NCBI GenBank assembly: GCA_963847445.1
Contig: CAWJZV010000027.1
Span: 32,001 to 96,000 of the forward strand
From: an uncultured delta proteobacterium
GTDB lineage: Bacteria > Desulfobacterota > Binatia > UBA9968
Direction: 5' to 3'
Length of the DNA: 64,000 nucleotides
The notes below the pieces were generated by a model, which was not told where the DNA came from, ran no database searches, and saw nothing but the letters and a program-made list of their open reading frames with translations. Position numbers and translations under genes: made by a program. This document shows, piece after piece, positions 1 to 64,000 of the stretch (its first letter is position 1; every line of letters begins with the position of its first letter).

Positions 1-680
1 CGGGATTCTTTTCGGCGTAGGAGCGCTTGGCGACCAAGCCGTTCTCGACGAAGCGCAGATTCATTTCTTTGAGCTCTTTCGGTCCGACGATCTCGCGGAA
101 GCCCTTTTCTTTGAGAATAATGCTGTTGGGCGGGTTGACCATGGCGCCGTCGACGTTGCCGCTCATGACCGCGGCCATGGACTCGGGAATGCCGCCGGTT
201 TGGATGATCGTGACATCGCCGACGCGGGCGCGGCGGAGAATCGAGTCGGCGGTCAGATGCGACACCGCGCCGATGCGGCTGACGCCGATCTTCTTGCCGC
301 GCAGTTGTTGCAAGGTGGTGATCGACGGCTGGACGTACATCGGTGTCGTAAAGGTATGGGTGATGGCGGCGATCTGAATGACGTCGCCGCCTTGGAGCAC
401 GTTGGTGACCACGGCCGGGCCGCCCATGCCGGCAAACTGATTGTCGCCGGCGAGGATCGACTGCACCATGATCGGCGACGCGCCTTCGAAATACATATCG
501 ACATCGAGGCGGTTCTTCTCGAACAAGCCGGCGTCCTTGGCGATGAACCAGAGAAAGCCGCTGCCGGAGAGCGGTGCGTAGGTGAAGCGAACCTTGTCGA
601 GTTTTTCGGCAGCGTCGGCGGTCCGTGGCGCGAACCAGACTAGCGATGCCAGTACGAGGCAGAGCGACAATGTTTCTCAT
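1..680 (-). CDS. NitT/TauT (SsuA/THI5-like) ABC substrate-binding protein, runs off window start
   Basis: Manual minus-strand translation gives ...WFIAKDAGLFEKNRLDV...LRGKKIGVSRIGAVSH...; RBS AAGGAG before ATG at 680; probable indel in the signal-peptide region. Confidence 0.8.
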   Translation of the reverse strand, partial: MRNIVALPRTGIASLVRATDRRRCRKTRQGSLHLRTALRQRLSLVHRQGRRLVREEPPRCRYVFRRRVADHGAVDPRRRQSVCRHGRPGRGHQRAPRRRRHSDRRHHPYLYDTDVRPAVDHHLATTARQEDRRQPHRRGVASDRRLDSPPRPRRRCHDHPNRRHSRVHGRGHERQRRRRHGQPAQQHYSQRKGLPRDRRTERAQRNESALRRERLGRQALLRRKES

Positions 681-833
681 GTTCTCCTTGTGAGCGTGTT
701 CCGCGGTTCTCGTAGCCGGTGCTGGCCGCGCACCACTCCGCCGTTATGGTCCTCGTTCTAATGAGATTGCCCCGAGCTGTCAATCTTGATACGAGATTTT
801 GCTAGCGGAGTCATGCACGAAAAGGAGAACGTG

Positions 834-1861
834 ATGAGCCGTTTTGTTCTCGTCCTGTGGGTTATCATATCGTCTTCAGCGATGGTTCATGGCCAAGTCC
901 CCTATTATCAAGGCAAGACGGTTCGGTTGATCGTCAGCAGCACGGCGGGTAGCAACTACGACCTTTATGGCCGATTGGTGGCGCAATATATCGGCAGGCA
1001 CATTCCTGGAAAACCGGAAGTGGTCGTGCAAAACATGCCGGGCGGCGGCAATATTGTCGGCGCGAACTATATTTACGCGGTGGCCAAGCCCGACGGCTTG
1101 ACGTTCGGCACCGTCAACGCGGCGTTGTACTTCAATCAACTGGGCGGCAACAAAGATGTCCAGTTCGACTGGTCGAAATATATTTACGTCGGCAGCCCGG
1201 ATCGCTCTGAAGATTTGATGTACATGCGCGGCGACGCGCCGTTCAAGACTGTGGCTGACGTGCGCAAGGCTGTCGAAGGTCCGAAGTGCGGCTCGACTGG
1301 CACCGGCACAACCAGCCACTATCTGCCGACGCTATTGAACGACGGTATCGGCACGAAGTTCCATGTCGTCACCGGTTATCCGGGCGGACCGGAAATCGAT
1401 CTGGCGGTGGAGCGCAACGAAGTGCAGTGCCGCGCCTTCACCATCGCCGGTTGGTTCACCGGCGATCTCTACGCCAATTGGCGCAAGACCGGCTTTGCCC
1501 GTGCCGTGGTGCAGAGCCATCGCAAGCGCGATGCGCGGCTCGCCGACGTGCCGACAGTCTATGAGCTGCTCGATGAGTTCAAAGCGCCGGAGCAGATCAA
1601 GAAGCTGGCGAACTTGTTGATCGCGTCCAATTCATTCGGGCGTCCCTATGTGCTGCCGCCGGCGACGCCGCCCGAGTACGTAAAGATCCTGCGCGAATCG
1701 TTCATGCGCACGCTCAATGATCCGGAACTCTTGGCCGACGCGAAGCGGCGCCGCATCGACATCGAGTACACTTCGGGCGAGGAGCTCGATCGGCTCGCCA
1801 AGGAAGTGATTACCAAAGACACTGAAGTGATCGAACGGATGAAGAAATTGTTGGGAAGTGA
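834..1861 (+). CDS. Bug/TctC-family tripartite tricarboxylate transporter substrate-binding protein
   Basis: YYQGKTV, VVQNMPGGG, AKPDGLT, VTGYPG motifs. The real end is probably LLG(K)* at TGA 1859-1861; the ORF-track extension to 2048 is likely an indel read-through. Confidence 0.88.
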
Positions 1862-1889
1862 GGCAAAGCGCGCTAGAGATGAATCTGTA

Positions 1890-2094
1890 ACAAGCAGTTT
1901 AGCGATCGCTTCCGGCCAGAGACTAAGGATCGTTCCACTTTCGATTCACGTTACGCGTTCACTCAGTGGCTCATGCTTCGACGACTTTCGGATCGACGTC
2001 AACACTGGCAATCAGACGTTCAATCAATCGTGCTCTCTCAGTTGGTGAAAGCTGCATCGCTTCGGCTGCAATCGTTTTAAATTGATGAAGACAT
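1890..2094 (-). pseudogene. Degraded addiction-module antitoxin (TIGR02574/Unstab_antitox-like)
   Basis: GGAGG RBS + ATG, then ..IAAEAMQLSPTERARLIERLIASVDVDPKVVEA*ATE..IESG..EAIAKL with stops and shifts. Confidence 0.6.
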
Positions 2095-2232
2095 GCAGAC
2101 CTCCAATCCAGACAATACAGCGGGTAGACTGCCATATCGACAAATTGGCTTCAAACCCGTGATTTGGTTCGGTCGAAAAGTTTGACTTCTTACGTCGACC
2201 TGCGGTAACTCTGGGCGCGATACGGAGGAAGC

Positions 2233-3213
2233 ATGGATTACGTTCAATTCGGCTCGACGGAATTCAAGGTCTCGCGCTTGGCTTTGGGCTGCATGAGCAT
2301 GTCTGGCGCCTATGGGCCGGCGGACGATAACGAATCGATCGCGACGCTGCATAAGGCGTTCGATCTCGGCATCAACTTTCTCGATACCTCGGCAAGCTAT
2401 GGCCAGGGTCACAACCATGAGTTGATCAACAAGGCGCTGCAAGGCCGGCGCGAGCGCATCGTCATTCATTCCAAATCCGGCAGCCCGCGCGCGCCGGATG
2501 CCACGGGTAGTCGCAGCGGCAGCACGCCGGAATATTTAACCCAGAACTGCGAGCAAAGCGTCAAGCGGTTGGGGATCGACGCCCTCGATGTTTTCTGCAT
2601 GTCGCGGGTCGATCCGGATATTCCCGTCGAAGAGTCGGTGGGCGCCATGGCGAAACTGGTGGAGCGCGGCCTGACTCGCTATATCGGCCTTTCGGAAGCG
2701 AGCGCCAACTCGATCCGGCGCGCGCGCAAGGTTCATCCGATCGTTTCTTTGCAGATGGAATATTCGCTGTGGTCGCGCGATCCCGAAGGCGGCAACGTGC
2801 AGGCCTGCCGCGAATTCAACATGGGCTTCATGGCCTACTCGCCGCTCGGCCGCGGCTTTTTCGGCGGCGCCGTGCATGATGCCAAAGACATGAGCGACGG
2901 CGACGGCCGGATCAATCACCCACGTTTTCAAGGCGACAATCTGGCAAAGAATCTGGCGCTGCTGGCGCGCTTCGAAGAAATCGCCCGCGAGAAGCATTGC
3001 ACGCCGGCGCAACTGGCGCTGGCGTGGTTGATGGCTCAGGGAAGTGACGTGATTCCGATCCCCAGCAATAAGACGCGGGCGCATTTGGAAGAGAACATCA
3101 AAGCGACCGAGATCAAACTGGGGACTGAGGATTTATCCCGGCTCGACGCAATCTTTCCGCCGGGAGCGGCGGCGGGACCGCGGACCAAGGATATGCATCG
3201 GGTCAATATCTAG
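2233..3213 (+). CDS. Aldo/keto reductase
   Basis: LALGCMSMS, DTSASYG, IGLSE, QMEYSLW, AYSPLGRG, QLALAWL motifs. Confidence 0.93.
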   Translation: MDYVQFGSTEFKVSRLALGCMSMSGAYGPADDNESIATLHKAFDLGINFLDTSASYGQGHNHELINKALQGRRERIVIHSKSGSPRAPDATGSRSGSTPEYLTQNCEQSVKRLGIDALDVFCMSRVDPDIPVEESVGAMAKLVERGLTRYIGLSEASANSIRRARKVHPIVSLQMEYSLWSRDPEGGNVQACREFNMGFMAYSPLGRGFFGGAVHDAKDMSDGDGRINHPRFQGDNLAKNLALLARFEEIAREKHCTPAQLALAWLMAQGSDVIPIPSNKTRAHLEENIKATEIKLGTEDLSRLDAIFPPGAAAGPRTKDMHRVNI

Positions 3214-3219
3214 AAGACT

Positions 3220-3254
3220 CGTTCAAATCGTTCCAGCAGTTCAAAACGTTCAAG
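3220..3254. repeat. GTTCAA short-period intergenic array
   Basis: Repeated GTTC(A/C)A units; same family at 4294, 11004, 18376, 19019, 26926, 31613, 32329. Confidence 0.7.
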
Positions 3255-3271
3255 TCGTCTTGGGAGGAAAT

Positions 3272-4270
3272 ATGCGAGACGTAACTATCGTTGTCGGCAC
3301 CATCGGACAGAGCATTATGCGCAGCGAAGACAATGGCCAGACTTGGGCGCGCATCGGGCCGCGGCGGGGATTTGCCTATGAGGCTTCGGTGCGCTGTATC
3401 GCCATGCACCCAAGAGATCACAAGACTCTTTTTGCCGGCACGGAGAAAGGGCTTTATCGCAGCGCCGATGGCGGCGCCAATTGGCAGTACATCGACTCGA
3501 CGCTCAATCCCCACTATGTCTGGGTGATCGGCATCGATCCGGTGAATCCGGATAACATGTTTGTCGGCACCGGCACACCGACGCCGGCGATGCTGTTTCG
3601 TTCCAAGGATGGCGGCCGCAGCTTTGACAAGCGGCCGGTGGAAGTGGCGACGGAATGCGAGGCGGTTGGCACACCGAGATTCACCGGCATCGCCGTCGAT
3701 CCGCTGGAGCCCAACCATATCTGGGCGGGCCTTGAAGTGGACGGCGCCCGTCATAGCAGCGACGGCGGCGACACCTGGAGCATCGTCGAAGTGACAGGAC
3801 GGCGCGATATTCACAACGTTGCGGTCACCGCCGGCCCGCCCAAGACGGCCTTCATCATGGCCAACCGGGAGATCTACGCGAGCACGGATAATGGCAAGAG
3901 CTGGGAACCGCGCGACATGCAAAAGTGTCTGCCGTGGGATTATCCGCGCAAAGAAAATTATCTGCGCGGCATTGCCGTCGACCCAGCCAATCCGAAGAAA
4001 ATCATGGTGAGTTTCGGCGACTTCACGCCGGGAACTTCAGGCGCGATCGCCCAAAGCGATGACTTTTGTAAGAGCTGGAAGCTCTTGCCGTTGCCGCAGG
4101 AACCCAACTCGACCATGTGGACGTTCGCGACCAACTCCGATGACCCGAAGGTCATTTTCGCCGCGAGCCGCTACGGTTATCTCTACCGCAGCGACGACGG
4201 CGGCGCGTCGTGGAGCAAGCTGCGGCGCGAGCTGAGCGAAATCGCGGCGGTGTGCTGGTTGCCGAATTAA
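3272..4270 (+). CDS. BNR/Asp-box repeat beta-propeller protein (sialidase/YVTN-like)
   Basis: Repeated S-x-D-x-G-x-[TS]-W boxes (SEDNGQTW, SADGGANW, SSDGGDTW, STDNGKSW, SDDGGASW). Confidence 0.85.
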   Translation: MRDVTIVVGTIGQSIMRSEDNGQTWARIGPRRGFAYEASVRCIAMHPRDHKTLFAGTEKGLYRSADGGANWQYIDSTLNPHYVWVIGIDPVNPDNMFVGTGTPTPAMLFRSKDGGRSFDKRPVEVATECEAVGTPRFTGIAVDPLEPNHIWAGLEVDGARHSSDGGDTWSIVEVTGRRDIHNVAVTAGPPKTAFIMANREIYASTDNGKSWEPRDMQKCLPWDYPRKENYLRGIAVDPANPKKIMVSFGDFTPGTSGAIAQSDDFCKSWKLLPLPQEPNSTMWTFATNSDDPKVIFAASRYGYLYRSDDGGASWSKLRRELSEIAAVCWLPN

Positions 4271-4581
4271 GCGCGGCGCTTTTGCGCCACGCGGTTCAAG
4301 GGTTCAACGTTCAAGGTTCAACGTGGGCTCCCATCACAGCCTTCCACCGGCGGACGGTGAGGCTAGAAGTCCTTCGTTGTGAATTGTTCCGTTAGATTTT
4401 GCGTCCTTTGCATTGCTATCTGTGAACATTTACGCGGCGTGCGCAATATTTCGCAGCCTGGAGCGTCTCGGATTCGGACAATCCTCGCGCCAAGGTCGCA
4501 AAGTTGGAAATCTATTTTTCTCTTCCTTCGCGCCCTTTGCGTCTTTGAGACCTTCCGAGTTTCGATTGCGACTCTGTCGCG

Positions 4582-4765
4582 CTAGTGTCCTGGTCCATAA
4601 ATACGTTTACTAAACGCTCTGTACTTCCCCCTTTGAAAAAGGGGGATCGAGGGGGATTTGAATCTATTGCGCATACGTAAATCCCCCCTTCCCCCTTTTT
4701 CAAAGGGGGGATCATTCTCGTCAATGCTTGGTCATATTCATCGAACTTCTGGGTCAGGACACTAG
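4582..4765. mobile_element. MITE-like element with CTAG ends, ~24-bp terminal inverted repeats and an internal palindrome
   Basis: Left CTAGTGTCCTGGTCCATAAATACG versus reverse complement of right end CTAGTGTCCTGACCCAGAAGTTCG; internal CCCCTTTGAAAAAGGGGG..CCCCCTTTTTCAAAGGGG. Confidence 0.7.
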
Positions 4766-4784
4766 GTTCTTTGCGGCTAAATCT

Positions 4785-5765
4785 CTATTTGTACAATTCC
4801 TTCAGTAACCCGCTTTTTTCCAGCCGATCGAGGAATCGCAGGTCGACGAACTGTTCTGGTTTGGCGTTTTTCGCCGCGGGAACCGTTCGCGCGACATCGT
4901 CCAATGCGTTTTGCATACCCTGCATGTTGATGTAGGGAGCGCGTTCGAGGACTTTAGTCATGTAAAAGTCATAGGCGCGATTTAGTATCTCCGCGTCATT
5001 AATCATCGTGTATTTCGCCAATGTTTTGATTGTGCCGTCCCGATCGATGCGCGCGCGCTGCATGGCGCGCACGTAGGCGCGCATGAAGCGATCGATCATG
5101 TCCGGTTTTCTGCGGATCAGCTCGCCCGGCACGGCCATTGATGGATTGGGATAGGCGAGATCCAATTCCGTGATGCTGAAGACTTCCTTGAAACCCATTT
5201 TCTCGGAAAGAAACTGCGTCGGCGGCGAAACCACCGAGGCTTCGACCGCGCCTGACTTCAATGCGCCAAACATGTTCGACATGGTGCCTAACTGCATGAG
5301 GATCACGTCTTTGCTTGGATCCATGTTGACTTTTCTCAGCGCGGCGCGGGCGGCGATGTCGGCGCTCGAACCGAAACGGCTGACGGCGATCCGTTTGCCG
5401 CGCAGATCTTCGAGGTTCTTGACCTCCGGTTTGGCGTGAATCGAGAAGATCAATTTGTTGACGTTGTTGCCGATGACTTTCATATCGGCGCCGCTCAATG
5501 ACGCGGCCATCACCGGGCCGCCGCCGAGGGACGCGATGTCGACATCGCCGGCGACCAAGACCTGGGCGAGTTGAGTAGCGCTGGGAATGAAGATGATCTG
5601 ATCTTCCAGTCCCTCCTTGGCGAAGAATCCGGCGTCGCGGGCAACCCAGATTCCCGTGTAGGCCGCGCTGATCGAGCTGTAGGCGATGCGCACGCGGTCA
5701 GCGGATTGAACCGTTGAACTGAATAGCAGAACGTACAGTATGGCGATACTCGCGAGACGTTTCAT
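4785..5765 (-). CDS. NitT/TauT ABC substrate-binding protein
   Basis: Signal peptide MKRLASIAIL..; WVARDAGFFAKEGL; LRGKRIAVSRFGSS; AKPEQFVD C-terminus. Confidence 0.9.
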   Translation of the reverse strand: MKRLASIAILYVLLFSSTVQSADRVRIAYSSISAAYTGIWVARDAGFFAKEGLEDQIIFIPSATQLAQVLVAGDVDIASLGGGPVMAASLSGADMKVIGNNVNKLIFSIHAKPEVKNLEDLRGKRIAVSRFGSSADIAARAALRKVNMDPSKDVILMQLGTMSNMFGALKSGAVEASVVSPPTQFLSEKMGFKEVFSITELDLAYPNPSMAVPGELIRRKPDMIDRFMRAYVRAMQRARIDRDGTIKTLAKYTMINDAEILNRAYDFYMTKVLERAPYINMQGMQNALDDVARTVPAAKNAKPEQFVDLRFLDRLEKSGLLKELYK

Positions 5766-5900
5766 TGGACTCCTCCGGCGCGCGCTGAGCTTGGGTGAAT
5801 CTACGACGGCCGGTTGGGCAAGATCAAGTATAAGATGCCATGGACCGCGACAAGAGTTCTGTGATATGGAGCGGTCATCCATGGTTTGAAATGGCCGGGT

Positions 5901-6899
5901 ATGCCGATGATGCTTGTCTCAAAATGTTTGTCCCTTGCGTTGATTTCTGCTCTGGCGGTAATGCTATTGCCGAGCGCCGGCCGGACGCAGATGAAGGCGC
6001 GGGTGGCGTGGACTTCGTTCGCCAGTAACATGAGCGGCACTTGGGTGGCGCAGGAAGAAGGGTTGTTTAAGAAGAACGGCCTTGAAGTCGAGCTGGTGCA
6101 TATCCCGTCGACCTCGCGGGCGATTCAAGTGATGCTCGCCGGCGAGTTGCATTACTCCTACATGGACGGCCGCAATTCGGTCACGGCGGCGCTCAAGGGC
6201 ACGGACGTGACGATCATCGCCGGCGTTGCCAACCGTTTGGTGTTTTCCTTCATGGCGCGCCCGGAGATCAAGAGCTTTGCTGAGATGAAAGGGCGAAAAA
6301 TCGGCATCACGCGGCTGGGCTCGTCGACCCATAGCGTGACGCTTTGGGTCATGAACAACGCCGGCATCAAGCCGGAAGAGTATCAGATGTTACAGTTGGT
6401 CGACGTGCCGAATATCTTCACCGCGATGGTCGCCGGCCAGGTCGATGCCGGCGCGCTGTCGCCGCCGACCAATTTCCGCGCCCGTAAAGCCGGCTTGAGC
6501 GAGTTGATGGACGTGACCAAGGACGGCCCCGAGTACGTATCAGTGGCTATCGGTTCGACCCGCTCGTTCATCAAGGCCAATGAAGAGATGACGCGCCGTT
6601 TCATCCGCGGCTACAGCGAAGGCGTGCAGTTTTTGAAGGCGAACAAAGCCGCCGGCATCCGCGCGATTCAAAAGTACGCGCGCATCAAAGATCCGGAGAT
6701 TCTCGAAGCGACCTACGGCGAGGCGCGCGCTTATATCGAGACGACCCCGTACGTGACGCGCAGGGGGATGGAGACGATCATCGGCGAGTTGCTGCCCACC
6801 GAGCCCAAGGCCAAGACGGCAAAGCCGGAGGATTTTCTCGACACGCGCTTTGTCGCGCAGTTGGAGAAGGAAGGGTTTTACAAAGCGGCGGCGAAGTGA
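5901..6899 (+). CDS. NitT/TauT ABC substrate-binding protein
   Basis: WVAQEEGLFKKNGLEVEL; KGRKIGITRLGSST; start uncertain (5901/5907/5910). Confidence 0.9.
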   Translation: MPMMLVSKCLSLALISALAVMLLPSAGRTQMKARVAWTSFASNMSGTWVAQEEGLFKKNGLEVELVHIPSTSRAIQVMLAGELHYSYMDGRNSVTAALKGTDVTIIAGVANRLVFSFMARPEIKSFAEMKGRKIGITRLGSSTHSVTLWVMNNAGIKPEEYQMLQLVDVPNIFTAMVAGQVDAGALSPPTNFRARKAGLSELMDVTKDGPEYVSVAIGSTRSFIKANEEMTRRFIRGYSEGVQFLKANKAAGIRAIQKYARIKDPEILEATYGEARAYIETTPYVTRRGMETIIGELLPTEPKAKTAKPEDFLDTRFVAQLEKEGFYKAAAK

Positions 6900-7033
6900 A
6901 GAGTTTAAGACGATCCCTCACTGGCGTTCGGGATGACGATTCCGACGCTCTATGAACTACGCTAGCTGTGTCATTTCGAGCGCAGCGAGAAATCTATCTA
7001 GGCCGAGACCCTATTCGAACAAAGGAGCGCATC

Positions 7034-7861
7034 ATGCCCAATGTAAAATTACCCACGGGTGTCGATTTCTATTATGAAAGCCACGGCCACGGAGAGCCGC
7101 TGATCTTCGTGCCGTCGACGGCTTATTCCGGCGAGGTGTGGAAGCCTTGGCAGATGCCGCTGGCGAAGTCTCTGCAATTGATTTTCCACGATCCGCGCGG
7201 CTGTGGCCGGTCGGTGCCGACGCAATCTGTTTACACCATCGAGCAAATGGCCTTGGACATCGTCGCGATGATGGATCATTTGAAAATGCCCGCGGCCCAT
7301 TTCATCGGCCACTCCATGGGCGGGCGCATCGCATTGTCGCTGGCGCAAAACTTTCCCGGCAAGGTAAAAAGTTTGATTATGGCGGCAAGCGGTTCGGGTA
7401 CCGCGGGCCGGGCCGGTTCGGATTGCGTGCCGGGTTTGCCGCACCGCTTGGTATACGACATGGTCGAGATGGGCTTCGAGAAATTCATTTACGATGAGAT
7501 CGTCGATTCGGATACATTTTTCACCAAAGATTTTCGTGACCGGCATCGCGACCAGGTCGAAGCGTTTTTCAAAGTCGCCTGGGCGACCCACGCCAAGCTC
7601 GATCCGTTCATTCATCTATGCATCGCGCGCCACAACTTCGAAGGAACCCATCGCTTGGGCGATGTCCAGGCACCGACGTTGGTGCTGATCGGCGAGGCCG
7701 ATACGGTGGGCAGCAATCATATCGCGCAAGCCAGAGTATTGTTGGAACGCATCCCCGGCGCCGAGATGAAAGTGCTCAAGGGCCAATCCCATGGTTTTTT
7801 CTGGCAGGCGCCGGAGGAGACTAATGCGGTCATTCTTGAATGGGTGAAGAAGTGGACCTAG
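7034..7861 (+). CDS. Alpha/beta hydrolase
   Basis: GHSMGG nucleophile elbow, DPRGCGRS, C-terminal His (QSHG); RBS AAGGAG. Confidence 0.92.
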   Translation: MPNVKLPTGVDFYYESHGHGEPLIFVPSTAYSGEVWKPWQMPLAKSLQLIFHDPRGCGRSVPTQSVYTIEQMALDIVAMMDHLKMPAAHFIGHSMGGRIALSLAQNFPGKVKSLIMAASGSGTAGRAGSDCVPGLPHRLVYDMVEMGFEKFIYDEIVDSDTFFTKDFRDRHRDQVEAFFKVAWATHAKLDPFIHLCIARHNFEGTHRLGDVQAPTLVLIGEADTVGSNHIAQARVLLERIPGAEMKVLKGQSHGFFWQAPEETNAVILEWVKKWT

Positions 7862-8079
7862 TGCAGTGCCTCTTAAATGAAGGCACTTATTCATCGATCA
7901 ACCAGGCGCACAGCGGGTAGGCACCGAAGAAGAGCCGGGCGACCCATGGGAAATTGGTTTGCACCCCGAAGAACTCGAAGAGCACGAAGTTGGGAGATTT
8001 GGTCATCCCAACGCTTCGTGTCCTTGGTGGTGAGTTACTCCCCCCGATAAACTGGCAACCGCTTTAGACACTCCACTAG
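7858..8079. mobile_element. MITE-like element bounded by CTAG with imperfect terminal inverted repeats
   Basis: Left CTAGTGCAGTGCCT versus reverse complement of right CTAGTGGAGTGTCT; left CTAG contains the hydrolase stop codon; a related end occurs inverted at ~21770-21797. Confidence 0.55.
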
Positions 8080-8160
8080 TCAATCGGTAATTTCTTTCGT
8101 TGGGCTCTCAATGAATTCGCTGGCTCGAAATTTGACCGTCCGATATATGGATTTCTTCAG

Positions 8161-8940
8161 TTGAGAGCCCGATCGATGCCACCGAAACATGTAAAACTAT
8201 CGATCTGCCGGGTTCGGGCAACGGCGTTTGGTCTTGGGGTTGGATTGGGCCTTTGGGGCTTTATCGGCAGCTGTTGGTGGAATCTCGTGGTCATGGGGAG
8301 GTTGTCTTGTCTTGACGCAAAACCGGATTTTTCGAGCATCTATACCGGAGCAAAACTGATGGCGAGCGGCGCATCATCCTTATACGATCTGAAGAGCCAA
8401 TTAGCCGTACAACAACCCCTTTATCTGGGGCAGGGCGATTGGGTGCTGCCTTTCATGTACCCGCCGTTTTTTGCATGGATGTTAACCCCTCTAGCTTGGT
8501 TGTCCTATCCGACGGCTTATTTCGTTATGACAGTCGTCAATTTGGTCTTGCTGGTCGGCGGCCGGACGGCCCTGGTCGAAATTCTAGGACTTCGCGCGGA
8601 TCAATCGCTACTGCTTGTACTTGTCCGTGTTATGTAACTTTGGGGTATCCTATTGTCTACTAGAGGGACAAACCTCTATCTTGGTGTTTTTCCTGTTAGT
8701 GCTCTTCGTAACTTTTACCTGGATGAACAGGATATTGCCGGCGGTCTTTGGGCGGCCTTATTATCTCTCAAACCGCAGCTGCTTCTAATGCCGGTTGTGG
8801 TTTTGATGAGACAACGACGCTGGCGGGCCGTCTTGGTATTCGCGGTGTCGATCTCAATGTTGGGTCTTTTTTCTTTCATGCTGGTCGGTGAACCGGGTGC
8901 CAAGGCTTTCTTTAAGCTTTTGGGTCAAGCGGCTTCAGGA
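8161..8940 (+). pseudogene. Glycosyltransferase family 87 (DUF2029)-like membrane protein fragment
   Basis: DFSSIYTGA..LYD..PFMYPPFFAW, LKPQL, RRWR motifs; split by a stop/shift and truncated at the converging hydrolase; appears lower in GC. Confidence 0.65.
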
Positions 8941-9727
8941 GCCACGCCTCCAATGCGTTGTTGTATTCCGCCGGCTTGGCGGCTTTCATGCCGTGGCCGA
9001 TGTTTTCCCAGAATTCCAAATTGCACCTGCGGCGGCGCGATGCGTTCGAGATAGCTCATCTCCTCGCGCATGATGGCGCCGCCGGCTTTGTGGTCGGCGA
9101 CCAGGATCGTCGTCGGCACGGCGATGCGTTTGAAGTGGTCCTCGAAGCCAAAGGCCCAGTCACGATTGTCGGTAAGCAGCCGGGTGAGCGCGTGGGCGGC
9201 GAAGTGGTGGTTGCGGTAGACCTCCGTGTCTTCGTCAGCCTGTGACAAGCCCTTTTGCTTGGCTTCGGCGCGGATCTCTGCTTCGGGCTTGCTGCGTCTT
9301 GCCAGCGCGTTGGGCAGCGCAGTCATGAAGGCGTGGATCATGCGCCAGTAGACCGGATCTTCCAGGAAAGCGCGGGAGATCAATCCGGCGAGTCGGAGGC
9401 GAGGATGGTGCCGATGTTGCCGCCCCAGGAGTGGCCGACGTAGGCGGGTCTTTTTAGTTCCAGATTCTGGATCAGTTGGCGAATGTCCTCGGCAAAGTCG
9501 CGCAGGCGGTAACCGGTCAGCGGCTTGTCCGACTCGCCATGGCCGCGCAGATCGGGAGCGATGATGCGATAGCGCTCGTGAAAATGTTCCGCGACCGCGC
9601 TCCAGCTCGCGGAGAAATTCGTCCAGCCGTGGACCAGCAGTAGTTCGGGTTTGCCGCGCTCGCCCCATTCTAAATAATGCAGTTTGATGCCTTGGACTTC
9701 GGTGAATTTGTGTTGTGGGTTGCTCAT
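8912..9727 (-). CDS. Alpha/beta hydrolase (frameshifted)
   Basis: LVHGW, DLRGHGESD, GHSWGG; C-terminus EFNNALEAWLLKPLDPKA* in another frame. Confidence 0.8.
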
Positions 9728-9929
9728 TGAATCTGTTCCGTCTAGAGTTTGGAGTCAGCGTATGGTGATTCCGATGCTTCTAGTCGTTTAGTGATTATCT
9801 CACTTAGTAGAGACGTCAACTGTCCAGACCGTAGACGCCATTTGACGCTCGATTCGACCCACTGTTGACAGTCGTTGGAGCAGCGGTGATAGCCAGGGTT
9901 ACGAAAGAACTTCTTCCGCGGAGGTAACT

Positions 9930-10990
9930 GTGAAAAAGTTATTCTCGTTGTTCGTGCTCCTGTTCTTCCTCGCGTGCGCGGGCTTGGCTGGCCGAACCTG
10001 GGCCGCTGCGGCGGACGACAAGGCGGTGGCGGATTTCTACCGCGGCAAGACGGTGAAAATTGTCGTCGGTTTTTCCGCGGGCGGCGGCTACGATGCCTAT
10101 TCTCGGGTGATCGGCCGGCATATTCAGAAACATATCCCGGGCAATCCCAGTGTCATCGTCGAAAACATGGCCGGCGCCGGCAGCATTCTTCTGGCCAACC
10201 ATATGTTCAACGTCGCGCCGAAGGATGGCACGGTGATCGGCAACTTCAGCGGCCAGATTATTCTTCGAGCAGCAGTTTGGCAATCCCGCGGTGCAGTACG
10301 ATCTGGCGAAGTTTCGTTTTCTCGGCGTGCCGATCGGCGAGACTTATTTGCTGATGGCGACGAACAAATCCGGCGTCACGAAGTTTGACGAGCTGCTCGG
10401 GGCCAAGTCGAAGCAGCTCACCGTCGGCGGCATCCCTGGCTCGACGGTGGAACAGGGGCCGATGCTGATGCGCGATCTGCTCGGCGCCAACATCAAAGTC
10501 GTCAGCGGCTACAAGGGCACGGCCGACGTCCGGCTGGCCATGGAGAGCGGCGAGATCGACGGCATTCTTCAACAGCTGGGAATCGACCAAGGTGACTTCG
10601 CTGGACCGCGTCAAAAACGGCGACTGGCAAATACTCGCGCAAGTCGGCGATCACCCGATCGCGGCGCTGCCGGTGAAGAACGTGCCGACGATCCCGCAGA
10701 TCGCCAAGACCGAGGAGCAGCGGCAGCTACTGCGTTTCGGCGCGGCCGCGCCCAATCAGTTCGCCAAAGTCTACGTGGTTCCACCAGGGACGCCGCCCGA
10801 CCGCGCCGCGGCCCTCGAAACGGCGTTGACGAGGACTTTCGCCGACAAAGAATTTCTCGCCGAAGCCGACAAAGGCAAGCTCGACATCGATCCGGTCTCG
10901 GCGCACACAGGTGCAGAAGATTGGTCAACGACTTTTTCGGCTTGCCGGCCGAGCTCAAAGCAAAGCTGAAAAAGATTCTTGCGACCATAG
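9930..10990 (+). CDS. Bug/TctC-family substrate-binding protein (frameshifted)
   Basis: DFYRGKTV, GGGYDAYSR, ENMAGAG, VSGYKG, PPGTPPDR motifs spread over several frames. Confidence 0.85.
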
Positions 10991-11003
10991 GTCGCAAGAT
11001 CTT

Positions 11004-11120
11004 CGTTCAAGCCGTTCAAGCGGTTCAATCCGTTCAAGACGACTCGGATTTCGCACGTTCCAAGTTCTTAAAACCTCCGAGACGCCTTGAACGGCTTGAA
11101 CCGAGCGTAGCGATTGAACG
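11004..11120. repeat. GTTCAA/TTGAAC inverted short-period array
   Basis: Left arm CGTTCAAGCCGTTCAAGCGGTTCAATCCGTTCAAG, right arm CTTGAACGGCTTGAAC..TTGAACG. Confidence 0.75.
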
Positions 11121-11169
11121 CTTAGCGATACGGCAATTGCGATACAAGGTAACTACGGAGGATTGCAGA

Positions 11170-11934
11170 ATGGGTTTACTGGACGGCAAAGTGGTGGTGG
11201 TGACGGGCGGCGGGCATGGCATCGGCCGCGCCTATTGCATGGGGATCGCGCGCGAAGGCGGCACGGCGGTGGTCGCCGATATCGACGACAAGGCTGCCGA
11301 CGGCGTTGCCAAAGCGATCGCCGACAAGGGCGGCAAAGCACTGGCGACCAAGGTGGACGTGGCCAATTTCGCCAGCTGCCAGGAGATGGCGAAGAAAGCT
11401 CTCGGCAGCTACGGCCAGATCGATGGACTGATCAACAACGCGGCGATCTTCATGAGCGTGCCGGCGGAAAAAGGCAGCTGGCAGGATATCACCGAAGAAG
11501 CCTGGGACCGGATCATGGCGGTCAACGTCAAAGGCTTGTGGCTGTGCAGCCGGGCGGTGGTGCCGGCGATGCAGAAGCGCAAGCAGGGCAGCGTCGTCAA
11601 TATTTCCTCGAACATGGCGTTTAACGGCGGCTTGACGATGATGCACTACGTGACTTCCAAGGCGGCGGTGGTGGGATTCAGCCGTGTGCTCGCGCGGGAG
11701 CTGGGATCGGATAATATTCGCGTGAATACCTTGGCGCCGGCTCGACCATGAGCGAGGACAAAGCGACCGATGACGCGGTGAAGAACTACGAACGCTCGGC
11801 GTCGACGCGCATTCTCAAACGCATCGAGCAGCCGGAGGATCTTGGTTGGGACCGCGCTGTATTTGCTCTCGGATTTGAGCACATTTGTTACCGGGCAGAC
11901 GATTCTGGTCAATGGCGGGGCGGTGTTGCACTAG
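11170..11934 (+). CDS. Short-chain dehydrogenase/reductase (frameshifted near 3' end)
   Basis: TGGGHGIG, NNAA, YxxxK (YVTSK), TGQTILVNGG. Confidence 0.9.
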
Positions 11935-12046
11935 AAAAAAGGCAATAGCCATTGGGCAACAGGCAATAGTCGGCAATTTCGGATTAGTTGTTACAATCGA
12001 AAATCCAAAATCGAAAATCTAAAATGGACGGACGGAGGAAATCGCC

Positions 12047-13129
12047 ATGGGATGGGTAGACGCTGACGCGCATGTCGTCGAAAGTCCGCTGACGTGGGAC
12101 TACCTGACGCCATCGGAGAAAAAGTTTCGGCCGCAGTTGTTCAAGCCGGAGGATGACGATCAGAAGGCGCACTGGGTCATCGACGGCAAGATTCGCGGCT
12201 TGTTTCGCTTTACGTTCAGCAAAGAAGATCTCGACAAGAAGTCCGCCGAGATCGGCCGCGACGTGTCGACGACCATGGCCACCCGCGATCTTGCCGACGT
12301 GTCGGGGCGGATCAAGCATATGGACGAGCTGGGGATCGATATTCAGGTGCTTTACACCAGCATCTTTCTTGACCAGGTGACTGAGCGCGCCGATACCGAG
12401 GTCGCGCTGTGCGGCGCGTACAATCGCTGGATGGCGGACGTGTGGAGGCAGAGCAAGGGCCGGCTGCGCTGGATGGCGACACTGCCGCTATTGAGCATGG
12501 CCGATGCGTTGGATCAATTGAAGTTCGCCAAGGAGAACGGCGGCTGCGGTGTGTTCATGCGCCCGCTCGAAGGCGCGCGCCAGATCAGCGATCCGTACTT
12601 CTTTCCGATGTACGAGATGGCCGAGAAGTTGAACTTTTGCATCGGCTTGCACCAGGCCAACGGCAGCGCCGCGGCGGTGGACATGATGGTCAACCCGGAC
12701 GGCAGCCGCGATTTTTTCAATCAGTATCGGATTTTCAATGTCGGGGCGATGTTCCGCATTCTTAATTGTGGTATTCCTCAGAAGTTTCCCAAGCTGCGCT
12801 TTGGCTTTATCGAGACGGCAGCGTCTTGGGTGCCCTGGGTGATTTACGAGCTGCGCCGCCGTTTGGATACGGTGAACAGCAAATTGCCCAATGATCTCTT
12901 GGAGCGCTGCGGCATCTTCGTTACCTGCCAGATCGGCGACGATGTGCCCTATCTGATCAAGAACTGTATGGGCGAAAACACTTTGATGATCGGCACCGAC
13001 TACGGCCACGCCGATTCGTCGACCGAGTTGGACGCCCTGACGACGTTAAAAGACGACGGCGGCATCAGCGCGGCGATGCACAAGAAGATCGTCGAAGATA
13101 ACCCGCGAGTGTTTTACGGGTTGAATTAA
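12047..13129 (+). CDS. Amidohydrolase_2 family metal-dependent hydrolase/decarboxylase
   Basis: DADAH, MDELGIDIQV, IGLH, FIETAASW, GTDYGHAD. Confidence 0.9.
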   Translation: MGWVDADAHVVESPLTWDYLTPSEKKFRPQLFKPEDDDQKAHWVIDGKIRGLFRFTFSKEDLDKKSAEIGRDVSTTMATRDLADVSGRIKHMDELGIDIQVLYTSIFLDQVTERADTEVALCGAYNRWMADVWRQSKGRLRWMATLPLLSMADALDQLKFAKENGGCGVFMRPLEGARQISDPYFFPMYEMAEKLNFCIGLHQANGSAAAVDMMVNPDGSRDFFNQYRIFNVGAMFRILNCGIPQKFPKLRFGFIETAASWVPWVIYELRRRLDTVNSKLPNDLLERCGIFVTCQIGDDVPYLIKNCMGENTLMIGTDYGHADSSTELDALTTLKDDGGISAAMHKKIVEDNPRVFYGLN

Positions 13130-13316
13130 GAGTCGGATTCGGATTCATTCACCACAAAAGCTGCAAAGACCACAAAGTTCCGGATGCGGAGATTTAGTCG
13201 CAGAGAACGCAAAGGGCGCTAAAAAATAAAAAACGAACAAATCACTGAATGAAGGTCGCACGAGCCTTCGCCTCCGGTTGTCCTCAGTCTTTGCACAATA
13301 AGTTTTTATCTATTCG

Positions 13317-13407
13317 TTGTTGACGCTGTGTGCGTGAGATGTCGGCGCAGTGGCACTCCCGATTGGCAAAGCGCCTCAACCAGGTCGGCTCGACGCATTG
13401 GTTTGGC
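13317..13407 (-). other. Degenerate attC-like recombination site
   Basis: Minus strand GCCAAAC-CAATG-CGT(C)GAG...CTCACG-CACACAGC-GTCAAC, 6 nt after a stop codon; both R boxes deviate from consensus. Confidence 0.4.
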
Positions 13408-13413
13408 ATACAC

Positions 13414-14275
13414 CTACTCTTCTGCATCTTCCTCGTACTCCTCGATAACCGAGTCGGAGAGATGCGCGATAGGTGGGGCTGCGCGCCCAGCCCCCGGACA
13501 CTATCACAATCGGATCGTAGGGGCGGCTTCTTGATCTAGAGGCCCGCGGTCGTAGCGAAAAGACCGGCCGGCGCAAATCGTTTAACAACTGTCGTGGATC
13601 TGCTGCTGCGGCTATCGCGGCGCAACGATGTGCAACCGTATGTCCATGTTGGGTTGCAGTAGCCAAAAGGTCGGCCATGCGGAGGATTTACCCGAGTAGA
13701 TCGAGGTACTATAGTGTGCTCAAAGGTCGATCTATGCACGCTTTATGGCTCGGCCTCAGCGCTCGTTGAGCTCCACAGCACATCGATTTGCTCGATGGTG
13801 CGGAGTGTCACATCATCGTAGTTGAGGGGGAGACGTTCAAGAGGAGGAGGACGATCGCCTCTCCACTCCCCAAGAACCGCTTGGCGATCGTTCCGTGGAA
13901 TCCAAATCTGCATGCCCATCCGAGCTCCGATGCGTATTCAGCGAGTAGCGCCTGAATGCGAGATGGACTCGCGAATTTCTGTGGCGGGATCAAAGCATCC
14001 GTAATACGGGTCATGGGATTCGGTCGCTACTTGAGCACGGTGAGACTGAGACAGAGATTCTTTGGTCCCGCGAACTCGTGCGGTAATTATGCGCTGAAAG
14101 TCACTCTCGTCAACATGCCAGGTACGCGCATCGGGGCTAATCTGTCCCGCCAAAAGACGTTCCAGAAGTCTGGAAACTTGCCATCATTCCAGTGACAGCT
14201 TCTGCACAAGGCTACCGGACGTGACAGTAGTCGAGTTACTCCTCGAGGTTTCGTTCGCATGCTCCCCGTGTAAAG
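13414..14275 (-). pseudogene. Degraded PD-(D/E)xK-type nuclease, resembling the C-terminal half of EVE-domain restriction-like proteins
   Basis: Fragments EIRESIRIQALLAE, IGARMGMQIWIPRNDR, RLPLNYDDVTLRTIEQIDVLW, YSG..LRMADLL..LQPNMDIRLHIVAP, RRPVFSL, IAHLSDSVIEEYEEDAEE*; many shifts; family recognised from memory. Confidence 0.62.
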
Positions 14276-14430
14276 CACTGGTGTCGAGAAAGTAAATCAC
14301 AGGCGATCGTCGCGAGCTTCGATAATGTCGCTCGCTCAAGCCGGCAAGTTTCTTGCCGATCGCGAGCGTCTTACGCAAATCGGACCTTGCCTTTGATCGG
14401 TCCGATCAGTCGGTCCAAGCCCGGGCAACC
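14270..14430 (-). pseudogene. VapBC remnant (antitoxin 3' end plus first codons of a PIN toxin)
   Basis: ..GLSE..DIIEARDDRL* overlaps GTG-IYFLDTSAL (GTGA coupling at 14297-14300). Confidence 0.6.
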
Positions 14431-14442
14431 TTGTTGAATAAC

Positions 14443-14533
14443 GCTGCTTGATAAACTCCGACGCTCGAGTTCCTGCACCAAGCTCATATCGACGAAACTT
14501 TTCGGGTCGGCGGCGCCGGCTATTTTGGCGCAC
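14443..14533 (-). repeat. Diverged direct copy of the 3' end of the substrate-binding protein gene at 15313-15404
   Basis: Shared GCTGCTTGATAAAC and TCCTGCACCAAGCTCATATCGACGAAACT..TCGGCGGCGCC. Confidence 0.85.
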
Positions 14534-14599
14534 AGAACCACTTCGTAACTTATGTGGAAATTCCGGCTGCGCGATGGTTCTGAGGCTCCCAGGTGTCGG

Positions 14600-14866
14600 C
14601 TAAGGCTTCGAGCGCCGGGCCGGATTCGGCCAGTCGTGCAAAATCGCCGGATCGAAATCCGCACCGTTGGGCCAGACGAGCGTGTGCGCTTCGGGATCGA
14701 TGCTGACTTGGTCGAAAACTGCGGTGTCTCGCAAAGGTTCGTAAACTTCCCCCTTCAGCACAGGGTGAAAATCTACGATTTGGGATGTGCCGTCATCGAA
14801 GTGGACGCGTAAAGTGAATGGCGCGATCTTGTGAAACGATACAACGCGATGAATTTGGTGGGTCAT
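14600..14866 (-). CDS. DUF2442 domain protein (putative antitoxin)
   Basis: LRVHFDDGT..VDF..L.G.VYEPLRD..F..V......TLVWPNGADFDP. Confidence 0.85.
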   Translation of the reverse strand: MTHQIHRVVSFHKIAPFTLRVHFDDGTSQIVDFHPVLKGEVYEPLRDTAVFDQVSIDPEAHTLVWPNGADFDPAILHDWPNPARRSKP

Positions 14867-14874
14867 GGGCGCAT

Positions 14875-15110
14875 CCTACGTTCAATGGCTCAATGCTTAA
14901 CTCGCGAAGCTTCGAGGCCGCTGATGGCCAATGGTCGGTGCGCAATTCGCCTGTAACTCCTCGTTGGTGCAGCTCGGCCCAAGCTTTCAAAACGAGCTCG
15001 TTCTTGCCGCCTCGGCATTGCGCCAGCCAATCGTACTCGATCTTGGCGATATCGTAAATCGCAACATGCTCCTGCTAATACGCGTCAAAGTGCGACGCTA
15101 GTGCTGCGGC
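14875..15110 (-). pseudogene. DUF4160 family toxin-like remnant
   Basis: HFDAY*QEHVAIYDI..KAWAELHQ..IEPL directly upstream of DUF2442; internal TAG, no 5' end. Confidence 0.65.
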
Positions 15111-15305
15111 CATCTCCGTGCCAATCGCCGAGCACGTCCGATTGACAATCGCCGAGAGAGTTTTCCGAGAACTCCCAGGCTTTGGCTCTGCGATGTGACG
15201 TTAAGGTGCAGCGGTTCTAAGCACAGGTCTTTTAAAACTTTACCAGGAGGAGGCGGGTTATGCATACGCATGAGTCACCTAAACGAGTCGAATCCCAGTT
15301 ACCGC

Positions 15306-16287
15306 TTATACAGCTGCTTGATAAACCCCGACGCTTCCAACTCCTGCACCAAGCTCATATCGACGAAACTCTTCGGATCGGCGGCGCCAGCTTTTTTGTC
15401 GCGCGGGGCCATGTCGTCGAGCAGGGTTTTGACGCCTTCGGCGTGCGGATAAGGAACTTCGGGGAAGGCGGCTGTTGTAGGCTTTGTAGGCGCGCTCGAG
15501 TCCTTCGGGGTCTTTGGTTTTGAGATTTTTGCCGATCAGCGCTTTGGTGTCCTCTTTGTTGGTCTTAATGTAGTGCAGCGCTTCGGTGAAGGCGCGCACG
15601 ACTTTTTGCACCAGCGGCCGGCGTTCTTTGACGGTCTTTTCCCGGGTGACGATGGCGTTGACGTGGTAGGGAATCTTCAGCGTGCCGATGTCGAAGAGAT
15701 CGCGGAAGCCGAGTTTTTCCGCTTCGCGCACCAGCGGTTCGCCGAGGAGTGTGAACTGGGTGATATTGTTCGCCAACGCGGCGAGGCGCTGGGGATTTTC
15801 GCCCGTGGCGATGATTTTGGTTTCCTTTTCCGGGTCCACTCCCAAGCGGCGCAGGGCGAGCCGCAGCGTCATGTCGGAGGTGGTGCCTAGGCGGTTGACG
15901 CCGCCAAATTTGCCCTTGAGCTGCTCGATGGTCGTGATGCTGCCCAGGGAAACGATGTGGTCGATGAACAGCGGCAGGTTGGTCGATACCATGACGGTGT
16001 CGGCGCCGGCGAGTTTAGAAGTCACCAGCGTCGCCGAAGGAGCGACGATGAAATCGACTTCGCCGGTGAGCAGCGCTTGAATGACGATCGTGCTGGCGCT
16101 GATGCTGATGACCTCGAGCGTTGAGGCCATTGCGCTTGAAAAAGCCTTTTTGGTCGGCGACCCAGATGGGCGTATTAGACGGCGTGCTGCCGGCCCAGGC
16201 GATGCGCATGCGCTCCTGGGCTGAGGCGACGCTTGTCACCGTTGCGCAGATAAGTAAAGACAGGACCATGGGAACGATTCGATGCAT
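15306..16287 (-). CDS. NitT/TauT ABC substrate-binding protein (frameshifted)
   Basis: WVADQKGFFKRNGL, LKGKFGGVNRLG, ADPKSFVD; at least two indels. Confidence 0.85.
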
Positions 16288-16492
16288 GAGGTACTCCTGA
16301 CACTTAAAGATTGCGCGGACTATAGCGTCTGGCTGTTTTTGCTGTCAATCACGGTGCGTGCGTCTTCTTGGACAATTGGCATCCCGGGGCGATCGTGTTT
16401 ATGATGGCGGATAGATACCGAGGTAAGAAACAAAGCATGCGGTCGATTATCATAGTTGCCGGACAGTTCGTGGTGGATCCGCGTTTTGGTTC

Positions 16493-17272
16493 ATGGTCAC
16501 CGAAGAAGAAAATAATTTATTAAAGCAGACCGGCAAGGGCACGCCTTGCGGCGAGCTGATGCGGCGTTATTGGCAGCCGGCGGCGTTGTCGGAAGATGTG
16601 CCGGCGGACAAGCCGTTTCCGGTGCAGCTGTTCGGCGAGGAGCTGATTCTCTTCCGCGACGGGGAGGGCAAGCCGGCTTTGATCGGCCGCTACTGCGCGC
16701 ATCAGGGCGTCGATATGATTTATGGCCGGGTCGAGCCGGACGGGCTGCGCTGCATGTATCATGGCTGGCTGTTCGACACTTGCGGCAAGGTGCTGCTGCG
16801 CGGCGACTGGCTGCCGGAGAAAGAGCGGCGATGGGATGTCGGCCAGCCGTCCTATCCTTGCGTCGAAGCGGGCGGGATCATTTTTGTTTATATGGGGCCG
16901 GGCGATGCGCCGGCGTTGCCGCCCTATGAATGTCTCGCCAAGCAACCGGCAGGGCGTCCGCCGACGAAAGTTTTGCGCGCGGAAAATTACCTGCGAGGGA
17001 TTGCCGACGGTGCAAACCCGCCGGCCGATGGCGCCAAATTCGTCATGCCCAATATGCTGACCGCTCAAGGCATCGCCTCCGGCAAACAAAACTCGCTGCG
17101 CTGGCATGTGCCGGTCGACGACGTTTCCCATGTTGAATTCACCGTGAGCTATCGCGGCGCTGGGCGGTTCTCGGATGAACCGCAGGTATCGCCGCGCCAG
17201 GCGCTGCTCGCGGGGATTGAAATTATTCGCGCCGAGCGAGCTGCGCCGCCCGAATCCAGCGAGAAAAGTTAG
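16493..17272 (+). CDS. Rieske [2Fe-2S] protein, phthalate-dioxygenase/LigX-like N-terminus with shortened catalytic domain
   Basis: GELMRRYWQP, CAHQG..CMYHGW. Confidence 0.85.
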   Translation: MVTEEENNLLKQTGKGTPCGELMRRYWQPAALSEDVPADKPFPVQLFGEELILFRDGEGKPALIGRYCAHQGVDMIYGRVEPDGLRCMYHGWLFDTCGKVLLRGDWLPEKERRWDVGQPSYPCVEAGGIIFVYMGPGDAPALPPYECLAKQPAGRPPTKVLRAENYLRGIADGANPPADGAKFVMPNMLTAQGIASGKQNSLRWHVPVDDVSHVEFTVSYRGAGRFSDEPQVSPRQALLAGIEIIRAERAAPPESSEKS

Positions 17273-17286
17273 CTTGGTAACTTCAA

Positions 17287-18369
17287 TCAAGCGAGCAAGC
17301 GGCCGAGGTTGACGATCACTTCTTCGATGTCGTCGAGCGAGTTCCAGCGCGGTGAGCCGCCCATGTGCGGAGTGACGATGACGTTGGGAAATTTTATCAA
17401 CGGATCATCGGCGTCGCCCGGTTCTTCGTAAAAAGTGTCGAGGCCGAAACCGCCTAGCCGTTGTGATTCCAGGGCGCGTTGCAGCGCGTGGCGTTCGACT
17501 AAGTTCGGTTGCGAGACGTTGATTAAGAATGCGCCGGGCTTGATGACTGAGAGTTCACCTGCACCGATGAAGTTGACGGTCGCCGGACTGCGCGGCAAGT
17601 GCAGGCTGATGAAGTCCGAGCCGGCAAGCAGTTCGTCTAGCTTCATGTACGTCGCCTGATATTGCTCTTCCACCGCGGCGGGCAAGCGCGTGCGCTGGTG
17701 ATAAGCGATGCGCATGCCGAGGGCGATGGCGCGCAAAGCTAGTTCCCTGCCGATCTCGCCGAGTCCGACGATGCCGAGTTGGCGCTGGTAGAGCGTGATC
17801 ATGCCGGGGATGCGCGCCCAGTTGCCGTTGGGCGTGTGTTGGCGATTGTAGGTCGTCGGCCGGTAGCCGGCATTGCTGAGTTGTTGGTTGCTAATCAGGT
17901 TGGCGTTCTGCGTCACCTGGCGCGCCAGGGCGAGCATGAGCATCAAGCCTTGTTCCGCGGTCGAAATGTTCGCCCGGCGTCTGATCGTCAAGACTTTTGC
18001 GTTGGCTTTCGCACAAGCTTCTTCGTCGATGTTGCGCGTCGTGAAGCCGTACTTATGCACGAATCTGAGTTTCGCGCCGGCAGCGGCGACTTCTTGCGGT
18101 CCGAAAGAAAGTTCTTCAATGACGACGACAGTTGCGCCGGGGAGATTCGTTAGCAACTCTTCCTGGCTGTCGACCAAGCGGACATCCGATGGGTAAAGAT
18201 TTTTCGCCTGGGCGCGGATTCTGTCACACCAGCCGCGGAAATCCGCCAGGTCGTGCAAGCAAAAGTGCGCGAAGGCGGCAATCCGTTCTTCGGCTGCCGA
18301 CGGATCGAGGACGACTTCGATCAAGCGCAGGAAGGTGTCGTTTTCGACGACGAATTGTAGCTGATGCAT
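17287..18369 (-). CDS. D-isomer-specific 2-hydroxyacid dehydrogenase family protein
   Basis: GIVGLGEIG, SDFISLHLP, DTFYEEP, TPHMGG. Confidence 0.88.
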   Translation of the reverse strand: MHQLQFVVENDTFLRLIEVVLDPSAAEERIAAFAHFCLHDLADFRGWCDRIRAQAKNLYPSDVRLVDSQEELLTNLPGATVVVIEELSFGPQEVAAAGAKLRFVHKYGFTTRNIDEEACAKANAKVLTIRRRANISTAEQGLMLMLALARQVTQNANLISNQQLSNAGYRPTTYNRQHTPNGNWARIPGMITLYQRQLGIVGLGEIGRELALRAIALGMRIAYHQRTRLPAAVEEQYQATYMKLDELLAGSDFISLHLPRSPATVNFIGAGELSVIKPGAFLINVSQPNLVERHALQRALESQRLGGFGLDTFYEEPGDADDPLIKFPNVIVTPHMGGSPRWNSLDDIEEVIVNLGRLLA

Positions 18370-18468
18370 AAATTTCGTTCAACAGTTCAACGGTTCAGAA
18401 GGTTCAAGGTTGAGGACTCGCGGATTTGCCCTCACGTTGAACATTTGAACCCGTGGGAGAGCGAATAC

Positions 18469-18996
18469 TCAGGGTTCCGGGTCGATTTTTAGTGCCTGTA
18501 AAACTCTTGTGAACATGTTGTAGGTACCGATGAGCATGGTCAGTTCGACGGTTTGGCGTTCGCTGAAGTGTCGGCGCACTTCGGCGAACAGGTTGTCCGG
18601 TACCTCGATTTCGCGCGTCATGGTGTCGGTGTAGGCAAGCAGGGCGCGCTGCTTATCGTTGAATAGCTTCGATGGTTGCCAGTCGGCGATGGCGGTGACC
18701 TGCTCGGGCGTCAAGCCTTCCTTCAGTGCGTAGGCCGGTCCATGGGCGCGTTGGACGTATTCGACATTGTTCAATAGCGCCACGCGGATGACCGCGATCT
18801 CGCGGCACTGGCCGTCGATCTCGGTGCCGTAGCGCACGGCTTGGTTGAACTCGAACCAGGCATTGGCCAGCGTCGGACTATGCAGCATCAAGCGATAGAC
18901 GTTGATCAGCCGCCCGCCGCGGGCGCCTTTGATTTTGGCGATAGTGTCGGCGAGCTCGGGATGATCGGCTTCGCCGATTAATGCTACGCGTGCCAT
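18469..18996 (-). CDS. Carboxymuconolactone decarboxylase/AhpD-like protein
   Basis: NVYRLMLHSP, REIAVIRVA..EY...H, VELTMLIGTYN. Confidence 0.85.
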   Translation of the reverse strand: MARVALIGEADHPELADTIAKIKGARGGRLINVYRLMLHSPTLANAWFEFNQAVRYGTEIDGQCREIAVIRVALLNNVEYVQRAHGPAYALKEGLTPEQVTAIADWQPSKLFNDKQRALLAYTDTMTREIEVPDNLFAEVRRHFSERQTVELTMLIGTYNMFTRVLQALKIDPEP

Positions 18997-19117
18997 GAGT
19001 ACCTCGAATTGCAAAACGTGTTCAAGCCGTTCAACCGCTTTGCTCCGTTCAAATCGTTCAAGACGTCGGCTTGGGTTCCAGTCGTTCCAGTGGTTCCAAC
19101 GGTTGCAGTTGTTTAGA

Positions 19118-20575
19118 TCAGGCTGCGCTGCGGCGTTGCATGCGCAGCGTGAAGCCGGGGCGTTGAATGAACACGCTAGCGCGGTCTTTTTGTTTCGACA
19201 ACTCGCCGACCAGATTGACCAGCGGATTACCGCCGTTCGCATAGGTCCGCGCCGGGCCGGCGGCGTACATGCGGTCGACGTCCTCTTTGCTGGAAAAAAA
19301 TCGCAACAAGAGTTCTTCGTCGTTCTTGCCGCCGTACTTTTTACGCAGCTCTTGGAGCGTGTCGGTTGGGTGAGGGCGGCCGGCGATCTCTTTGGCGCGC
19401 GGGCGATTCAAGATTTTTTCTTTGACGTTCTTGTCCATGAAGTCGGCGCCTTCTTTGCCCCAGATGCCCATGGCGTATTCGATGGTCTGGTCGGTGACCT
19501 GTTTGTAGCGCTCGCCGACAATCACATTGATGGCGGCCTGGCTGCCGACGAACTGCGACAGCGGCGTGACCATGATCGGGTAGCCGAAATCGGCGCGCAC
19601 CTGGGCGGCTTCTTCTAAGGTCTGATCGATTTTGTCATCCATGCCGACGCGGCTCAATTGATGGCGCAGGTTGGAAATCATGCCGCCGGGAATTTGATGG
19701 ACATATTGCGCGTAGTCGTATTCGGGAGTTTTACCGATGGGAAGATTCGCTTGCCTGGCGCAGGCGGTGAGAAACTTGGATGCCTCGCGCAAAGTTGCTT
19801 CATTGATCATGGTTTTATAGCCGAGGGCACGCGCGTTCATGGCGACATTGAATAGCGACGGGTTTCCCGAGCCGTCGGCGAGCGGTGGAATCGCCGTGTT
19901 GATGTGCACCATGCCGGCTTTGATCGCCTCCAAGCAGCACAGCGTGCCGAGACCCGTCGTGCAATGGGTGTGCAGTTCCAGCGTCGTCTTGCCCGCCGCT
20001 TTCAGTACCGCCGGAACGACGGTCTTGGTGCGCTCGGGAGTCAGGATGCCGCCGGGATCTTTGAATATCACGCGGTAAACATCGAGGGCGATCGCCTCTT
20101 TGAGTTTGGCTGCGTAGTATTCGTCGGTATGGCGCGGCGACACGGTGTAAATCAAATTGATAATCGGTTTCAGGCCGGCGTTCTTGGCCTGTTTGACGCG
20201 CCAGGCCCAGTCCGCGGCATCGTTCCATGAATCGGAGATGCGCACTTCGCTGACGCCGACATTGGCCATGCAGGTATCGAAGAGTTGGTGCAGGGCATCG
20301 GGATAAATGGCGAAGCCGCTGCGCGAGCCATGCACCAGGCGAAGAGGCGTGCGTTTGAATTTCGGGATAATCAATCGGTAGCGCTCCCAGGGATCTTCGC
20401 GCAGCTCTTTGACGCACTTGGGGATTTCAATGGGACCGCCGAGCTCGATGGCTTCGAAGCCGGCGTCGTCGAGTTGCGCGCAGATCGGCGCGATCATGCC
20501 GGTGCGGATGTTGTAGGCCCACAGACTCTGGGCGCCGTCGCGGATGGTGGTGTCTTGGAAATAAACTTCGGTCAT
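19118..20575 (-). CDS. Carboxyltransferase (pyruvate carboxylase subunit B / oxaloacetate decarboxylase alpha-like) without biotinyl domain
   Basis: DTTIRDGAQSL, KDPGG, HTHCTTG, HQIPGGMISN, GYPIMVTPLSQFVG. Confidence 0.9.
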   Translation of the reverse strand: MTEVYFQDTTIRDGAQSLWAYNIRTGMIAPICAQLDDAGFEAIELGGPIEIPKCVKELREDPWERYRLIIPKFKRTPLRLVHGSRSGFAIYPDALHQLFDTCMANVGVSEVRISDSWNDAADWAWRVKQAKNAGLKPIINLIYTVSPRHTDEYYAAKLKEAIALDVYRVIFKDPGGILTPERTKTVVPAVLKAAGKTTLELHTHCTTGLGTLCCLEAIKAGMVHINTAIPPLADGSGNPSLFNVAMNARALGYKTMINEATLREASKFLTACARQANLPIGKTPEYDYAQYVHQIPGGMISNLRHQLSRVGMDDKIDQTLEEAAQVRADFGYPIMVTPLSQFVGSQAAINVIVGERYKQVTDQTIEYAMGIWGKEGADFMDKNVKEKILNRPRAKEIAGRPHPTDTLQELRKKYGGKNDEELLLRFFSSKEDVDRMYAAGPARTYANGGNPLVNLVGELSKQKDRASVFIQRPGFTLRMQRRSAA

Positions 20576-20643
20576 GGCAGGGTCCTAATATTTCGGTACT
20601 TCACGCGGTAGTGTGGAGATGTTTGCGCTATTGTCGTGATTGG

Positions 20644-20980
20644 TTTCACCACGAAGATCACGAAGGACAGAAGGGCTCGGACAATAAAGGTTCCGAACTT
20701 CGTGCTCTTTGTACTACTCTCCGTGATAGTTTGCGCAAGTTGCGCAAATGGTCCGGGAGCCGTGACGCCTCGGATTCGGATATTCCTCGCGCCAAGGCCG
20801 CCAAGGTCGCGAAGTGACAGGCCAGAGGCCTGTCATGCTGAGCGAATGCTAAAGATCGAAGATGGATTTCTCTCTCCGTTCGAAATGACAACGTTCTTCC
20901 TTTGCGCCCTTCGCGTGCTTTGCGCGAGATATTCCGAAATTCGGTTGCGGCGCAGCCGCGCTGTGTCCTTCGTGGTGAAA
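20644..20980. repeat. Nested composite intergenic repeat
   Basis: Outer inverted repeat TTTCACCACGAAG/CTTCGTGGTGAAA; 20864-20963 is nearly identical to 45019-45118. Confidence 0.8.
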
Positions 20981-21045
20981 ATTGCTTCATAGTAAAACCA
21001 GGAGATCGATTTTTCTAACGTATAATCTAAACCAGCAGCAGGGTT

Positions 21046-21507
21046 TCATTCCTCGCGCAGCCAGATTTGGCTGCGGCCGAATAGCGACACGCCGATGAAA
21101 CCGCGCACTTCGAGCTTCTTGCCGCCGTCGATGAGTTTCATCTTGGCGCGATAGACTTTGCCGTTCTCCGGGTCGAGGATCTCGCCGCCTTGGTAGTCGT
21201 CCGCCTGCCTGGCTAGGCCCCAGAGTATCGTCATGCCGAGGACCGGTTGGTTTTTTCGCGTGCCATCGCATTTATCGCACCTGGGCGTCGGATCCTCGCC
21301 GGGTTTGGGGAAGATCTTTTCGATCTTGCCGTCAAAGCGGCCGTTCGCTTCGCGAATGCGCACCAAACCTTTCACCTGGCCGGAGCTATCGTCGATGGTC
21401 TTCCACAGGCCCGCCGGCGATAGCTCGTTGGCATGGAGCGACGATAGCGAAGCCAAAAAAATCGCCGTGCCGATGATTCCGCCGATCAAGTGTTTGACTC
21501 TGCGCAT
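21046..21507 (-). CDS. DUF2147 domain secreted protein
   Basis: GLWKTIDD, CDKC, ILDPENGKVY, LEVRGFIG..GRSQIW. Confidence 0.9.
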   Translation of the reverse strand: MRRVKHLIGGIIGTAIFLASLSSLHANELSPAGLWKTIDDSSGQVKGLVRIREANGRFDGKIEKIFPKPGEDPTPRCDKCDGTRKNQPVLGMTILWGLARQADDYQGGEILDPENGKVYRAKMKLIDGGKKLEVRGFIGVSLFGRSQIWLREE

Positions 21508-21625
21508 AACTTGTCTGTTCCCCCGCTACTGTAAGCGATTCCAATTACTTAGCAGTTACGGCAACGATTTTCGATATGGCTGGCGCTGGACTGTTGTCGC
21601 CGCGCGAATGCCGCTCCGCCACCTC

Positions 21626-21648
21626 GGGCGTATGCCATACGCCCCTAC
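21626..21648. repeat. GTAG-type REP-like palindrome
   Basis: GGGCGTATGCCATACGCCCCTAC, identical at 24275-24297; variants at 24142-24166 and ~13517. Confidence 0.75.
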
Positions 21649-21811
21649 GTTCGGATTTCCTCTGTAGATGTTTTTGCGGTCGTTGCGGTTAGCTATCCGA
21701 TTCCGAATCCGATTCTCTGTGATCTCGGTGCGACCTTCCGGTCGATCGAGGTGAATAGTCATGTCAAAAAATAAGTGCCTGCAATTAAGTGGCACTCGCC
21801 TGAAGCAACGT

Positions 21812-22813
21812 TCATTTGAACTTTGGGAAGACTTCCTTCGACATTAGCTCCAGGGTTCGGCGCACGTCGCCCATCGGCACGCCGCCAAAGTTGACCATGG
21901 CGATGACATGGGTGACGCCGATCTTTTCGTATTCGCGCAGAATGGCGACGGTATCTTGCGGCGTTGTGAACAGCGCCAGGTGTTCTTGCTTGATGTTGTC
22001 GAATTGCGGAATCTTCGAGCCGGGGCGGCGGTGGGTTTTGTGAAACGAGATGGCGCGCTCGAAGTAGGGCCGCGCGCCGGCGACCGCGGCTTGTTCGTTC
22101 TGGTGCAGATAGAAATGCATGGCGACCATGATGTTCGGCTTGCCGCTATGGCCCGCTTGAGCAAAGGAGTTGGCATAGAGATCGTTCTTCGCCTTTACGT
22201 CGGCGAGGTTCTGCGAGCGGGCGAATGGAATGCCCATCATCGGTAGGCCCATCTGGCCGGCTTTGATCAAGGTCTCGTCGCTGGAGGCGGCGAGCCAAGT
22301 CGGCGGCATGGGCTTTTGCAGCGGCTGCATATAGAGCGAGATGTTGTCGAAGTTGTAATGCTTGCCGTGGTGCGAGAACTTTTCCTGTGACCACGCCTTG
22401 AATATAATCTCCGTGCCTTCCCAGAATTTTTCTTTGGCTTCCTCCATCGACATGCCAAATTGCTCGAACTCCACCGGCGAGAAGCCGCTGCCGAGGGCGA
22501 ATTCCAGGCGTCCGTTGCACAGGTTGTCGGCCAGCGCGTACTCTTCGGCGACGATGAGCGGGTTGTGAAACGACGGCACGGCGATGGCCGGGCCGAGGCG
22601 AATTCGTTTGGTGCGCTGTCCGAGAGCGGCGATGAGCATCGGCGGCGAGACGCAGGTGCCGTACCAGTAGAGATGATGCTCTCCGAGCCAGAACGATTCG
22701 AAGCCCAACTCTTCGGCCCATTCGGCCATGGTCAAAACTTCGTCGTAATATTTCTGATTGGAGCGGCCGAGCTCAGGATGGTTGTCGCCGAAGATAAAGA
22801 TGCCGAATTTCAC
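21812..22813 (-). CDS. LLM-class (luciferase-like) flavin-dependent oxidoreductase
   Basis: AEELGFESFWLGEHH, RTKRIRLG, NPLIVAEE..D..GRLE, P.QKPMPP. Confidence 0.92.
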   Translation of the reverse strand: MKFGIFIFGDNHPELGRSNQKYYDEVLTMAEWAEELGFESFWLGEHHLYWYGTCVSPPMLIAALGQRTKRIRLGPAIAVPSFHNPLIVAEEYALADNLCNGRLEFALGSGFSPVEFEQFGMSMEEAKEKFWEGTEIIFKAWSQEKFSHHGKHYNFDNISLYMQPLQKPMPPTWLAASSDETLIKAGQMGLPMMGIPFARSQNLADVKAKNDLYANSFAQAGHSGKPNIMVAMHFYLHQNEQAAVAGARPYFERAISFHKTHRRPGSKIPQFDNIKQEHLALFTTPQDTVAILREYEKIGVTHVIAMVNFGGVPMGDVRRTLELMSKEVFPKFK

Positions 22814-22886
22814 TGCAAGCTCCTCTTTTCGATTTGACCCACTCCCTCTTAACGTAAACTAGAAAGGGCGACAAGCGCTGGTCGAT

Positions 22887-24090
22887 TTATTCCAACTTTC
22901 GCCAGTTGAGGATAGTCAGCACCAGTCCTGAACTGCCGAGCACGGCGAGCAAAGCGTAAGTCCAAGTGTAGCCGACCATGTCTACGGCGCTACCCGTGAT
23001 AAACGCGCCGACGCCGTAGCCGAGCGGGTAGGCGATCGAAAATGATGCCATGAAGCGGCCGCGCCGCTCGGGCGTGGCTCGCTTCATCGCAATGATCAGC
23101 GTTGCCGAACCGCCGATCGCCATGCCGAGCATGTAGAGCACGCCCGCGCACAAGATCGTCGCGAGGTTTGACGCAGCGACTAATAATATGAGGGCGAGGG
23201 ACTGCAGGGTGAAAGTCGCGACTAGAGAATAGCCGATGCCGATGCGATCGGAGACGCGGCCGAGCAATGGGCGGGCGAGCACGCTGGTGATGCCGCTGAC
23301 GACGAAATAGGAACCGATGGCGTCGATGCCGATCTCGCGGGCGTAAAGCACGATGAAACTGGTGGTCGCCGGGAAACTCAGCTGATTGCAGAACATCAAG
23401 CGCCGCGGGCAATAACACGCCCTGTTCCGCCACGCTGAAGATTTGCCGCCACCAGGGGAGCGACGCTGATTGTGATTCGGCCTGATGCTCCACGGTCGGA
23501 ACCTGACGAGACATGAAATAGCAAACGCCGGCTCCGGCGAGGCCCAAAGCGATCATGATGGTAAAGACCAAATTGTATCCGCCAAAAGGCGCGTGCAACA
23601 ACCACAGCGCGACGGCGGGAAAAAGCACCGTCGGCGTCGATTGCGCGCCGCTGTAATATCCCGACGCCTCGCCGCGGCGCGATGCCGGCGCGATGCGCGC
23701 CAAGAGAGCGTAGCCGCCGGCGTTGACTCCGGCCCAGCCGATGCCGCGCAGGGCGTTGGCGAGCAGGACCATGCTGACGAAGGGGAAAAAGCACAGCAGC
23801 ATGCTCGCCGCCAACATGAGCAGGCCGAACGCCAACACGCCGCACTCGCTCCAGCGGTCCGACCAGTAACCGATAAAGGGCCGGGCGATCACGCTGGTCG
23901 CGGCAAACGAGGAGATCGCCAATCCGACCACGAAGGGCGAACCGCCCAATTGGGTGATGTAGAGCGGGATCGTCGGGTTGAGCATGGCCTGCTGCGCGTA
24001 GCCCAACGACTGGACTATGCACAGCAGTGTAAACGTCGAGGTCCAGAGTTGTGTGGATTTAGCAACTATCACCGATGTATGGGCTTTCAT
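22887..24090 (-). CDS. MFS transporter, paralogue 5 of tandem array (frameshift ~23399)
   Basis: Multiple transmembrane segments, ARPFIGYWSDRW, RRGEASGYY. Confidence 0.88.
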
Positions 24091-24436
24091 GCGACCAAGA
24101 ATTTCTCACCTCGAAGTGAGGCACGAAGGTCGGAGCCAAGAGGGCGGGTTTAAAACCCGCCCCTACTTCCGGAATATGTCTTGAATTGTTTTGCGCCCTT
24201 GGCATTGCAATCCATTAGAGTTTACGTCGGCTGCGCAAATTTTGTGGCCACGCGATTGCCGCTCCACCACCCCAGGGCGTATGCCATACGCCCCTACGTG
24301 TGGATTTCCTCGTGCGATTTTTTGCGTTCTTTGCGCCCTTTGCGGTTAATAATCCGAATCCGAACCGGGCCGGTCGCGACCGGCCCCACTCGTGATCTCT
24401 GTACCCTCTGTGGTGAAATTTTTCTCCGAGAGCGGG

Positions 24437-25622
24437 TCATTTCAGTTTCGCCCATTGTTTCCAGATCACGATGAAACCCAGTCGAGCAGAGGATGCCGGC
24501 GATGGTGAACATCCAGCGGAAACCGGCCAGATCGACGACTATGCCGTTGATCAACGCGCCGGTGCCGTTGCTTAGGGGCAAAGCGGTGGAATAGCTTGCC
24601 ATCGCCCGGCCGCGACGCTGTGCCGGCGCGGATTCCATTGCCAGTGCCATGATCCGCGCGCCGCCGATGGCGGCGCCGGTGTACCAAAGAGCGCCGCTCA
24701 AGATCAAGCCTGGGAGACTGCTTGCGAACGGCATGATCAGCAAGGCCGCAGTCTCAAGACTGAAGGCGATCAGCAATGACCGGCCGGCGCCGAGTTTGTC
24801 GGAAAAGCGGCCGAGCAGCGGGCGCCCGAGGGCGCTGGTCACGCCGACGGCAACGTAATACCAACCAAAGTTGCCGACGCCGAGATCACGGGCGTAAAGC
24901 ACAATGAAGCTGGAGAAACAGGGCAGCGACATGTTCAAAGTAAAAATCAGCAACGCCGCGGTGAGAATGTGGCGGTCGACGACATTGACAATCTCGCGCC
25001 ACCACGAATCTCGATGGTCAGTATTACTTTCCTGGCTGTGCGGCGGCGCGACGCGCGCCAGGGCCCACGCCGCGATTGCGCCGCTGAAAACGAACGCCAT
25101 CGCCAACAGAAATACCGCGCGAAAACCGCCCAGCGGTGCGTCGATGATCCAAAGCGCAATGGCGGGGAAAATGATCGTTGCGCTGGACTGGACCCCGCCG
25201 AAATAACCGGATGCTTCACCGCGACGTTGCGGCGGCGCGGAGGTCGCCAGCAGCGTGTAGCCCGATGCCGCCATACTCGACCAAGCAATGCCGCGCAGCG
25301 CGTTGGAAAAAATCACCGCGGCGTTGAACGGCAGCAAGCAAAACACGATGCTCAGCCCCTGGCCGATCATGCCGAGCAACATCATCCCGGGAGCGCTCCA
25401 GCGATCGACCCAGTATCCGATGATCGGCCGCGAGATGACGCTGGTGATGCCAAAGGCGGCGATCACTAGACCGACGATGAACGGCGAGCCGCCCAGGTAG
25501 GTGATATAGAGCGGCAGCGCCGGCTGCAGAAGGAAGTGCTGCGCATAGCAAAGAAATTCCGCCAAGCAGAGCAGCACGAACGCTCGCGTCCAAAGGGATC
25601 GGTTGGTCGATGCAACGGACAT
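24437..25622 (-). CDS. MFS transporter, paralogue 4 (indel near 3' end)
   Basis: Same family; C-terminus LKQWAKLK* in a shifted frame. Confidence 0.88.
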
Positions 25623-25749
25623 CGTTGTGGTCTAGCATGGCGGCGGGAAAAACTCATGCGGTGGACGGCGAAGTTGGAGTGATGGAGTGTTGGAGTAATG
25701 GAGACTGGGTTTTCGGAAGGCCTCATCCATCTCGCAGCATTCCAATTCT

Positions 25750-26912
25750 CTACAGTCTTGGCGCCACGCGACGAAGAATCAATCCGCCCGCTTGGATCGG
25801 GCCAGCAGCAGAAACATGCCGATGTAGCCGGCGATGTCGATGGCGCTGCCGGTGATGAGCGAGCCGACGCCATAACTTAACGGGTAGGCGACGGAGAAGG
25901 TCGCCATCTGTTTGCCGCGCCGTTGGGGATCGGCGCGTTCGACGGCTAGGGCGAGCGTCGTCGAACTGCCGATGGCATTGCCGAGCATGTAAATCGCGCC
26001 GCAGACAATCACGCCCAATAAATTGGACATTATGGTGATCAGAATCAGGGCGATCACCTGCAAGGCAAAGCCGGCAGCGATGGAACGAGCTCGGCCGATG
26101 CGATCGGACAGGCGGCCGAGCAGCGGCCGGCCGAGCATGCTGGTGGCGCCGATGACGACGAAATAGGCGGCGAAGTTGCCGATGCCAAGTTCTTTGGCGT
26201 AGAGAATTATGAAGTTGGTGAGCGCCGGCAGCGATAGGTTGAGCCAGAGCAGGAGCAGCGACGGCAGGAAGATCTCCGGCTCGACGAAATGAAATATTTC
26301 GCGCCACCAATCGGTTTTTTCATGGGTGCCGTGCACTTTCGCCGGAGGTGGCACCGACGATGCCATGGCCCAGCCGGTGAGCGCGCCGGCGATGGAAAAA
26401 ATCGCCGTGACGACGAACACCAGGCGGTAGCCGCCGAAGGACGCGTAGAGCAGCCAGAGGGCGAAGGGCGGAAAAAAGATTTGCGCCGAGCTTTGCACGC
26501 CGCTGTAGAGCCCGGAGGCGGCGCCGCGCTTTTTCTCGGGGGAGATCAGCGCCAGGAGCGAGTAACCGCCGGTGTTCAAACCCGCCCAGCCGATGCCGCG
26601 CAGGCCATTGGCCAATGCCGTGGCCGGGACGAACGGAATGAAGCAGAGAAAAATGCTCACGGCTTGAAATAGCAAACCGGCGATCATCACGCCGGCTTCG
26701 CTCCAACGGTCGGCCCAGTGACCGACCAGCGGACGGACCACGACGCTGGTGACGGCGAAGCAGGCGAGCACGATGCCGACGACGAACGGCGATGCGCCCA
26801 GTTGCGTGAGAAACAGCGGCAGCACCGGCGCGAGCATGAAATGCTGCGCGTAGCCGAGCAACTGCGCGGCGCAGAGAAAAATAAACGTCTTGGTCCAGAT
26901 GGTGTCAGCCAT
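25750..26912 (-). CDS. MFS transporter, paralogue 3 (indel near 3' end)
   Basis: VRPLVGHWADRW, GRLSDRIGR. Confidence 0.88.
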
Positions 26913-27026
26913 AAGAATAGGATTTCGTTCAAGGGTTCAAGGTTCAACGTTCAATGTCAGAGATGCCGCTCCGAAGTGTTCCGTCCTTGAACTCTTGAAC
27001 CCTTGAACCTTGAACGGCGGCCTGAG

Positions 27027-28208
27027 CTATTTCAGCCTTGCCCGGTTGGCGATGGTGATGAACAGTCCGCTGGCGCCGAGGGCGGCGAGGACGAGATACA
27101 TGGCGAAAAATCCGAACCATTGCACCAGGCTGCCGCAGATCAAAGCGCCGATGCCGTTGCTGAGCGGTAGCGCGATGGAAAAGGTCGCCATGGCACGGCC
27201 GCGCCGTTCGGGCTTGGCTTGTTCCATGGCGATGGCGAGAGTCGTCGAGCTGCTCATGGCGAGGCCGAGCATATAAAGCGCGCCGGAAATGATTAGAGCG
27301 AATAGGTTGGTAGCGAAAGCGAGTAGCACCAGGGCGATGGTTTCCAGGATGAAGCAGGCGAGTAAGGCGCGGCCGCGGCCGACCCGGTCGGAGACTTTGC
27401 CGAGCAGCGGTCGCGCCAGGATGCTGGTGGCGCCGCTGACGACGTAGAACCAACCGATGTTGTCGATCGCCAGTTCGCGGGCGTAGAGGACTAAAAAGCT
27501 CGCCACCGCCGGGAAGGTGACGTGGGAGACAAACGACAGAACCGAGGCGAGAATGATCTCGCGGTCGAGGACGCTCAGGATCTCCTGCCACCAGGGACCG
27601 GACGGCGCGGCGCGCCGCTCTTGGCTGCGCGGCGGCACATGGCGCTTGAGCACGGCGGCGGCCACCGCGCCGGTGGCGGCCAGGGCGAATGCGACGGCGA
27701 AGACGACGCGAAAGCCGCCGAAGGGCGCGGCGATGAGCCAAAGCGCGACTGCCGGCAGTAATATCGTCCCGCTCGCCTGCACGCCGCTATAATATCCCGA
27801 CGCTTCGCCGCGCCGCTGCGGCGGCGCGCTCAGCGCCAGCATGGAATAACCGGCGGCGCTCATGGCGGCCCAGCCGATGCCGCGCAGGGCATTGGCGAAC
27901 ATGGTGGCTTCGGTGAGCGGAATGAAACAGAGCAACACCGCGAGCGCCAGCAAGGTTAGTCCGCAAAACGACACGCCGGGCTCGGACCATTGATCGGCCC
28001 AGCCGCCGATGATCGGCCGAAAGACCACGCTGGTGACGGCGAAGCAGGCGATCACGAGGCCGACTTGAAACGGCGTGCCGCCGAGCGACGTGATGTAGAG
28101 CGGGAAGGTCGGCTGCAGCAGCGCATGCTGCGACGAGCCGAAGAACTGCGCGGTGCAGAGCAGCAGAAAAGTGCGCGTCCAGAGGGTGTGAGATTGTGGC
28201 GTGGACAT
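27027..28208 (-). CDS. MFS transporter, paralogue 2
   Basis: Intact 393 aa; GKVSDRVGR. Confidence 0.92.
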   Translation of the reverse strand: MSTPQSHTLWTRTFLLLCTAQFFGSSQHALLQPTFPLYITSLGGTPFQVGLVIACFAVTSVVFRPIIGGWADQWSEPGVSFCGLTLLALAVLLCFIPLTEATMFANALRGIGWAAMSAAGYSMLALSAPPQRRGEASGYYSGVQASGTILLPAVALWLIAAPFGGFRVVFAVAFALAATGAVAAAVLKRHVPPRSQERRAAPSGPWWQEILSVLDREIILASVLSFVSHVTFPAVASFLVLYARELAIDNIGWFYVVSGATSILARPLLGKVSDRVGRGRALLACFILETIALVLLAFATNLFALIISGALYMLGLAMSSSTTLAIAMEQAKPERRGRAMATFSIALPLSNGIGALICGSLVQWFGFFAMYLVLAALGASGLFITIANRARLK

Positions 28209-28560
28209 GGATTAGGATGGTTCACCACGAAGGCACGAAGGACACGAAGTTTTGGATTCGGAAGGTTCCTCCCGCAAAGTAATTCATGTACCAATCGGTA
28301 CAACACAGCAAATGAAAATGAGCTGCGCCACGTTCAAGAGCAACGACGGAAAATCCGCCCAATGGCCGCGCCCTTTGCCAAAGGGGGCGAGCCGAAGGAC
28401 CGGGGGATTTTTGGCCTCTAGTCGGCATTCCTGCCACAAGAGGCGCAAAGACGCCAAGTTCGGAGGGGAAATTGAAAAATTACTAAGAAATTTTTTCACC
28501 GTTCTTTTTTCTTCGAACTTTGCGAGCTTTGCGGCTTTGCGGGAGATATTCCGGTGACGA

Positions 28561-29742
28561 TCATTGCAAGCTCGCGCGGTTTTTCCAGGTGATCCATAGG
28601 CCGGGAAGATTGAGCAGGGCGACGAAGATAAACATCCAGCTGTAGCCGGCGATTTGAATGGCGCTGCCGGCGAGCAGCGAGCCGACGCCGGCGCTGAGCG
28701 GATAGGCCATCGAATAAGTGGCGATCACTTGGCCGCGCCGTTCCGGATTGGCGTGCTGCAGGGCGAGCGCCAACGTCGCCGCGGTGCCCATTGACGAGCC
28801 GGTCATGTAGAGCACTCCTGAGACGATCATGCCGCCCAGCGTGGTGGCATTTACGACGACGAAAAATGCCGTGGCTTCGAGTACGAAGCCAGCGGCGATA
28901 GCGGCGCCACGGCCAATCTTGTCGGAGAGCTGGCCGAGCATTGGCCGGGCAATTAGACTCGTCGCGCCGCTGGCGACGTAGTACCAGCCGAAATGCTCGA
29001 TGCCCAATTGGCGCGCGTAGAGCACCAGAAAGCCGGCGACGGCGGGCAGCGAGACATGCAAGGCGAACAGTAAACCGGCGGCGAGCAAAATATCTTTGTC
29101 GGGAATTCGAATGATCTCGCGCCACCAGGGACCGGCGAGCGCGTTGCGCCGTTGCCGCGCAGTGTCTGCGGCGCGATCGCGCAGCAGCAGGCCGAGGGCG
29201 GCGCCGGCGACGGCGATGGTCATGGAAACCGCGAAGACGACGTGAAAGCCGCCGAAGGGCGCGTCGATCAACCAGAGCGCCAAGGCGGGCAAGAGAATCG
29301 TCGCGCTGCCCTGGGCGCCGCTGTAATAACCCGACGCTTCACCGCGGCGGGCGGCGGGAGCGCTTTGGGCGAGCAGCGCGTAGCCGCCGGAGTTGACGCT
29401 GGCCCAGCCGACGCCGCGGCAGCTATTGGCGATCATCGTGGTGCCGACAAACGGCAGGTAGCAAAGCAACACGCTGGCGCCTTGGATTAACAGGCCGGAG
29501 ACCATTACCCCGGCTTCGCTCCAGCGGTCGGACCAATAGCCGACCAGCGGCCGCAGGATCATGCTGGTGGCGGCGAACGACGCCATCACCAAACCGACGA
29601 CAAACGGTGTCGCGCCGAGATGCGTGACGTAAATCGGCAGCGTCGGTTGCAGCACGAAGTGCTGCGCGTAGCCTAAGAACTGGACGATGCAGAGCAGCAC
29701 GAAAGCGCGGGTCCAGAGGGTGTCGGTGGTTGCCGGAGTCAT
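28561..29742 (-). CDS. MFS transporter, paralogue 1
   Basis: Intact 393 aa; GQLSDKIGR. Confidence 0.92.
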   Translation of the reverse strand: MTPATTDTLWTRAFVLLCIVQFLGYAQHFVLQPTLPIYVTHLGATPFVVGLVMASFAATSMILRPLVGYWSDRWSEAGVMVSGLLIQGASVLLCYLPFVGTTMIANSCRGVGWASVNSGGYALLAQSAPAARRGEASGYYSGAQGSATILLPALALWLIDAPFGGFHVVFAVSMTIAVAGAALGLLLRDRAADTARQRRNALAGPWWREIIRIPDKDILLAAGLLFALHVSLPAVAGFLVLYARQLGIEHFGWYYVASGATSLIARPMLGQLSDKIGRGAAIAAGFVLEATAFFVVVNATTLGGMIVSGVLYMTGSSMGTAATLALALQHANPERRGQVIATYSMAYPLSAGVGSLLAGSAIQIAGYSWMFIFVALLNLPGLWITWKNRASLQ

Positions 29743-29942
29743 TGAAGCTGAGTCAGTTCCGACTGTTCTTATACAAGCTTCGCGACGGTGCCGCTAGGCG
29801 AGTAAAGAGAAATTCTTTGTGCTGGCTCGTGGATAGAGGATAGAGGATTGCGGATGGCGAGACTGGTTGTGTATGGTTCGAAACGGCTAATATTCCCTCG
29901 GCGCTGGTTGATATCTCGCTCCTTCAGGTGATGCGAAGGTTT

Positions 29943-30023
29943 GTCATGCCGGCGAAGGCCGGCATCCAGGTTCGATTTGGTTCGAATTCAAATAAACTGG
30001 ATTCCGGCCTGCGCCGGAATGAC
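29943..30023. repeat. Palindromic REP/RPE-like doublet
   Basis: GTCATGCCGGCGAAGGCCGGCATCCAG ... CTGGATTCCGGCCTGCGCCGGAATGAC. Confidence 0.75.
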
Positions 30024-30166
30024 GGAAGGAAGAGTTTACTACCAGTCGACGAGTTCAGCGACCCTCAGCTTAAAGCTGAAGGTCGTTCAGTTGATTAGGT
30101 TAGACAAAAAACGGCCCAGACGTTTGCACGCCGGGCCTGTCGATTCTGTCTGCGTTTGTTCGCGGG

Positions 30167-30771
30167 TTATTTCAGCGTCGCGTAATACGTCGCCAGGTCG
30201 GCGAAGTCGGCTTCGGTGAGTCCTTTGAAGCTAAGCTTTTTGGCTTCTGCCAATTCGGCGATTTCCAATTTGCGCTTATCGCCGGCGAACAGCGCCATCT
30301 GAGTCTGGAGAAAGCCCTTGGGTTGTCCGCGTAGGGCCGGGATGACACGTTCGCTTTCGCCGTCGCCTTTGGGGCCGTGGCAGGCGATGCACTGGCTGGC
30401 GAGGGTGGCGCCGCGGCTGAGTGCTTTGGCCTCGACCTTTACGTTGGCTAGCGCAGGCTTTTTTTGGCTGGCGAAATAATCCGCGATCTCATCCAAGCCG
30501 AACTGCAGGACATACTTCGAGTAGGGCTCCATCTCCGGCGACGGGCGTTTGCCCTCGGCGTAGTCCTTGATGGCTTTCTTAAAATAGTTGGCGTTCATGC
30601 CGGCGAGCACCGGCATATGCTGACCCGGCGTGTTGCCGGCAAAGCCGTGACAGGCGCTGCACACGAGGGATTTCTGCGCGCCGGGAGAATCGAGGGGGCC
30701 GGCGCTGGCCGTTGCCGTAAGAATAACCGATTCGCAAAAAGGCTCATTGCCATGAAGGGTAATCTACGCAT
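30167..30771 (-). CDS. Dihaem class I cytochrome c (c4/c553-like)
   Basis: CSACH and CIACH haem motifs; signal region apparently frameshifted. Confidence 0.85.
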
Positions 30772-30929
30772 GAAAGTCTCGCCCAGCTGTAGCAGGTGTT
30801 GCGGGGGGCGGGCCGTGGCCGTTGGCGACGTGTGGGTGCTGAATGATTGTTTGGTATTTGCTCGCGGCGTGGAATCAAGAAAAAAAACAAGTGGGTGTGC
30901 TCAAGTTTTGATTATGCTATGAAAACAGC

Positions 30930-31613
<684 letters not shown>

Positions 31614-31820
31614 TTCACAGGTTCAAGGTTCAACGGAAGAATCTCGGAATCGTCCTTCCCCGCGAATCTTGAAATTGAACGTTGAACCCTTAAATCTAAT
31701 ATTCCCCGCAGCTTGCTGCGGGCACAAAATTGCTGGGGTTTCCAAAGGGGGTTGAACATCCCCTTTGGTCGCGAGCGGGGTTCATACCCCGATCGCGAAA
31801 TGCCGGTTGATATTTGACTC

Positions 31821-32312
31821 ATGTCTTATCCGACCAACGAACAAGAGGCGCTGGTCGCCTTGAGAGGCGACGATGCCGAGCTGGCGGCGACGGCGGAGGC
31901 GATGCTTTGGGGTCTTTGGTGCCGTTCGGCGGATTCTGAGACCGATCGACTGTTTCGCGCCGGCGTCGATGCCATGCAGAACCGCCGGCTCGAAGAGGCG
32001 GAAGAGTTATTCGGCCACGTGATCGAGAGACAGCCGGCATTCGCCGAGGGTTGGAACAAGCGCGCGACGGTGCGCTACATGCGCAAAAATTTTAAAGGCT
32101 CGATCGCCGACTGCCAGCAAACCTTGGCGCGCAATGCCAATCACTTCGGCGCGGCGGCGGGGCAAGGCCTTTGTCATCTGACGGTGAGCGAGTTTCGCGA
32201 AGCGGCGATATGCTTTCGCCGGGCGCTGGAAATCCATCCCCATCTCGATGCCGTGCGCCACAACCTAGCGGCGGCTGAGGCCGAGGGTGGCGGCAGTGGC
32301 TATCTCAATTAG
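31821..32312 (+). CDS. Tetratricopeptide repeat protein
   Basis: P.FAEGWNKRATVRY, HFGA..GQG, ALEIHPH. Confidence 0.85.
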   Translation: MSYPTNEQEALVALRGDDAELAATAEAMLWGLWCRSADSETDRLFRAGVDAMQNRRLEEAEELFGHVIERQPAFAEGWNKRATVRYMRKNFKGSIADCQQTLARNANHFGAAAGQGLCHLTVSEFREAAICFRRALEIHPHLDAVRHNLAAAEAEGGGSGYLN

Positions 32313-32328
32313 ACAAAATTCCTGAACT

Positions 32329-32476
32329 CGTTCCAATCGTTCAAGCCGTTCAAAACGTTCCAATCGTTTAGGATTCGACCTTGTTCAAGGTTCAAGCGTT
32401 CAAGGGTTCAATCGGATCGGCTGGCTCGGTGATCTTGAATTCCGGACCTTGAACTTGAACCTTTGAACTTTTGAAC
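32329..32476. repeat. Large GTTCAA/TTGAAC inverted array
   Basis: About 8 GTTC(A/C)A units followed by about 5 TTGAA(C/T) units. Confidence 0.75.
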
Positions 32477-32552
32477 GGATATCCGCAACCTGCTTGACCT
32501 TGCCACCGTCGGCACCGTATATGTTCTCGATTAACTTTTGCTTGGAGGTCGG

Positions 32553-33110
32553 ATGGCTATACGGGTTGCCGGAATTTGTGGGAGTTTGCGCGAGGCTTCG
32601 CTAAACAAGGGGTTGCTGAGAGCGGCGGCGGAGTTGGCGCCGGCGGAGATGGAGATTCAAATCTATACGCGGCTGGGAGATATCCCGCCGTACAACGACG
32701 ATGTATTCGTCAATGGCGACCCGGAACCGGTGGCGGATATGAAGGCGTTTATCGGCGCTGCCGACGCTATTCTCATCGTCAGTCCGGAATATAATTACGG
32801 CGTGCCCGGCGTGTTAAAAAACGCCATCGACTGGGCGTCGCGGCCGAGCGGCAAGTGCGTGCTCAACCGCAAACCGGCGGCGCTGATGGGTTGCTCGCCA
32901 GGGCTGGGCGGGACGATTCGCTGCCAGCACGCGCTGCGCCAATCGTTTGTTTTTACCGATACGCATGTCATGTCCCAGCCGGAGATCAAGATTCCCTCGG
33001 CGGCGCCGCTGTTCGATGCCAGCGGTAAACTCACCGACGACAACACCGGTCAACATGTGAAGAGGTTTCTCGAAGCCTTTGCCGTATGGATCGGACGATT
33101 CAAGGATTAG
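32553..33110 (+). CDS. NADPH-dependent FMN reductase (ChrR-like flavoprotein)
   Basis: GSLREASLN, SPEYNYGVPGVLKNAIDW. Confidence 0.92.
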   Translation: MAIRVAGICGSLREASLNKGLLRAAAELAPAEMEIQIYTRLGDIPPYNDDVFVNGDPEPVADMKAFIGAADAILIVSPEYNYGVPGVLKNAIDWASRPSGKCVLNRKPAALMGCSPGLGGTIRCQHALRQSFVFTDTHVMSQPEIKIPSAAPLFDASGKLTDDNTGQHVKRFLEAFAVWIGRFKD

Positions 33111-33231
33111 CTGGGTCGGATCGACAAAAGCTGCCATGACGGCATTGACAGTGAACAAGGTCATCGGGTAGTGTCGCCGGAAAATAGCCAGTTGGTTTAT
33201 CGAAAACACTTAGAATACGGGAGGCGACAGT

Positions 33232-34742
33232 ATGTTAAAGAGGTTTGTTATTGCGCTTGCGCTGGTGCTGCTTACTGGATTTAGAGCGAACGGGGCCGAC
33301 ACGACGCTCCAGCAGATCGCCGACGCGCTGGACGTGTCGACGATGAAAACGTTTCAGTTTACCGGCAACGGCAGGATGTGGCATGTCGGACAGATCGACC
33401 AGCCCGATGGCGGCGTGGCCGAGATATTACGTAAAGAGCTTAACCCGCATGTACGACTTCACCGCGGGAGCGATGCGCGATCAAATGGTCCGCACCCAGG
33501 GCGAGGCGCCGCCCAGCGGCGGCGGCGGTCAGCCGCTTGAGGGCGACCAGCAAATCATCGCTCTTGTCAGCGGCGATCTGGCGTGGAACGAGGCCGGCAA
33601 GAACACGCCGGCTCGGCCGCACGAAGCCAACGCTCGGGCGCATGAGCTGGCGATTTCACCGCATGGACTGCGTACGCGCTGCGTTTGCCAGCAATGCCGC
33701 CGTAACCAAGAAAATGATGGATGGGCGCGAGATGACGGTGATCTCGTTCACCGATCAAGGCAAGCGCAAGATCGTCGCCTATGCCAACGATCAGAATGCC
33801 ATCGAGCGTGTGGAATCTAGCTACGGCCATCCCGTGGTGGGCGATATGAAGGTCGTGACCAACTACGGCCCGTACCGCGACTTTGCCGGCGTCAAGTTTC
33901 CCACCAAGATCGTTCAGTACCAGGACGGTTTGCCGGCTCTGGATATTACGGTGACGGCGGTGCGCGCCAATCCGACTTTCAATGTCGAAGTGCCGGCCAA
34001 CGTGCGCTCCACGCCGACGACGGTGAAGTCCGAAAAGACCGCGGACGGCGTTTGGTTCATCGGCGGCGACTCGCATAATTCCGTTTTGGTCGAGATGAAA
34101 GACTATTTAATCGTCGTCGAAGCACCGTTGGGCGATCACCGCTCGATGGCGGTGATCGCGGAGGTCAAGAAGCTGGTGCCGAGCAAGCCGATCAAGTACT
34201 TGGTCAACACCCATCATCACTTCGATCACTCCGGCGGCATTCGCGCCTACGCGGCGGAAGGAGTGACGATCGTCACTCATGAAGCTCAACCGGCCGTATT
34301 TCGAGCGGGCGGCGTTGAATACTTGGAGTCTCGCTCCGGACCGCTTGGCGAAGTCGAAGAAGAAGCCGGTTTTCCAAACCATGGGCGATAACATGGTGTT
34401 GACCGATGGCGCGCGCTCCGTGGAGCTTTATCAGATCGTCGGCAACGCACACCATGACGGCTTCGTCATGGCGTACCTGCGCAAAGAGAAACTGCTGATC
34501 GAAGCGGACGCTTTCAGTCCTCGCGGCGTGCCCAAAACACCCGATCCATTTACCGTCAACCTGGAAGCCAACGTGCGGCGTCTGAATATCGAAGTGGAGC
34601 GGGTTCTGCCGATCCATGGTTCGGTGGTGCCCTACGTCGAGGTGATGAAAGCGATCGGCAAAGATCCGGCGGCGGCGAAAAAACCACCGGCGGAAAAACC
34701 ACCTGCGGAAAAGGCACCGCCGGCAAAGCACCGGCGAAGTAG
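33232..34742 (+). CDS. Secreted MBL-fold metallo-hydrolase (frameshifted)
   Basis: Signal peptide; NTHHHFDHSGG; NAHHDG; PIHG; Pro/Ala/Lys-rich tail. Confidence 0.85.
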
Positions 34743-34759
34743 TCAGCCTGTAAACGGGC

Positions 34760-34803
34760 AAAGGCGCGAGCGCGGCAATGGGCCGCGTCTCGCGCCTTTT
34801 TTT
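34760..34803 (+). terminator. Intrinsic terminator
   Basis: AAGGCGCGAG..CTCGCGCCTT hairpin followed by a T run. Confidence 0.7.
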
Positions 34804-34877
34804 GTCTTGTAACTTTCCCGCGGCTGACATATGAAGTTGTCGATCCAGGATTTTATTGACAAATCAGGAGGCTGTTT

Positions 34878-36329
34878 ATGTTTACCAGGCTCGTAGCGGC
34901 GCTCGCGCTGGTCGCGCTCATGGGATTCCGCGTGGAGGCTCAGGAGACCGATCTCCAGCGGATCGCCGATGCGCTCGACGTGTCGACGACTAAGACGTTT
35001 CAGTTCACGGCTAATGGCACGATGTATTCCCTCGGCCAGAGCACCAGTCCGGCGGCGGCGTGGCCGAGGCAGTTCGTGAAAAGTTGACGCGGGTTTACGA
35101 TTTCACCGCGGGGGCGATGCGCGATGAAGTCGTGCGCATGGCGGGGGAGACGATCGACCGTCGGACCTGAGGCACGACACGGTCATACGTGGTCAGCGGC
35201 GACCACGCCTGGAACGAGGCCGGCAAGGATATGGTGCCGAGGCTCTGGGAGGCCAATGACCGTGCTCATCAGATTGTGATCTCGCCCCACGGCATACTCC
35301 GCGCGGCGTTTGCCAACAACGCGAGCGGTCACGAAGAAGACTATCGAAGGGCGGCAGATGACTGTTATTTCATTTACCGACCGGGGCAAACACAAGGTGG
35401 TTGCCTACGCCAACGATCAGAACGCCATCGAGTGGGTCGAGTCTTCTTACGGCCATCCGGTCGTCGGCGATATCAAGGTGGTGACCTATTACGGTCCCTA
35501 TCGCGACTTTGCCGGCGTTAAGTTTCCGACCAAGATTATTCAGTATCAGGACGGCAAGCCGACTTTGGATTTGACGGTGACGGCCGTCAGAGCCAATCCG
35601 CCGGTGGATATCGAGGTTCCCGCCAATGTGCGTAGCGATCCGGTGCCGGTGAAATCCGAGAAGGCGGCGGACGGGGTTTGGTACATCACCGGCGGCTCGG
35701 CGTCACAGCGTGCTGATCGAAATGAAAGATTATTTGATCGTCGTCGAAGCGCCGCATGGCGAACGACGTTCGCTGGCGGTGATGGCAGAAGTGAAAAAGC
35801 TGGTGCCGAACAAGCCGATCAAGTATCTGGTCAATACGCACCATCACTTCGACCACTCTTCGCGGCATGCGCGCGTACGCGGCCGAGGGCGTCACGATCG
35901 TCACCCATGAAGTCAACCGGCCGTATTATGAACGCGCGGCGGCTTAATTCTTGGAACTTCGAGCCCGGATCGTCTTGGCGAAGTCGAAGAAGAAGCCGGT
36001 GTTTCAGACCATGGGCGACAACATGGTCTTGACCGACGGCACGCGCTCGGTGGAACTCTATCAGATCATCGGCAACGCGCATCACGATGGCATCGTCATG
36101 GCGTATTTGCGCAAGGAAAAACTTCTGATCGAGGCCGATGTCTTTACTCCGGGTCCGGCGGGCGCGGAGCCGCCCAAGGTTCCCAATCCGTTTTCGGTCA
36201 ACCTGGAAGCCAACGTTCGGCGCTTGAACATCGACGTCGACTCGCATCGTGCCGATTCATGGCCGCATCGTGCCGTACAGCGAGTTGCTCGCCGCCATCG
36301 GCAAGAAGCCGGCGCCGGCGAAGAAGTAG
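34878..36329 (+). CDS. Secreted MBL-fold metallo-hydrolase, tandem paralogue (multiple frameshifts)
   Basis: Highly similar to the upstream gene; NTHHHFDHS. Confidence 0.82.
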
Positions 36330-36340
36330 GTAAACTGCAA

Positions 36341-36419
36341 TTGGAGTGATGGAATGATGGAGTGTCGGAGCGATGGGAATTCGCAAACCCAGTACTCCAT
36401 CACTCCATTCCACTCCAAT
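36341..36419. repeat. TGGAGT/ACTCCA inverted short-period array
   Basis: TTGGAGTGATGGAATGATGGAGTG..TACTCCATCACTCCATTCCACTCCAA; related copy at 25673-25752. Confidence 0.75.
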
Positions 36420-36452
36420 GCCCTGGCTCCTCTTTCACCTTTTCCAACTTCG

Positions 36453-37484
36453 ATGAAAAATATCATTGCCAGTCTCACGTTTCTTCTCTTAACGCACGGC
36501 AACGCCGGGGCGCAGACGCCGTACTATCAAGGCAAGACCTTGCGCATCTTTGTCGGCTACCAAGCCGGCGACACCCATGATCTGTGGTCGCGCGCCTACG
36601 CGCGCCATATGGGCAAGCATATCCCCGGCAATCCGTCCTTGGTGGTGCAGAACATGCCGGGCGCCGGGTCGATGGTGGCGGCCAATCACGTTTATAGTGT
36701 CGCCAAGCCGGACGGCCTGACCTTAGGCTCCATCGCTCCCGGTCTTTACCTGCCGCAACTCACCGGCAGCAAAGAGGTCAAATTCGATTGGGCGAAATTC
36801 TCCTGGATTGGCACCCCCGAGCATAATGGCACCTTGTTGTTCATGCGCGCCGACGCGCCGTTCAAATCCATCGAGGACATTCGCAAGGCGAAGGATGGGC
36901 CTAAGTGTTCGGCCACGGGAGTGGGCACCAGCGGCCATCTGATTCCGCGCTTGCTCGAAGAGACGCTGAATTTGAAATTTCAAATCGTCACCGGTTATCC
37001 CGGCGGCTCCGATCAAGACTTGGCGCTCGAGCGGGGCGAAGTGCAGTGCCGCGCGATCACGGTGGCGGCCTATTTCGGGCGCGAGCCGTTTATCAGTTGG
37101 TACAAAAAGGGCTTCGTGCGCATCTTGATTCAAACTTCGCGCAAGCGCCATCCGAAGATCCCCGAAGTGCCGACGCTTTGGGAGATCATGGAGAAAGAAA
37201 AAGTTGCCGAAGCCAACCGCCGCTTAGCCGTCGTCGCTCTTGGCTCCGGTGGCTTCGGTTCCTGGCCGATCGTATCCACGCCTGGAATACCGGCTGATCG
37301 CTTGAAGATTCTGCGCGAGGCCTATGCTAAGACACTGCAAGAGCCGGATCTCCTGGACGAAGCGAAAAAGCGCGGTTGGGAACTGCGTCCGGTCGGTGGC
37401 GAAGATCTCGCGACCCTGGCCAAGGAAGTGAGCGCGCAACCGGCCGACGTGGTCGAGCGTATGAAGAAGCTGATGGGCGGATGA
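36453..37484 (+). CDS. Bug/TctC-family substrate-binding protein
   Basis: YYQGKTL, VQNMPGAG, AKPDGLT, VTGYPG, ERGEV. Confidence 0.9.
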   Translation: MKNIIASLTFLLLTHGNAGAQTPYYQGKTLRIFVGYQAGDTHDLWSRAYARHMGKHIPGNPSLVVQNMPGAGSMVAANHVYSVAKPDGLTLGSIAPGLYLPQLTGSKEVKFDWAKFSWIGTPEHNGTLLFMRADAPFKSIEDIRKAKDGPKCSATGVGTSGHLIPRLLEETLNLKFQIVTGYPGGSDQDLALERGEVQCRAITVAAYFGREPFISWYKKGFVRILIQTSRKRHPKIPEVPTLWEIMEKEKVAEANRRLAVVALGSGGFGSWPIVSTPGIPADRLKILREAYAKTLQEPDLLDEAKKRGWELRPVGGEDLATLAKEVSAQPADVVERMKKLMGG

Positions 37485-37621
37485 GATGGGCAGGAGGCGT
37501 GAGTTGCCGAGGAGCGCATAGGAAACCAGCGGATTCTCAGCTAGCGCCCAACGTAAACTTGTGAACCTTCACGAGGTCCAATATTATAAATACATAGTAT
37601 TGACCCGTGGGAGAGAGAGTC

Positions 37622-37819
37622 ATGAAAACTTCTTCGTTGCGAAAGAAACACGTGCAAATAGATCAGCGCAAGCTCAACCGCGCGTTGCGTATACTAAAAG
37701 TACGTACGGTAACTGAAGCATTGGATGGCGCGCTCAGCGTCGTTGTCAGCGAGGATAAAATAAACACTGCGTTACGAAAAGTCCGGGGCAAAGGGCGCAT
37801 TCGAAAAGTCTTCGAATAA
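37622..37819 (+). CDS. VapB-like antitoxin
   Basis: Small basic protein (IDQRKL..A..IL...T.TEALD.AL) 1 nt upstream of the PIN gene. Confidence 0.7.
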   Translation: MKTSSLRKKHVQIDQRKLNRALRILKVRTVTEALDGALSVVVSEDKINTALRKVRGKGRIRKVFE

Positions 37820-37820
37820 A

Positions 37821-38258
37821 ATGCAGCGGGTAGTTATCGACACCAATATCTACATCGATTGGCTTAACGAAGGCCGACATGAAGACATTATTTTTCAGAG
37901 AGAGATAGTCAAGCATCTTAGCGCGGTGGTGCTGATGGAGTTGTTGGCGGGAGCGTTTTCCATCCGCGACCGTAGACTTATTCGCGACTTCACCCTCCCT
38001 TTCGCCAAAGCCAACCGAATGGTTACGCCGACAGTTTTGATTTATCAGGAGGCCGGCGATGTGTTACGACGGCTTCAACGTGTGCGCGGTTACTCCATCC
38101 CTAGGGTTTACGGTCTCGTGAATGATGTGCTCATTGCGCTGTCGGCTCGCTCGATTGGCGCGAGTGTGATCACCCAAAACGAACGCGACTTTTTGGCTAT
38201 TCAATCAGTGCGGCCGTTTAAGCTGGTGGTGCAGCCGTCGACCAGCGGAGCAAATTAA
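37821..38258 (+). CDS. vapC: PIN-domain VapC toxin
   Basis: VIDTNIYID, VVLMELLAG, NDVLIA, TQNERDF. Confidence 0.88.
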   Translation: MQRVVIDTNIYIDWLNEGRHEDIIFQREIVKHLSAVVLMELLAGAFSIRDRRLIRDFTLPFAKANRMVTPTVLIYQEAGDVLRRLQRVRGYSIPRVYGLVNDVLIALSARSIGASVITQNERDFLAIQSVRPFKLVVQPSTSGAN

Positions 38259-38302
38259 TGGTGACTTGCTTGGTGGCAAGCAATCCTGATTAAGGGGACG
38301 TC

Positions 38303-39331
38303 ATGAAAAAGCTTTTTTTTAGCTTCGTGCTGATAGTTTTATCGCTCGGCAATGCCGGCGCCCAGGCGCCGTTCTATCAGAATAAGACCGTGACCATCGT
38401 CGTCGGCTACCTGGCGGGCGATGGCTATGATATCTGGGCGCGGCTCTTGGCGGCGCATATGGGCAAGCATATTCCGGGCAATCCTAACTTCGTGGTGAAT
38501 AACATGCCCGGCGCCGGGTCGATGATCGCGGCTAACAATATTTACAACGTCGCCAAGCCGGACGGTCTGACGATGGCGGCCATCGGGCCGTCGCTGTATC
38601 TCGATCAGGTGATCGGCAAGAAAGAAGTGCAATTCGATTGGGCCAAATTCGGTTGGGTCGGCTCGACGGAGAATACCCCATGGCTGTTCTACATGAGCAC
38701 GAACACGCCGTTCAAAACCATCGACGATGTGCGCAAGGCCAAGGAAGCGCCCAAGTGTTCGGCCACCAGCAGCGGCACCAGCGGCCATTTCATTCCTAAG
38801 CTACTCGAGGAGGCGATGGGGGCAAAATTCACCGTCGTCATGGGCTATCAGGGCGGTTCGGAACAGGATTTAGCCTTCGAGCGTGGCGAGGTGGTTTGCC
38901 GCGCGCTCAGCATCCCGACTTTTTTCGCGCGTGAGCCGTTTACCACCTGGCGCAAGAAAAATATGGTGCGCATCCTGTTGCAGACCGGCCGCAAGCGCGA
39001 TGCCAAGATGCCCGACGTGCCGACGATCCATGAGTTGATGACGGAGTACAAGACGCCGGCTTCGACTCGGGCTCTGGTCATGGCGATCCTGGCCTCCGGC
39101 GATCTCGGCCGACCGTTTGTCACGCCGCCGGGGCTTCCCGCTGAACGTTTAAAAATCCTGCGCGAAGCCTTTCGCAAGACCATGGCCGACCCTGGGTTCT
39201 TGGCCGACGTCAAAGCGCGCAAGTTAGAGATCGACCCCGACTATGGCGAACAGTTGGAAGCCCTGGCCAAAGAGATCGTCTCCCAGCCGCGCGAGATTTC
39301 CGATCGCATGAAGAAACTGCTATCTGAGTAG
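38303..39331 (+). CDS. Bug/TctC-family substrate-binding protein
   Basis: FYQNKTV, NMPGAG, AKPDGLT, GRPFVTPPG. Confidence 0.9.
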   Translation: MKKLFFSFVLIVLSLGNAGAQAPFYQNKTVTIVVGYLAGDGYDIWARLLAAHMGKHIPGNPNFVVNNMPGAGSMIAANNIYNVAKPDGLTMAAIGPSLYLDQVIGKKEVQFDWAKFGWVGSTENTPWLFYMSTNTPFKTIDDVRKAKEAPKCSATSSGTSGHFIPKLLEEAMGAKFTVVMGYQGGSEQDLAFERGEVVCRALSIPTFFAREPFTTWRKKNMVRILLQTGRKRDAKMPDVPTIHELMTEYKTPASTRALVMAILASGDLGRPFVTPPGLPAERLKILREAFRKTMADPGFLADVKARKLEIDPDYGEQLEALAKEIVSQPREISDRMKKLLSE

Positions 39332-39442
39332 CCCGCTAGATGGTGGCACGTGCGCTCCAAACTGTTCGGCCTTCTGGGCGACAGTCTTAAGACAACTTAC
39401 CTGTGGCTGTCAGTTTGGTCTGAGTGGCGCCGTTTCGGCGGG
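39332..39442 (+). other. 111-nt unbranched imperfect hairpin (candidate structured RNA or ssDNA site)
   Basis: Stacked stems CCCGCT/GGCGGG, AGATGGTGGCAC/GTGGCGCCGTTT, CCAAACTG/CAGTTTGG, CGGCC/GGCTG with apical palindrome GTCTTAAGAC. Confidence 0.5.
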
Positions 39443-39595
39443 TCTGCTAATCACTGCTAATTGTTTTTGTCCGGCCGCCATTTGAGATCGTGGCGAACGC
39501 GCCGGCTAAAAACTTGCCGGTCATGTCTGGCGGGAAATTTCCAATATGTTAGCTGTGGGAGAAACGATGCCATCTAGTCTGTGGAGAGTTCGCCC

Positions 39596-40087
39596 ATGTC
39601 GCAAGTGAAGTGTCCGAGTTGTTCCCGCGAGTTTGTCCGGCGCGTTGTCAGAGCCGGCCTGAAGGATCGGCTGGCGGGCTGGTTTTTCATTTATCCCTTC
39701 AAGTGCCAGATTTGCGGCTTGCGCTTTCGTTCACTTAAGTGGGGCGTGCGCTACCTCCGGCTGCGCCCGGACCATCGCGAATATGACCGGATGGGGATGA
39801 ATTTCCCGGTGCTGTTTCGCGGCGATCAGTTTGACGGCGTCGGCAGCGTGACGGATATTTCCATGGGCGGCTGTAGCTTCACCACGGCGAGCAAACTCAC
39901 CAAGCGCGCGATCATGCGGCTGGAACTCAAGGTGTCCGAGGAGGCCGCGCCGGTGATTGTCGAGCTCGCGGTGCTGCGCCATTGGCACAATCAACTCGCC
40001 GGTGTCGAGTTTCTGCGCTGCGATGAAAAAGAGCGTGAGCGCTTGCAGCTCTTCGTTCACGGTTTGCTGATCGGACGAAGATCGTAA
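39596..40087 (+). CDS. PilZ-domain protein with N-terminal zinc ribbon
   Basis: CPSC..CQIC; RxxxR (REYDR) and DxSxxG (DISMGG) c-di-GMP motifs. Confidence 0.85.
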   Translation: MSQVKCPSCSREFVRRVVRAGLKDRLAGWFFIYPFKCQICGLRFRSLKWGVRYLRLRPDHREYDRMGMNFPVLFRGDQFDGVGSVTDISMGGCSFTTASKLTKRAIMRLELKVSEEAAPVIVELAVLRHWHNQLAGVEFLRCDEKERERLQLFVHGLLIGRRS

Positions 40088-40091
40088 AAAC

Positions 40092-42039
40092 CTATTGAAT
40101 AGCTTCTCTCACTGCCGGGGCTCTGCGCCGCCGGTACTGTAAAATCCCAGCCATGCCAAATAGGCCGATGCCGATTACATCTTGTATGAGGCTCGGATAG
40201 ACCAGCACCAGCCCGGCGGCGATCAGGATTGCCCGTTCGGCTATTGTGGTTTTGACCAGCAACCAGCCGGTCAGGCCGGCGGCGAGGGCGGCGAGGCCGG
40301 CCGCCGCGGTGGCGGTGGTCCACAGGATATTGCTCCATTCGCCCTTCAACAGTAAGCCGATGCCGTCGGGATGAAGCGTGAACATGAACGGCACGAGGAA
40401 CGCCGGCGCGGTGTATTTCCACGCCATCATGGTCGTCTTGTATGGGCTGCCGCCGGTGATCGCCGCGGCGGCAAAGGGCGACAGCGCCGTGGGCGGCGAG
40501 ACCTCCGAGAGCACGGCATAGTAAAAAATAAACATATGCGCGGCGTACTCGGGGATGCCCAACTTGATCATTGCCGGCGCGGTAATCACGGCGGCGATGA
40601 TATACGACGCCGTCACCGGCACGGCGAGGCCCAAGAGCCACAATGACAATGCGGTATAGAGGACGGTGAGGAACAGATTGTTGCCGGCGAGGGTGAGGAT
40701 GATCAGGGAAAACTTTAGGCCGAGGCCGGTAAGCGTGACGACGCCGACGATGATGCCGGCGGTGGCGCAGGTGGAGGCCACCGACAAGACATCGACGGTG
40801 CCCTTTTCGAACAGCCGCCAGATTTTTGCCGGCGTGAGCGCGGTGTCGCGCCGAATGTAGCTCAACGCGATGCCGAGGACGATGGCATAGGCCGACCGAA
40901 AGAATCGCGGTATAGCCCCACAGCATGAAGCCGACGATGGCGATCAACGACAAGAAGTGAAAGCCGTATTTGCGCGTCAGACTCCACATGCTATCGCCCT
41001 CGACGGCGATCGGTATGGCGCCGAATTTTCTCGCGTCGAGTTCGACCATGGTGAAGATCGACCAGTAATAGAGCAGCGTCGGAATCGCCGCCATGGCGAG
41101 CACGTCGAGGTAGGAAATCTTGAGAAACTCGGCGATGAGAAACGCCGCGGCGCCCAGTACCGGCGGCGAGATGATCGCGCCAATGCCGCCGGCGGACAGC
41201 AGCCCGCCGGCCGAGTCCTTGTCGTAGCCGGCTTTGGCGAGCAGCGGCCAGGCAACGGAACCCAGGGTCACGGTGGTCGCCACGCCGGAACCGGAAGGTC
41301 CACCGAGTAAGAACGATGCGAGCGTGACCGTGCGCCCGGCGGCGGCGGGTTTGCCGCCGGTGGCGGCTAGGGAAAAATTCACGTAGAACTCACCGGCTTT
41401 GGAAAACTCCAACACCGCGCCATAGATCGTGAAGAGAATAATAAACGTCGCGGCGACGTCGAGGGGCACGCCGAAGATGCCTTCGAGGGTGATGTACATA
41501 TGACCGACCAGGCGGTCAAGCTGGTAACCTTGATGGGTCCACGGCGGCGGTAAATAGGCGCCGAAACTGGCATAGGCGAGAAAACCGATGGCAACCACAG
41601 GCAGTACCCAGCCGGTGGTGCGCCGGGTCGCTTCGAAAACCAAGAGCATGGTGAGGGCGCCAAAAATCTGATCCATCTGGGTCGGCAGGGCGGCGCGGTA
41701 AATAAACTCTTCGAAATCCCACAGCGGGTAGGCGACGACGGCGATGCTGGCGAGCGCCAGGAGCCAGTCATGCCAGGGAATCCAGGTACTATTGGCGCTG
41801 CGATGGGTCGGATAGATTAGGAAAGAAAGCGTCAGTGCGAGGCCGAGGAAAACCAGCCGCAACACTTGCGCGGTGACGCTCGCCCACGCCCAGTAGAGAA
41901 ATACCAGCGACATGCCGACGGCCAGCGCCGACGTGATTTTGCCGATGGCGCCGGTCAAATGGCGCCGCGGTCCTGCCTCTTGCTCGATGAATCGCTGCGC
42001 CGCCTCGAGGTGAGATGGGTCGATGGAACCTTCAGCCAT
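40092..42039 (-). CDS. TRAP transporter fused 4TM/12TM permease (TAXI type), frameshift ~40890
   Basis: EATRR..G, EGIFGVP, SGSGVATT, PPVLGAAAF, EVSPPTAL. Confidence 0.9.
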
Positions 42040-42781
42040 GGGCGCTGCTTTTGCAGGATGCGACGGTCAATCGCAGCGCGCCGGTCGGTCGGATCGTAAG
42101 CGGTTTGGAGTCGTAACGACGATCGAAATAAAGAGCCATGGCGGCGTCGGCGCTGATGTTTAGGTTGAGCGAGGGCAGCAGCACCGGCGGCGGGTTGACT
42201 ACCCACGCGCCGTTTTCGAGGTCGGCATTCTCATAGCCGTAGAAATCCACCAAGCGCGCTTCGCTGTAGCGTAGTTGAGTCAATTGAAAACCGTCGCGCC
42301 GCAGCGAAAACACTTCTTCGACTTGGCTGCCGTAGATCGAGTGGCGGAAACTGAGGCGCATGGCGCCGCCGAGATCCATGGGTACGCTACGTTGTCCGCC
42401 CGTGTCGCTCGTTAGCTCAACGCAGATCGATTGAGTTTTGTCCGATGTCCAGGCTTCGAACGGCGAGTCTGAGAATTGCGGCGGTGTCTGCATCGCCGCT
42501 TTGAAGAAGAGACGTGACGCGATGGGGCGATTTGCCTTGGACGTCATCCGAGCTGCAGCAGAGATTTGCTGTCTGCTACTTACAAAGACGATTCCTCGGC
42601 TGCGCCTCGAATGCCAGTTCGACACAGTTCCAATGGGGAGTAGGCGAATTCCAGGCGACGATTGTGCTCGGCGAATATTTTGCGGCTGGCTGTTGCTCGC
42701 CGGATAAATCACCGCAACCAAGGCGCAGAGCGCGATGCCGCAGGCTGAACTGCTCCGCCTGAATGTCGCCGGTGGGATCAT
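42032..42781 (-). CDS. DUF1850-like protein of TAXI operon
   Basis: LSFRHSIYGSQVEEVF motif; lies between the receptor and permease genes and overlaps both; start uncertain. Confidence 0.65.
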   Translation of the reverse strand: MIPPATFRRSSSACGIALCALVAVIYPASNSQPQNIRRAQSSPGIRLLPIGTVSNWHSRRSRGIVFVSSRQQISAAARMTSKANRPIASRLFFKAAMQTPPQFSDSPFEAWTSDKTQSICVELTSDTGGQRSVPMDLGGAMRLSFRHSIYGSQVEEVFSLRRDGFQLTQLRYSEARLVDFYGYENADLENGAWVVNPPPVLLPSLNLNISADAAMALYFDRRYDSKPLTIRPTGALRLTVASCKSSAHG

Positions 42782-43779
42782 TTGCTCGCTGTCGGCACCT
42801 TGATGCCCTTTTCTTTGTAGTAGCGCAGCGCGCCCGGGTGAAACGGGATCGGCGAGCCGATGACGGCATTTTTCAAACTCATCTCGCTGGCGGCTTTGTG
42901 CACGGCGACTAGATCGGCGGTGTGTTCAAGCAAGAGCTTGGTGATCTGGTAGGCGAGATTTTCGTCGAGTTTTTCGTTGGCGATCAACAGATTGGTCGCC
43001 GCGGCCACCGGGGTATCCTCATCGATGCCTTTGTACAGACCCTTGGGGATATTGCTGGTGAAATAGAGCGGGCCGTACTTCGCGACCATTTTAGGAATCG
43101 CGTCGCCGTGAGGAATCATGTGGATTTTGATTCCCGGGGTCGCGGCTAAGTCGAGCACCGCGCCGGTGGGCAGACCGCCGTCCCAGAAGAACGCGTCGAT
43201 CTTACGGTCTTTGAGAGCGCCGGCGGACTCACCGGCGCCGAGCCGTTCCTGGTTCTTCAGGTCTTTTGGCGTGAGGCCGTACGCTTCGAGCACGCGCAGC
43301 CCTTTGACTTCGACACCGGAGCCGGGCGCGCCGGTGGACACGCGCTTGCCTTTGAGGTCGGCGACCGACTTGATACCGCTCCCGTCAGCGGCGACGATAT
43401 GCATGAAATTTGAGTAGAGCGCCATCAAAGCGCGAATATTCGCCTTTTGCGGCAGTCCCTTGATAACGCCGCTGAAGCCGTCCCAAGCGGTGTCAGGCAG
43501 CGAAAAAGCCAAGCCGACGCGGTTGCCGTGCAGCAGTTTGACATTATCCACCGACGCGGTGGTGACCTCCGCCGTCGCTTCGGTGTTGGGAATATTCTTC
43601 GAAATCAGCGCGGCCATGCCGCCGCCGAGCGGATAATAGACGCCGCCGGTACCGCCGGTGGCGATGGAGATCCGATTCTTCACCTGGGCGTGAGTCAAAT
43701 TCGGAATCACGGTAAGCAGCGCGATGGCTAATTGCGCGAGGATCATCACAAGGGTTCTAAACATGGAACTCGCTTTCAT
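42778..43779 (-). CDS. TAXI-family TRAP solute-binding receptor
   Basis: IATGGTGGVYYPLG, DLKGKRVSTGAPGSG, PFHPGALRYY. Confidence 0.93.
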   Translation of the reverse strand: MKASSMFRTLVMILAQLAIALLTVIPNLTHAQVKNRISIATGGTGGVYYPLGGGMAALISKNIPNTEATAEVTTASVDNVKLLHGNRVGLAFSLPDTAWDGFSGVIKGLPQKANIRALMALYSNFMHIVAADGSGIKSVADLKGKRVSTGAPGSGVEVKGLRVLEAYGLTPKDLKNQERLGAGESAGALKDRKIDAFFWDGGLPTGAVLDLAATPGIKIHMIPHGDAIPKMVAKYGPLYFTSNIPKGLYKGIDEDTPVAAATNLLIANEKLDENLAYQITKLLLEHTADLVAVHKAASEMSLKNAVIGSPIPFHPGALRYYKEKGIKVPTASK

Positions 43780-43807
43780 CGTTGGAATGGAAGATTTGCA
43801 GTCATCA

Positions 43808-44779
43808 TCAATTCACTCTTTGCATCGGAATGACGTAATAGGGGACGAAACCGTCGCCAGGATCGACTTCGAGCCGTTCTTCAAAACCGTCCGCCGTGGG
43901 TCGAAGAATTTTGCGCGCGCGTTTCCATTGGCTGGCATGGCCGGGGGGCACGTCGGCAAATTCAAGATTATCGTCATGGCGTTCGATGGCATATTCGCGC
44001 ATCGCGCCGCCGTCGGTGTAGGCGTGGGCGCTGATTTGGCCGGTGGGCTCGGAACCGACGATGACAAACGCCTTGTGCACGTCATTGCGGCCATCGGCGA
44101 GCGGATAGGAAGCATCCATTCGCAGTGCGATGAAGCGCCCGCCGGCCTCAAAGCTACCGACGACTTCCTTTTGAAAGGCGTAGTCGGCCATGGCGTATCT
44201 CCCTTCGCCGCGGAAGTGGCCGAGGAGGAATTCTAAGGGCTTCATATGGGCGCTCGGTTTGCCGTGGTCATGCACCGGGTCGAAGCGGAATCGTTCCGCC
44301 GCGCCGGTGTCGACGAGTAGCGAATTGGCGTGCACCGCGGCTTTGACAAATTTGAGCAGCGCGCGCCAATCTTCATCGCGCGCCACTTCGGCGAATACTT
44401 CTTGTTTGTCGCCGATCCGCAGCGCCAGCACCGGTGCTTGTTTGCAAGGTCCTTGGCAGCCGGTCTTGACGATGGTTGCGCCGATCTGGTTGCCCAGCCG
44501 GGATAGTTCTTGGTCAGAAACATCGTAGCCGGCTTTGTTGCAGCAAGGCTGCGCTGCGCATGCGTAGAGACGTTGGTTTCCCAAACTATATTCTTGCTTG
44601 GCTCGCTGTAAGACCTCGCCTAATTCGTCTGTAGTCGGTTCGAGATGGCGCAGTTTGAGGAAGTGGCGGAACTGCGCCAACGCGCCGTCGGTCCAGTTAC
44701 CCTGAGTGCGAACGAGAAAGCCCGAGGCGTGGAAGGCAAGTTCCATTGTACGGTGCGCTGAAGCGGTCAATCGGCCCAT
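43808..44779 (-). CDS. Thioredoxin-like [2Fe-2S] ferredoxin domain fused to a nitrobindin/FABP-like beta-barrel
   Basis: CAAQPCC...TGCQGPCKQAP; C-terminal half begins MKPLEFLLGHFRGEG. Confidence 0.6.
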   Translation of the reverse strand: MGRLTASAHRTMELAFHASGFLVRTQGNWTDGALAQFRHFLKLRHLEPTTDELGEVLQRAKQEYSLGNQRLYACAAQPCCNKAGYDVSDQELSRLGNQIGATIVKTGCQGPCKQAPVLALRIGDKQEVFAEVARDEDWRALLKFVKAAVHANSLLVDTGAAERFRFDPVHDHGKPSAHMKPLEFLLGHFRGEGRYAMADYAFQKEVVGSFEAGGRFIALRMDASYPLADGRNDVHKAFVIVGSEPTGQISAHAYTDGGAMREYAIERHDDNLEFADVPPGHASQWKRARKILRPTADGFEERLEVDPGDGFVPYYVIPMQRVN

Positions 44780-45147
44780 ATAATCTCCTTGCGCTGCAAT
44801 CTACTTTGGACCGAGCGTCGCCGTCAAGGAACGGGCTCTTGGATAGGGCGCGAGGCGGCGGGTACAAATGATCTGGAAGCTGTAAGCGCGCGGATTCGGA
44901 AGTGCCTCTCGCATAGGCGCGTCAACGAGGGGCGATTCGATGACATCGCCCTTACCGTCATTTCGACCAGGCCGGGAAAAATCTCTCTTGGATCCCTCGT
45001 GTTCGCTAGAGCTAAGAAGGATTTCTCTCTCCGTTCGAAATGACAACGTTCTTCCTTTGCGCCCTTTGCGTGCTTTGCGCGAGACATTCTCAGATTCGGT
45101 TGCGGCTGCGCCGCGCTGGGTCACTTCGCGGTGATGTTCTGTCCCTT

Positions 45148-45188
45148 AAACGCACAACGCCCAAGCCTTGCGGCCTGGGCGTTGTGTG
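45148..45188 (-). terminator. Hairpin terminator
   Basis: CACAACGCCCA..TGGGCGTTGTG with a short T run on the minus strand. Confidence 0.55.
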
Positions 45189-45212
45189 GGAGGCAACGAA
45201 CGTGAGCCTATC

Positions 45213-45631
45213 TCACGCCGCCGCGGTTAACACGTCCAAAGTTTTTGCCACCGCTGAGCGTCGTCGCCGGCGTCAGCGGTACGGAGGGTCATTTGTTGGC
45301 GGATGTCAGCGAGTTTCGAGCCGGTTAGACCGGCGCGCTGGCGCCCATCGTTTTCCTGGAGCCGCGGTTGAAAGTCGCTGCGGTCGGCGGTTTCCTGCAG
45401 CATGCGCGCGACGAAAACATCGCGGGCACCGCTCATGGTCGGCACAATGGAACGGTGCCCGCGCCCCGGGATTAATTCAGGAGGCGTTTCATTGAACCAG
45501 AAGACGCCCAGGCTACGAAGCTCTTCATGAAAAAGCGGATCTGCGGCGCTAGGGTCACACAAATTCATGTTCCGAGCGTTCTCGGTAAACACCGCGCGCA
45601 TGTCGGCTCTCTTGACCTGTTGATCTAACAT
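45213..45631 (-). CDS. Hypothetical protein
   Basis: 134-aa ORF followed by a terminator; a possible indel gives the C-terminus AKTLDVLTAAA*; no recognisable motif. Confidence 0.4.
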
Positions 45632-46061
45632 GTCCCGGTAGAAGTCCTTGTATTAATCTTAATTTAAATTCCAGCCACGTCGCCTTAACGCTAAGTAGAA
45701 GACGGTTTTATTTATCACTATGGCGATTTTCCGCTAGTATAAGTATTAGACTGCGCCATTGATATTTTGTTCCAAGGAAGACCCCATAGATAATAGATAT
45801 ATTGAGCGGCCTCAGCCGGCGGCGCGACCAAAGCCGGTCGTTGGTGCGCTAGAGCCCGAATTGGACGCTGTCATCCCGAATCCTTCGGCCAAGCTCAGAA
45901 TCGACCCCGTGAGAGGGAATTTACCCGCCCTGAGTCACTATGGTGGCATTATTCGGCTTGACGAGATAACCGGAGGTTCAGTAGAGTCAGCCACTATCTA
46001 GACGGTTCCCGGATTTCCGTTTTGACCTAAAAATTTCTTAACCCAAGGGAGGAGACCAATC

Positions 46062-47175
46062 ATGTTTGTATGTCTATCGCCTGGAGGCCAGTTGCTCACC
46101 AACGGTGAGACGCAGACGGATAAGTTGCTTGTCGGCACGGTGGATGGAATTTTTTCTTTCCAAAAAAATGGCGGCGCCTGGGCGCAGCAAGCGACCATGG
46201 TGCCGGGCAAGCATTTTAGCTCAATCATCTTCGAGCCGACGACCAAGACGCTGTTCGGCGGCACCTACAGCTGCGAGATCTTTGCCAGCAGCGATCTCGG
46301 CAAGAGCTGGGAGCGGCGCGACAAAGGCATCGGCGAGAAGGAAATCTATTCGCTCGCCAGTCAATTAGTTAACGGCAAGCCGCGCATTTATGCGGGTACC
46401 CAGCCGGCGCATCTATATTTCAGCGACGATCTCGGCAAGAGCTGGACCGAGCTGCCCGGTCTGCGCCAGGTGCCGGGTGTCGAGAAATGGACTTTCCCCG
46501 GCGAGCCGCATCTGGCCCACGCCAAGAGCATCACCTTCCATCCGAAAGACCCGAACATCATTTACGTCGCCGTCGAAGTCGGCGGCTTCTTGCGCAGCAC
46601 GGATGGCGGCCAGACCTGGACCACCGTCGATAATATCAACCCCGATGCCCACCGCGTCTTGGTGCCGGCCAACGATCCGACCAAACTCTACGGCACCGCG
46701 CCGACGACCAACTGCGGGCCGGAAACAGCCGCTGGTTTCTGCGTCAGCAGCGACGGTGGCGCGAGCTGGACGAGCATGACGCCACGTGACTTCCGCATCG
46801 GTTATGTCGATCCGTTCTTCGTCCATCCCAAGGATCCAAATCTTTTGTTTGTCGCCGGCGCCAAGACCGGCCCCGGCACCTGGCGCAAGCTCCACACCGC
46901 CGACGCGCGCATCGCGCGCAGCCGCGACGGCGGCAAGACTTGGGACATGCTGAGCCGGCGGCTTGCCGGAGCATATCCGCGCCAACATCGAAGGCATGGC
47001 GATGGATGCGTGGAACGGCGGCTACGCCATCTTCGCCGGGACGACCGACGGCGATGTTTTCTATAGCGACGACGAAGGCGAGCACTGGCAGACGATCGTC
47101 AAAGGCATCGGCGCGGTGTCGAAGTCGCATCACTACGTCAATCTGTCGTTGGACGAACAGGCGGCGCATCACTAA
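46062..47175 (+). CDS. BNR/Asp-box beta-propeller protein (frameshift ~46960)
   Basis: SSDLGKSW, SDDLGKSW, STDGGQTW, SRDGGKTW, SDDEGEHW; RBS GGAGG. Confidence 0.85.
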
Positions 47176-47201
47176 ATAGACTGAAGTCGCGAAGTTGAAA
47201 C

Positions 47202-47235
47202 AAAAAGGGGCACGGTAATCCGTGCCCCTTTTTTT
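47202..47235. terminator. Bidirectional intrinsic terminator
   Basis: AAAAAGGGGCACGG-TAAT-CCGTGCCCCTTTTTTT. Confidence 0.85.
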
Positions 47236-47419
47236 GTTGGTTCTTACCTTGGCGTTCTTTGCGCCTTGCGCGAGAAAATACTCTTTTCCGGATTCGGATT
47301 ATCTCTCGCAAAGGCGCCAAGGCGCGAAGTTCGGAAAACTTGACCGGTGCGCGTCTGCTCAGAGCGGGCAACCCTTGAGAATCCTAAACTCGCACTTTAA
47401 AAAACTCAAGGTGGCAATT

Positions 47420-47638
47420 TTCAAGGTCGAGCACTGGTCCCTGGCTTCTTCAGAAGGCGGTGGGTGTCAAGCAGCCGCACGATCACGGCTTCCCTTCGAA
47501 GGCATTGAGTAACTCTTTGGGCAGCGGCGCATCGAAGTTTTTCTTGATGCGAATCTTTCCGCGCATGCTGCCTGGCCGGCGTACGGTGGCTTTTGTTACT
47601 AACTGCGTCTTGGCTTGATGGCTATTCACCTTAGTCAT
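47420..47638 (-). pseudogene. Phd/YefM-like antitoxin with internal deletion plus PIN toxin stub
   Basis: 47638-47483: MTKVNSHQAKTQL/VTKATVRRPGSMRGKIRIKKNFDAPLPKELLNAFEGKP*; then GTG-RLLDTH. Confidence 0.7.
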
Positions 47639-47835
47639 GGTGGACACAGGTTGTTCCGCGAATCAGGGCTCGTCAAACCGCGAGGGTGATCTGCCTTGGC
47701 GCCTTTACGTGAGATACTCTTTTCCGAATCGCCTCACCCCTGACCCTTCACCCCTTACGCGGTTTGTAACCAACCCTTTCCTTGACGCGTAGCGACGACC
47801 TGGCGTACAAGTCAGCAGTCTAATCCAGTGGTTCT

Positions 47836-50800
47836 ATGGCAACGATTAAGAAAAAAGTTGGGAAGATGGCCAAGGCCAAGCCGCGCTCTGCCGTAGCGAA
47901 GAAAGCCCAGCCTCAAAAAGACCAACTCAACTCAGGATCTACAGCGCGAACTCGCCGATGCGCTTAGCGCGGGAAAACGCCACCAGCGAGATCCTGCGGA
48001 TGATCGCCAAGGCTTCCGGCGATCTTCAGGCCGTGTTAGATGCGCTTGCCCAATGCGCGGCCCGATTGTGCGATGCCAAGGATGCGCAGATTTTTCGCCG
48101 CGAGAACGATCTGATTCACCGTGTAGCTACGTACGGCGATTTGCCCGTCGCGCTCGAACACACGCCCTATAATCGCGAGTCGCCGGCCGGGCGCGCGATG
48201 GTGGATCGGCAGAGGGTTCATATTCGCGATCTTGCTGCCGTGGTCGATAGTGAATTCCCGGTAATCAAAAACTATGCGCGGGCGTATCGGACATCGGACG
48301 ACGCTGGCGGTTCCGTTGCTGCGCGACGGGCTTTCGATCGGCGCGATTCTGATTCGCCGCCTGGAAGTTCGCCCGTTCACGGATGCGCAGATCAAGCTGC
48401 TCGAAACCTTCGCCGACCAGGCCGTCATCGCCATCGAGAATGCCCGGCTGTTCCAGGAACGTGAGGCCGGCAACCGCGATCTCGCCGCGCTGCACGACGT
48501 GACGACCGCCGCCAGCCGGTCCTTGGAGATCAAGCCGGTCTTGGACGAAGTGATTAGGAAGATAACGGAGATTTTTGCTTTTGATTCGATGAGCATTTTT
48601 CTCTTCGACCCGCAGAGAGAATATCTAAATAGAGTGGCTTCCTTCGCTCCTCATGAAGAAGCACCTTCCCCTAGAGGCTTTCGCCGTGGCCAGGGACTCA
48701 CGGGCAGAGTGGCGGAGACCGGCGAACCGATCATTTTTGAGAACGTCAAGACCGATCCTCGTTATCAGGAACTGAGTCAAACCAAAGCCACCCAACAGCG
48801 CGATCACTGTTTCTTCGCGCTTTTTCCGATCAAAGCCAAAGAACGGTTTTTGGGGACAATCACCTGCCTGGGCAAAGAGCCGAGAAAGCTGATTGCCGAA
48901 GAAGTCCGGCTGATCAACTCGATGTGCGATCAGATCGGCGTCGCCGTCGAGAACATCAATCTTTTTGAACAGGTCAAAACCAAGACGGCCGAGTTGGAAA
49001 GCAGCAACTCGGAACTGCGCGAGGCACTGGCCCAACAAACCGCCACCAGTGAAGTGTTGCGGGTGATCGCCGCCTCTCCGACCGACGTCCAGCCGGTGTT
49101 CGAGACGATTGCGCACAGCGCGGCGCAGTTGTGTGAAGCCTTCGATGTCCTGGTCCTGCAGGTCGACGGCGAAGTATTGCGCCTGGTGGCTCATCACGGG
49201 GAAATTGCTGCAGGTGACATCCCGCTTCATCGCGGGACAGTAAGCGGTCGGACCGTAATCGAACGCCGCGTGATCCATCTCAGCGACCCGCAGAAGGAAA
49301 CAGAGGAGTTTCCCGAAGGCAGCGCCCTTGCGCGAGAATGGGGCCAGCGCAGCACGCTCAGTGTGCCTTTGCTGAAAGAAGACGTCGCGATCGGCGTCAT
49401 TCAGGCTCGTCGTGACGAGATCCGTCCCTTTTCCGACCAACAGATCAACTTGCTTCAAACCTTCGCGCATCAAGCCGTGATCGCCATCGAGAACGTGCGG
49501 CTGTTCAAGGAACTGGAGGCCCGGAACCGCGATTTAACGGAAGCGCTGGAGCAGCAGACCGCGACGAGCGAAGTGCTGCGGGTGATTGCGTCCTCGCCGA
49601 CTGAGTTGCAGCCGGTGCTCGACACGCTGATCGCGAACGCTGTGCGACTTTCCGGCGCGACCAGGGGGCATGTACGGCAATTCGACGGTGATTTCTATCG
49701 CGCGGTGGCCCACGCCGGCGAGACGTCCGGACATGATCGCCACTCTTCGCGCCAATCCCCTTCCAGCGAGTCCGGACATTCCTGCCGCTCGGGCGCTTCT
49801 CGGCGGCAAACCGGTTCATATCCTCGACGTTCAATCGGAGAGCGGAGTGCATCTCAATCTGGCGCGGCAAATGGGTACGCGAACCATGCTCGCCGTGCCG
49901 CTGCTGCGCGAAGGAACGTCTATCGGTAGTCTCACCATCTGGCGCGATGTTGTCGAAGCATTTACTGAGCGGCAGATCGAGCTGGTGAAAACTTTCGCTG
50001 ACCAGGCAGTGATTGCGATTGAGAATGTTCGGCTGTTCAAAGAACTAGCATCGCGCAACCGCGATCTCACCGAGGCCTTAGAGCAGCAGACCGCTACTAG
50101 CGAAGTACTCAAGGTGATCAGCCGCTCGACCTTCGACCTCGAACCGGTGCTGCAAACTTTGCTGGAAAACGCGTCGCGGCTTTGCGGCGCGGATCATGGA
50201 TCGATCCATAGAGTCGACGGCGAGATGCTGCCAATCATTGCCGCCTATCGCCATCCCGAAGAGCTGACCAGGCTTGTCGAGCAAAATCCGCCGCGGGTTA
50301 CGCGCGACACGGTAACCGGTCGCGTCGTGATCGAGTGTCGTTCGATCCACATCCCGGATTTGATGGCCGATCCAGACTATCATTACGCTGTAACTTCCTT
50401 GGGTCTCAGGACCGTGCTCGGCGTGCCGCTGCTGCGCGAAGGCGCGCCGGTCGGCGTCATTATCATCTTCAAGACTGAGGTCGAACCGTTCACTGACAAA
50501 CAGATCGAGCTCGTCACCACCTTCGCCGATCAGGCGGTGATCGCCATCGAGAACACGCGCTTGCTCAAAGAATTGCAAGACCGCAACGATCAATTGACCG
50601 AGAGCTTGGAACAGCAGACGGCGACGAGCGAGATTCTGCGCGTCATCGCCAGCTCGCCGACGGATATCCAGCCGGTGCTGGATGTGGTAGCGGCGAATGC
50701 CGCTCGGCTCTGCGAGGCTAACGACGCTCAGATTCTGCGGATCGAAGGAGAGGTCTTCACCGCGTCGGCCTCATATGGAACACGCCAAACTGCGGAAACT

Positions 50801-53800
50801 CGACCCGTCACACGGGAAATCGTCGCCGGCCGGGCGGTTATCGACCGGCAGACGGTTCATGTCCACGACATTCGTGACGCGCAGGACCAAGGCTACCCAG
50901 GGGCCGCTGCGTTCGGTCTCAACGAGAGTCGCACGCTTCTCGCAGTGCCACTGCTTCGCGAGGGCATTTCCATTGGCGCTATCCTGATTCGACGGTTCAA
51001 GTCCGCCCGTTTTCAGACAAGCAGATCAAGCTGCTCGAAACCTTCGCCGACCAGGCCGTCATCGCCATCGAGAACGTGCGGCTTGTTCAAGGAACTCGGC
51101 GAGCGCAACGCGGAATTGCGCGAGGCGCTGGAGCATCAGACGGCGACGGCCGAGGTGCTCGGCATCATCAGCCGCTCGCCGACCGACGTGCAGCCGGTGC
51201 TCGACGCCATCGTCGAGAGCGCGGCACGGGTTTGCGGGATCGATGACGTGGTGCTGCGACTCCGCGAGGGGAACGCTATGGTTCCGCGGGCTCATTTTGG
51301 TCCCATACCCATCGCCCGCGTCGAGATCAGTATCGATGAGCCACAGTTTCGCTGGATGCGCGAGCATGGCACGCTCCACATTCCCGACGCCCGCGCGCAG
51401 AACGATTTCCCAATGTTAGGTTCCGCCGGCAGCTGGCGCACCTTCTTGGCCGTTCCCCTTCGTCAGCAGGGGGAACTCATTGGAGTACTGATCGCACGTC
51501 GCACCGAGGTGCGCCCCTTCACCCCGGCGCAGATCAAGCTGCTCGAAACCTTCGCCGACCAGGCGGTGATCGCCATCGAGAACGTGCGGCTGTTCCAAGA
51601 ACTCAAGGAATCGTTGGAGCAGCAGACGGCGACGAGTGAAATCTTGGGCGTCATCGCCAGCTCGCCGACGGATATCCAGCCGGTGCTGGACACCGTTGCC
51701 GAGAACGCGGCGCGAGTTTGTGGACGCCGATGACGCCGTCATTCGGCTGGTCGAGGGCGATGTTCTGCGGCGCAGTGGCCCATTACGGACCCGTGCCGCG
51801 AAGTTGCCGGAGCGACTCGGCCCATCGACCGCGGACTCAGTCGCCGGTCGAGCCATTGTCGACCGCGCAGACGATCCACATCCACGACTTGCATGCCGAG
51901 TCGCAGACAGATTTCCCGGACGTCATGACGCAGCTCACGAGCAGGGTGTTCGGACACTGCGTTGGCAGTGCCGCTGCTGCGCGAAGGCGTCGCCATTGGC
52001 GTGATTCACATTCGCCGCACGGAGGTCCGCCCTTTCACCGACAAGCAGATCACGCTGCTCGAAACCTTCGCCGATCAGGCGGTCATCGCCATCGAGAACG
52101 TGCGGCTTGTTCAAGGAACTCGGCGAGCGCAACGCGGAATTGCGCGAGGCGCTGGAGCATCAGACGGCGACGGCCGAGGTGCTCGGCATCATCAGCCGCT
52201 CGCCGACCGACGTGCAGCCGGTGCTCGACGCCATCGTCGAGAGCGCCGCCCGGGTTTGCGGGATCGATGACGTGGTGCTGCGACTCCGCGAGGGGAACGC
52301 TATGGTTCCGCGGGCTCATTTTGGTCCCATACCCATCGGCCGCGTCGAGATCAGTATTGATGAGCCACAGTTTCGCTGGATGCGCGAGCATGGCACGCTC
52401 CACATTCCCGACGCCCGCGCGCAGAACGATTTCCCAACGTTGGGTTCCCTCGGCGGCTTGCGCACCTTCTTAGTCGTTCCCCTTCGTCAGCAGGGGGAAC
52501 TCATTGGAGTACTGAACGCACGTCGCACCGAGGTGCGCCCCTTCACCCCGGCGCAGATCAAACTGCTTGAAACCTTCGCCGATCAGGCGGTGATCGCCAT
52601 CGAGAATGTGCGGCTGTTCCAAGAACTCAAGGAGTCGCTGGAGCAGCAGACTGCGACGAGTGAAATCCTGGGCGTCATCGCCAGCTCGCCGACGGATATC
52701 CAGCCGGTGCTGGACACGATCGCCGCAAGCGCCGCGCGAATATGCGGTGCGGACGATGCCCTGATCCGGCTTGTCGAAGGTAATGTACTTCGCTTGAAAG
52801 CCCACCAGGGTTCTATCCCATCTTTCTCACAAGCGCATGGAGCCGAGTCCGATTCTCTCGATCGCGGTCGCGAATGGATACCCGGCCGAGCGGTGCTCGA
52901 TCGAGAGACGATTCATATCCATGATATAACCGCAGGTAGAAACGGAGTTTCCGGAGACGGCCGTGAGAGCGAGGCGGGCAGGGGTTCGCACGGCACTCGC
53001 TACACCGCTACTTCGCGAAGGTGCTGCCATCGGTGTGATTTTCATTCGTCGCACCGAAGTCAATCCATTCACCGATAAACAAATCTGCTTTGCTTAAAAC
53101 CTTCGCCGACCAAGCGGTAATCGCCATCGAGAACGTGCGGCTTGTTCCGGGAACTCGGCGAGCGCAACGCGGAATTGCGCGAGGCACTGGAGCATCAGAC
53201 GGCAACGGCCGAGGTGCTCGGCATCATCAGCCGCTCGCCGACCGACGTGCAGCCGGTGCTCGACGCCATCGTCGAGAGCGCCGCGCGGGTTTGTGGGATC
53301 GATGACGTGGTGCTGCGGCTGCGCGAGGGGGACATGATGACGGTGCGGGCTCATTTCGGTCCCATACCCATCCGGCCGCGCCGAGATCAGTGTCGATGAA
53401 CCACAGTACCGCTGGATCCACGAGCATGGCACGCTTCATATTCCCGACGTCCGCGCGCAGAACGATTTCCCAAGGTTGGGTTCCGTCGGGAATCGCACCT
53501 ATCTTGGCCGTTCCCCTTCGCCAGCAGGGGGAACTCATTGGAGTCGCTGAGCGCTCGTCGCATCGATGTCCGCCCCTTCACCCCGGCGCAGATCAAATTG
53601 CTCGAGACCTTCGCCGACCAAGCGGTGATCGCCATCGAGAACGTGCGGCTGTTCAACGAACTCAAGGAGTCGCTGGAGCAGCAGACGGCGACGAGTAAGA
53701 TTCTTGGCGTCATCGCCAGCTCGCCGACGGACATTCAGCCGGTGTTGGACACTGTGGCGGAAAATGCCGCGCGGCTGTGTGACGCCAACGATGCGGTGAT

Positions 53801-56800
53801 CTTCCGGGTATTCGGTGATAATCATCAGCGGGTAGCGAAGTATGGTTCCATGCCGGCGCCGGATTTCCCAGTTCCGATCAGTCGCGGCGTGCCCGGCGGC
53901 CGGGCGATCGTCGATCGTCAGACGGTGCACATCCACGATCTTGCAGCTGGAGATCGACACGGAGTACCCGGCGATCAAACCGATCCAAAAAGAGATTGGC
54001 CAACGGACCGTGCTTGCGACGCCTTTGCTGCGAGAAGGCGTCGCCATCGGCGCGATCGTCATTCGCCGGATAGATGTCCGCCCGTTTACCGATAAGCAGA
54101 TAAAACTTCTTGAGACCTTCGCCGCTCAGGCGGTGATCGCCATCGAGAACGTGCGGCTGTTCAAGGAACTCGGCGAGCGCAACGCGGAATTGCGCGAGGC
54201 GCTGGAGCATCAGACGGCGACGGCCGAGGTGCTCGGCATCATCAGCCGCTCGCCGACGGACGTGCAGCCGGTGCTCGACGCCATCGTCGAGAGCGCCGCG
54301 CGGGTTTGTGGGATCGATGACGTGGTGCTGCGACTCCGCGAGGGGAACAGTGATGGTTCCGCGGGCTCATTTTGGTTCCATACCCATTGGCCGCGTCGAG
54401 ATCAGTATTGATGAGCCACAGTATCGCTGGATGCGCGAGCACGGCACGCTCCACGTTCCCGACGTCCGCGCGCAGAACGATTTTCCAACGTTAGGTGCCG
54501 TCAGCGGCTGGCGCACCTTCTTGGGCGTTCCCCTTCGTCAGCAGGGGGAACTCATTGGAATGCTGGGCGCACGTCGCACCGAGGTGCGCCCCTTCACCCC
54601 GGCGCAGATCAAGCTGCTCGAAACCTTCGCCGACCAGGCGGTGATCGCCATCGAGAACGTGCGGCTGTTCAAAGAATTGCAGGAACGCAACCGTGATCTC
54701 ACCGAGGCGTTGGAGCAGCAGACCGCGACGAGTGAGATTCTGAGTGTCATCGCCAGCTCGCCGACCGACATTCAGCCGGTGTTGGATGTCGTTGCCGAAA
54801 GTGCGGCACGGCTGTGTGAAGCGGCCGATGCTAACATTTACCGTCATTGATGGCGCTGGCTATCGGCTCGTGGCCTCACACGGATCTATGCCTATCGCCC
54901 GACCGCGAGTAAACCTAGACCTCTCATCCGGGGTCTGCCTCCAGGCAGAGCTATGATCGATCGAGCGGTCGTACACGTCGATGACATGTTCAGCCCGGAG
55001 GCGCAGGCGGAATTTCCCGAAGGCCGGACGTTCACACAAGCCGTCGGTCTTCGTACGATGTTAGTTGCACCTTTGCTCCGCGAGGGGGTTGCAATCGGGG
55101 CCATCTTTATTCGCCGCACCGAAGTCCGCCCGTTCACCGACAAGCAGATCGCGCTTCTCAAAACCTTCGCCGACCAGGCCGTGATCGCCATCGAGAACGT
55201 GCGGCTGTTCAAGGAATTGGGAGATCGCAACCGCCAACTTACTGAGGCTCTGGAGCAGCAGACCGCGACGAGCGAGATTCTGCGCGTTATCGCCAGCTCG
55301 CCGACGGATATTCAACCGGTGCTGAGGTGGTGGCCGAAAATGCCGCGCGGCTTTGTGATTCAAGCGACGCGCAGATCTTTCGCGTCGAGGGTGACATGGT
55401 GCGCAAGGTCGCGAGTTACGGCGTCACGGCCCCCGTCCTCGGAGTCGGCGAAACCCGGCCGATCAGCCGCGGCTCTGGGAGTGGACGCGCTATCCTCGAC
55501 CGGCAGCCCGTCCACATCCACGACAGCCTAGACGTGCTCGACGAAGACTATGCGGACAATAGGCGTGCCCATGAGCGCCTGGGTATTCGGACGGTACTGG
55601 CGGTTCCGCTTCTGCGCGAGGGCGTTGCGATTGGGGCCATCGCGATCCGGCGCACCGAGTTGCGGCCGTTCACCGAAGAACAGATTGCCCTCCTCAAGAC
55701 CTTCGCCGACCAAGCCGTTATTGCAATCGAAAATGTCCGGCTCTTCCAAGAACTCACCGAGTCGTTGGAACAGCAGACCGCGACGAGCCAGATCCTTGGC
55801 GTCATCGCCAGCTCGCCGACGGACATTCAGCCGGTGCTCAGATGTGGTAGCCGAGAATGCTGCGCGGCTGTGCGATGCAACGGATGCGTCATTCAACGTG
55901 TCGAGGGTGAATTGGCTTCGCGCCGTGGCATCCTTATGGGTCGATGCCGGCTGACGCAGGTCTGGAGGAGAGGTGCTCATTACCCCTGGCCATGCGCCCT
56001 CGGACGGGCGATCATCGACCGGCAGACGATTCATGTTCATGATCTCGTCGCGGAGGTCGAAACTGAGTTTCCTGAAAGCAGGGTCGCACCAAAAGCGTTT
56101 AGCGGGTCTCGGACGCTGCTTTGCGACGCCATTGCTTCGCGAGGGGGTATCTCTCGGTTCGATCATGATTCGCCGCACCGAAGTGCGCCCGTTTACCGAT
56201 AAACAGATCAAACTTCTTGAGACATTCGCCAGCCAAGCCGTCATCGCCATCGAAAACGTCCGGCTGTTCAACGAGCTCGATACCCGCAACCGCCAGCTTA
56301 CCGAAGCTCTGGAGCAGCAGACCGCGACGAGCGAGATTCTGCGCGTGATCGCCAGCTCGCCGACGGATATCCAGCCGGTGCTGGATGTGGTGGCCGAGAA
56401 TGCCGCGCGGCTGTGCGACGCGACTGATGCTGACGATCTTCCGGGTAGATGGCGACATCCTTCAGTCGGTGTCGCAGTACGGCGTGCCAGATTCTCGATC
56501 AGATCGACCGCACCGATCAGCTCGCGGTATGCCAGCTGGTCGGGCGTGCTTGATCGATCGGCAGACCATTCACATCCACGATGTTTGGCCGATGATGGAA
56601 ACGGAGTTCCGCAGAAGCCAAAGCTGCTCAGCAACGGACTCAAGTACTCGAACCGCTTCTCGGCGACGCCGTTAATCACGAGAAGGTGTTGCCGATTGGT
56701 ACTATCTTGATTCGCCGAACGGAAGTCCGCCCATTCACCGACAAGCAAATCGCTCTACTCAAAACCTTCGCCGACCAGGCCGTGATCGCCATCGAGAACG

Positions 56801-58084
56801 TTCGGCTGTTCCAAGAATTGCAGGAACGCACGCGCGAACTGGTGGAATCGGTCGAGGAATTAAAAGCGCTCGGCGAAGTCGGTCAGGCGGTGAGTTCCAG
56901 CCTCGATCTCGAAACGGTGCTTGAAACTATTGTCGCCCGCGCCGTCGATCTGTCGGGAACCGATTGCGGCGTCATCTATGAATATGACGAGGAAGAGCAA
57001 GAGTTTAATTTGCGCGCCAGCCATCAAGATGGAAACCGAGGCGGTCGAAGGCGCTGAGAGCGGCGCGCATACGGCTGGGCGAAGGGTCGGCGGGTCAGGC
57101 GGCGCGTGACTCGCGCGCCGGTGCAGATCCCGGACACGTTGGATACAGCAGGAGCGTACGGCTTCGCGGATCAGACCACTGCTCACCCGCCTCGGTTACC
57201 GCTCGCTTCTGACGGTGCCGCTGTTGCGCGAGCAGCAAATTATGGGAGGTCTGACGGTCTGGCGGCGGCAGGCCGGCGAGTTCGAGCCGGAAGTGATTAA
57301 CCTGCTGCAAACCTTCGCGACGCAATCGGCTCTGGCGATCCACAACGCGCGGCTGTTCCGCGAGATCGGCGACAAAAACCGCGAGATCGAAGCGGCGAAC
57401 CGGCACAAGTCGGAATTTCTCGCCAACGTGTCGCATGAGCTGCGCACGCCGCTCAACGCCATCATCGGTTTCTCGGAAGTGCTGCTGGAAAAGTACTTCG
57501 GCGAGTTGAACGACAAGCAAAATGAATACGTCGACGACATTCTTTCCTCCGGGCGCCATCTGCTGTCGCTGATCAACGACATCCTCGATCTGTCCAAGGT
57601 CGAGGCTGGACGCATGGAATTGGAGGTGACGACGTTTCACCTGCCGGACGCCATCGACAACGCCCTGTTACTGGTGCGCGAGCGCGCCAGCCGGCACGGC
57701 ATTAAACTCGACCAGGCGATCGACGAGCGCTTGGGCGAGTTCACCGGCGACGAGCGCAAGATCAAGCAGATCCTCGTCAATCTACTGACCAACGCGGTGA
57801 AGTTCACGCCCGAGGGCGGCCAGGTGAAGGTCGAGGCGAGGTTGGGCGACAGCGCGGTGATCCTGTCCGTCGTCGACACCGGCATCGGCATCGCCAAGGA
57901 AGACCAGGAAGCGATCTTCGAAGAATTCCGCCAAGCCAGCGGCAACTACGCGCAGAAGCGCGAAGGCACGGGGCTGGGATTGACGCTGACGAAACGTTTC
58001 GTCGAAATGCACGGCGGCAAAATCTGGGTCGAGAGCGAAGTGGGCAAAGGCAGCACTTTTACATTTACGCTGCCGATCGGATAA
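47836..58084 (+). CDS. Giant sensor histidine kinase: 18 tandem GAF domains + HisKA + HATPase (many indels)
   Basis: 18 [12 protein letters not shown]-type GAF C-terminal helices spaced ~510-550 bp; [30 protein letters not shown]; no transmembrane segment seen. Confidence 0.85.
51091..54680 (+). repeat. Four near-identical ~510-bp GAF modules at ~1.02-1.04-kb period
   Basis: GGAACTCGGCGAGCGCAACGCGGAATTG.. starts at 51091, 52115, 53150, 54165. Confidence 0.92.
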
Positions 58085-58120
58085 GAATATTATCCCGCAA
58101 AGGCGCAAAGACGCGAAGTT

Positions 58121-58565
58121 ATGACGGAAGGACGACGGAGGTAAGAGTTCGAAAGGCGCAAAGCGAAGTTCGATGAAGAGTGCATCGGAACAAGTGTCTT
58201 GGATGCTGCGATTGAGGTGCATCGGGAGCTTGGGCCTGGGTTGCTTGAATCGACGTTTACGAGCAATGTCTTGGCTTATGAACTCGAGACAGCGCGGTAT
58301 TCCGTGTCAATCTTCAAGTGCCGATTCCGATTCGACTATAAAGAAATGACATTCGACGCGGCATACCGAGTCGATCTCGTTGGTGGAGGAAAAGAGTCAT
58401 CGTTGAACTTAAAGTCGTTGATCAGTTACTGCCGAGCTCATAAGAAACAGGTGCAGACCTATTTGCGACTTACCGGATGCAAGCTTGGTTTGCTGATCAA
58501 TTTTGGCGTACGGTCTTGATGAAAGCGTGTCGATGATTCGTGTGGTTAATGGACTCGACGACTGA
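58121..58565 (+). pseudogene. GxxExxY protein (PD-(D/E)xK-like), frameshifted
   Basis: DAAIEVHRELGPGLLES..YE, YRVDL, HKKQVQTYLRLTGCKLGLLINFG, IRVVNGL; start uncertain. Confidence 0.85.
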
Positions 58566-58635
58566 ACTTCGTGTCTCCGTGGTGAAAACTTCGCGTACTT
58601 GGTAGCAGGAGAATATATCCGAGAGCAGATCCAAG

Positions 58636-59014
58636 ATGGCAAACGAACTAATACTGATCATCGAGGACAATGAGAAGAACCGGAAGCTTGTGCCGCGATG
58701 TGTTGCAGGTGAAAGGGTATCGGACTATCGAGTCGGAGACCGCTGAGCAGGGGCTGGAGCTTGCGCGCAGCGAGGCGCCGGCGCTGATTCTCATGGACAT
58801 TCAGTTGCCGGGCATGGACGGGATCACGGCGATGAAGCAATTGAAGGCGGAAGCGCAGACGCAGAACATCCCGATCATCGCGATCACCGCGTCGGCGATG
58901 ACGAATAATCGGACGGCGATGTTGGCCGAAGGCTTCGACGGCTATCAGACCAAGCCGATCACGTTGAAAGATTTTTTCGCTGAAGTGGAACGGGTTCTTG
59001 CGGGGCGGAAGTAA
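58636..59014 (+). CDS. Single-domain response regulator (DivK-like), one indel
   Basis: ILIIEDN, LILMDIQLPGMDG, AITA, TKPI. Confidence 0.9.
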
Positions 59015-59709
59015 ATTCGAAGCACGAATTTCGAAATCCGAAACAAACAAGCTCAAAATTCGAATTCTGAAGGACCAAACTCGAAACAAATCCAATGAAA
59101 TGCGAAACAGAATCAATATTCAAAATGACATGGAAGTGACGACCAGAACGTATGAAAGAAAATCGCATCGGCCTGTACGATCTTGAAGACCGAACGTTTG
59201 ATTTTGCCAAGACGATACGAGCTTGTACCAGGCAGTTGCCGAAAACGTTGTCGAATTTGGAAGATATCAAGCAAGTAGTGCGTTCGTCCGGTTCTGTTGG
59301 AGCGAACTACATTGAGGCGAATGAGTCGTTGAGTAAGAAGGACTTCCTGATGAGAGTCAAGATTTGCCGCAAGGAAGCCAAGGAAAGCCGGTATTGGTTG
59401 CGATTGATCGACTCAGGGGACGACGCGGCAATTAAGAAGCAATGTGATCTCCTCGTCCAGGAAGCTACCGAGCTAACCAACATTTTTGGAGCAATTTTGC
59501 GTAAGAGCGAATAGCCATGGAATGCAAATTCGAAGCACGAAAGAAGCCCCGCGGACCGAAAGCAACCCGCGGATCGAAACAAATCCAATCAAGGGAGAAA
59601 CACAAAATCCCAAACGAGCATTTTCGGATTCCCGGTTTTGGATTTTCATAGTTTGAGACTTATTTGACTGCGTTTGTTTCGGATTTCGTGCTTCGGATTT
59701 CGAATTTAC
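59011..59709. mobile_element. Inverted-repeat-bounded element carrying a four-helix-bundle gene
   Basis: GTAAATTCGAA..CGAAATCCGAAACAAAC (59011-59048) versus GTTTGTTTCGGATTTCG..TTCGAATTTAC (59672-59709). Confidence 0.65.
59152..59514 (+). CDS. Four-helix-bundle protein (23S rRNA intervening-sequence protein family, TIGR02436-like)
   Basis: DLEDRTFDFA, QVVRSSGSVGANYIEA, KICRKEAKESRYWLRL, EATELTNIF. Confidence 0.92.
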   Translation: MKENRIGLYDLEDRTFDFAKTIRACTRQLPKTLSNLEDIKQVVRSSGSVGANYIEANESLSKKDFLMRVKICRKEAKESRYWLRLIDSGDDAAIKKQCDLLVQEATELTNIFGAILRKSE

Positions 59710-59713
59710 TGGA

Positions 59714-60829
59714 ATGAATACACCCGCTAAAATTCTTGTCGTCGACGACACGCCGCGCAATGTGAAGCTGTTGGCCGATTTGCTGGGCGTGAAGGGCTAT
59801 GCGGTGGTGACGGCTGCGTCGGGACGGGAGGCGTTGCTGAAGATCGACGCAGAGCCACCGGATTTAGTTCTTTTAGACGTCGTCATGCCGGAGATGAGCG
59901 GCTATGAAGTTTGCCTGAAGATTCGCGATAATCCGGCGACGGCGATGCTGCCGGTGGTCATGGTCACGGCGCTCGATCCCAGTGTCGAACGGGTGAAAGG
60001 CATCGACGCCGGCGCGGACGATTTTCTCACCAAGCCGATCAATCAATCGGAGCTGCTGGCGCGGGTGAAGTCGCTGCTGCGCGTCAAAGAATTGCATGAC
60101 ATAGTCCAGGTGCAGGCGGCGCAATTGGCTGAGTGGAACAAGACGCTGGAATTGCGCGTTCAGACACAGGTGGAACAACTGGAACGATTGGAACGGCTCA
60201 AACGATTCTTCTCGCCGCAACTCGCCGAATTGATTGTCGCGGGCGGCGCGGACGATCCGCTCAAGACGCACCGGCGCGATGTGACGGTGGTGTTCGTCGA
60301 TCTGCGCGGCTTCACGGGGTTCGCCGAAACCGCCGAGCCCGAGGAAGTGATGGGCGTGCTGCGCGAATATCATGCGGCCATGGGCCAACTGATCATGGAG
60401 CATGAGGGCACGCTCGAGTGTTTCATCGGCGATGGCATGATGGTGATTTTCAACGATCCGGTGCCGGTGCCTAATCCGCAAGAGCGCGCGGTCCGCATGG
60501 CGCTGGCGATGCGCGGGCGCTTCGAGGAACTGTCCCGGGCGTGGAGCAAGCTCGGTTATGACATCGGTATGGGCGTCGGCATCGCTCAGGGTTACGCGAC
60601 CATCGGCGCCATCGGCTTCGAGGGGCGTTGGGACTACGGCTCCATCGGCACGGTTTGTAACCTGGCTTCGCGCCTATGCGGCGAGGCCAAGCCGGGGCAG
60701 ATTTTGCTTCCGCAACGGCTGCTCGCGAGCATCGCCGATCTCGCCGAGGTCGAACCCGTCGGTGAGTTGTCATTGAAGGGTTTTCAGCGCGCGGTTGTTG
60801 CTTACAACGTGCTGGGGCTCAAGGAATAG
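59714..60829 (+). CDS. Response regulator fused to class III adenylate/guanylate cyclase
   Basis: REC (VVDD, LDVVMP, TKP); FVDLRGFT, GDG, NLASRL. Confidence 0.92.
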   Translation: MNTPAKILVVDDTPRNVKLLADLLGVKGYAVVTAASGREALLKIDAEPPDLVLLDVVMPEMSGYEVCLKIRDNPATAMLPVVMVTALDPSVERVKGIDAGADDFLTKPINQSELLARVKSLLRVKELHDIVQVQAAQLAEWNKTLELRVQTQVEQLERLERLKRFFSPQLAELIVAGGADDPLKTHRRDVTVVFVDLRGFTGFAETAEPEEVMGVLREYHAAMGQLIMEHEGTLECFIGDGMMVIFNDPVPVPNPQERAVRMALAMRGRFEELSRAWSKLGYDIGMGVGIAQGYATIGAIGFEGRWDYGSIGTVCNLASRLCGEAKPGQILLPQRLLASIADLAEVEPVGELSLKGFQRAVVAYNVLGLKE

Positions 60830-61087
60830 GGACGCAAGGCGTGAGGGGTAAGGACTAAGAATTTCGCGCAAAGGCGTCCAAGGCGCAAAGTTGGCACACA
60901 AGAAAGATCCGAAGAATCATCTTCCGAAAGGCGTCAAATGACGCCAAGTTGACAAGAAGATAAATCCGAAATCTTAGCTCTGAGACTCCAATGACTAATT
61001 ATGGATTTTCCAAGCATAATGTTTGACAGGCATTTGAGTTCTGTTACGCATCTTTGCGCGATCTTCGGATTTCGAATTTGATTTCTT

Positions 61088-61804
61088 ATGGTTCAACCTC
61101 GTAATGCTTCCACTGTTGTTCTGCTGCGTCCCGATGAAATGGGCGGTTTTGAAATTCTGCTGACGCGCCGGCCGGAGACCATGCGCTTTCTCGGCGGCTT
61201 CTACGTTTTCCCCGGCGGTACGGTGCATCGCGATGATTTCTCTCCAGAGATGCTGCGGCGCTGTCGGCGTTTGACCGGCGCGGAGGCGCGGCAGATTCTC
61301 GGCAGTCATCACGAGCCGGCTGAAGCCATCGGTCATTGGGTGGCGGTGGCGCGGGAGTTGTTCGAGGAAGTCGGGATTCTCCTCGGGTTGACGAATCTGG
61401 CGAGAGCTTATCATCGCGATTGACGACGACACCCGGCGGCGGCTCGAGCAGAAACGCCAGGCGATCGTCAATAAGCAGCTGGATTTCGCCGGATTCTTGG
61501 AATCGGAGGATCTTTTCTGCGATCTTACACGGGTGGTCTACTTCGACCATTGGGTGACGCCGGAGATTTATTCGATGCGCTTCGATACGCGCTTTTATGT
61601 CGGCGATGCTGCCGTCGGGACAAGTTCCATTGACGCTGCTCAGAAGAGGTGACCCACAGTCTATGGATCAAGCCGGCGGAAGCGTTAGCGCGCATGAACC
61701 GGCGCGACTTTCCGATCTTGCCGCCGACCACCACGGTGTTGCAGGAATTTTCTCGATTCCCCTCCTGGGAAGATCTCAGCGCAGAATTCAAATTTAGCTT
61801 CTGA
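61088..61804 (+). CDS. NUDIX hydrolase (NUDT19-like), frameshifted
   Basis: VFPGG, RELFEEVG, HWVTP....RFDTRF, ILPPT. Confidence 0.85.
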
Positions 61805-61894
61805 AGAGCGCGTTTCTGCCTTGCTAGATCACGGTTGAACCCAGTAAAAGTATTGGGGTTGTTATCGAATCCACAAATCACAGGAGGAATTATT

Positions 61895-62398
61895 ATGGCT
61901 ACGGTTAAGTTCAAAGACAGCGTGCTGACCTTGCTCGGCAACGAGGTGAAGGTTGGCCAGGCCGCGCCGGATTTCAAAGTGCAGAAGAGCGCCGACATGA
62001 GCGACTATACGTTGGCGAGCGGCGCCGGAAAAACCAGGATAATCGCTACGGTGCCTTCATTGGATACGCCGGTGTGCGATGTCGAGGCGAAGCGCTTTAA
62101 CGAAGAAGCGAGCAAGCTCGCCAACGTCGAAGTCGTCGTCGTCAGCATGGATCTGCCGTTTGCGCAGAAGCGCTGGTGCGGCGCTTCCAGCGTCGATAAA
62201 ATCATCACCGCGAGCGATCATCGCGAGGCATCTTTCGGTAAAAATTATGGCTTGTTGATTTCCGGCGGGCCGCTCGATCGAGTGCTGGCGCGCGCGGTCT
62301 TCGTCGTTGGCGCTGACAATAAGCTCAAACATGTCGAATACGTCGGCAGCATCGGCGAGCATCCTAACTACGACGCTGCTCTGGCCGCTGCCAAGTAA
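61895..62398 (+). CDS. tpx: Thiol peroxidase (Tpx-type peroxiredoxin)
   Basis: VPSLDTPVC, SMDLPFAQKRWC, LARAVFV, HPNYD. Confidence 0.95.
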   Translation: MATVKFKDSVLTLLGNEVKVGQAAPDFKVQKSADMSDYTLASGAGKTRIIATVPSLDTPVCDVEAKRFNEEASKLANVEVVVVSMDLPFAQKRWCGASSVDKIITASDHREASFGKNYGLLISGGPLDRVLARAVFVVGADNKLKHVEYVGSIGEHPNYDAALAAAK

Positions 62399-62432
62399 CT
62401 CTCGCAATCTGCTCCTTATTTAAGTCAAAGGG

Positions 62433-62467
62433 CCTGCCCGGCGGGTGAATCTTCCCGCCGGGCAGGA
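62433..62467. terminator. GC-rich hairpin after tpx
   Basis: CCTGCCCGGCGGG..CCCGCCGGGCAGG. Confidence 0.6.
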
Positions 62468-62622
62468 ATCTCGCGCCTCATTCTCCTGTCTGAGCAGTTA
62501 ACGACTTAGATTGAACGCTCCTTTACTCGCGCTTCCCGTATTGAAAATTGCCAGTTAATGCTTATATTACCCTCCGGGCGTTCTTACGGAACGCTTAATT
62601 TTATTAGGAGGAAAAAATCATC

Positions 62623-63092
62623 ATGATCGGAGTTGGACAACAGGCGCCTGATTTTGAGCTGGTGAGCCACTTGGCTGGAACCAAGTTCACCCTGAGCCAG
62701 TTCAAAGGCCAGAAAAATGTCATGTTGGTGTTCTATCCACTGGATTGGACACCCACTTGAAGCAAGGAGGTTCCTGGACTCGAAGCGCTGAAAAGCGAGT
62801 TTCAGGGCTGCGACACCCAAGTTTTGGGTGTTAGCGTCGATAGCAGATTCTCCCATGACAACTGGGCAAAATCGCTGGGCGGCATCTCCTTCCCGCTGCT
62901 TCAAGATTTTCATCCCAAGGGAGATATGGCCAAGAAATATGGCGCATATCTCGAAGACAAAGGCATCACCGACCGCGCCACGGTTATTATCGACAAGCAG
63001 GGCGTGGTGCGTTACGCTGCATCGGTGACACCGGCGGGGAGCGCAATCCGAAAGATCTCTTGGCGGAATGTCAGAAGATCAACAAGGGATAA
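62623..63092 (+). CDS. Selenocysteine peroxiredoxin (AhpC/AhpE-like); TGA 62758-62760 = Sec46
   Basis: AGGAGG RBS; MIGVGQQAPDFEL..VFYPLDWTPT-TGA-SKEVPGL..VLGVSVDSRFSH..W..RATVIIDKQG in one frame; a probable 1-nt deletion ~63040 gives C-terminus ERNPKDLLAECQKINKG*. Confidence 0.88.
62773..62806 (+). promoter_or_regulatory. Candidate bacterial SECIS hairpin
   Basis: CCTGGACTC..CGCT-GAAA-AGCG-AGTTTCAGG; stem starts 12 nt after UGA; G-first apical loop at 62790. Confidence 0.65.
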
Positions 63093-63102
63093 GAGGCGGC
63101 CA

Positions 63103-63342
63103 ATGGCGATGGAACTTTACTTTTACAACGAATGCGGTTTCTGCCAGAGCGTGCTCAGCTGCATGACCAATCTTCACTGCGATGAAAAGATCGTCAAGAA
63201 GAATATTCGCGAGAGCCCGGACAGCGAAACGGAGTTGATTCAACTGACCGGCGCTAAAACAGTTCCGGTGTTGGTGGTCGACGGCAAGCCGATCAAGGGC
63301 TCCGAGCAGATCAATCAATTTCTCGTGGGCAAGTTCATGTAG
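63103..63342 (+). CDS. Glutaredoxin-like protein
   Basis: CGFC dithiol, TVPVLVVDG. Confidence 0.88.
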   Translation: MAMELYFYNECGFCQSVLSCMTNLHCDEKIVKKNIRESPDSETELIQLTGAKTVPVLVVDGKPIKGSEQINQFLVGKFM

Positions 63343-63365
63343 CCGATGGCTGGATCAATATTGAC

Positions 63366-63400
63366 AAAAAGGGGACGGAAGCAATCCGCCCCCTTTTTTT
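63366..63400. terminator. Bidirectional intrinsic terminator
   Basis: AAAAAGGGG-ACGGA..TCCG-CCCC followed by a T run. Confidence 0.75.
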
Positions 63401-63602
63401 GTAATTTGGGATTGGCAGGCTTAGCCGCGAAGAACGCAAAAATAAATTCGAGCTACTCCCGCCAAGGCGCCAAGTTAAATTAAAAGGCGAAGTTCTGAAT
63501 CCTTCGTTTAATGTTCGGCGCAGTGCATGTTTACTTCGTGAACATTGCCTAGCCCACGTCGAAGACTTGCGTCGGGCGCGGCGCTAGAATAACCAATCTT
63601 CT

Positions 63603-64000
63603 ATGTCGTTTTCCGTTGCCTCGTATAATGTTCTCGCCACGCGCGTACATTCAGCGCGCCTGGTATCGGCGCACGCCGGCGCTGGTGTTAAATCCCGCCT
63701 GGCGCGTGCCGGCGTTGGTGCAGTATATCTCCGTGCTCAACGCCGATCTCTTTTGCTTGCAGGAAGTCGAGCCGGTAACCTTCGTCGCATTGCGCAGCTA
63801 TCTCGGCGAGCGCGGCTACGGTGCGGAATACGCGCGTAAACTCGCGGGGCGTCCCGAGGGGTTGGCGGTCTTTTATCGGCGCACCTGCTTTGATTGGGGC
63901 AGTGCCAGGGTGATCCCATACGCCGACGGCGCTGGAGTAGCGGCGGACAGCGGCTACGTTGCCCAGTTAGTACTATTACGGCATGCAGAAAAGATCCTCG
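63603..64000 (+). CDS. Endonuclease/exonuclease/phosphatase (CCR4/nocturnin-like), partial, indel near start
   Basis: VASYNVLA, ADLFCLQEVE, EGLAVFYR. Confidence 0.8.

Follow-up and report, generated by a model that had tools for sequence, protein, structure and literature searches.

A giant kinase gene and its two-GAF array

Within the window, by which we mean the entire 64,000-nucleotide stretch of DNA analysed here, all features discussed below lie on the + strand, and the central one is a sensor histidine kinase gene with about 18 GAF domains (47950..58084) that has no continuous frame as assembled. The kinase domains sit at its C-terminal end, where the ORF at 57110-58084 matches the Pfam profiles HisKA (86.4 bits, 1.3e-24) and then HATPase_c (115.7 bits, 1.9e-33), in the order that defines a sensor histidine kinase. 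Matches to GAF, GAF_2 and GAF_3 (PF01590, PF13185 and PF13492) above the curated cut-offs are spread over 12 separate ORF pieces of the gene; the ORF at 49631-51733, for example, scores 180.9 bits for GAF over four stretches, against a cut-off of 22.4. The count of 18 GAF domains derives from linker motifs between 48409 and 57314 (17 motif matches plus one gap of double length), which in order occupy frames 0,0,1,1,0,1,1,2,1,2,0,1,1,0,1,0,1, or 12 net frame changes. The earlier note had read the gene as one protein, a reading that does not hold for the assembled sequence: about a dozen breaks leave no frame open across the gene and no single frame joining the sensor domains to the kinase, and intact relatives map onto it in alternating frames (tblastn). 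Its upstream neighbor, a BNR/sortilin-repeat gene identified with Pfam (46035..47172), is frameshifted near 46960.

The middle of the kinase gene is occupied by four tandem units of about 1 kb (51001..55090), delimited by repeat search and alignment, with starts at 51001, 52025, 53060 and 54075. The unit spacings of 1024, 1035-1036 and 1015 nt, found among four-copy repeat families, correspond to a period of two GAF domains. Each unit consists of one conserved module and one divergent GAF, with a mean column identity of 84% over the four-unit alignment and the divergent GAFs falling in alignment columns 760-1000. Repeat search thus agrees with the earlier note that a single GAF module recurs as GAF 7, 9, 11 and 13 of the 18, alternating with distinct GAFs. 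Copy 1 (GAF 7, 51086..51733), our reference, is one open frame until an extra base near 51724, where every other copy has a 1-nt gap (reference position 639), and it meets a stop at 51733. Copy 2 (GAF 9, 52110..52757) is 95.1% identical to copy 1 and free of indels within the module. Copy 3 (GAF 11, 53145..53796; 88.6%) is interrupted by three insertions of 1 nt, at reference positions 226, 358 and 399, and by one 3-nt deletion, and in copy 4 (GAF 13, 54160..54831; 88.7%) a single nucleotide is inserted at about 54349 and a further 21 nt are inserted in frame. The tandem two-GAF unit, with repeats of 85-97% DNA identity, recurs at three loci of the genome (on contigs C27, C8 and C9).

Variation at a small set of codons

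The codon differences that first drew attention to the module are exact as described: ATG/ACG/AGG/ACG at 51413/52437/53473/54488, GCC/CTC/GTC/GTC at codon 114, GCC/GTC/GCC/GGC at codon 122, ATC/AAC/AGC/GGC at codon 136, the TTA/TTG toggles, and the 14 non-synonymous and 4 synonymous codon differences between copies 1 and 4 in the core (codons 59-145). The wider claim that variation is mostly amino-acid-changing is true of the GAF core only, as across the whole module it is mostly synonymous: 42 of the 78 variable codons among the four window copies are silent, and third positions make up 80 of the 138 variable columns among 12 genome copies.

The focus on particular codons is nonetheless real and is not peculiar to this genome. 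Of the 212 codons, we defined as hot the 25 with the greatest variability in 16 independent short-read copies from other genomes; in copy 1 they lie at 51263..51505 (module numbers 60, 63-65, 67, 76, 77, 87, 88, 91, 103, 105, 110, 111, 113-116, 120, 122, 131, 134, 136 and 140). Seventeen of the 36 codons that change the amino acid among the window copies fall in this set (Fisher p = 8e-10), and amino-acid entropy per codon in the short-read set is correlated with that in the 13 own copies (Spearman 0.66, p = 1e-27), with up to seven different residues at a single codon among the own copies. About the same 25 codons vary across genomes and also inside an intact gene of the same genus encoding 3057 aa (L082), whose four tandem copies show 97 non-synonymous and 27 synonymous changes at hot codons, compared with 229 and 409 at the remaining codons; the genes L083 and L084 behave in the same way.

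Substitution rates bear on how this pattern arose. For the 12 closely related own copies, hot codons have a dS of 0.163 and the others one of 0.187, with omega at 1.34 (bootstrap interval 0.58-3.84) and 0.12, respectively. The four window copies give an omega of 1.04 at hot codons (bootstrap interval 0.44-2.88), values elsewhere in these two sets being 0.12-0.14, and the short-read copies give 0.58 at hot codons. A dN/dS near 1 at hot codons against 0.12 elsewhere, with equal dS, points to selection rather than targeted mutation, meaning that these codons are under loose or diversifying selection and that no targeted mutation is involved. Because omega at hot codons is statistically indistinguishable from 1, the strong diversifying selection envisaged by the earlier note is not shown, and relaxed constraint fits the hot codons equally well. 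The scaffold DNA is close to identical between copies (dS 0.085 over codons 1-58, 12 copies).

An AlphaFold2 model of the module (pLDDT 88, pTM 0.82) has a GAF fold, a type defined by an antiparallel sheet flanked by helices, with long N- and C-terminal helices, and Foldseek returned 448 PDB matches at E <= 0.001, with GAF domains first (best 6oap_A, E = 4.7e-12, TM 0.82). Mapped to the secondary structure of this model, the hot residues occupy the beta1-beta2 hairpin, helix 86-94, the beta3-alpha4-beta4 loop and alternate residues of the last two strands. In sequence, the best PDB match of the module is the GAF domain of DevS (E = 1e-5), and residue 114 aligns with the YHPP stretch of that haem-binding domain, the His of which we take to be the haem ligand. 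Secondary structure and this one weak profile alignment make it probable that the hot residues line a ligand pocket. Kinases of the DevS/DosS type, with tandem GAFs, have the same domain families in the same order (GAFs, HisKA, HATPase_c) and the same GAF fold, but they contain one to three GAFs where about 18 are present here, built with a tandemly repeated two-GAF unit that recurs at three loci; the haem-ligand His of DevS is not conserved, as the aligned residue 114 is hypervariable.

Frame breaks and the quality of the assembly

The breaks in the kinase gene are most likely assembly errors, because uvrA, two aminoacyl-tRNA synthetase genes and the BNR neighbor are frameshifted too, and because none of the 16 short-read copies carries a frameshift, all of their indels being multiples of 3. 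The uvrA gene is broken across frames into open stretches of 234, 515, 515 and 410 aa, one class-I aminoacyl-tRNA synthetase gene is in pieces, and a match to another crosses five stops; the BNR gene aligns to an intact 379-aa homologue (L033) in two frames, one covering residues 1-310 and the other 307-379 (tblastn). Intact genes in the same assembly include rpoB, rpoC and a UvrA-like ORF of 1897 aa. The profile TIGR00963 for SecA had no match in the genome, and codon-position GC is 0.62/0.44/0.70. In the 13 own module copies we counted 21 indel events that are not multiples of 3, affecting 10 of the 13, in addition to the extra base of copy 1. Break density is about 1.3 per kb in the kinase gene and about 2.6 per kb inside module copies, compared with about 0.3 per kb genome-wide, as roughly estimated on a few housekeeping genes, an excess that may come from mixed reads of near-identical copies. 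Three reports (10.1101/2021.08.23.457338, PMC12007338, PMC9262707) describe how indel errors fragment genes in long-read (meta)genome assemblies. The present genome resembles that situation, with single-base indels splitting genes genome-wide and most densely in repeats; some lie in homopolymers, such as a T6 run in uvrA, and many outside them.

Comparison with relatives follows the type of assembly. In same-genus genomes assembled in many contigs the module sits in ORFs of 1480-3057 aa, while in a few-contig, 88%-complete genome (G003) module ORFs are as fragmented as here, and copies in few-contig MAGs can be noisier still, as with one 648-nt copy of L003 that contains 14 insertions of one or two bases. 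None of the sequencing runs compared shared half of the words (21 rows from 12 studies; best share 0.28), and from the reads of four other metagenome runs came nothing but short contigs, belonging to related organisms, in which gaps in cover carry no meaning, so the effect of read accuracy on the copy differences was judged by proxy, on relatives.

One frame-changing base has a distribution of its own. Immediately upstream of the module, in the unit 1 linker (51083..51084), GCGGCTTGTTC contains an extra T that recurs in unit 2 (about 52107), unit 3 (about 53142) and one site in contig C8, and is absent from unit 4. Of the 33 linker sites of this genome, 4 have it and 29, with identical local context, do not; it is also missing from all 12 sites in short-read loci and all 49 in other long-contig MAG loci. 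Contigs from other metagenomes omit the T at 53142, and they also omit one base at 54349-54352. As four related units have it in common, inheritance, or a polishing error propagated from copy to copy, seems a likelier source than random errors that arose independently. For the gene as a whole, error as the cause of every break is inferred.

Such sharing is what would be expected if the three multi-GAF arrays were real, decaying pseudogenes, their shifts spread by duplication or gene conversion and their hot codons the relic of a former function. All three of our loci (C27, C8 and C9) are indeed fragmented, an insertion at module position 189 is common to three copies at two loci, and break density exceeds the genome-wide estimate. 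Against decay stand the frameshifts in essential or housekeeping genes elsewhere in the assembly, the unshifted short-read copies and long same-genus ORFs, and the still noisier few-contig MAGs. Nor is omega near 1 throughout the codons: the scaffold value of 0.12 matches that at non-hot codons of intact short-read relatives (0.107), which argues against neutral decay and against a pseudogene old enough for so many indels. We regard the pseudogene explanation as improbable.

Origin and meaning of the copy differences

The earlier note had also raised retrohoming from a remote template, as in a diversity-generating retroelement (DGR), as the process that rewrites the hot codons. The likeness to DGRs is superficial, consisting of a few codons at which many residues alternate, the third base of some of them being fixed; DGRs combine a reverse transcriptase, Avd, a template/variable repeat pair and adenine mutagenesis, usually on a C-type lectin or Ig fold, whereas the module here is a GAF domain with no DGR-type reverse transcriptase, template repeat or adenine specificity. 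The sole RVT_1 locus in the 91.8%-complete MAG (C45:931-1624) is frameshifted and has a weak GIIM (group II maturase) match after RVT_1, suggesting a group-II-intron-like element, and the ORFs flanking it have no Avd match in Pfam. No non-coding copy of the module was found in the genome, all 15 blastn matches being coding copies within the three arrays. In any ordered pair of the 12 copies at most 28% of mismatches fall at adenines of the putative template (for T the maximum is 37.5%), A is present in any copy at only 64 of the 138 variable columns, and codon 114 never has A at position 2 in the 13 own and 16 short-read copies. It is true that the states of codon 136 (AAC, ATC, AGC, GGC, TAC and ACC) are all derivable from AAC via adenine changes, that 8% of the MAG is missing and that mobile elements often evade binning, but the same hot codons vary in many genomes and bins. 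The DGR reading is close to refuted, and we give it almost no weight.

Gene conversion combined with selection on the pocket, the other proposal of the earlier note, fares better in part: the focus on the same codons across genomes is upheld, and 62% of informative site pairs conflict phylogenetically, a sign that the module copies have a reticulate history. A PHI-type test found no decay of incompatibility with distance (own copies p = 0.84; short-read copies p = 0.08), so conversion tracts are not demonstrated, and gene conversion as the homogenizing force is suggested by the high incompatibility alone, to which chimeric assembly could contribute. Support stops short of strong diversifying selection, as omega at the hot codons is about 1. 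In its full form, this explanation has strong positive selection splitting the pocket residues while gene conversion shuffles the variants, yielding an evolvable sensor repertoire. It can draw on omega values of at least 1 at independently defined hot codons (1.34 and 1.04, versus 0.12-0.14), on as many as seven residues per codon, on the incompatible site pairs, and on the hot-site states, which match the nearest foreign copy, from other MAGs, at 210 of 318 sites (66%) as against 60% between paralogues, although the nearest copies are always the same three near-consensus copies. The bootstrap intervals reach well below 1, the short-read copies give 0.58, and tree-based tests are confounded by recombination and assembly chimeras; we consider strong positive selection possible but on the whole doubtful.

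We favor, with a probability of roughly 0.7, ordinary divergence of duplicated GAF domains in a giant kinase, with inherited differences between copies, breaks that are assembly errors and a gene that is likely intact. The protein would be a very large cytoplasmic sensor histidine kinase, expanded by tandem duplication of the two-GAF unit. Its signalling helix, core strands and linker would form a nearly invariant scaffold kept by purifying selection and held also by exchange among at least 13 genome copies, while some 25 residues around the presumed ligand pocket would be free to differ between copies. With that freedom, individual copies would probably respond to different small molecules or differ in how they are tuned to them, and their differences would be inherited ones between paralogues, owed to no mutagenic retroelement. 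The dozen or so frame breaks would not be biology but errors in the consensus of an assembly that is prone to them, above all in repeats, and the real gene would most likely be intact.

A further step would treat the two-GAF unit as an evolvable sensor cassette, with dozens of near-identical modules per genome, an identical scaffold and conversion-shuffled pocket residues. We think this rather unlikely; were it true, one soil-bacterial lineage would hold a combinatorial repertoire of small-molecule sensors turning over more quickly than the genes themselves. In domain repeat families under concerted evolution, unequal crossing-over or gene conversion homogenizes tandem domains whose specificity residues differ. 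The array shares with such families its near-identical scaffold DNA, variation at few codons and high incompatibility, and differs in that conversion tracts are undemonstrated and the mosaic may partly be an assembly artefact. Our literature search on gene conversion in GAF arrays, whether tandem or multiple, returned nothing relevant.

These results also carry a caution, since ordinary divergence of paralogues makes codons of tandem domains look hypervariable, and an assembly in which the kinase gene, its neighbor, uvrA and aminoacyl-tRNA synthetase genes are all broken is too error-prone for fine claims. What emerges is an uncultured soil and sediment lineage with kinases of up to 18 or more GAFs built from one repeated module, the variable residues of which appear, on the predicted structure, to cluster where GAF domains usually bind ligands. 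By megablast, the 44-60 kb region had only module-level matches to the fetched loci (identity no higher than 92.8%, over about 700 nt), and the family is abundant, with 1765 to 11399 contigs from each of four unrelated metagenomes.

Architecture and spread of the multi-GAF array

By domain profile matches, the GAF-domain coding region covers about 47.9-58.1 kb of the forward strand, and HisKA followed by HATPase_c (57110-58084, forward strand) closes the array. A linker motif of 14 residues recurs 17 times between 48409 and 57314, and these motifs, together with one gap of double length, imply 18 GAF domains. Our repeat search recovered a two-GAF unit of about 1 kb in four copies, with starts at 51001, 52025, 53060 and 54075. 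The leading ~750 nt of each unit, the module, are 85-97% identical across units and the trailing GAF is divergent, in agreement with the earlier note's description of GAF 7, 9, 11 and 13 as alternating with distinct GAFs. The gene encodes an unusually long GAF sensor histidine kinase, made by tandem duplication of the two-GAF unit and otherwise an ordinary kinase of a known kind. It is directly followed by a PD-(D/E)XK_3 family gene (58145-58519) and, further downstream, by a receiver-adenylate/guanylate cyclase gene (59714-60829) whose product may act as output partner of the kinase. On the upstream side is a BNR/sortilin-repeat gene (46035-47172), frameshifted near 46960; such a gene also adjoins multi-GAF kinases in contigs L033 and L037, both from short reads (84-86% DNA identity).

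Using module copy 1 (51086-51733; 648 nt) as reference, we found 15 blastn matches of at least 300 nt each in the window's own genome (7.19 Mb, 48 contigs, 91.8% complete, 6.9% contaminated): four in the window, five at the end of contig C8 and six on contig C9, all within similar multi-GAF arrays. Contig C8 breaks off inside its array (G000:C8:169926-176431; five module copies), which makes it uncertain how many copies these arrays have in the genome and how they are arranged. A scan of public genomes returned at least 556 related stretches among at least 600 candidates, the closest among the matches listed being MAGs labelled uncultured delta proteobacterium, Candidatus Binatia, Syntrophobacteraceae and others, and the loci fetched for comparison add 48 module copies of at least 550 nt. 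In a draw of same-genus genomes, the module was present in 10 of 12 (E <= 1e-40; the unpublished G005, which enters no other result, among them). Between 1765 and 11399 short contigs from each of four unrelated data sets (soil, sediment and permafrost) resemble parts of the stretch at 90% or more. In each of the four, short contigs by the thousand match the inter-GAF linker DNA (51044-51187, 51476-51619 and their equivalents) at an identity of at least 90%, and 20 runs from 11 studies share about a quarter of the 31-mers sampled from the stretch.

Variable codons and the GAF fold

All codon differences that the earlier note had listed for the four window copies are exact, coordinates included, and comparing copies 1 and 4 in the core reproduced its count of codon differences, 14 non-synonymous and 4 synonymous. 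Its view that the variation mostly changes amino acids holds in the core but not module-wide, where 78 of 212 codons vary and just 36 change the residue; among 12 close copies of the genome, third positions make up 80 of 138 variable columns. The bias towards residue changes is confined to the core.

Projecting every copy on copy 1 and comparing amino-acid entropy codon by codon, we obtained a Spearman correlation of 0.66 between the genome's 13 copies and 16 others taken from short-read contigs (L005, L006, L007, L009, L010, L012, L013, L015 and L018). The 25 most variable short-read codons cover 17 of the 36 residue-changing window codons, against an expectation of 4 (Fisher p = 8e-10). Within L082, an intact 3057-aa ORF from a same-genus genome, four tandem copies show 97 non-synonymous and 27 synonymous differences at the hot codons (the roughly 25 most variable of the module) against 229 and 409 outside them, and two more genes behave the same way. 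The hot codons are a property of the family, and since they recur in short-read copies and in an intact ORF, the differences would not vanish in accurate data.

With hot codons taken from the independent short-read set, the 12 close own copies have a dN/dS of 1.34 (bootstrap 0.58-3.84) for hot codons and 0.12 for the rest; for the four window copies the values are 1.04 (0.44-2.88) and 0.14. Short-read copies give 0.58 at hot codons defined from themselves versus 0.107 elsewhere. dS is the same in the two classes (0.163 at hot codons vs 0.187 at others), so mutation is no faster at the hot codons. The pattern is that of positions in a conserved domain that are unconstrained or mildly diversifying; the strong diversifying selection on a ligand pocket proposed earlier is unproven at a hot-codon value whose bootstrap interval spans 0.58-3.84.

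An AlphaFold2 model of the module, built from a 25-sequence alignment, has a GAF fold (pLDDT 88). By its secondary structure, the hot residues fall in the beta1-beta2 hairpin (60-67), the loop after the hairpin and a helix (76, 77, 87, 88 and 91), the path from strand 3 through helix 109-113 to strand 4 (103-116) and alternate positions of the last two strands (120/122 and 134/136). In a profile alignment, residue 114 stands opposite the His, probably the haem ligand, in the YHPP stretch of the haem-binding DevS GAF. The model suggests that the hot residues may lie at the ligand pocket, a modest lead towards sensor diversification in multi-GAF kinases.

Frame breaks in the array

The earlier note had overlooked that no frame is open across the whole kinase gene: successive linker motifs lie in frames 0,0,1,1,0,1,1,2,1,2,0,1,1,0,1,0,1, a total of 12 net changes, and the C8 and C9 arrays are equally fragmented. 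The 13 own module copies carry 21 indel events whose length is not divisible by three, besides an extra base in copy 1; these touch 10 of the 13, many at the hot patches.

Decay of a pseudogene and errors of assembly would both leave such breaks. Scaffold codons, those outside the hot set, evolve at a dN/dS of 0.12, which argues against a pseudogene old enough for that many indels. None of the 16 short-read copies is frameshifted, length differences at the same loops all being multiples of three, and same-genus genomes in hundreds of contigs hold the module within ORFs of 1480-3057 aa; the other few-contig genome, 88% complete, is as broken as the window's own. Outside the window, uvrA (G000:C25:79476-81931) is split over several frames at three junctions, one with an extra G in ...TTTCTTGCGCC... 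and another with an extra T in a T6 run, which is evidence of indel errors throughout the assembly. Also broken are two genes for class-I aminoacyl-tRNA synthetases (PF00133; G000:C18:22195-23874 and G000:C7:241448-243298), one into pieces open over 740, 243 and 402 aa, the other with a match that crosses five stops (four TGA, one TAA). The frameshifted BNR/sortilin-repeat neighbour points the same way; rpoB and rpoC are intact. The secA profile (TIGR00963) has no match in the whole genome, and only 29 stop-to-stop ORFs of at least 1000 aa occur in its 7.19 Mb, both of which are consistent with fragmented genes or an incomplete genome. Indels that break up genes are a well-described flaw of long-read assemblies. 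Most of the frame breaks are very likely assembly errors (probability roughly 0.85), and the kinase gene is probably compromised by them.

Against this, breaks number about 1.3 per kb in the gene and about 2.6 per kb in the module copies, several-fold over a rough genome-wide ~0.3 per kb, an excess that might stem from consensus building with reads of many near-identical copies. Units 1-3 and one C8 unit (four of 33 sites) have an extra T ahead of the module that none of the 61 comparable sites in other genomes carries; copying between units fits this T better than independent error.

Retrohoming or exchange among copies

Two sources of the variation had been proposed, DGR-like retrohoming from a remote template and gene conversion combined with strong diversifying selection. 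For the former, the sole RVT_1 locus of the 91.8%-complete genome (C45:931-1624) lies at a contig start, is frameshifted at least three times and split over at least three frames, and precedes a weak match to group II intron maturase (GIIM; E = 5.7e-4, below cut-off); on these sequence features it looks like a group II intron protein. All own-genome blastn matches fall within coding arrays, with no non-coding module copy among them. Adenines of a would-be template account for at most 28% of mismatches in any ordered copy pair, compared with 37.5% for thymines; A is present in any copy at fewer than half of the variable columns, an AAC-derived look is limited to codon 136, and position 2 of codon 114 has no A in any of 29 copies. 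Some of the literature mentions DGRs and GAF domains together. As far as a 92%-complete bin allows, the single RT locus, the coding-only copies and the mismatch spectrum refute the retroelement version. A weak T4-baseplate-like match lies in the gene after the RT (2440-3123 of G000:C45:1-3124).

Gene conversion fares better. A tree of 61 copies mixes the genome's own copies with those from the closest MAGs, and 62% of site pairs among the 12 own copies (78 informative sites) are incompatible with a single tree; for the short-read set the share is 63.5%. The incompatibility shows no decay with distance (p = 0.84 for own copies; p = 0.08 for short-read copies), leaving gene conversion backed by the first result but not by the second. 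We read the incompatibility as frequent short exchanges among many copies, to which chimeric repeat assembly could add. None of the papers listed by literature searches was pertinent to multi-GAF arrays with gene conversion; the window kinase array shows the same concerted-evolution pattern as other repeat families.
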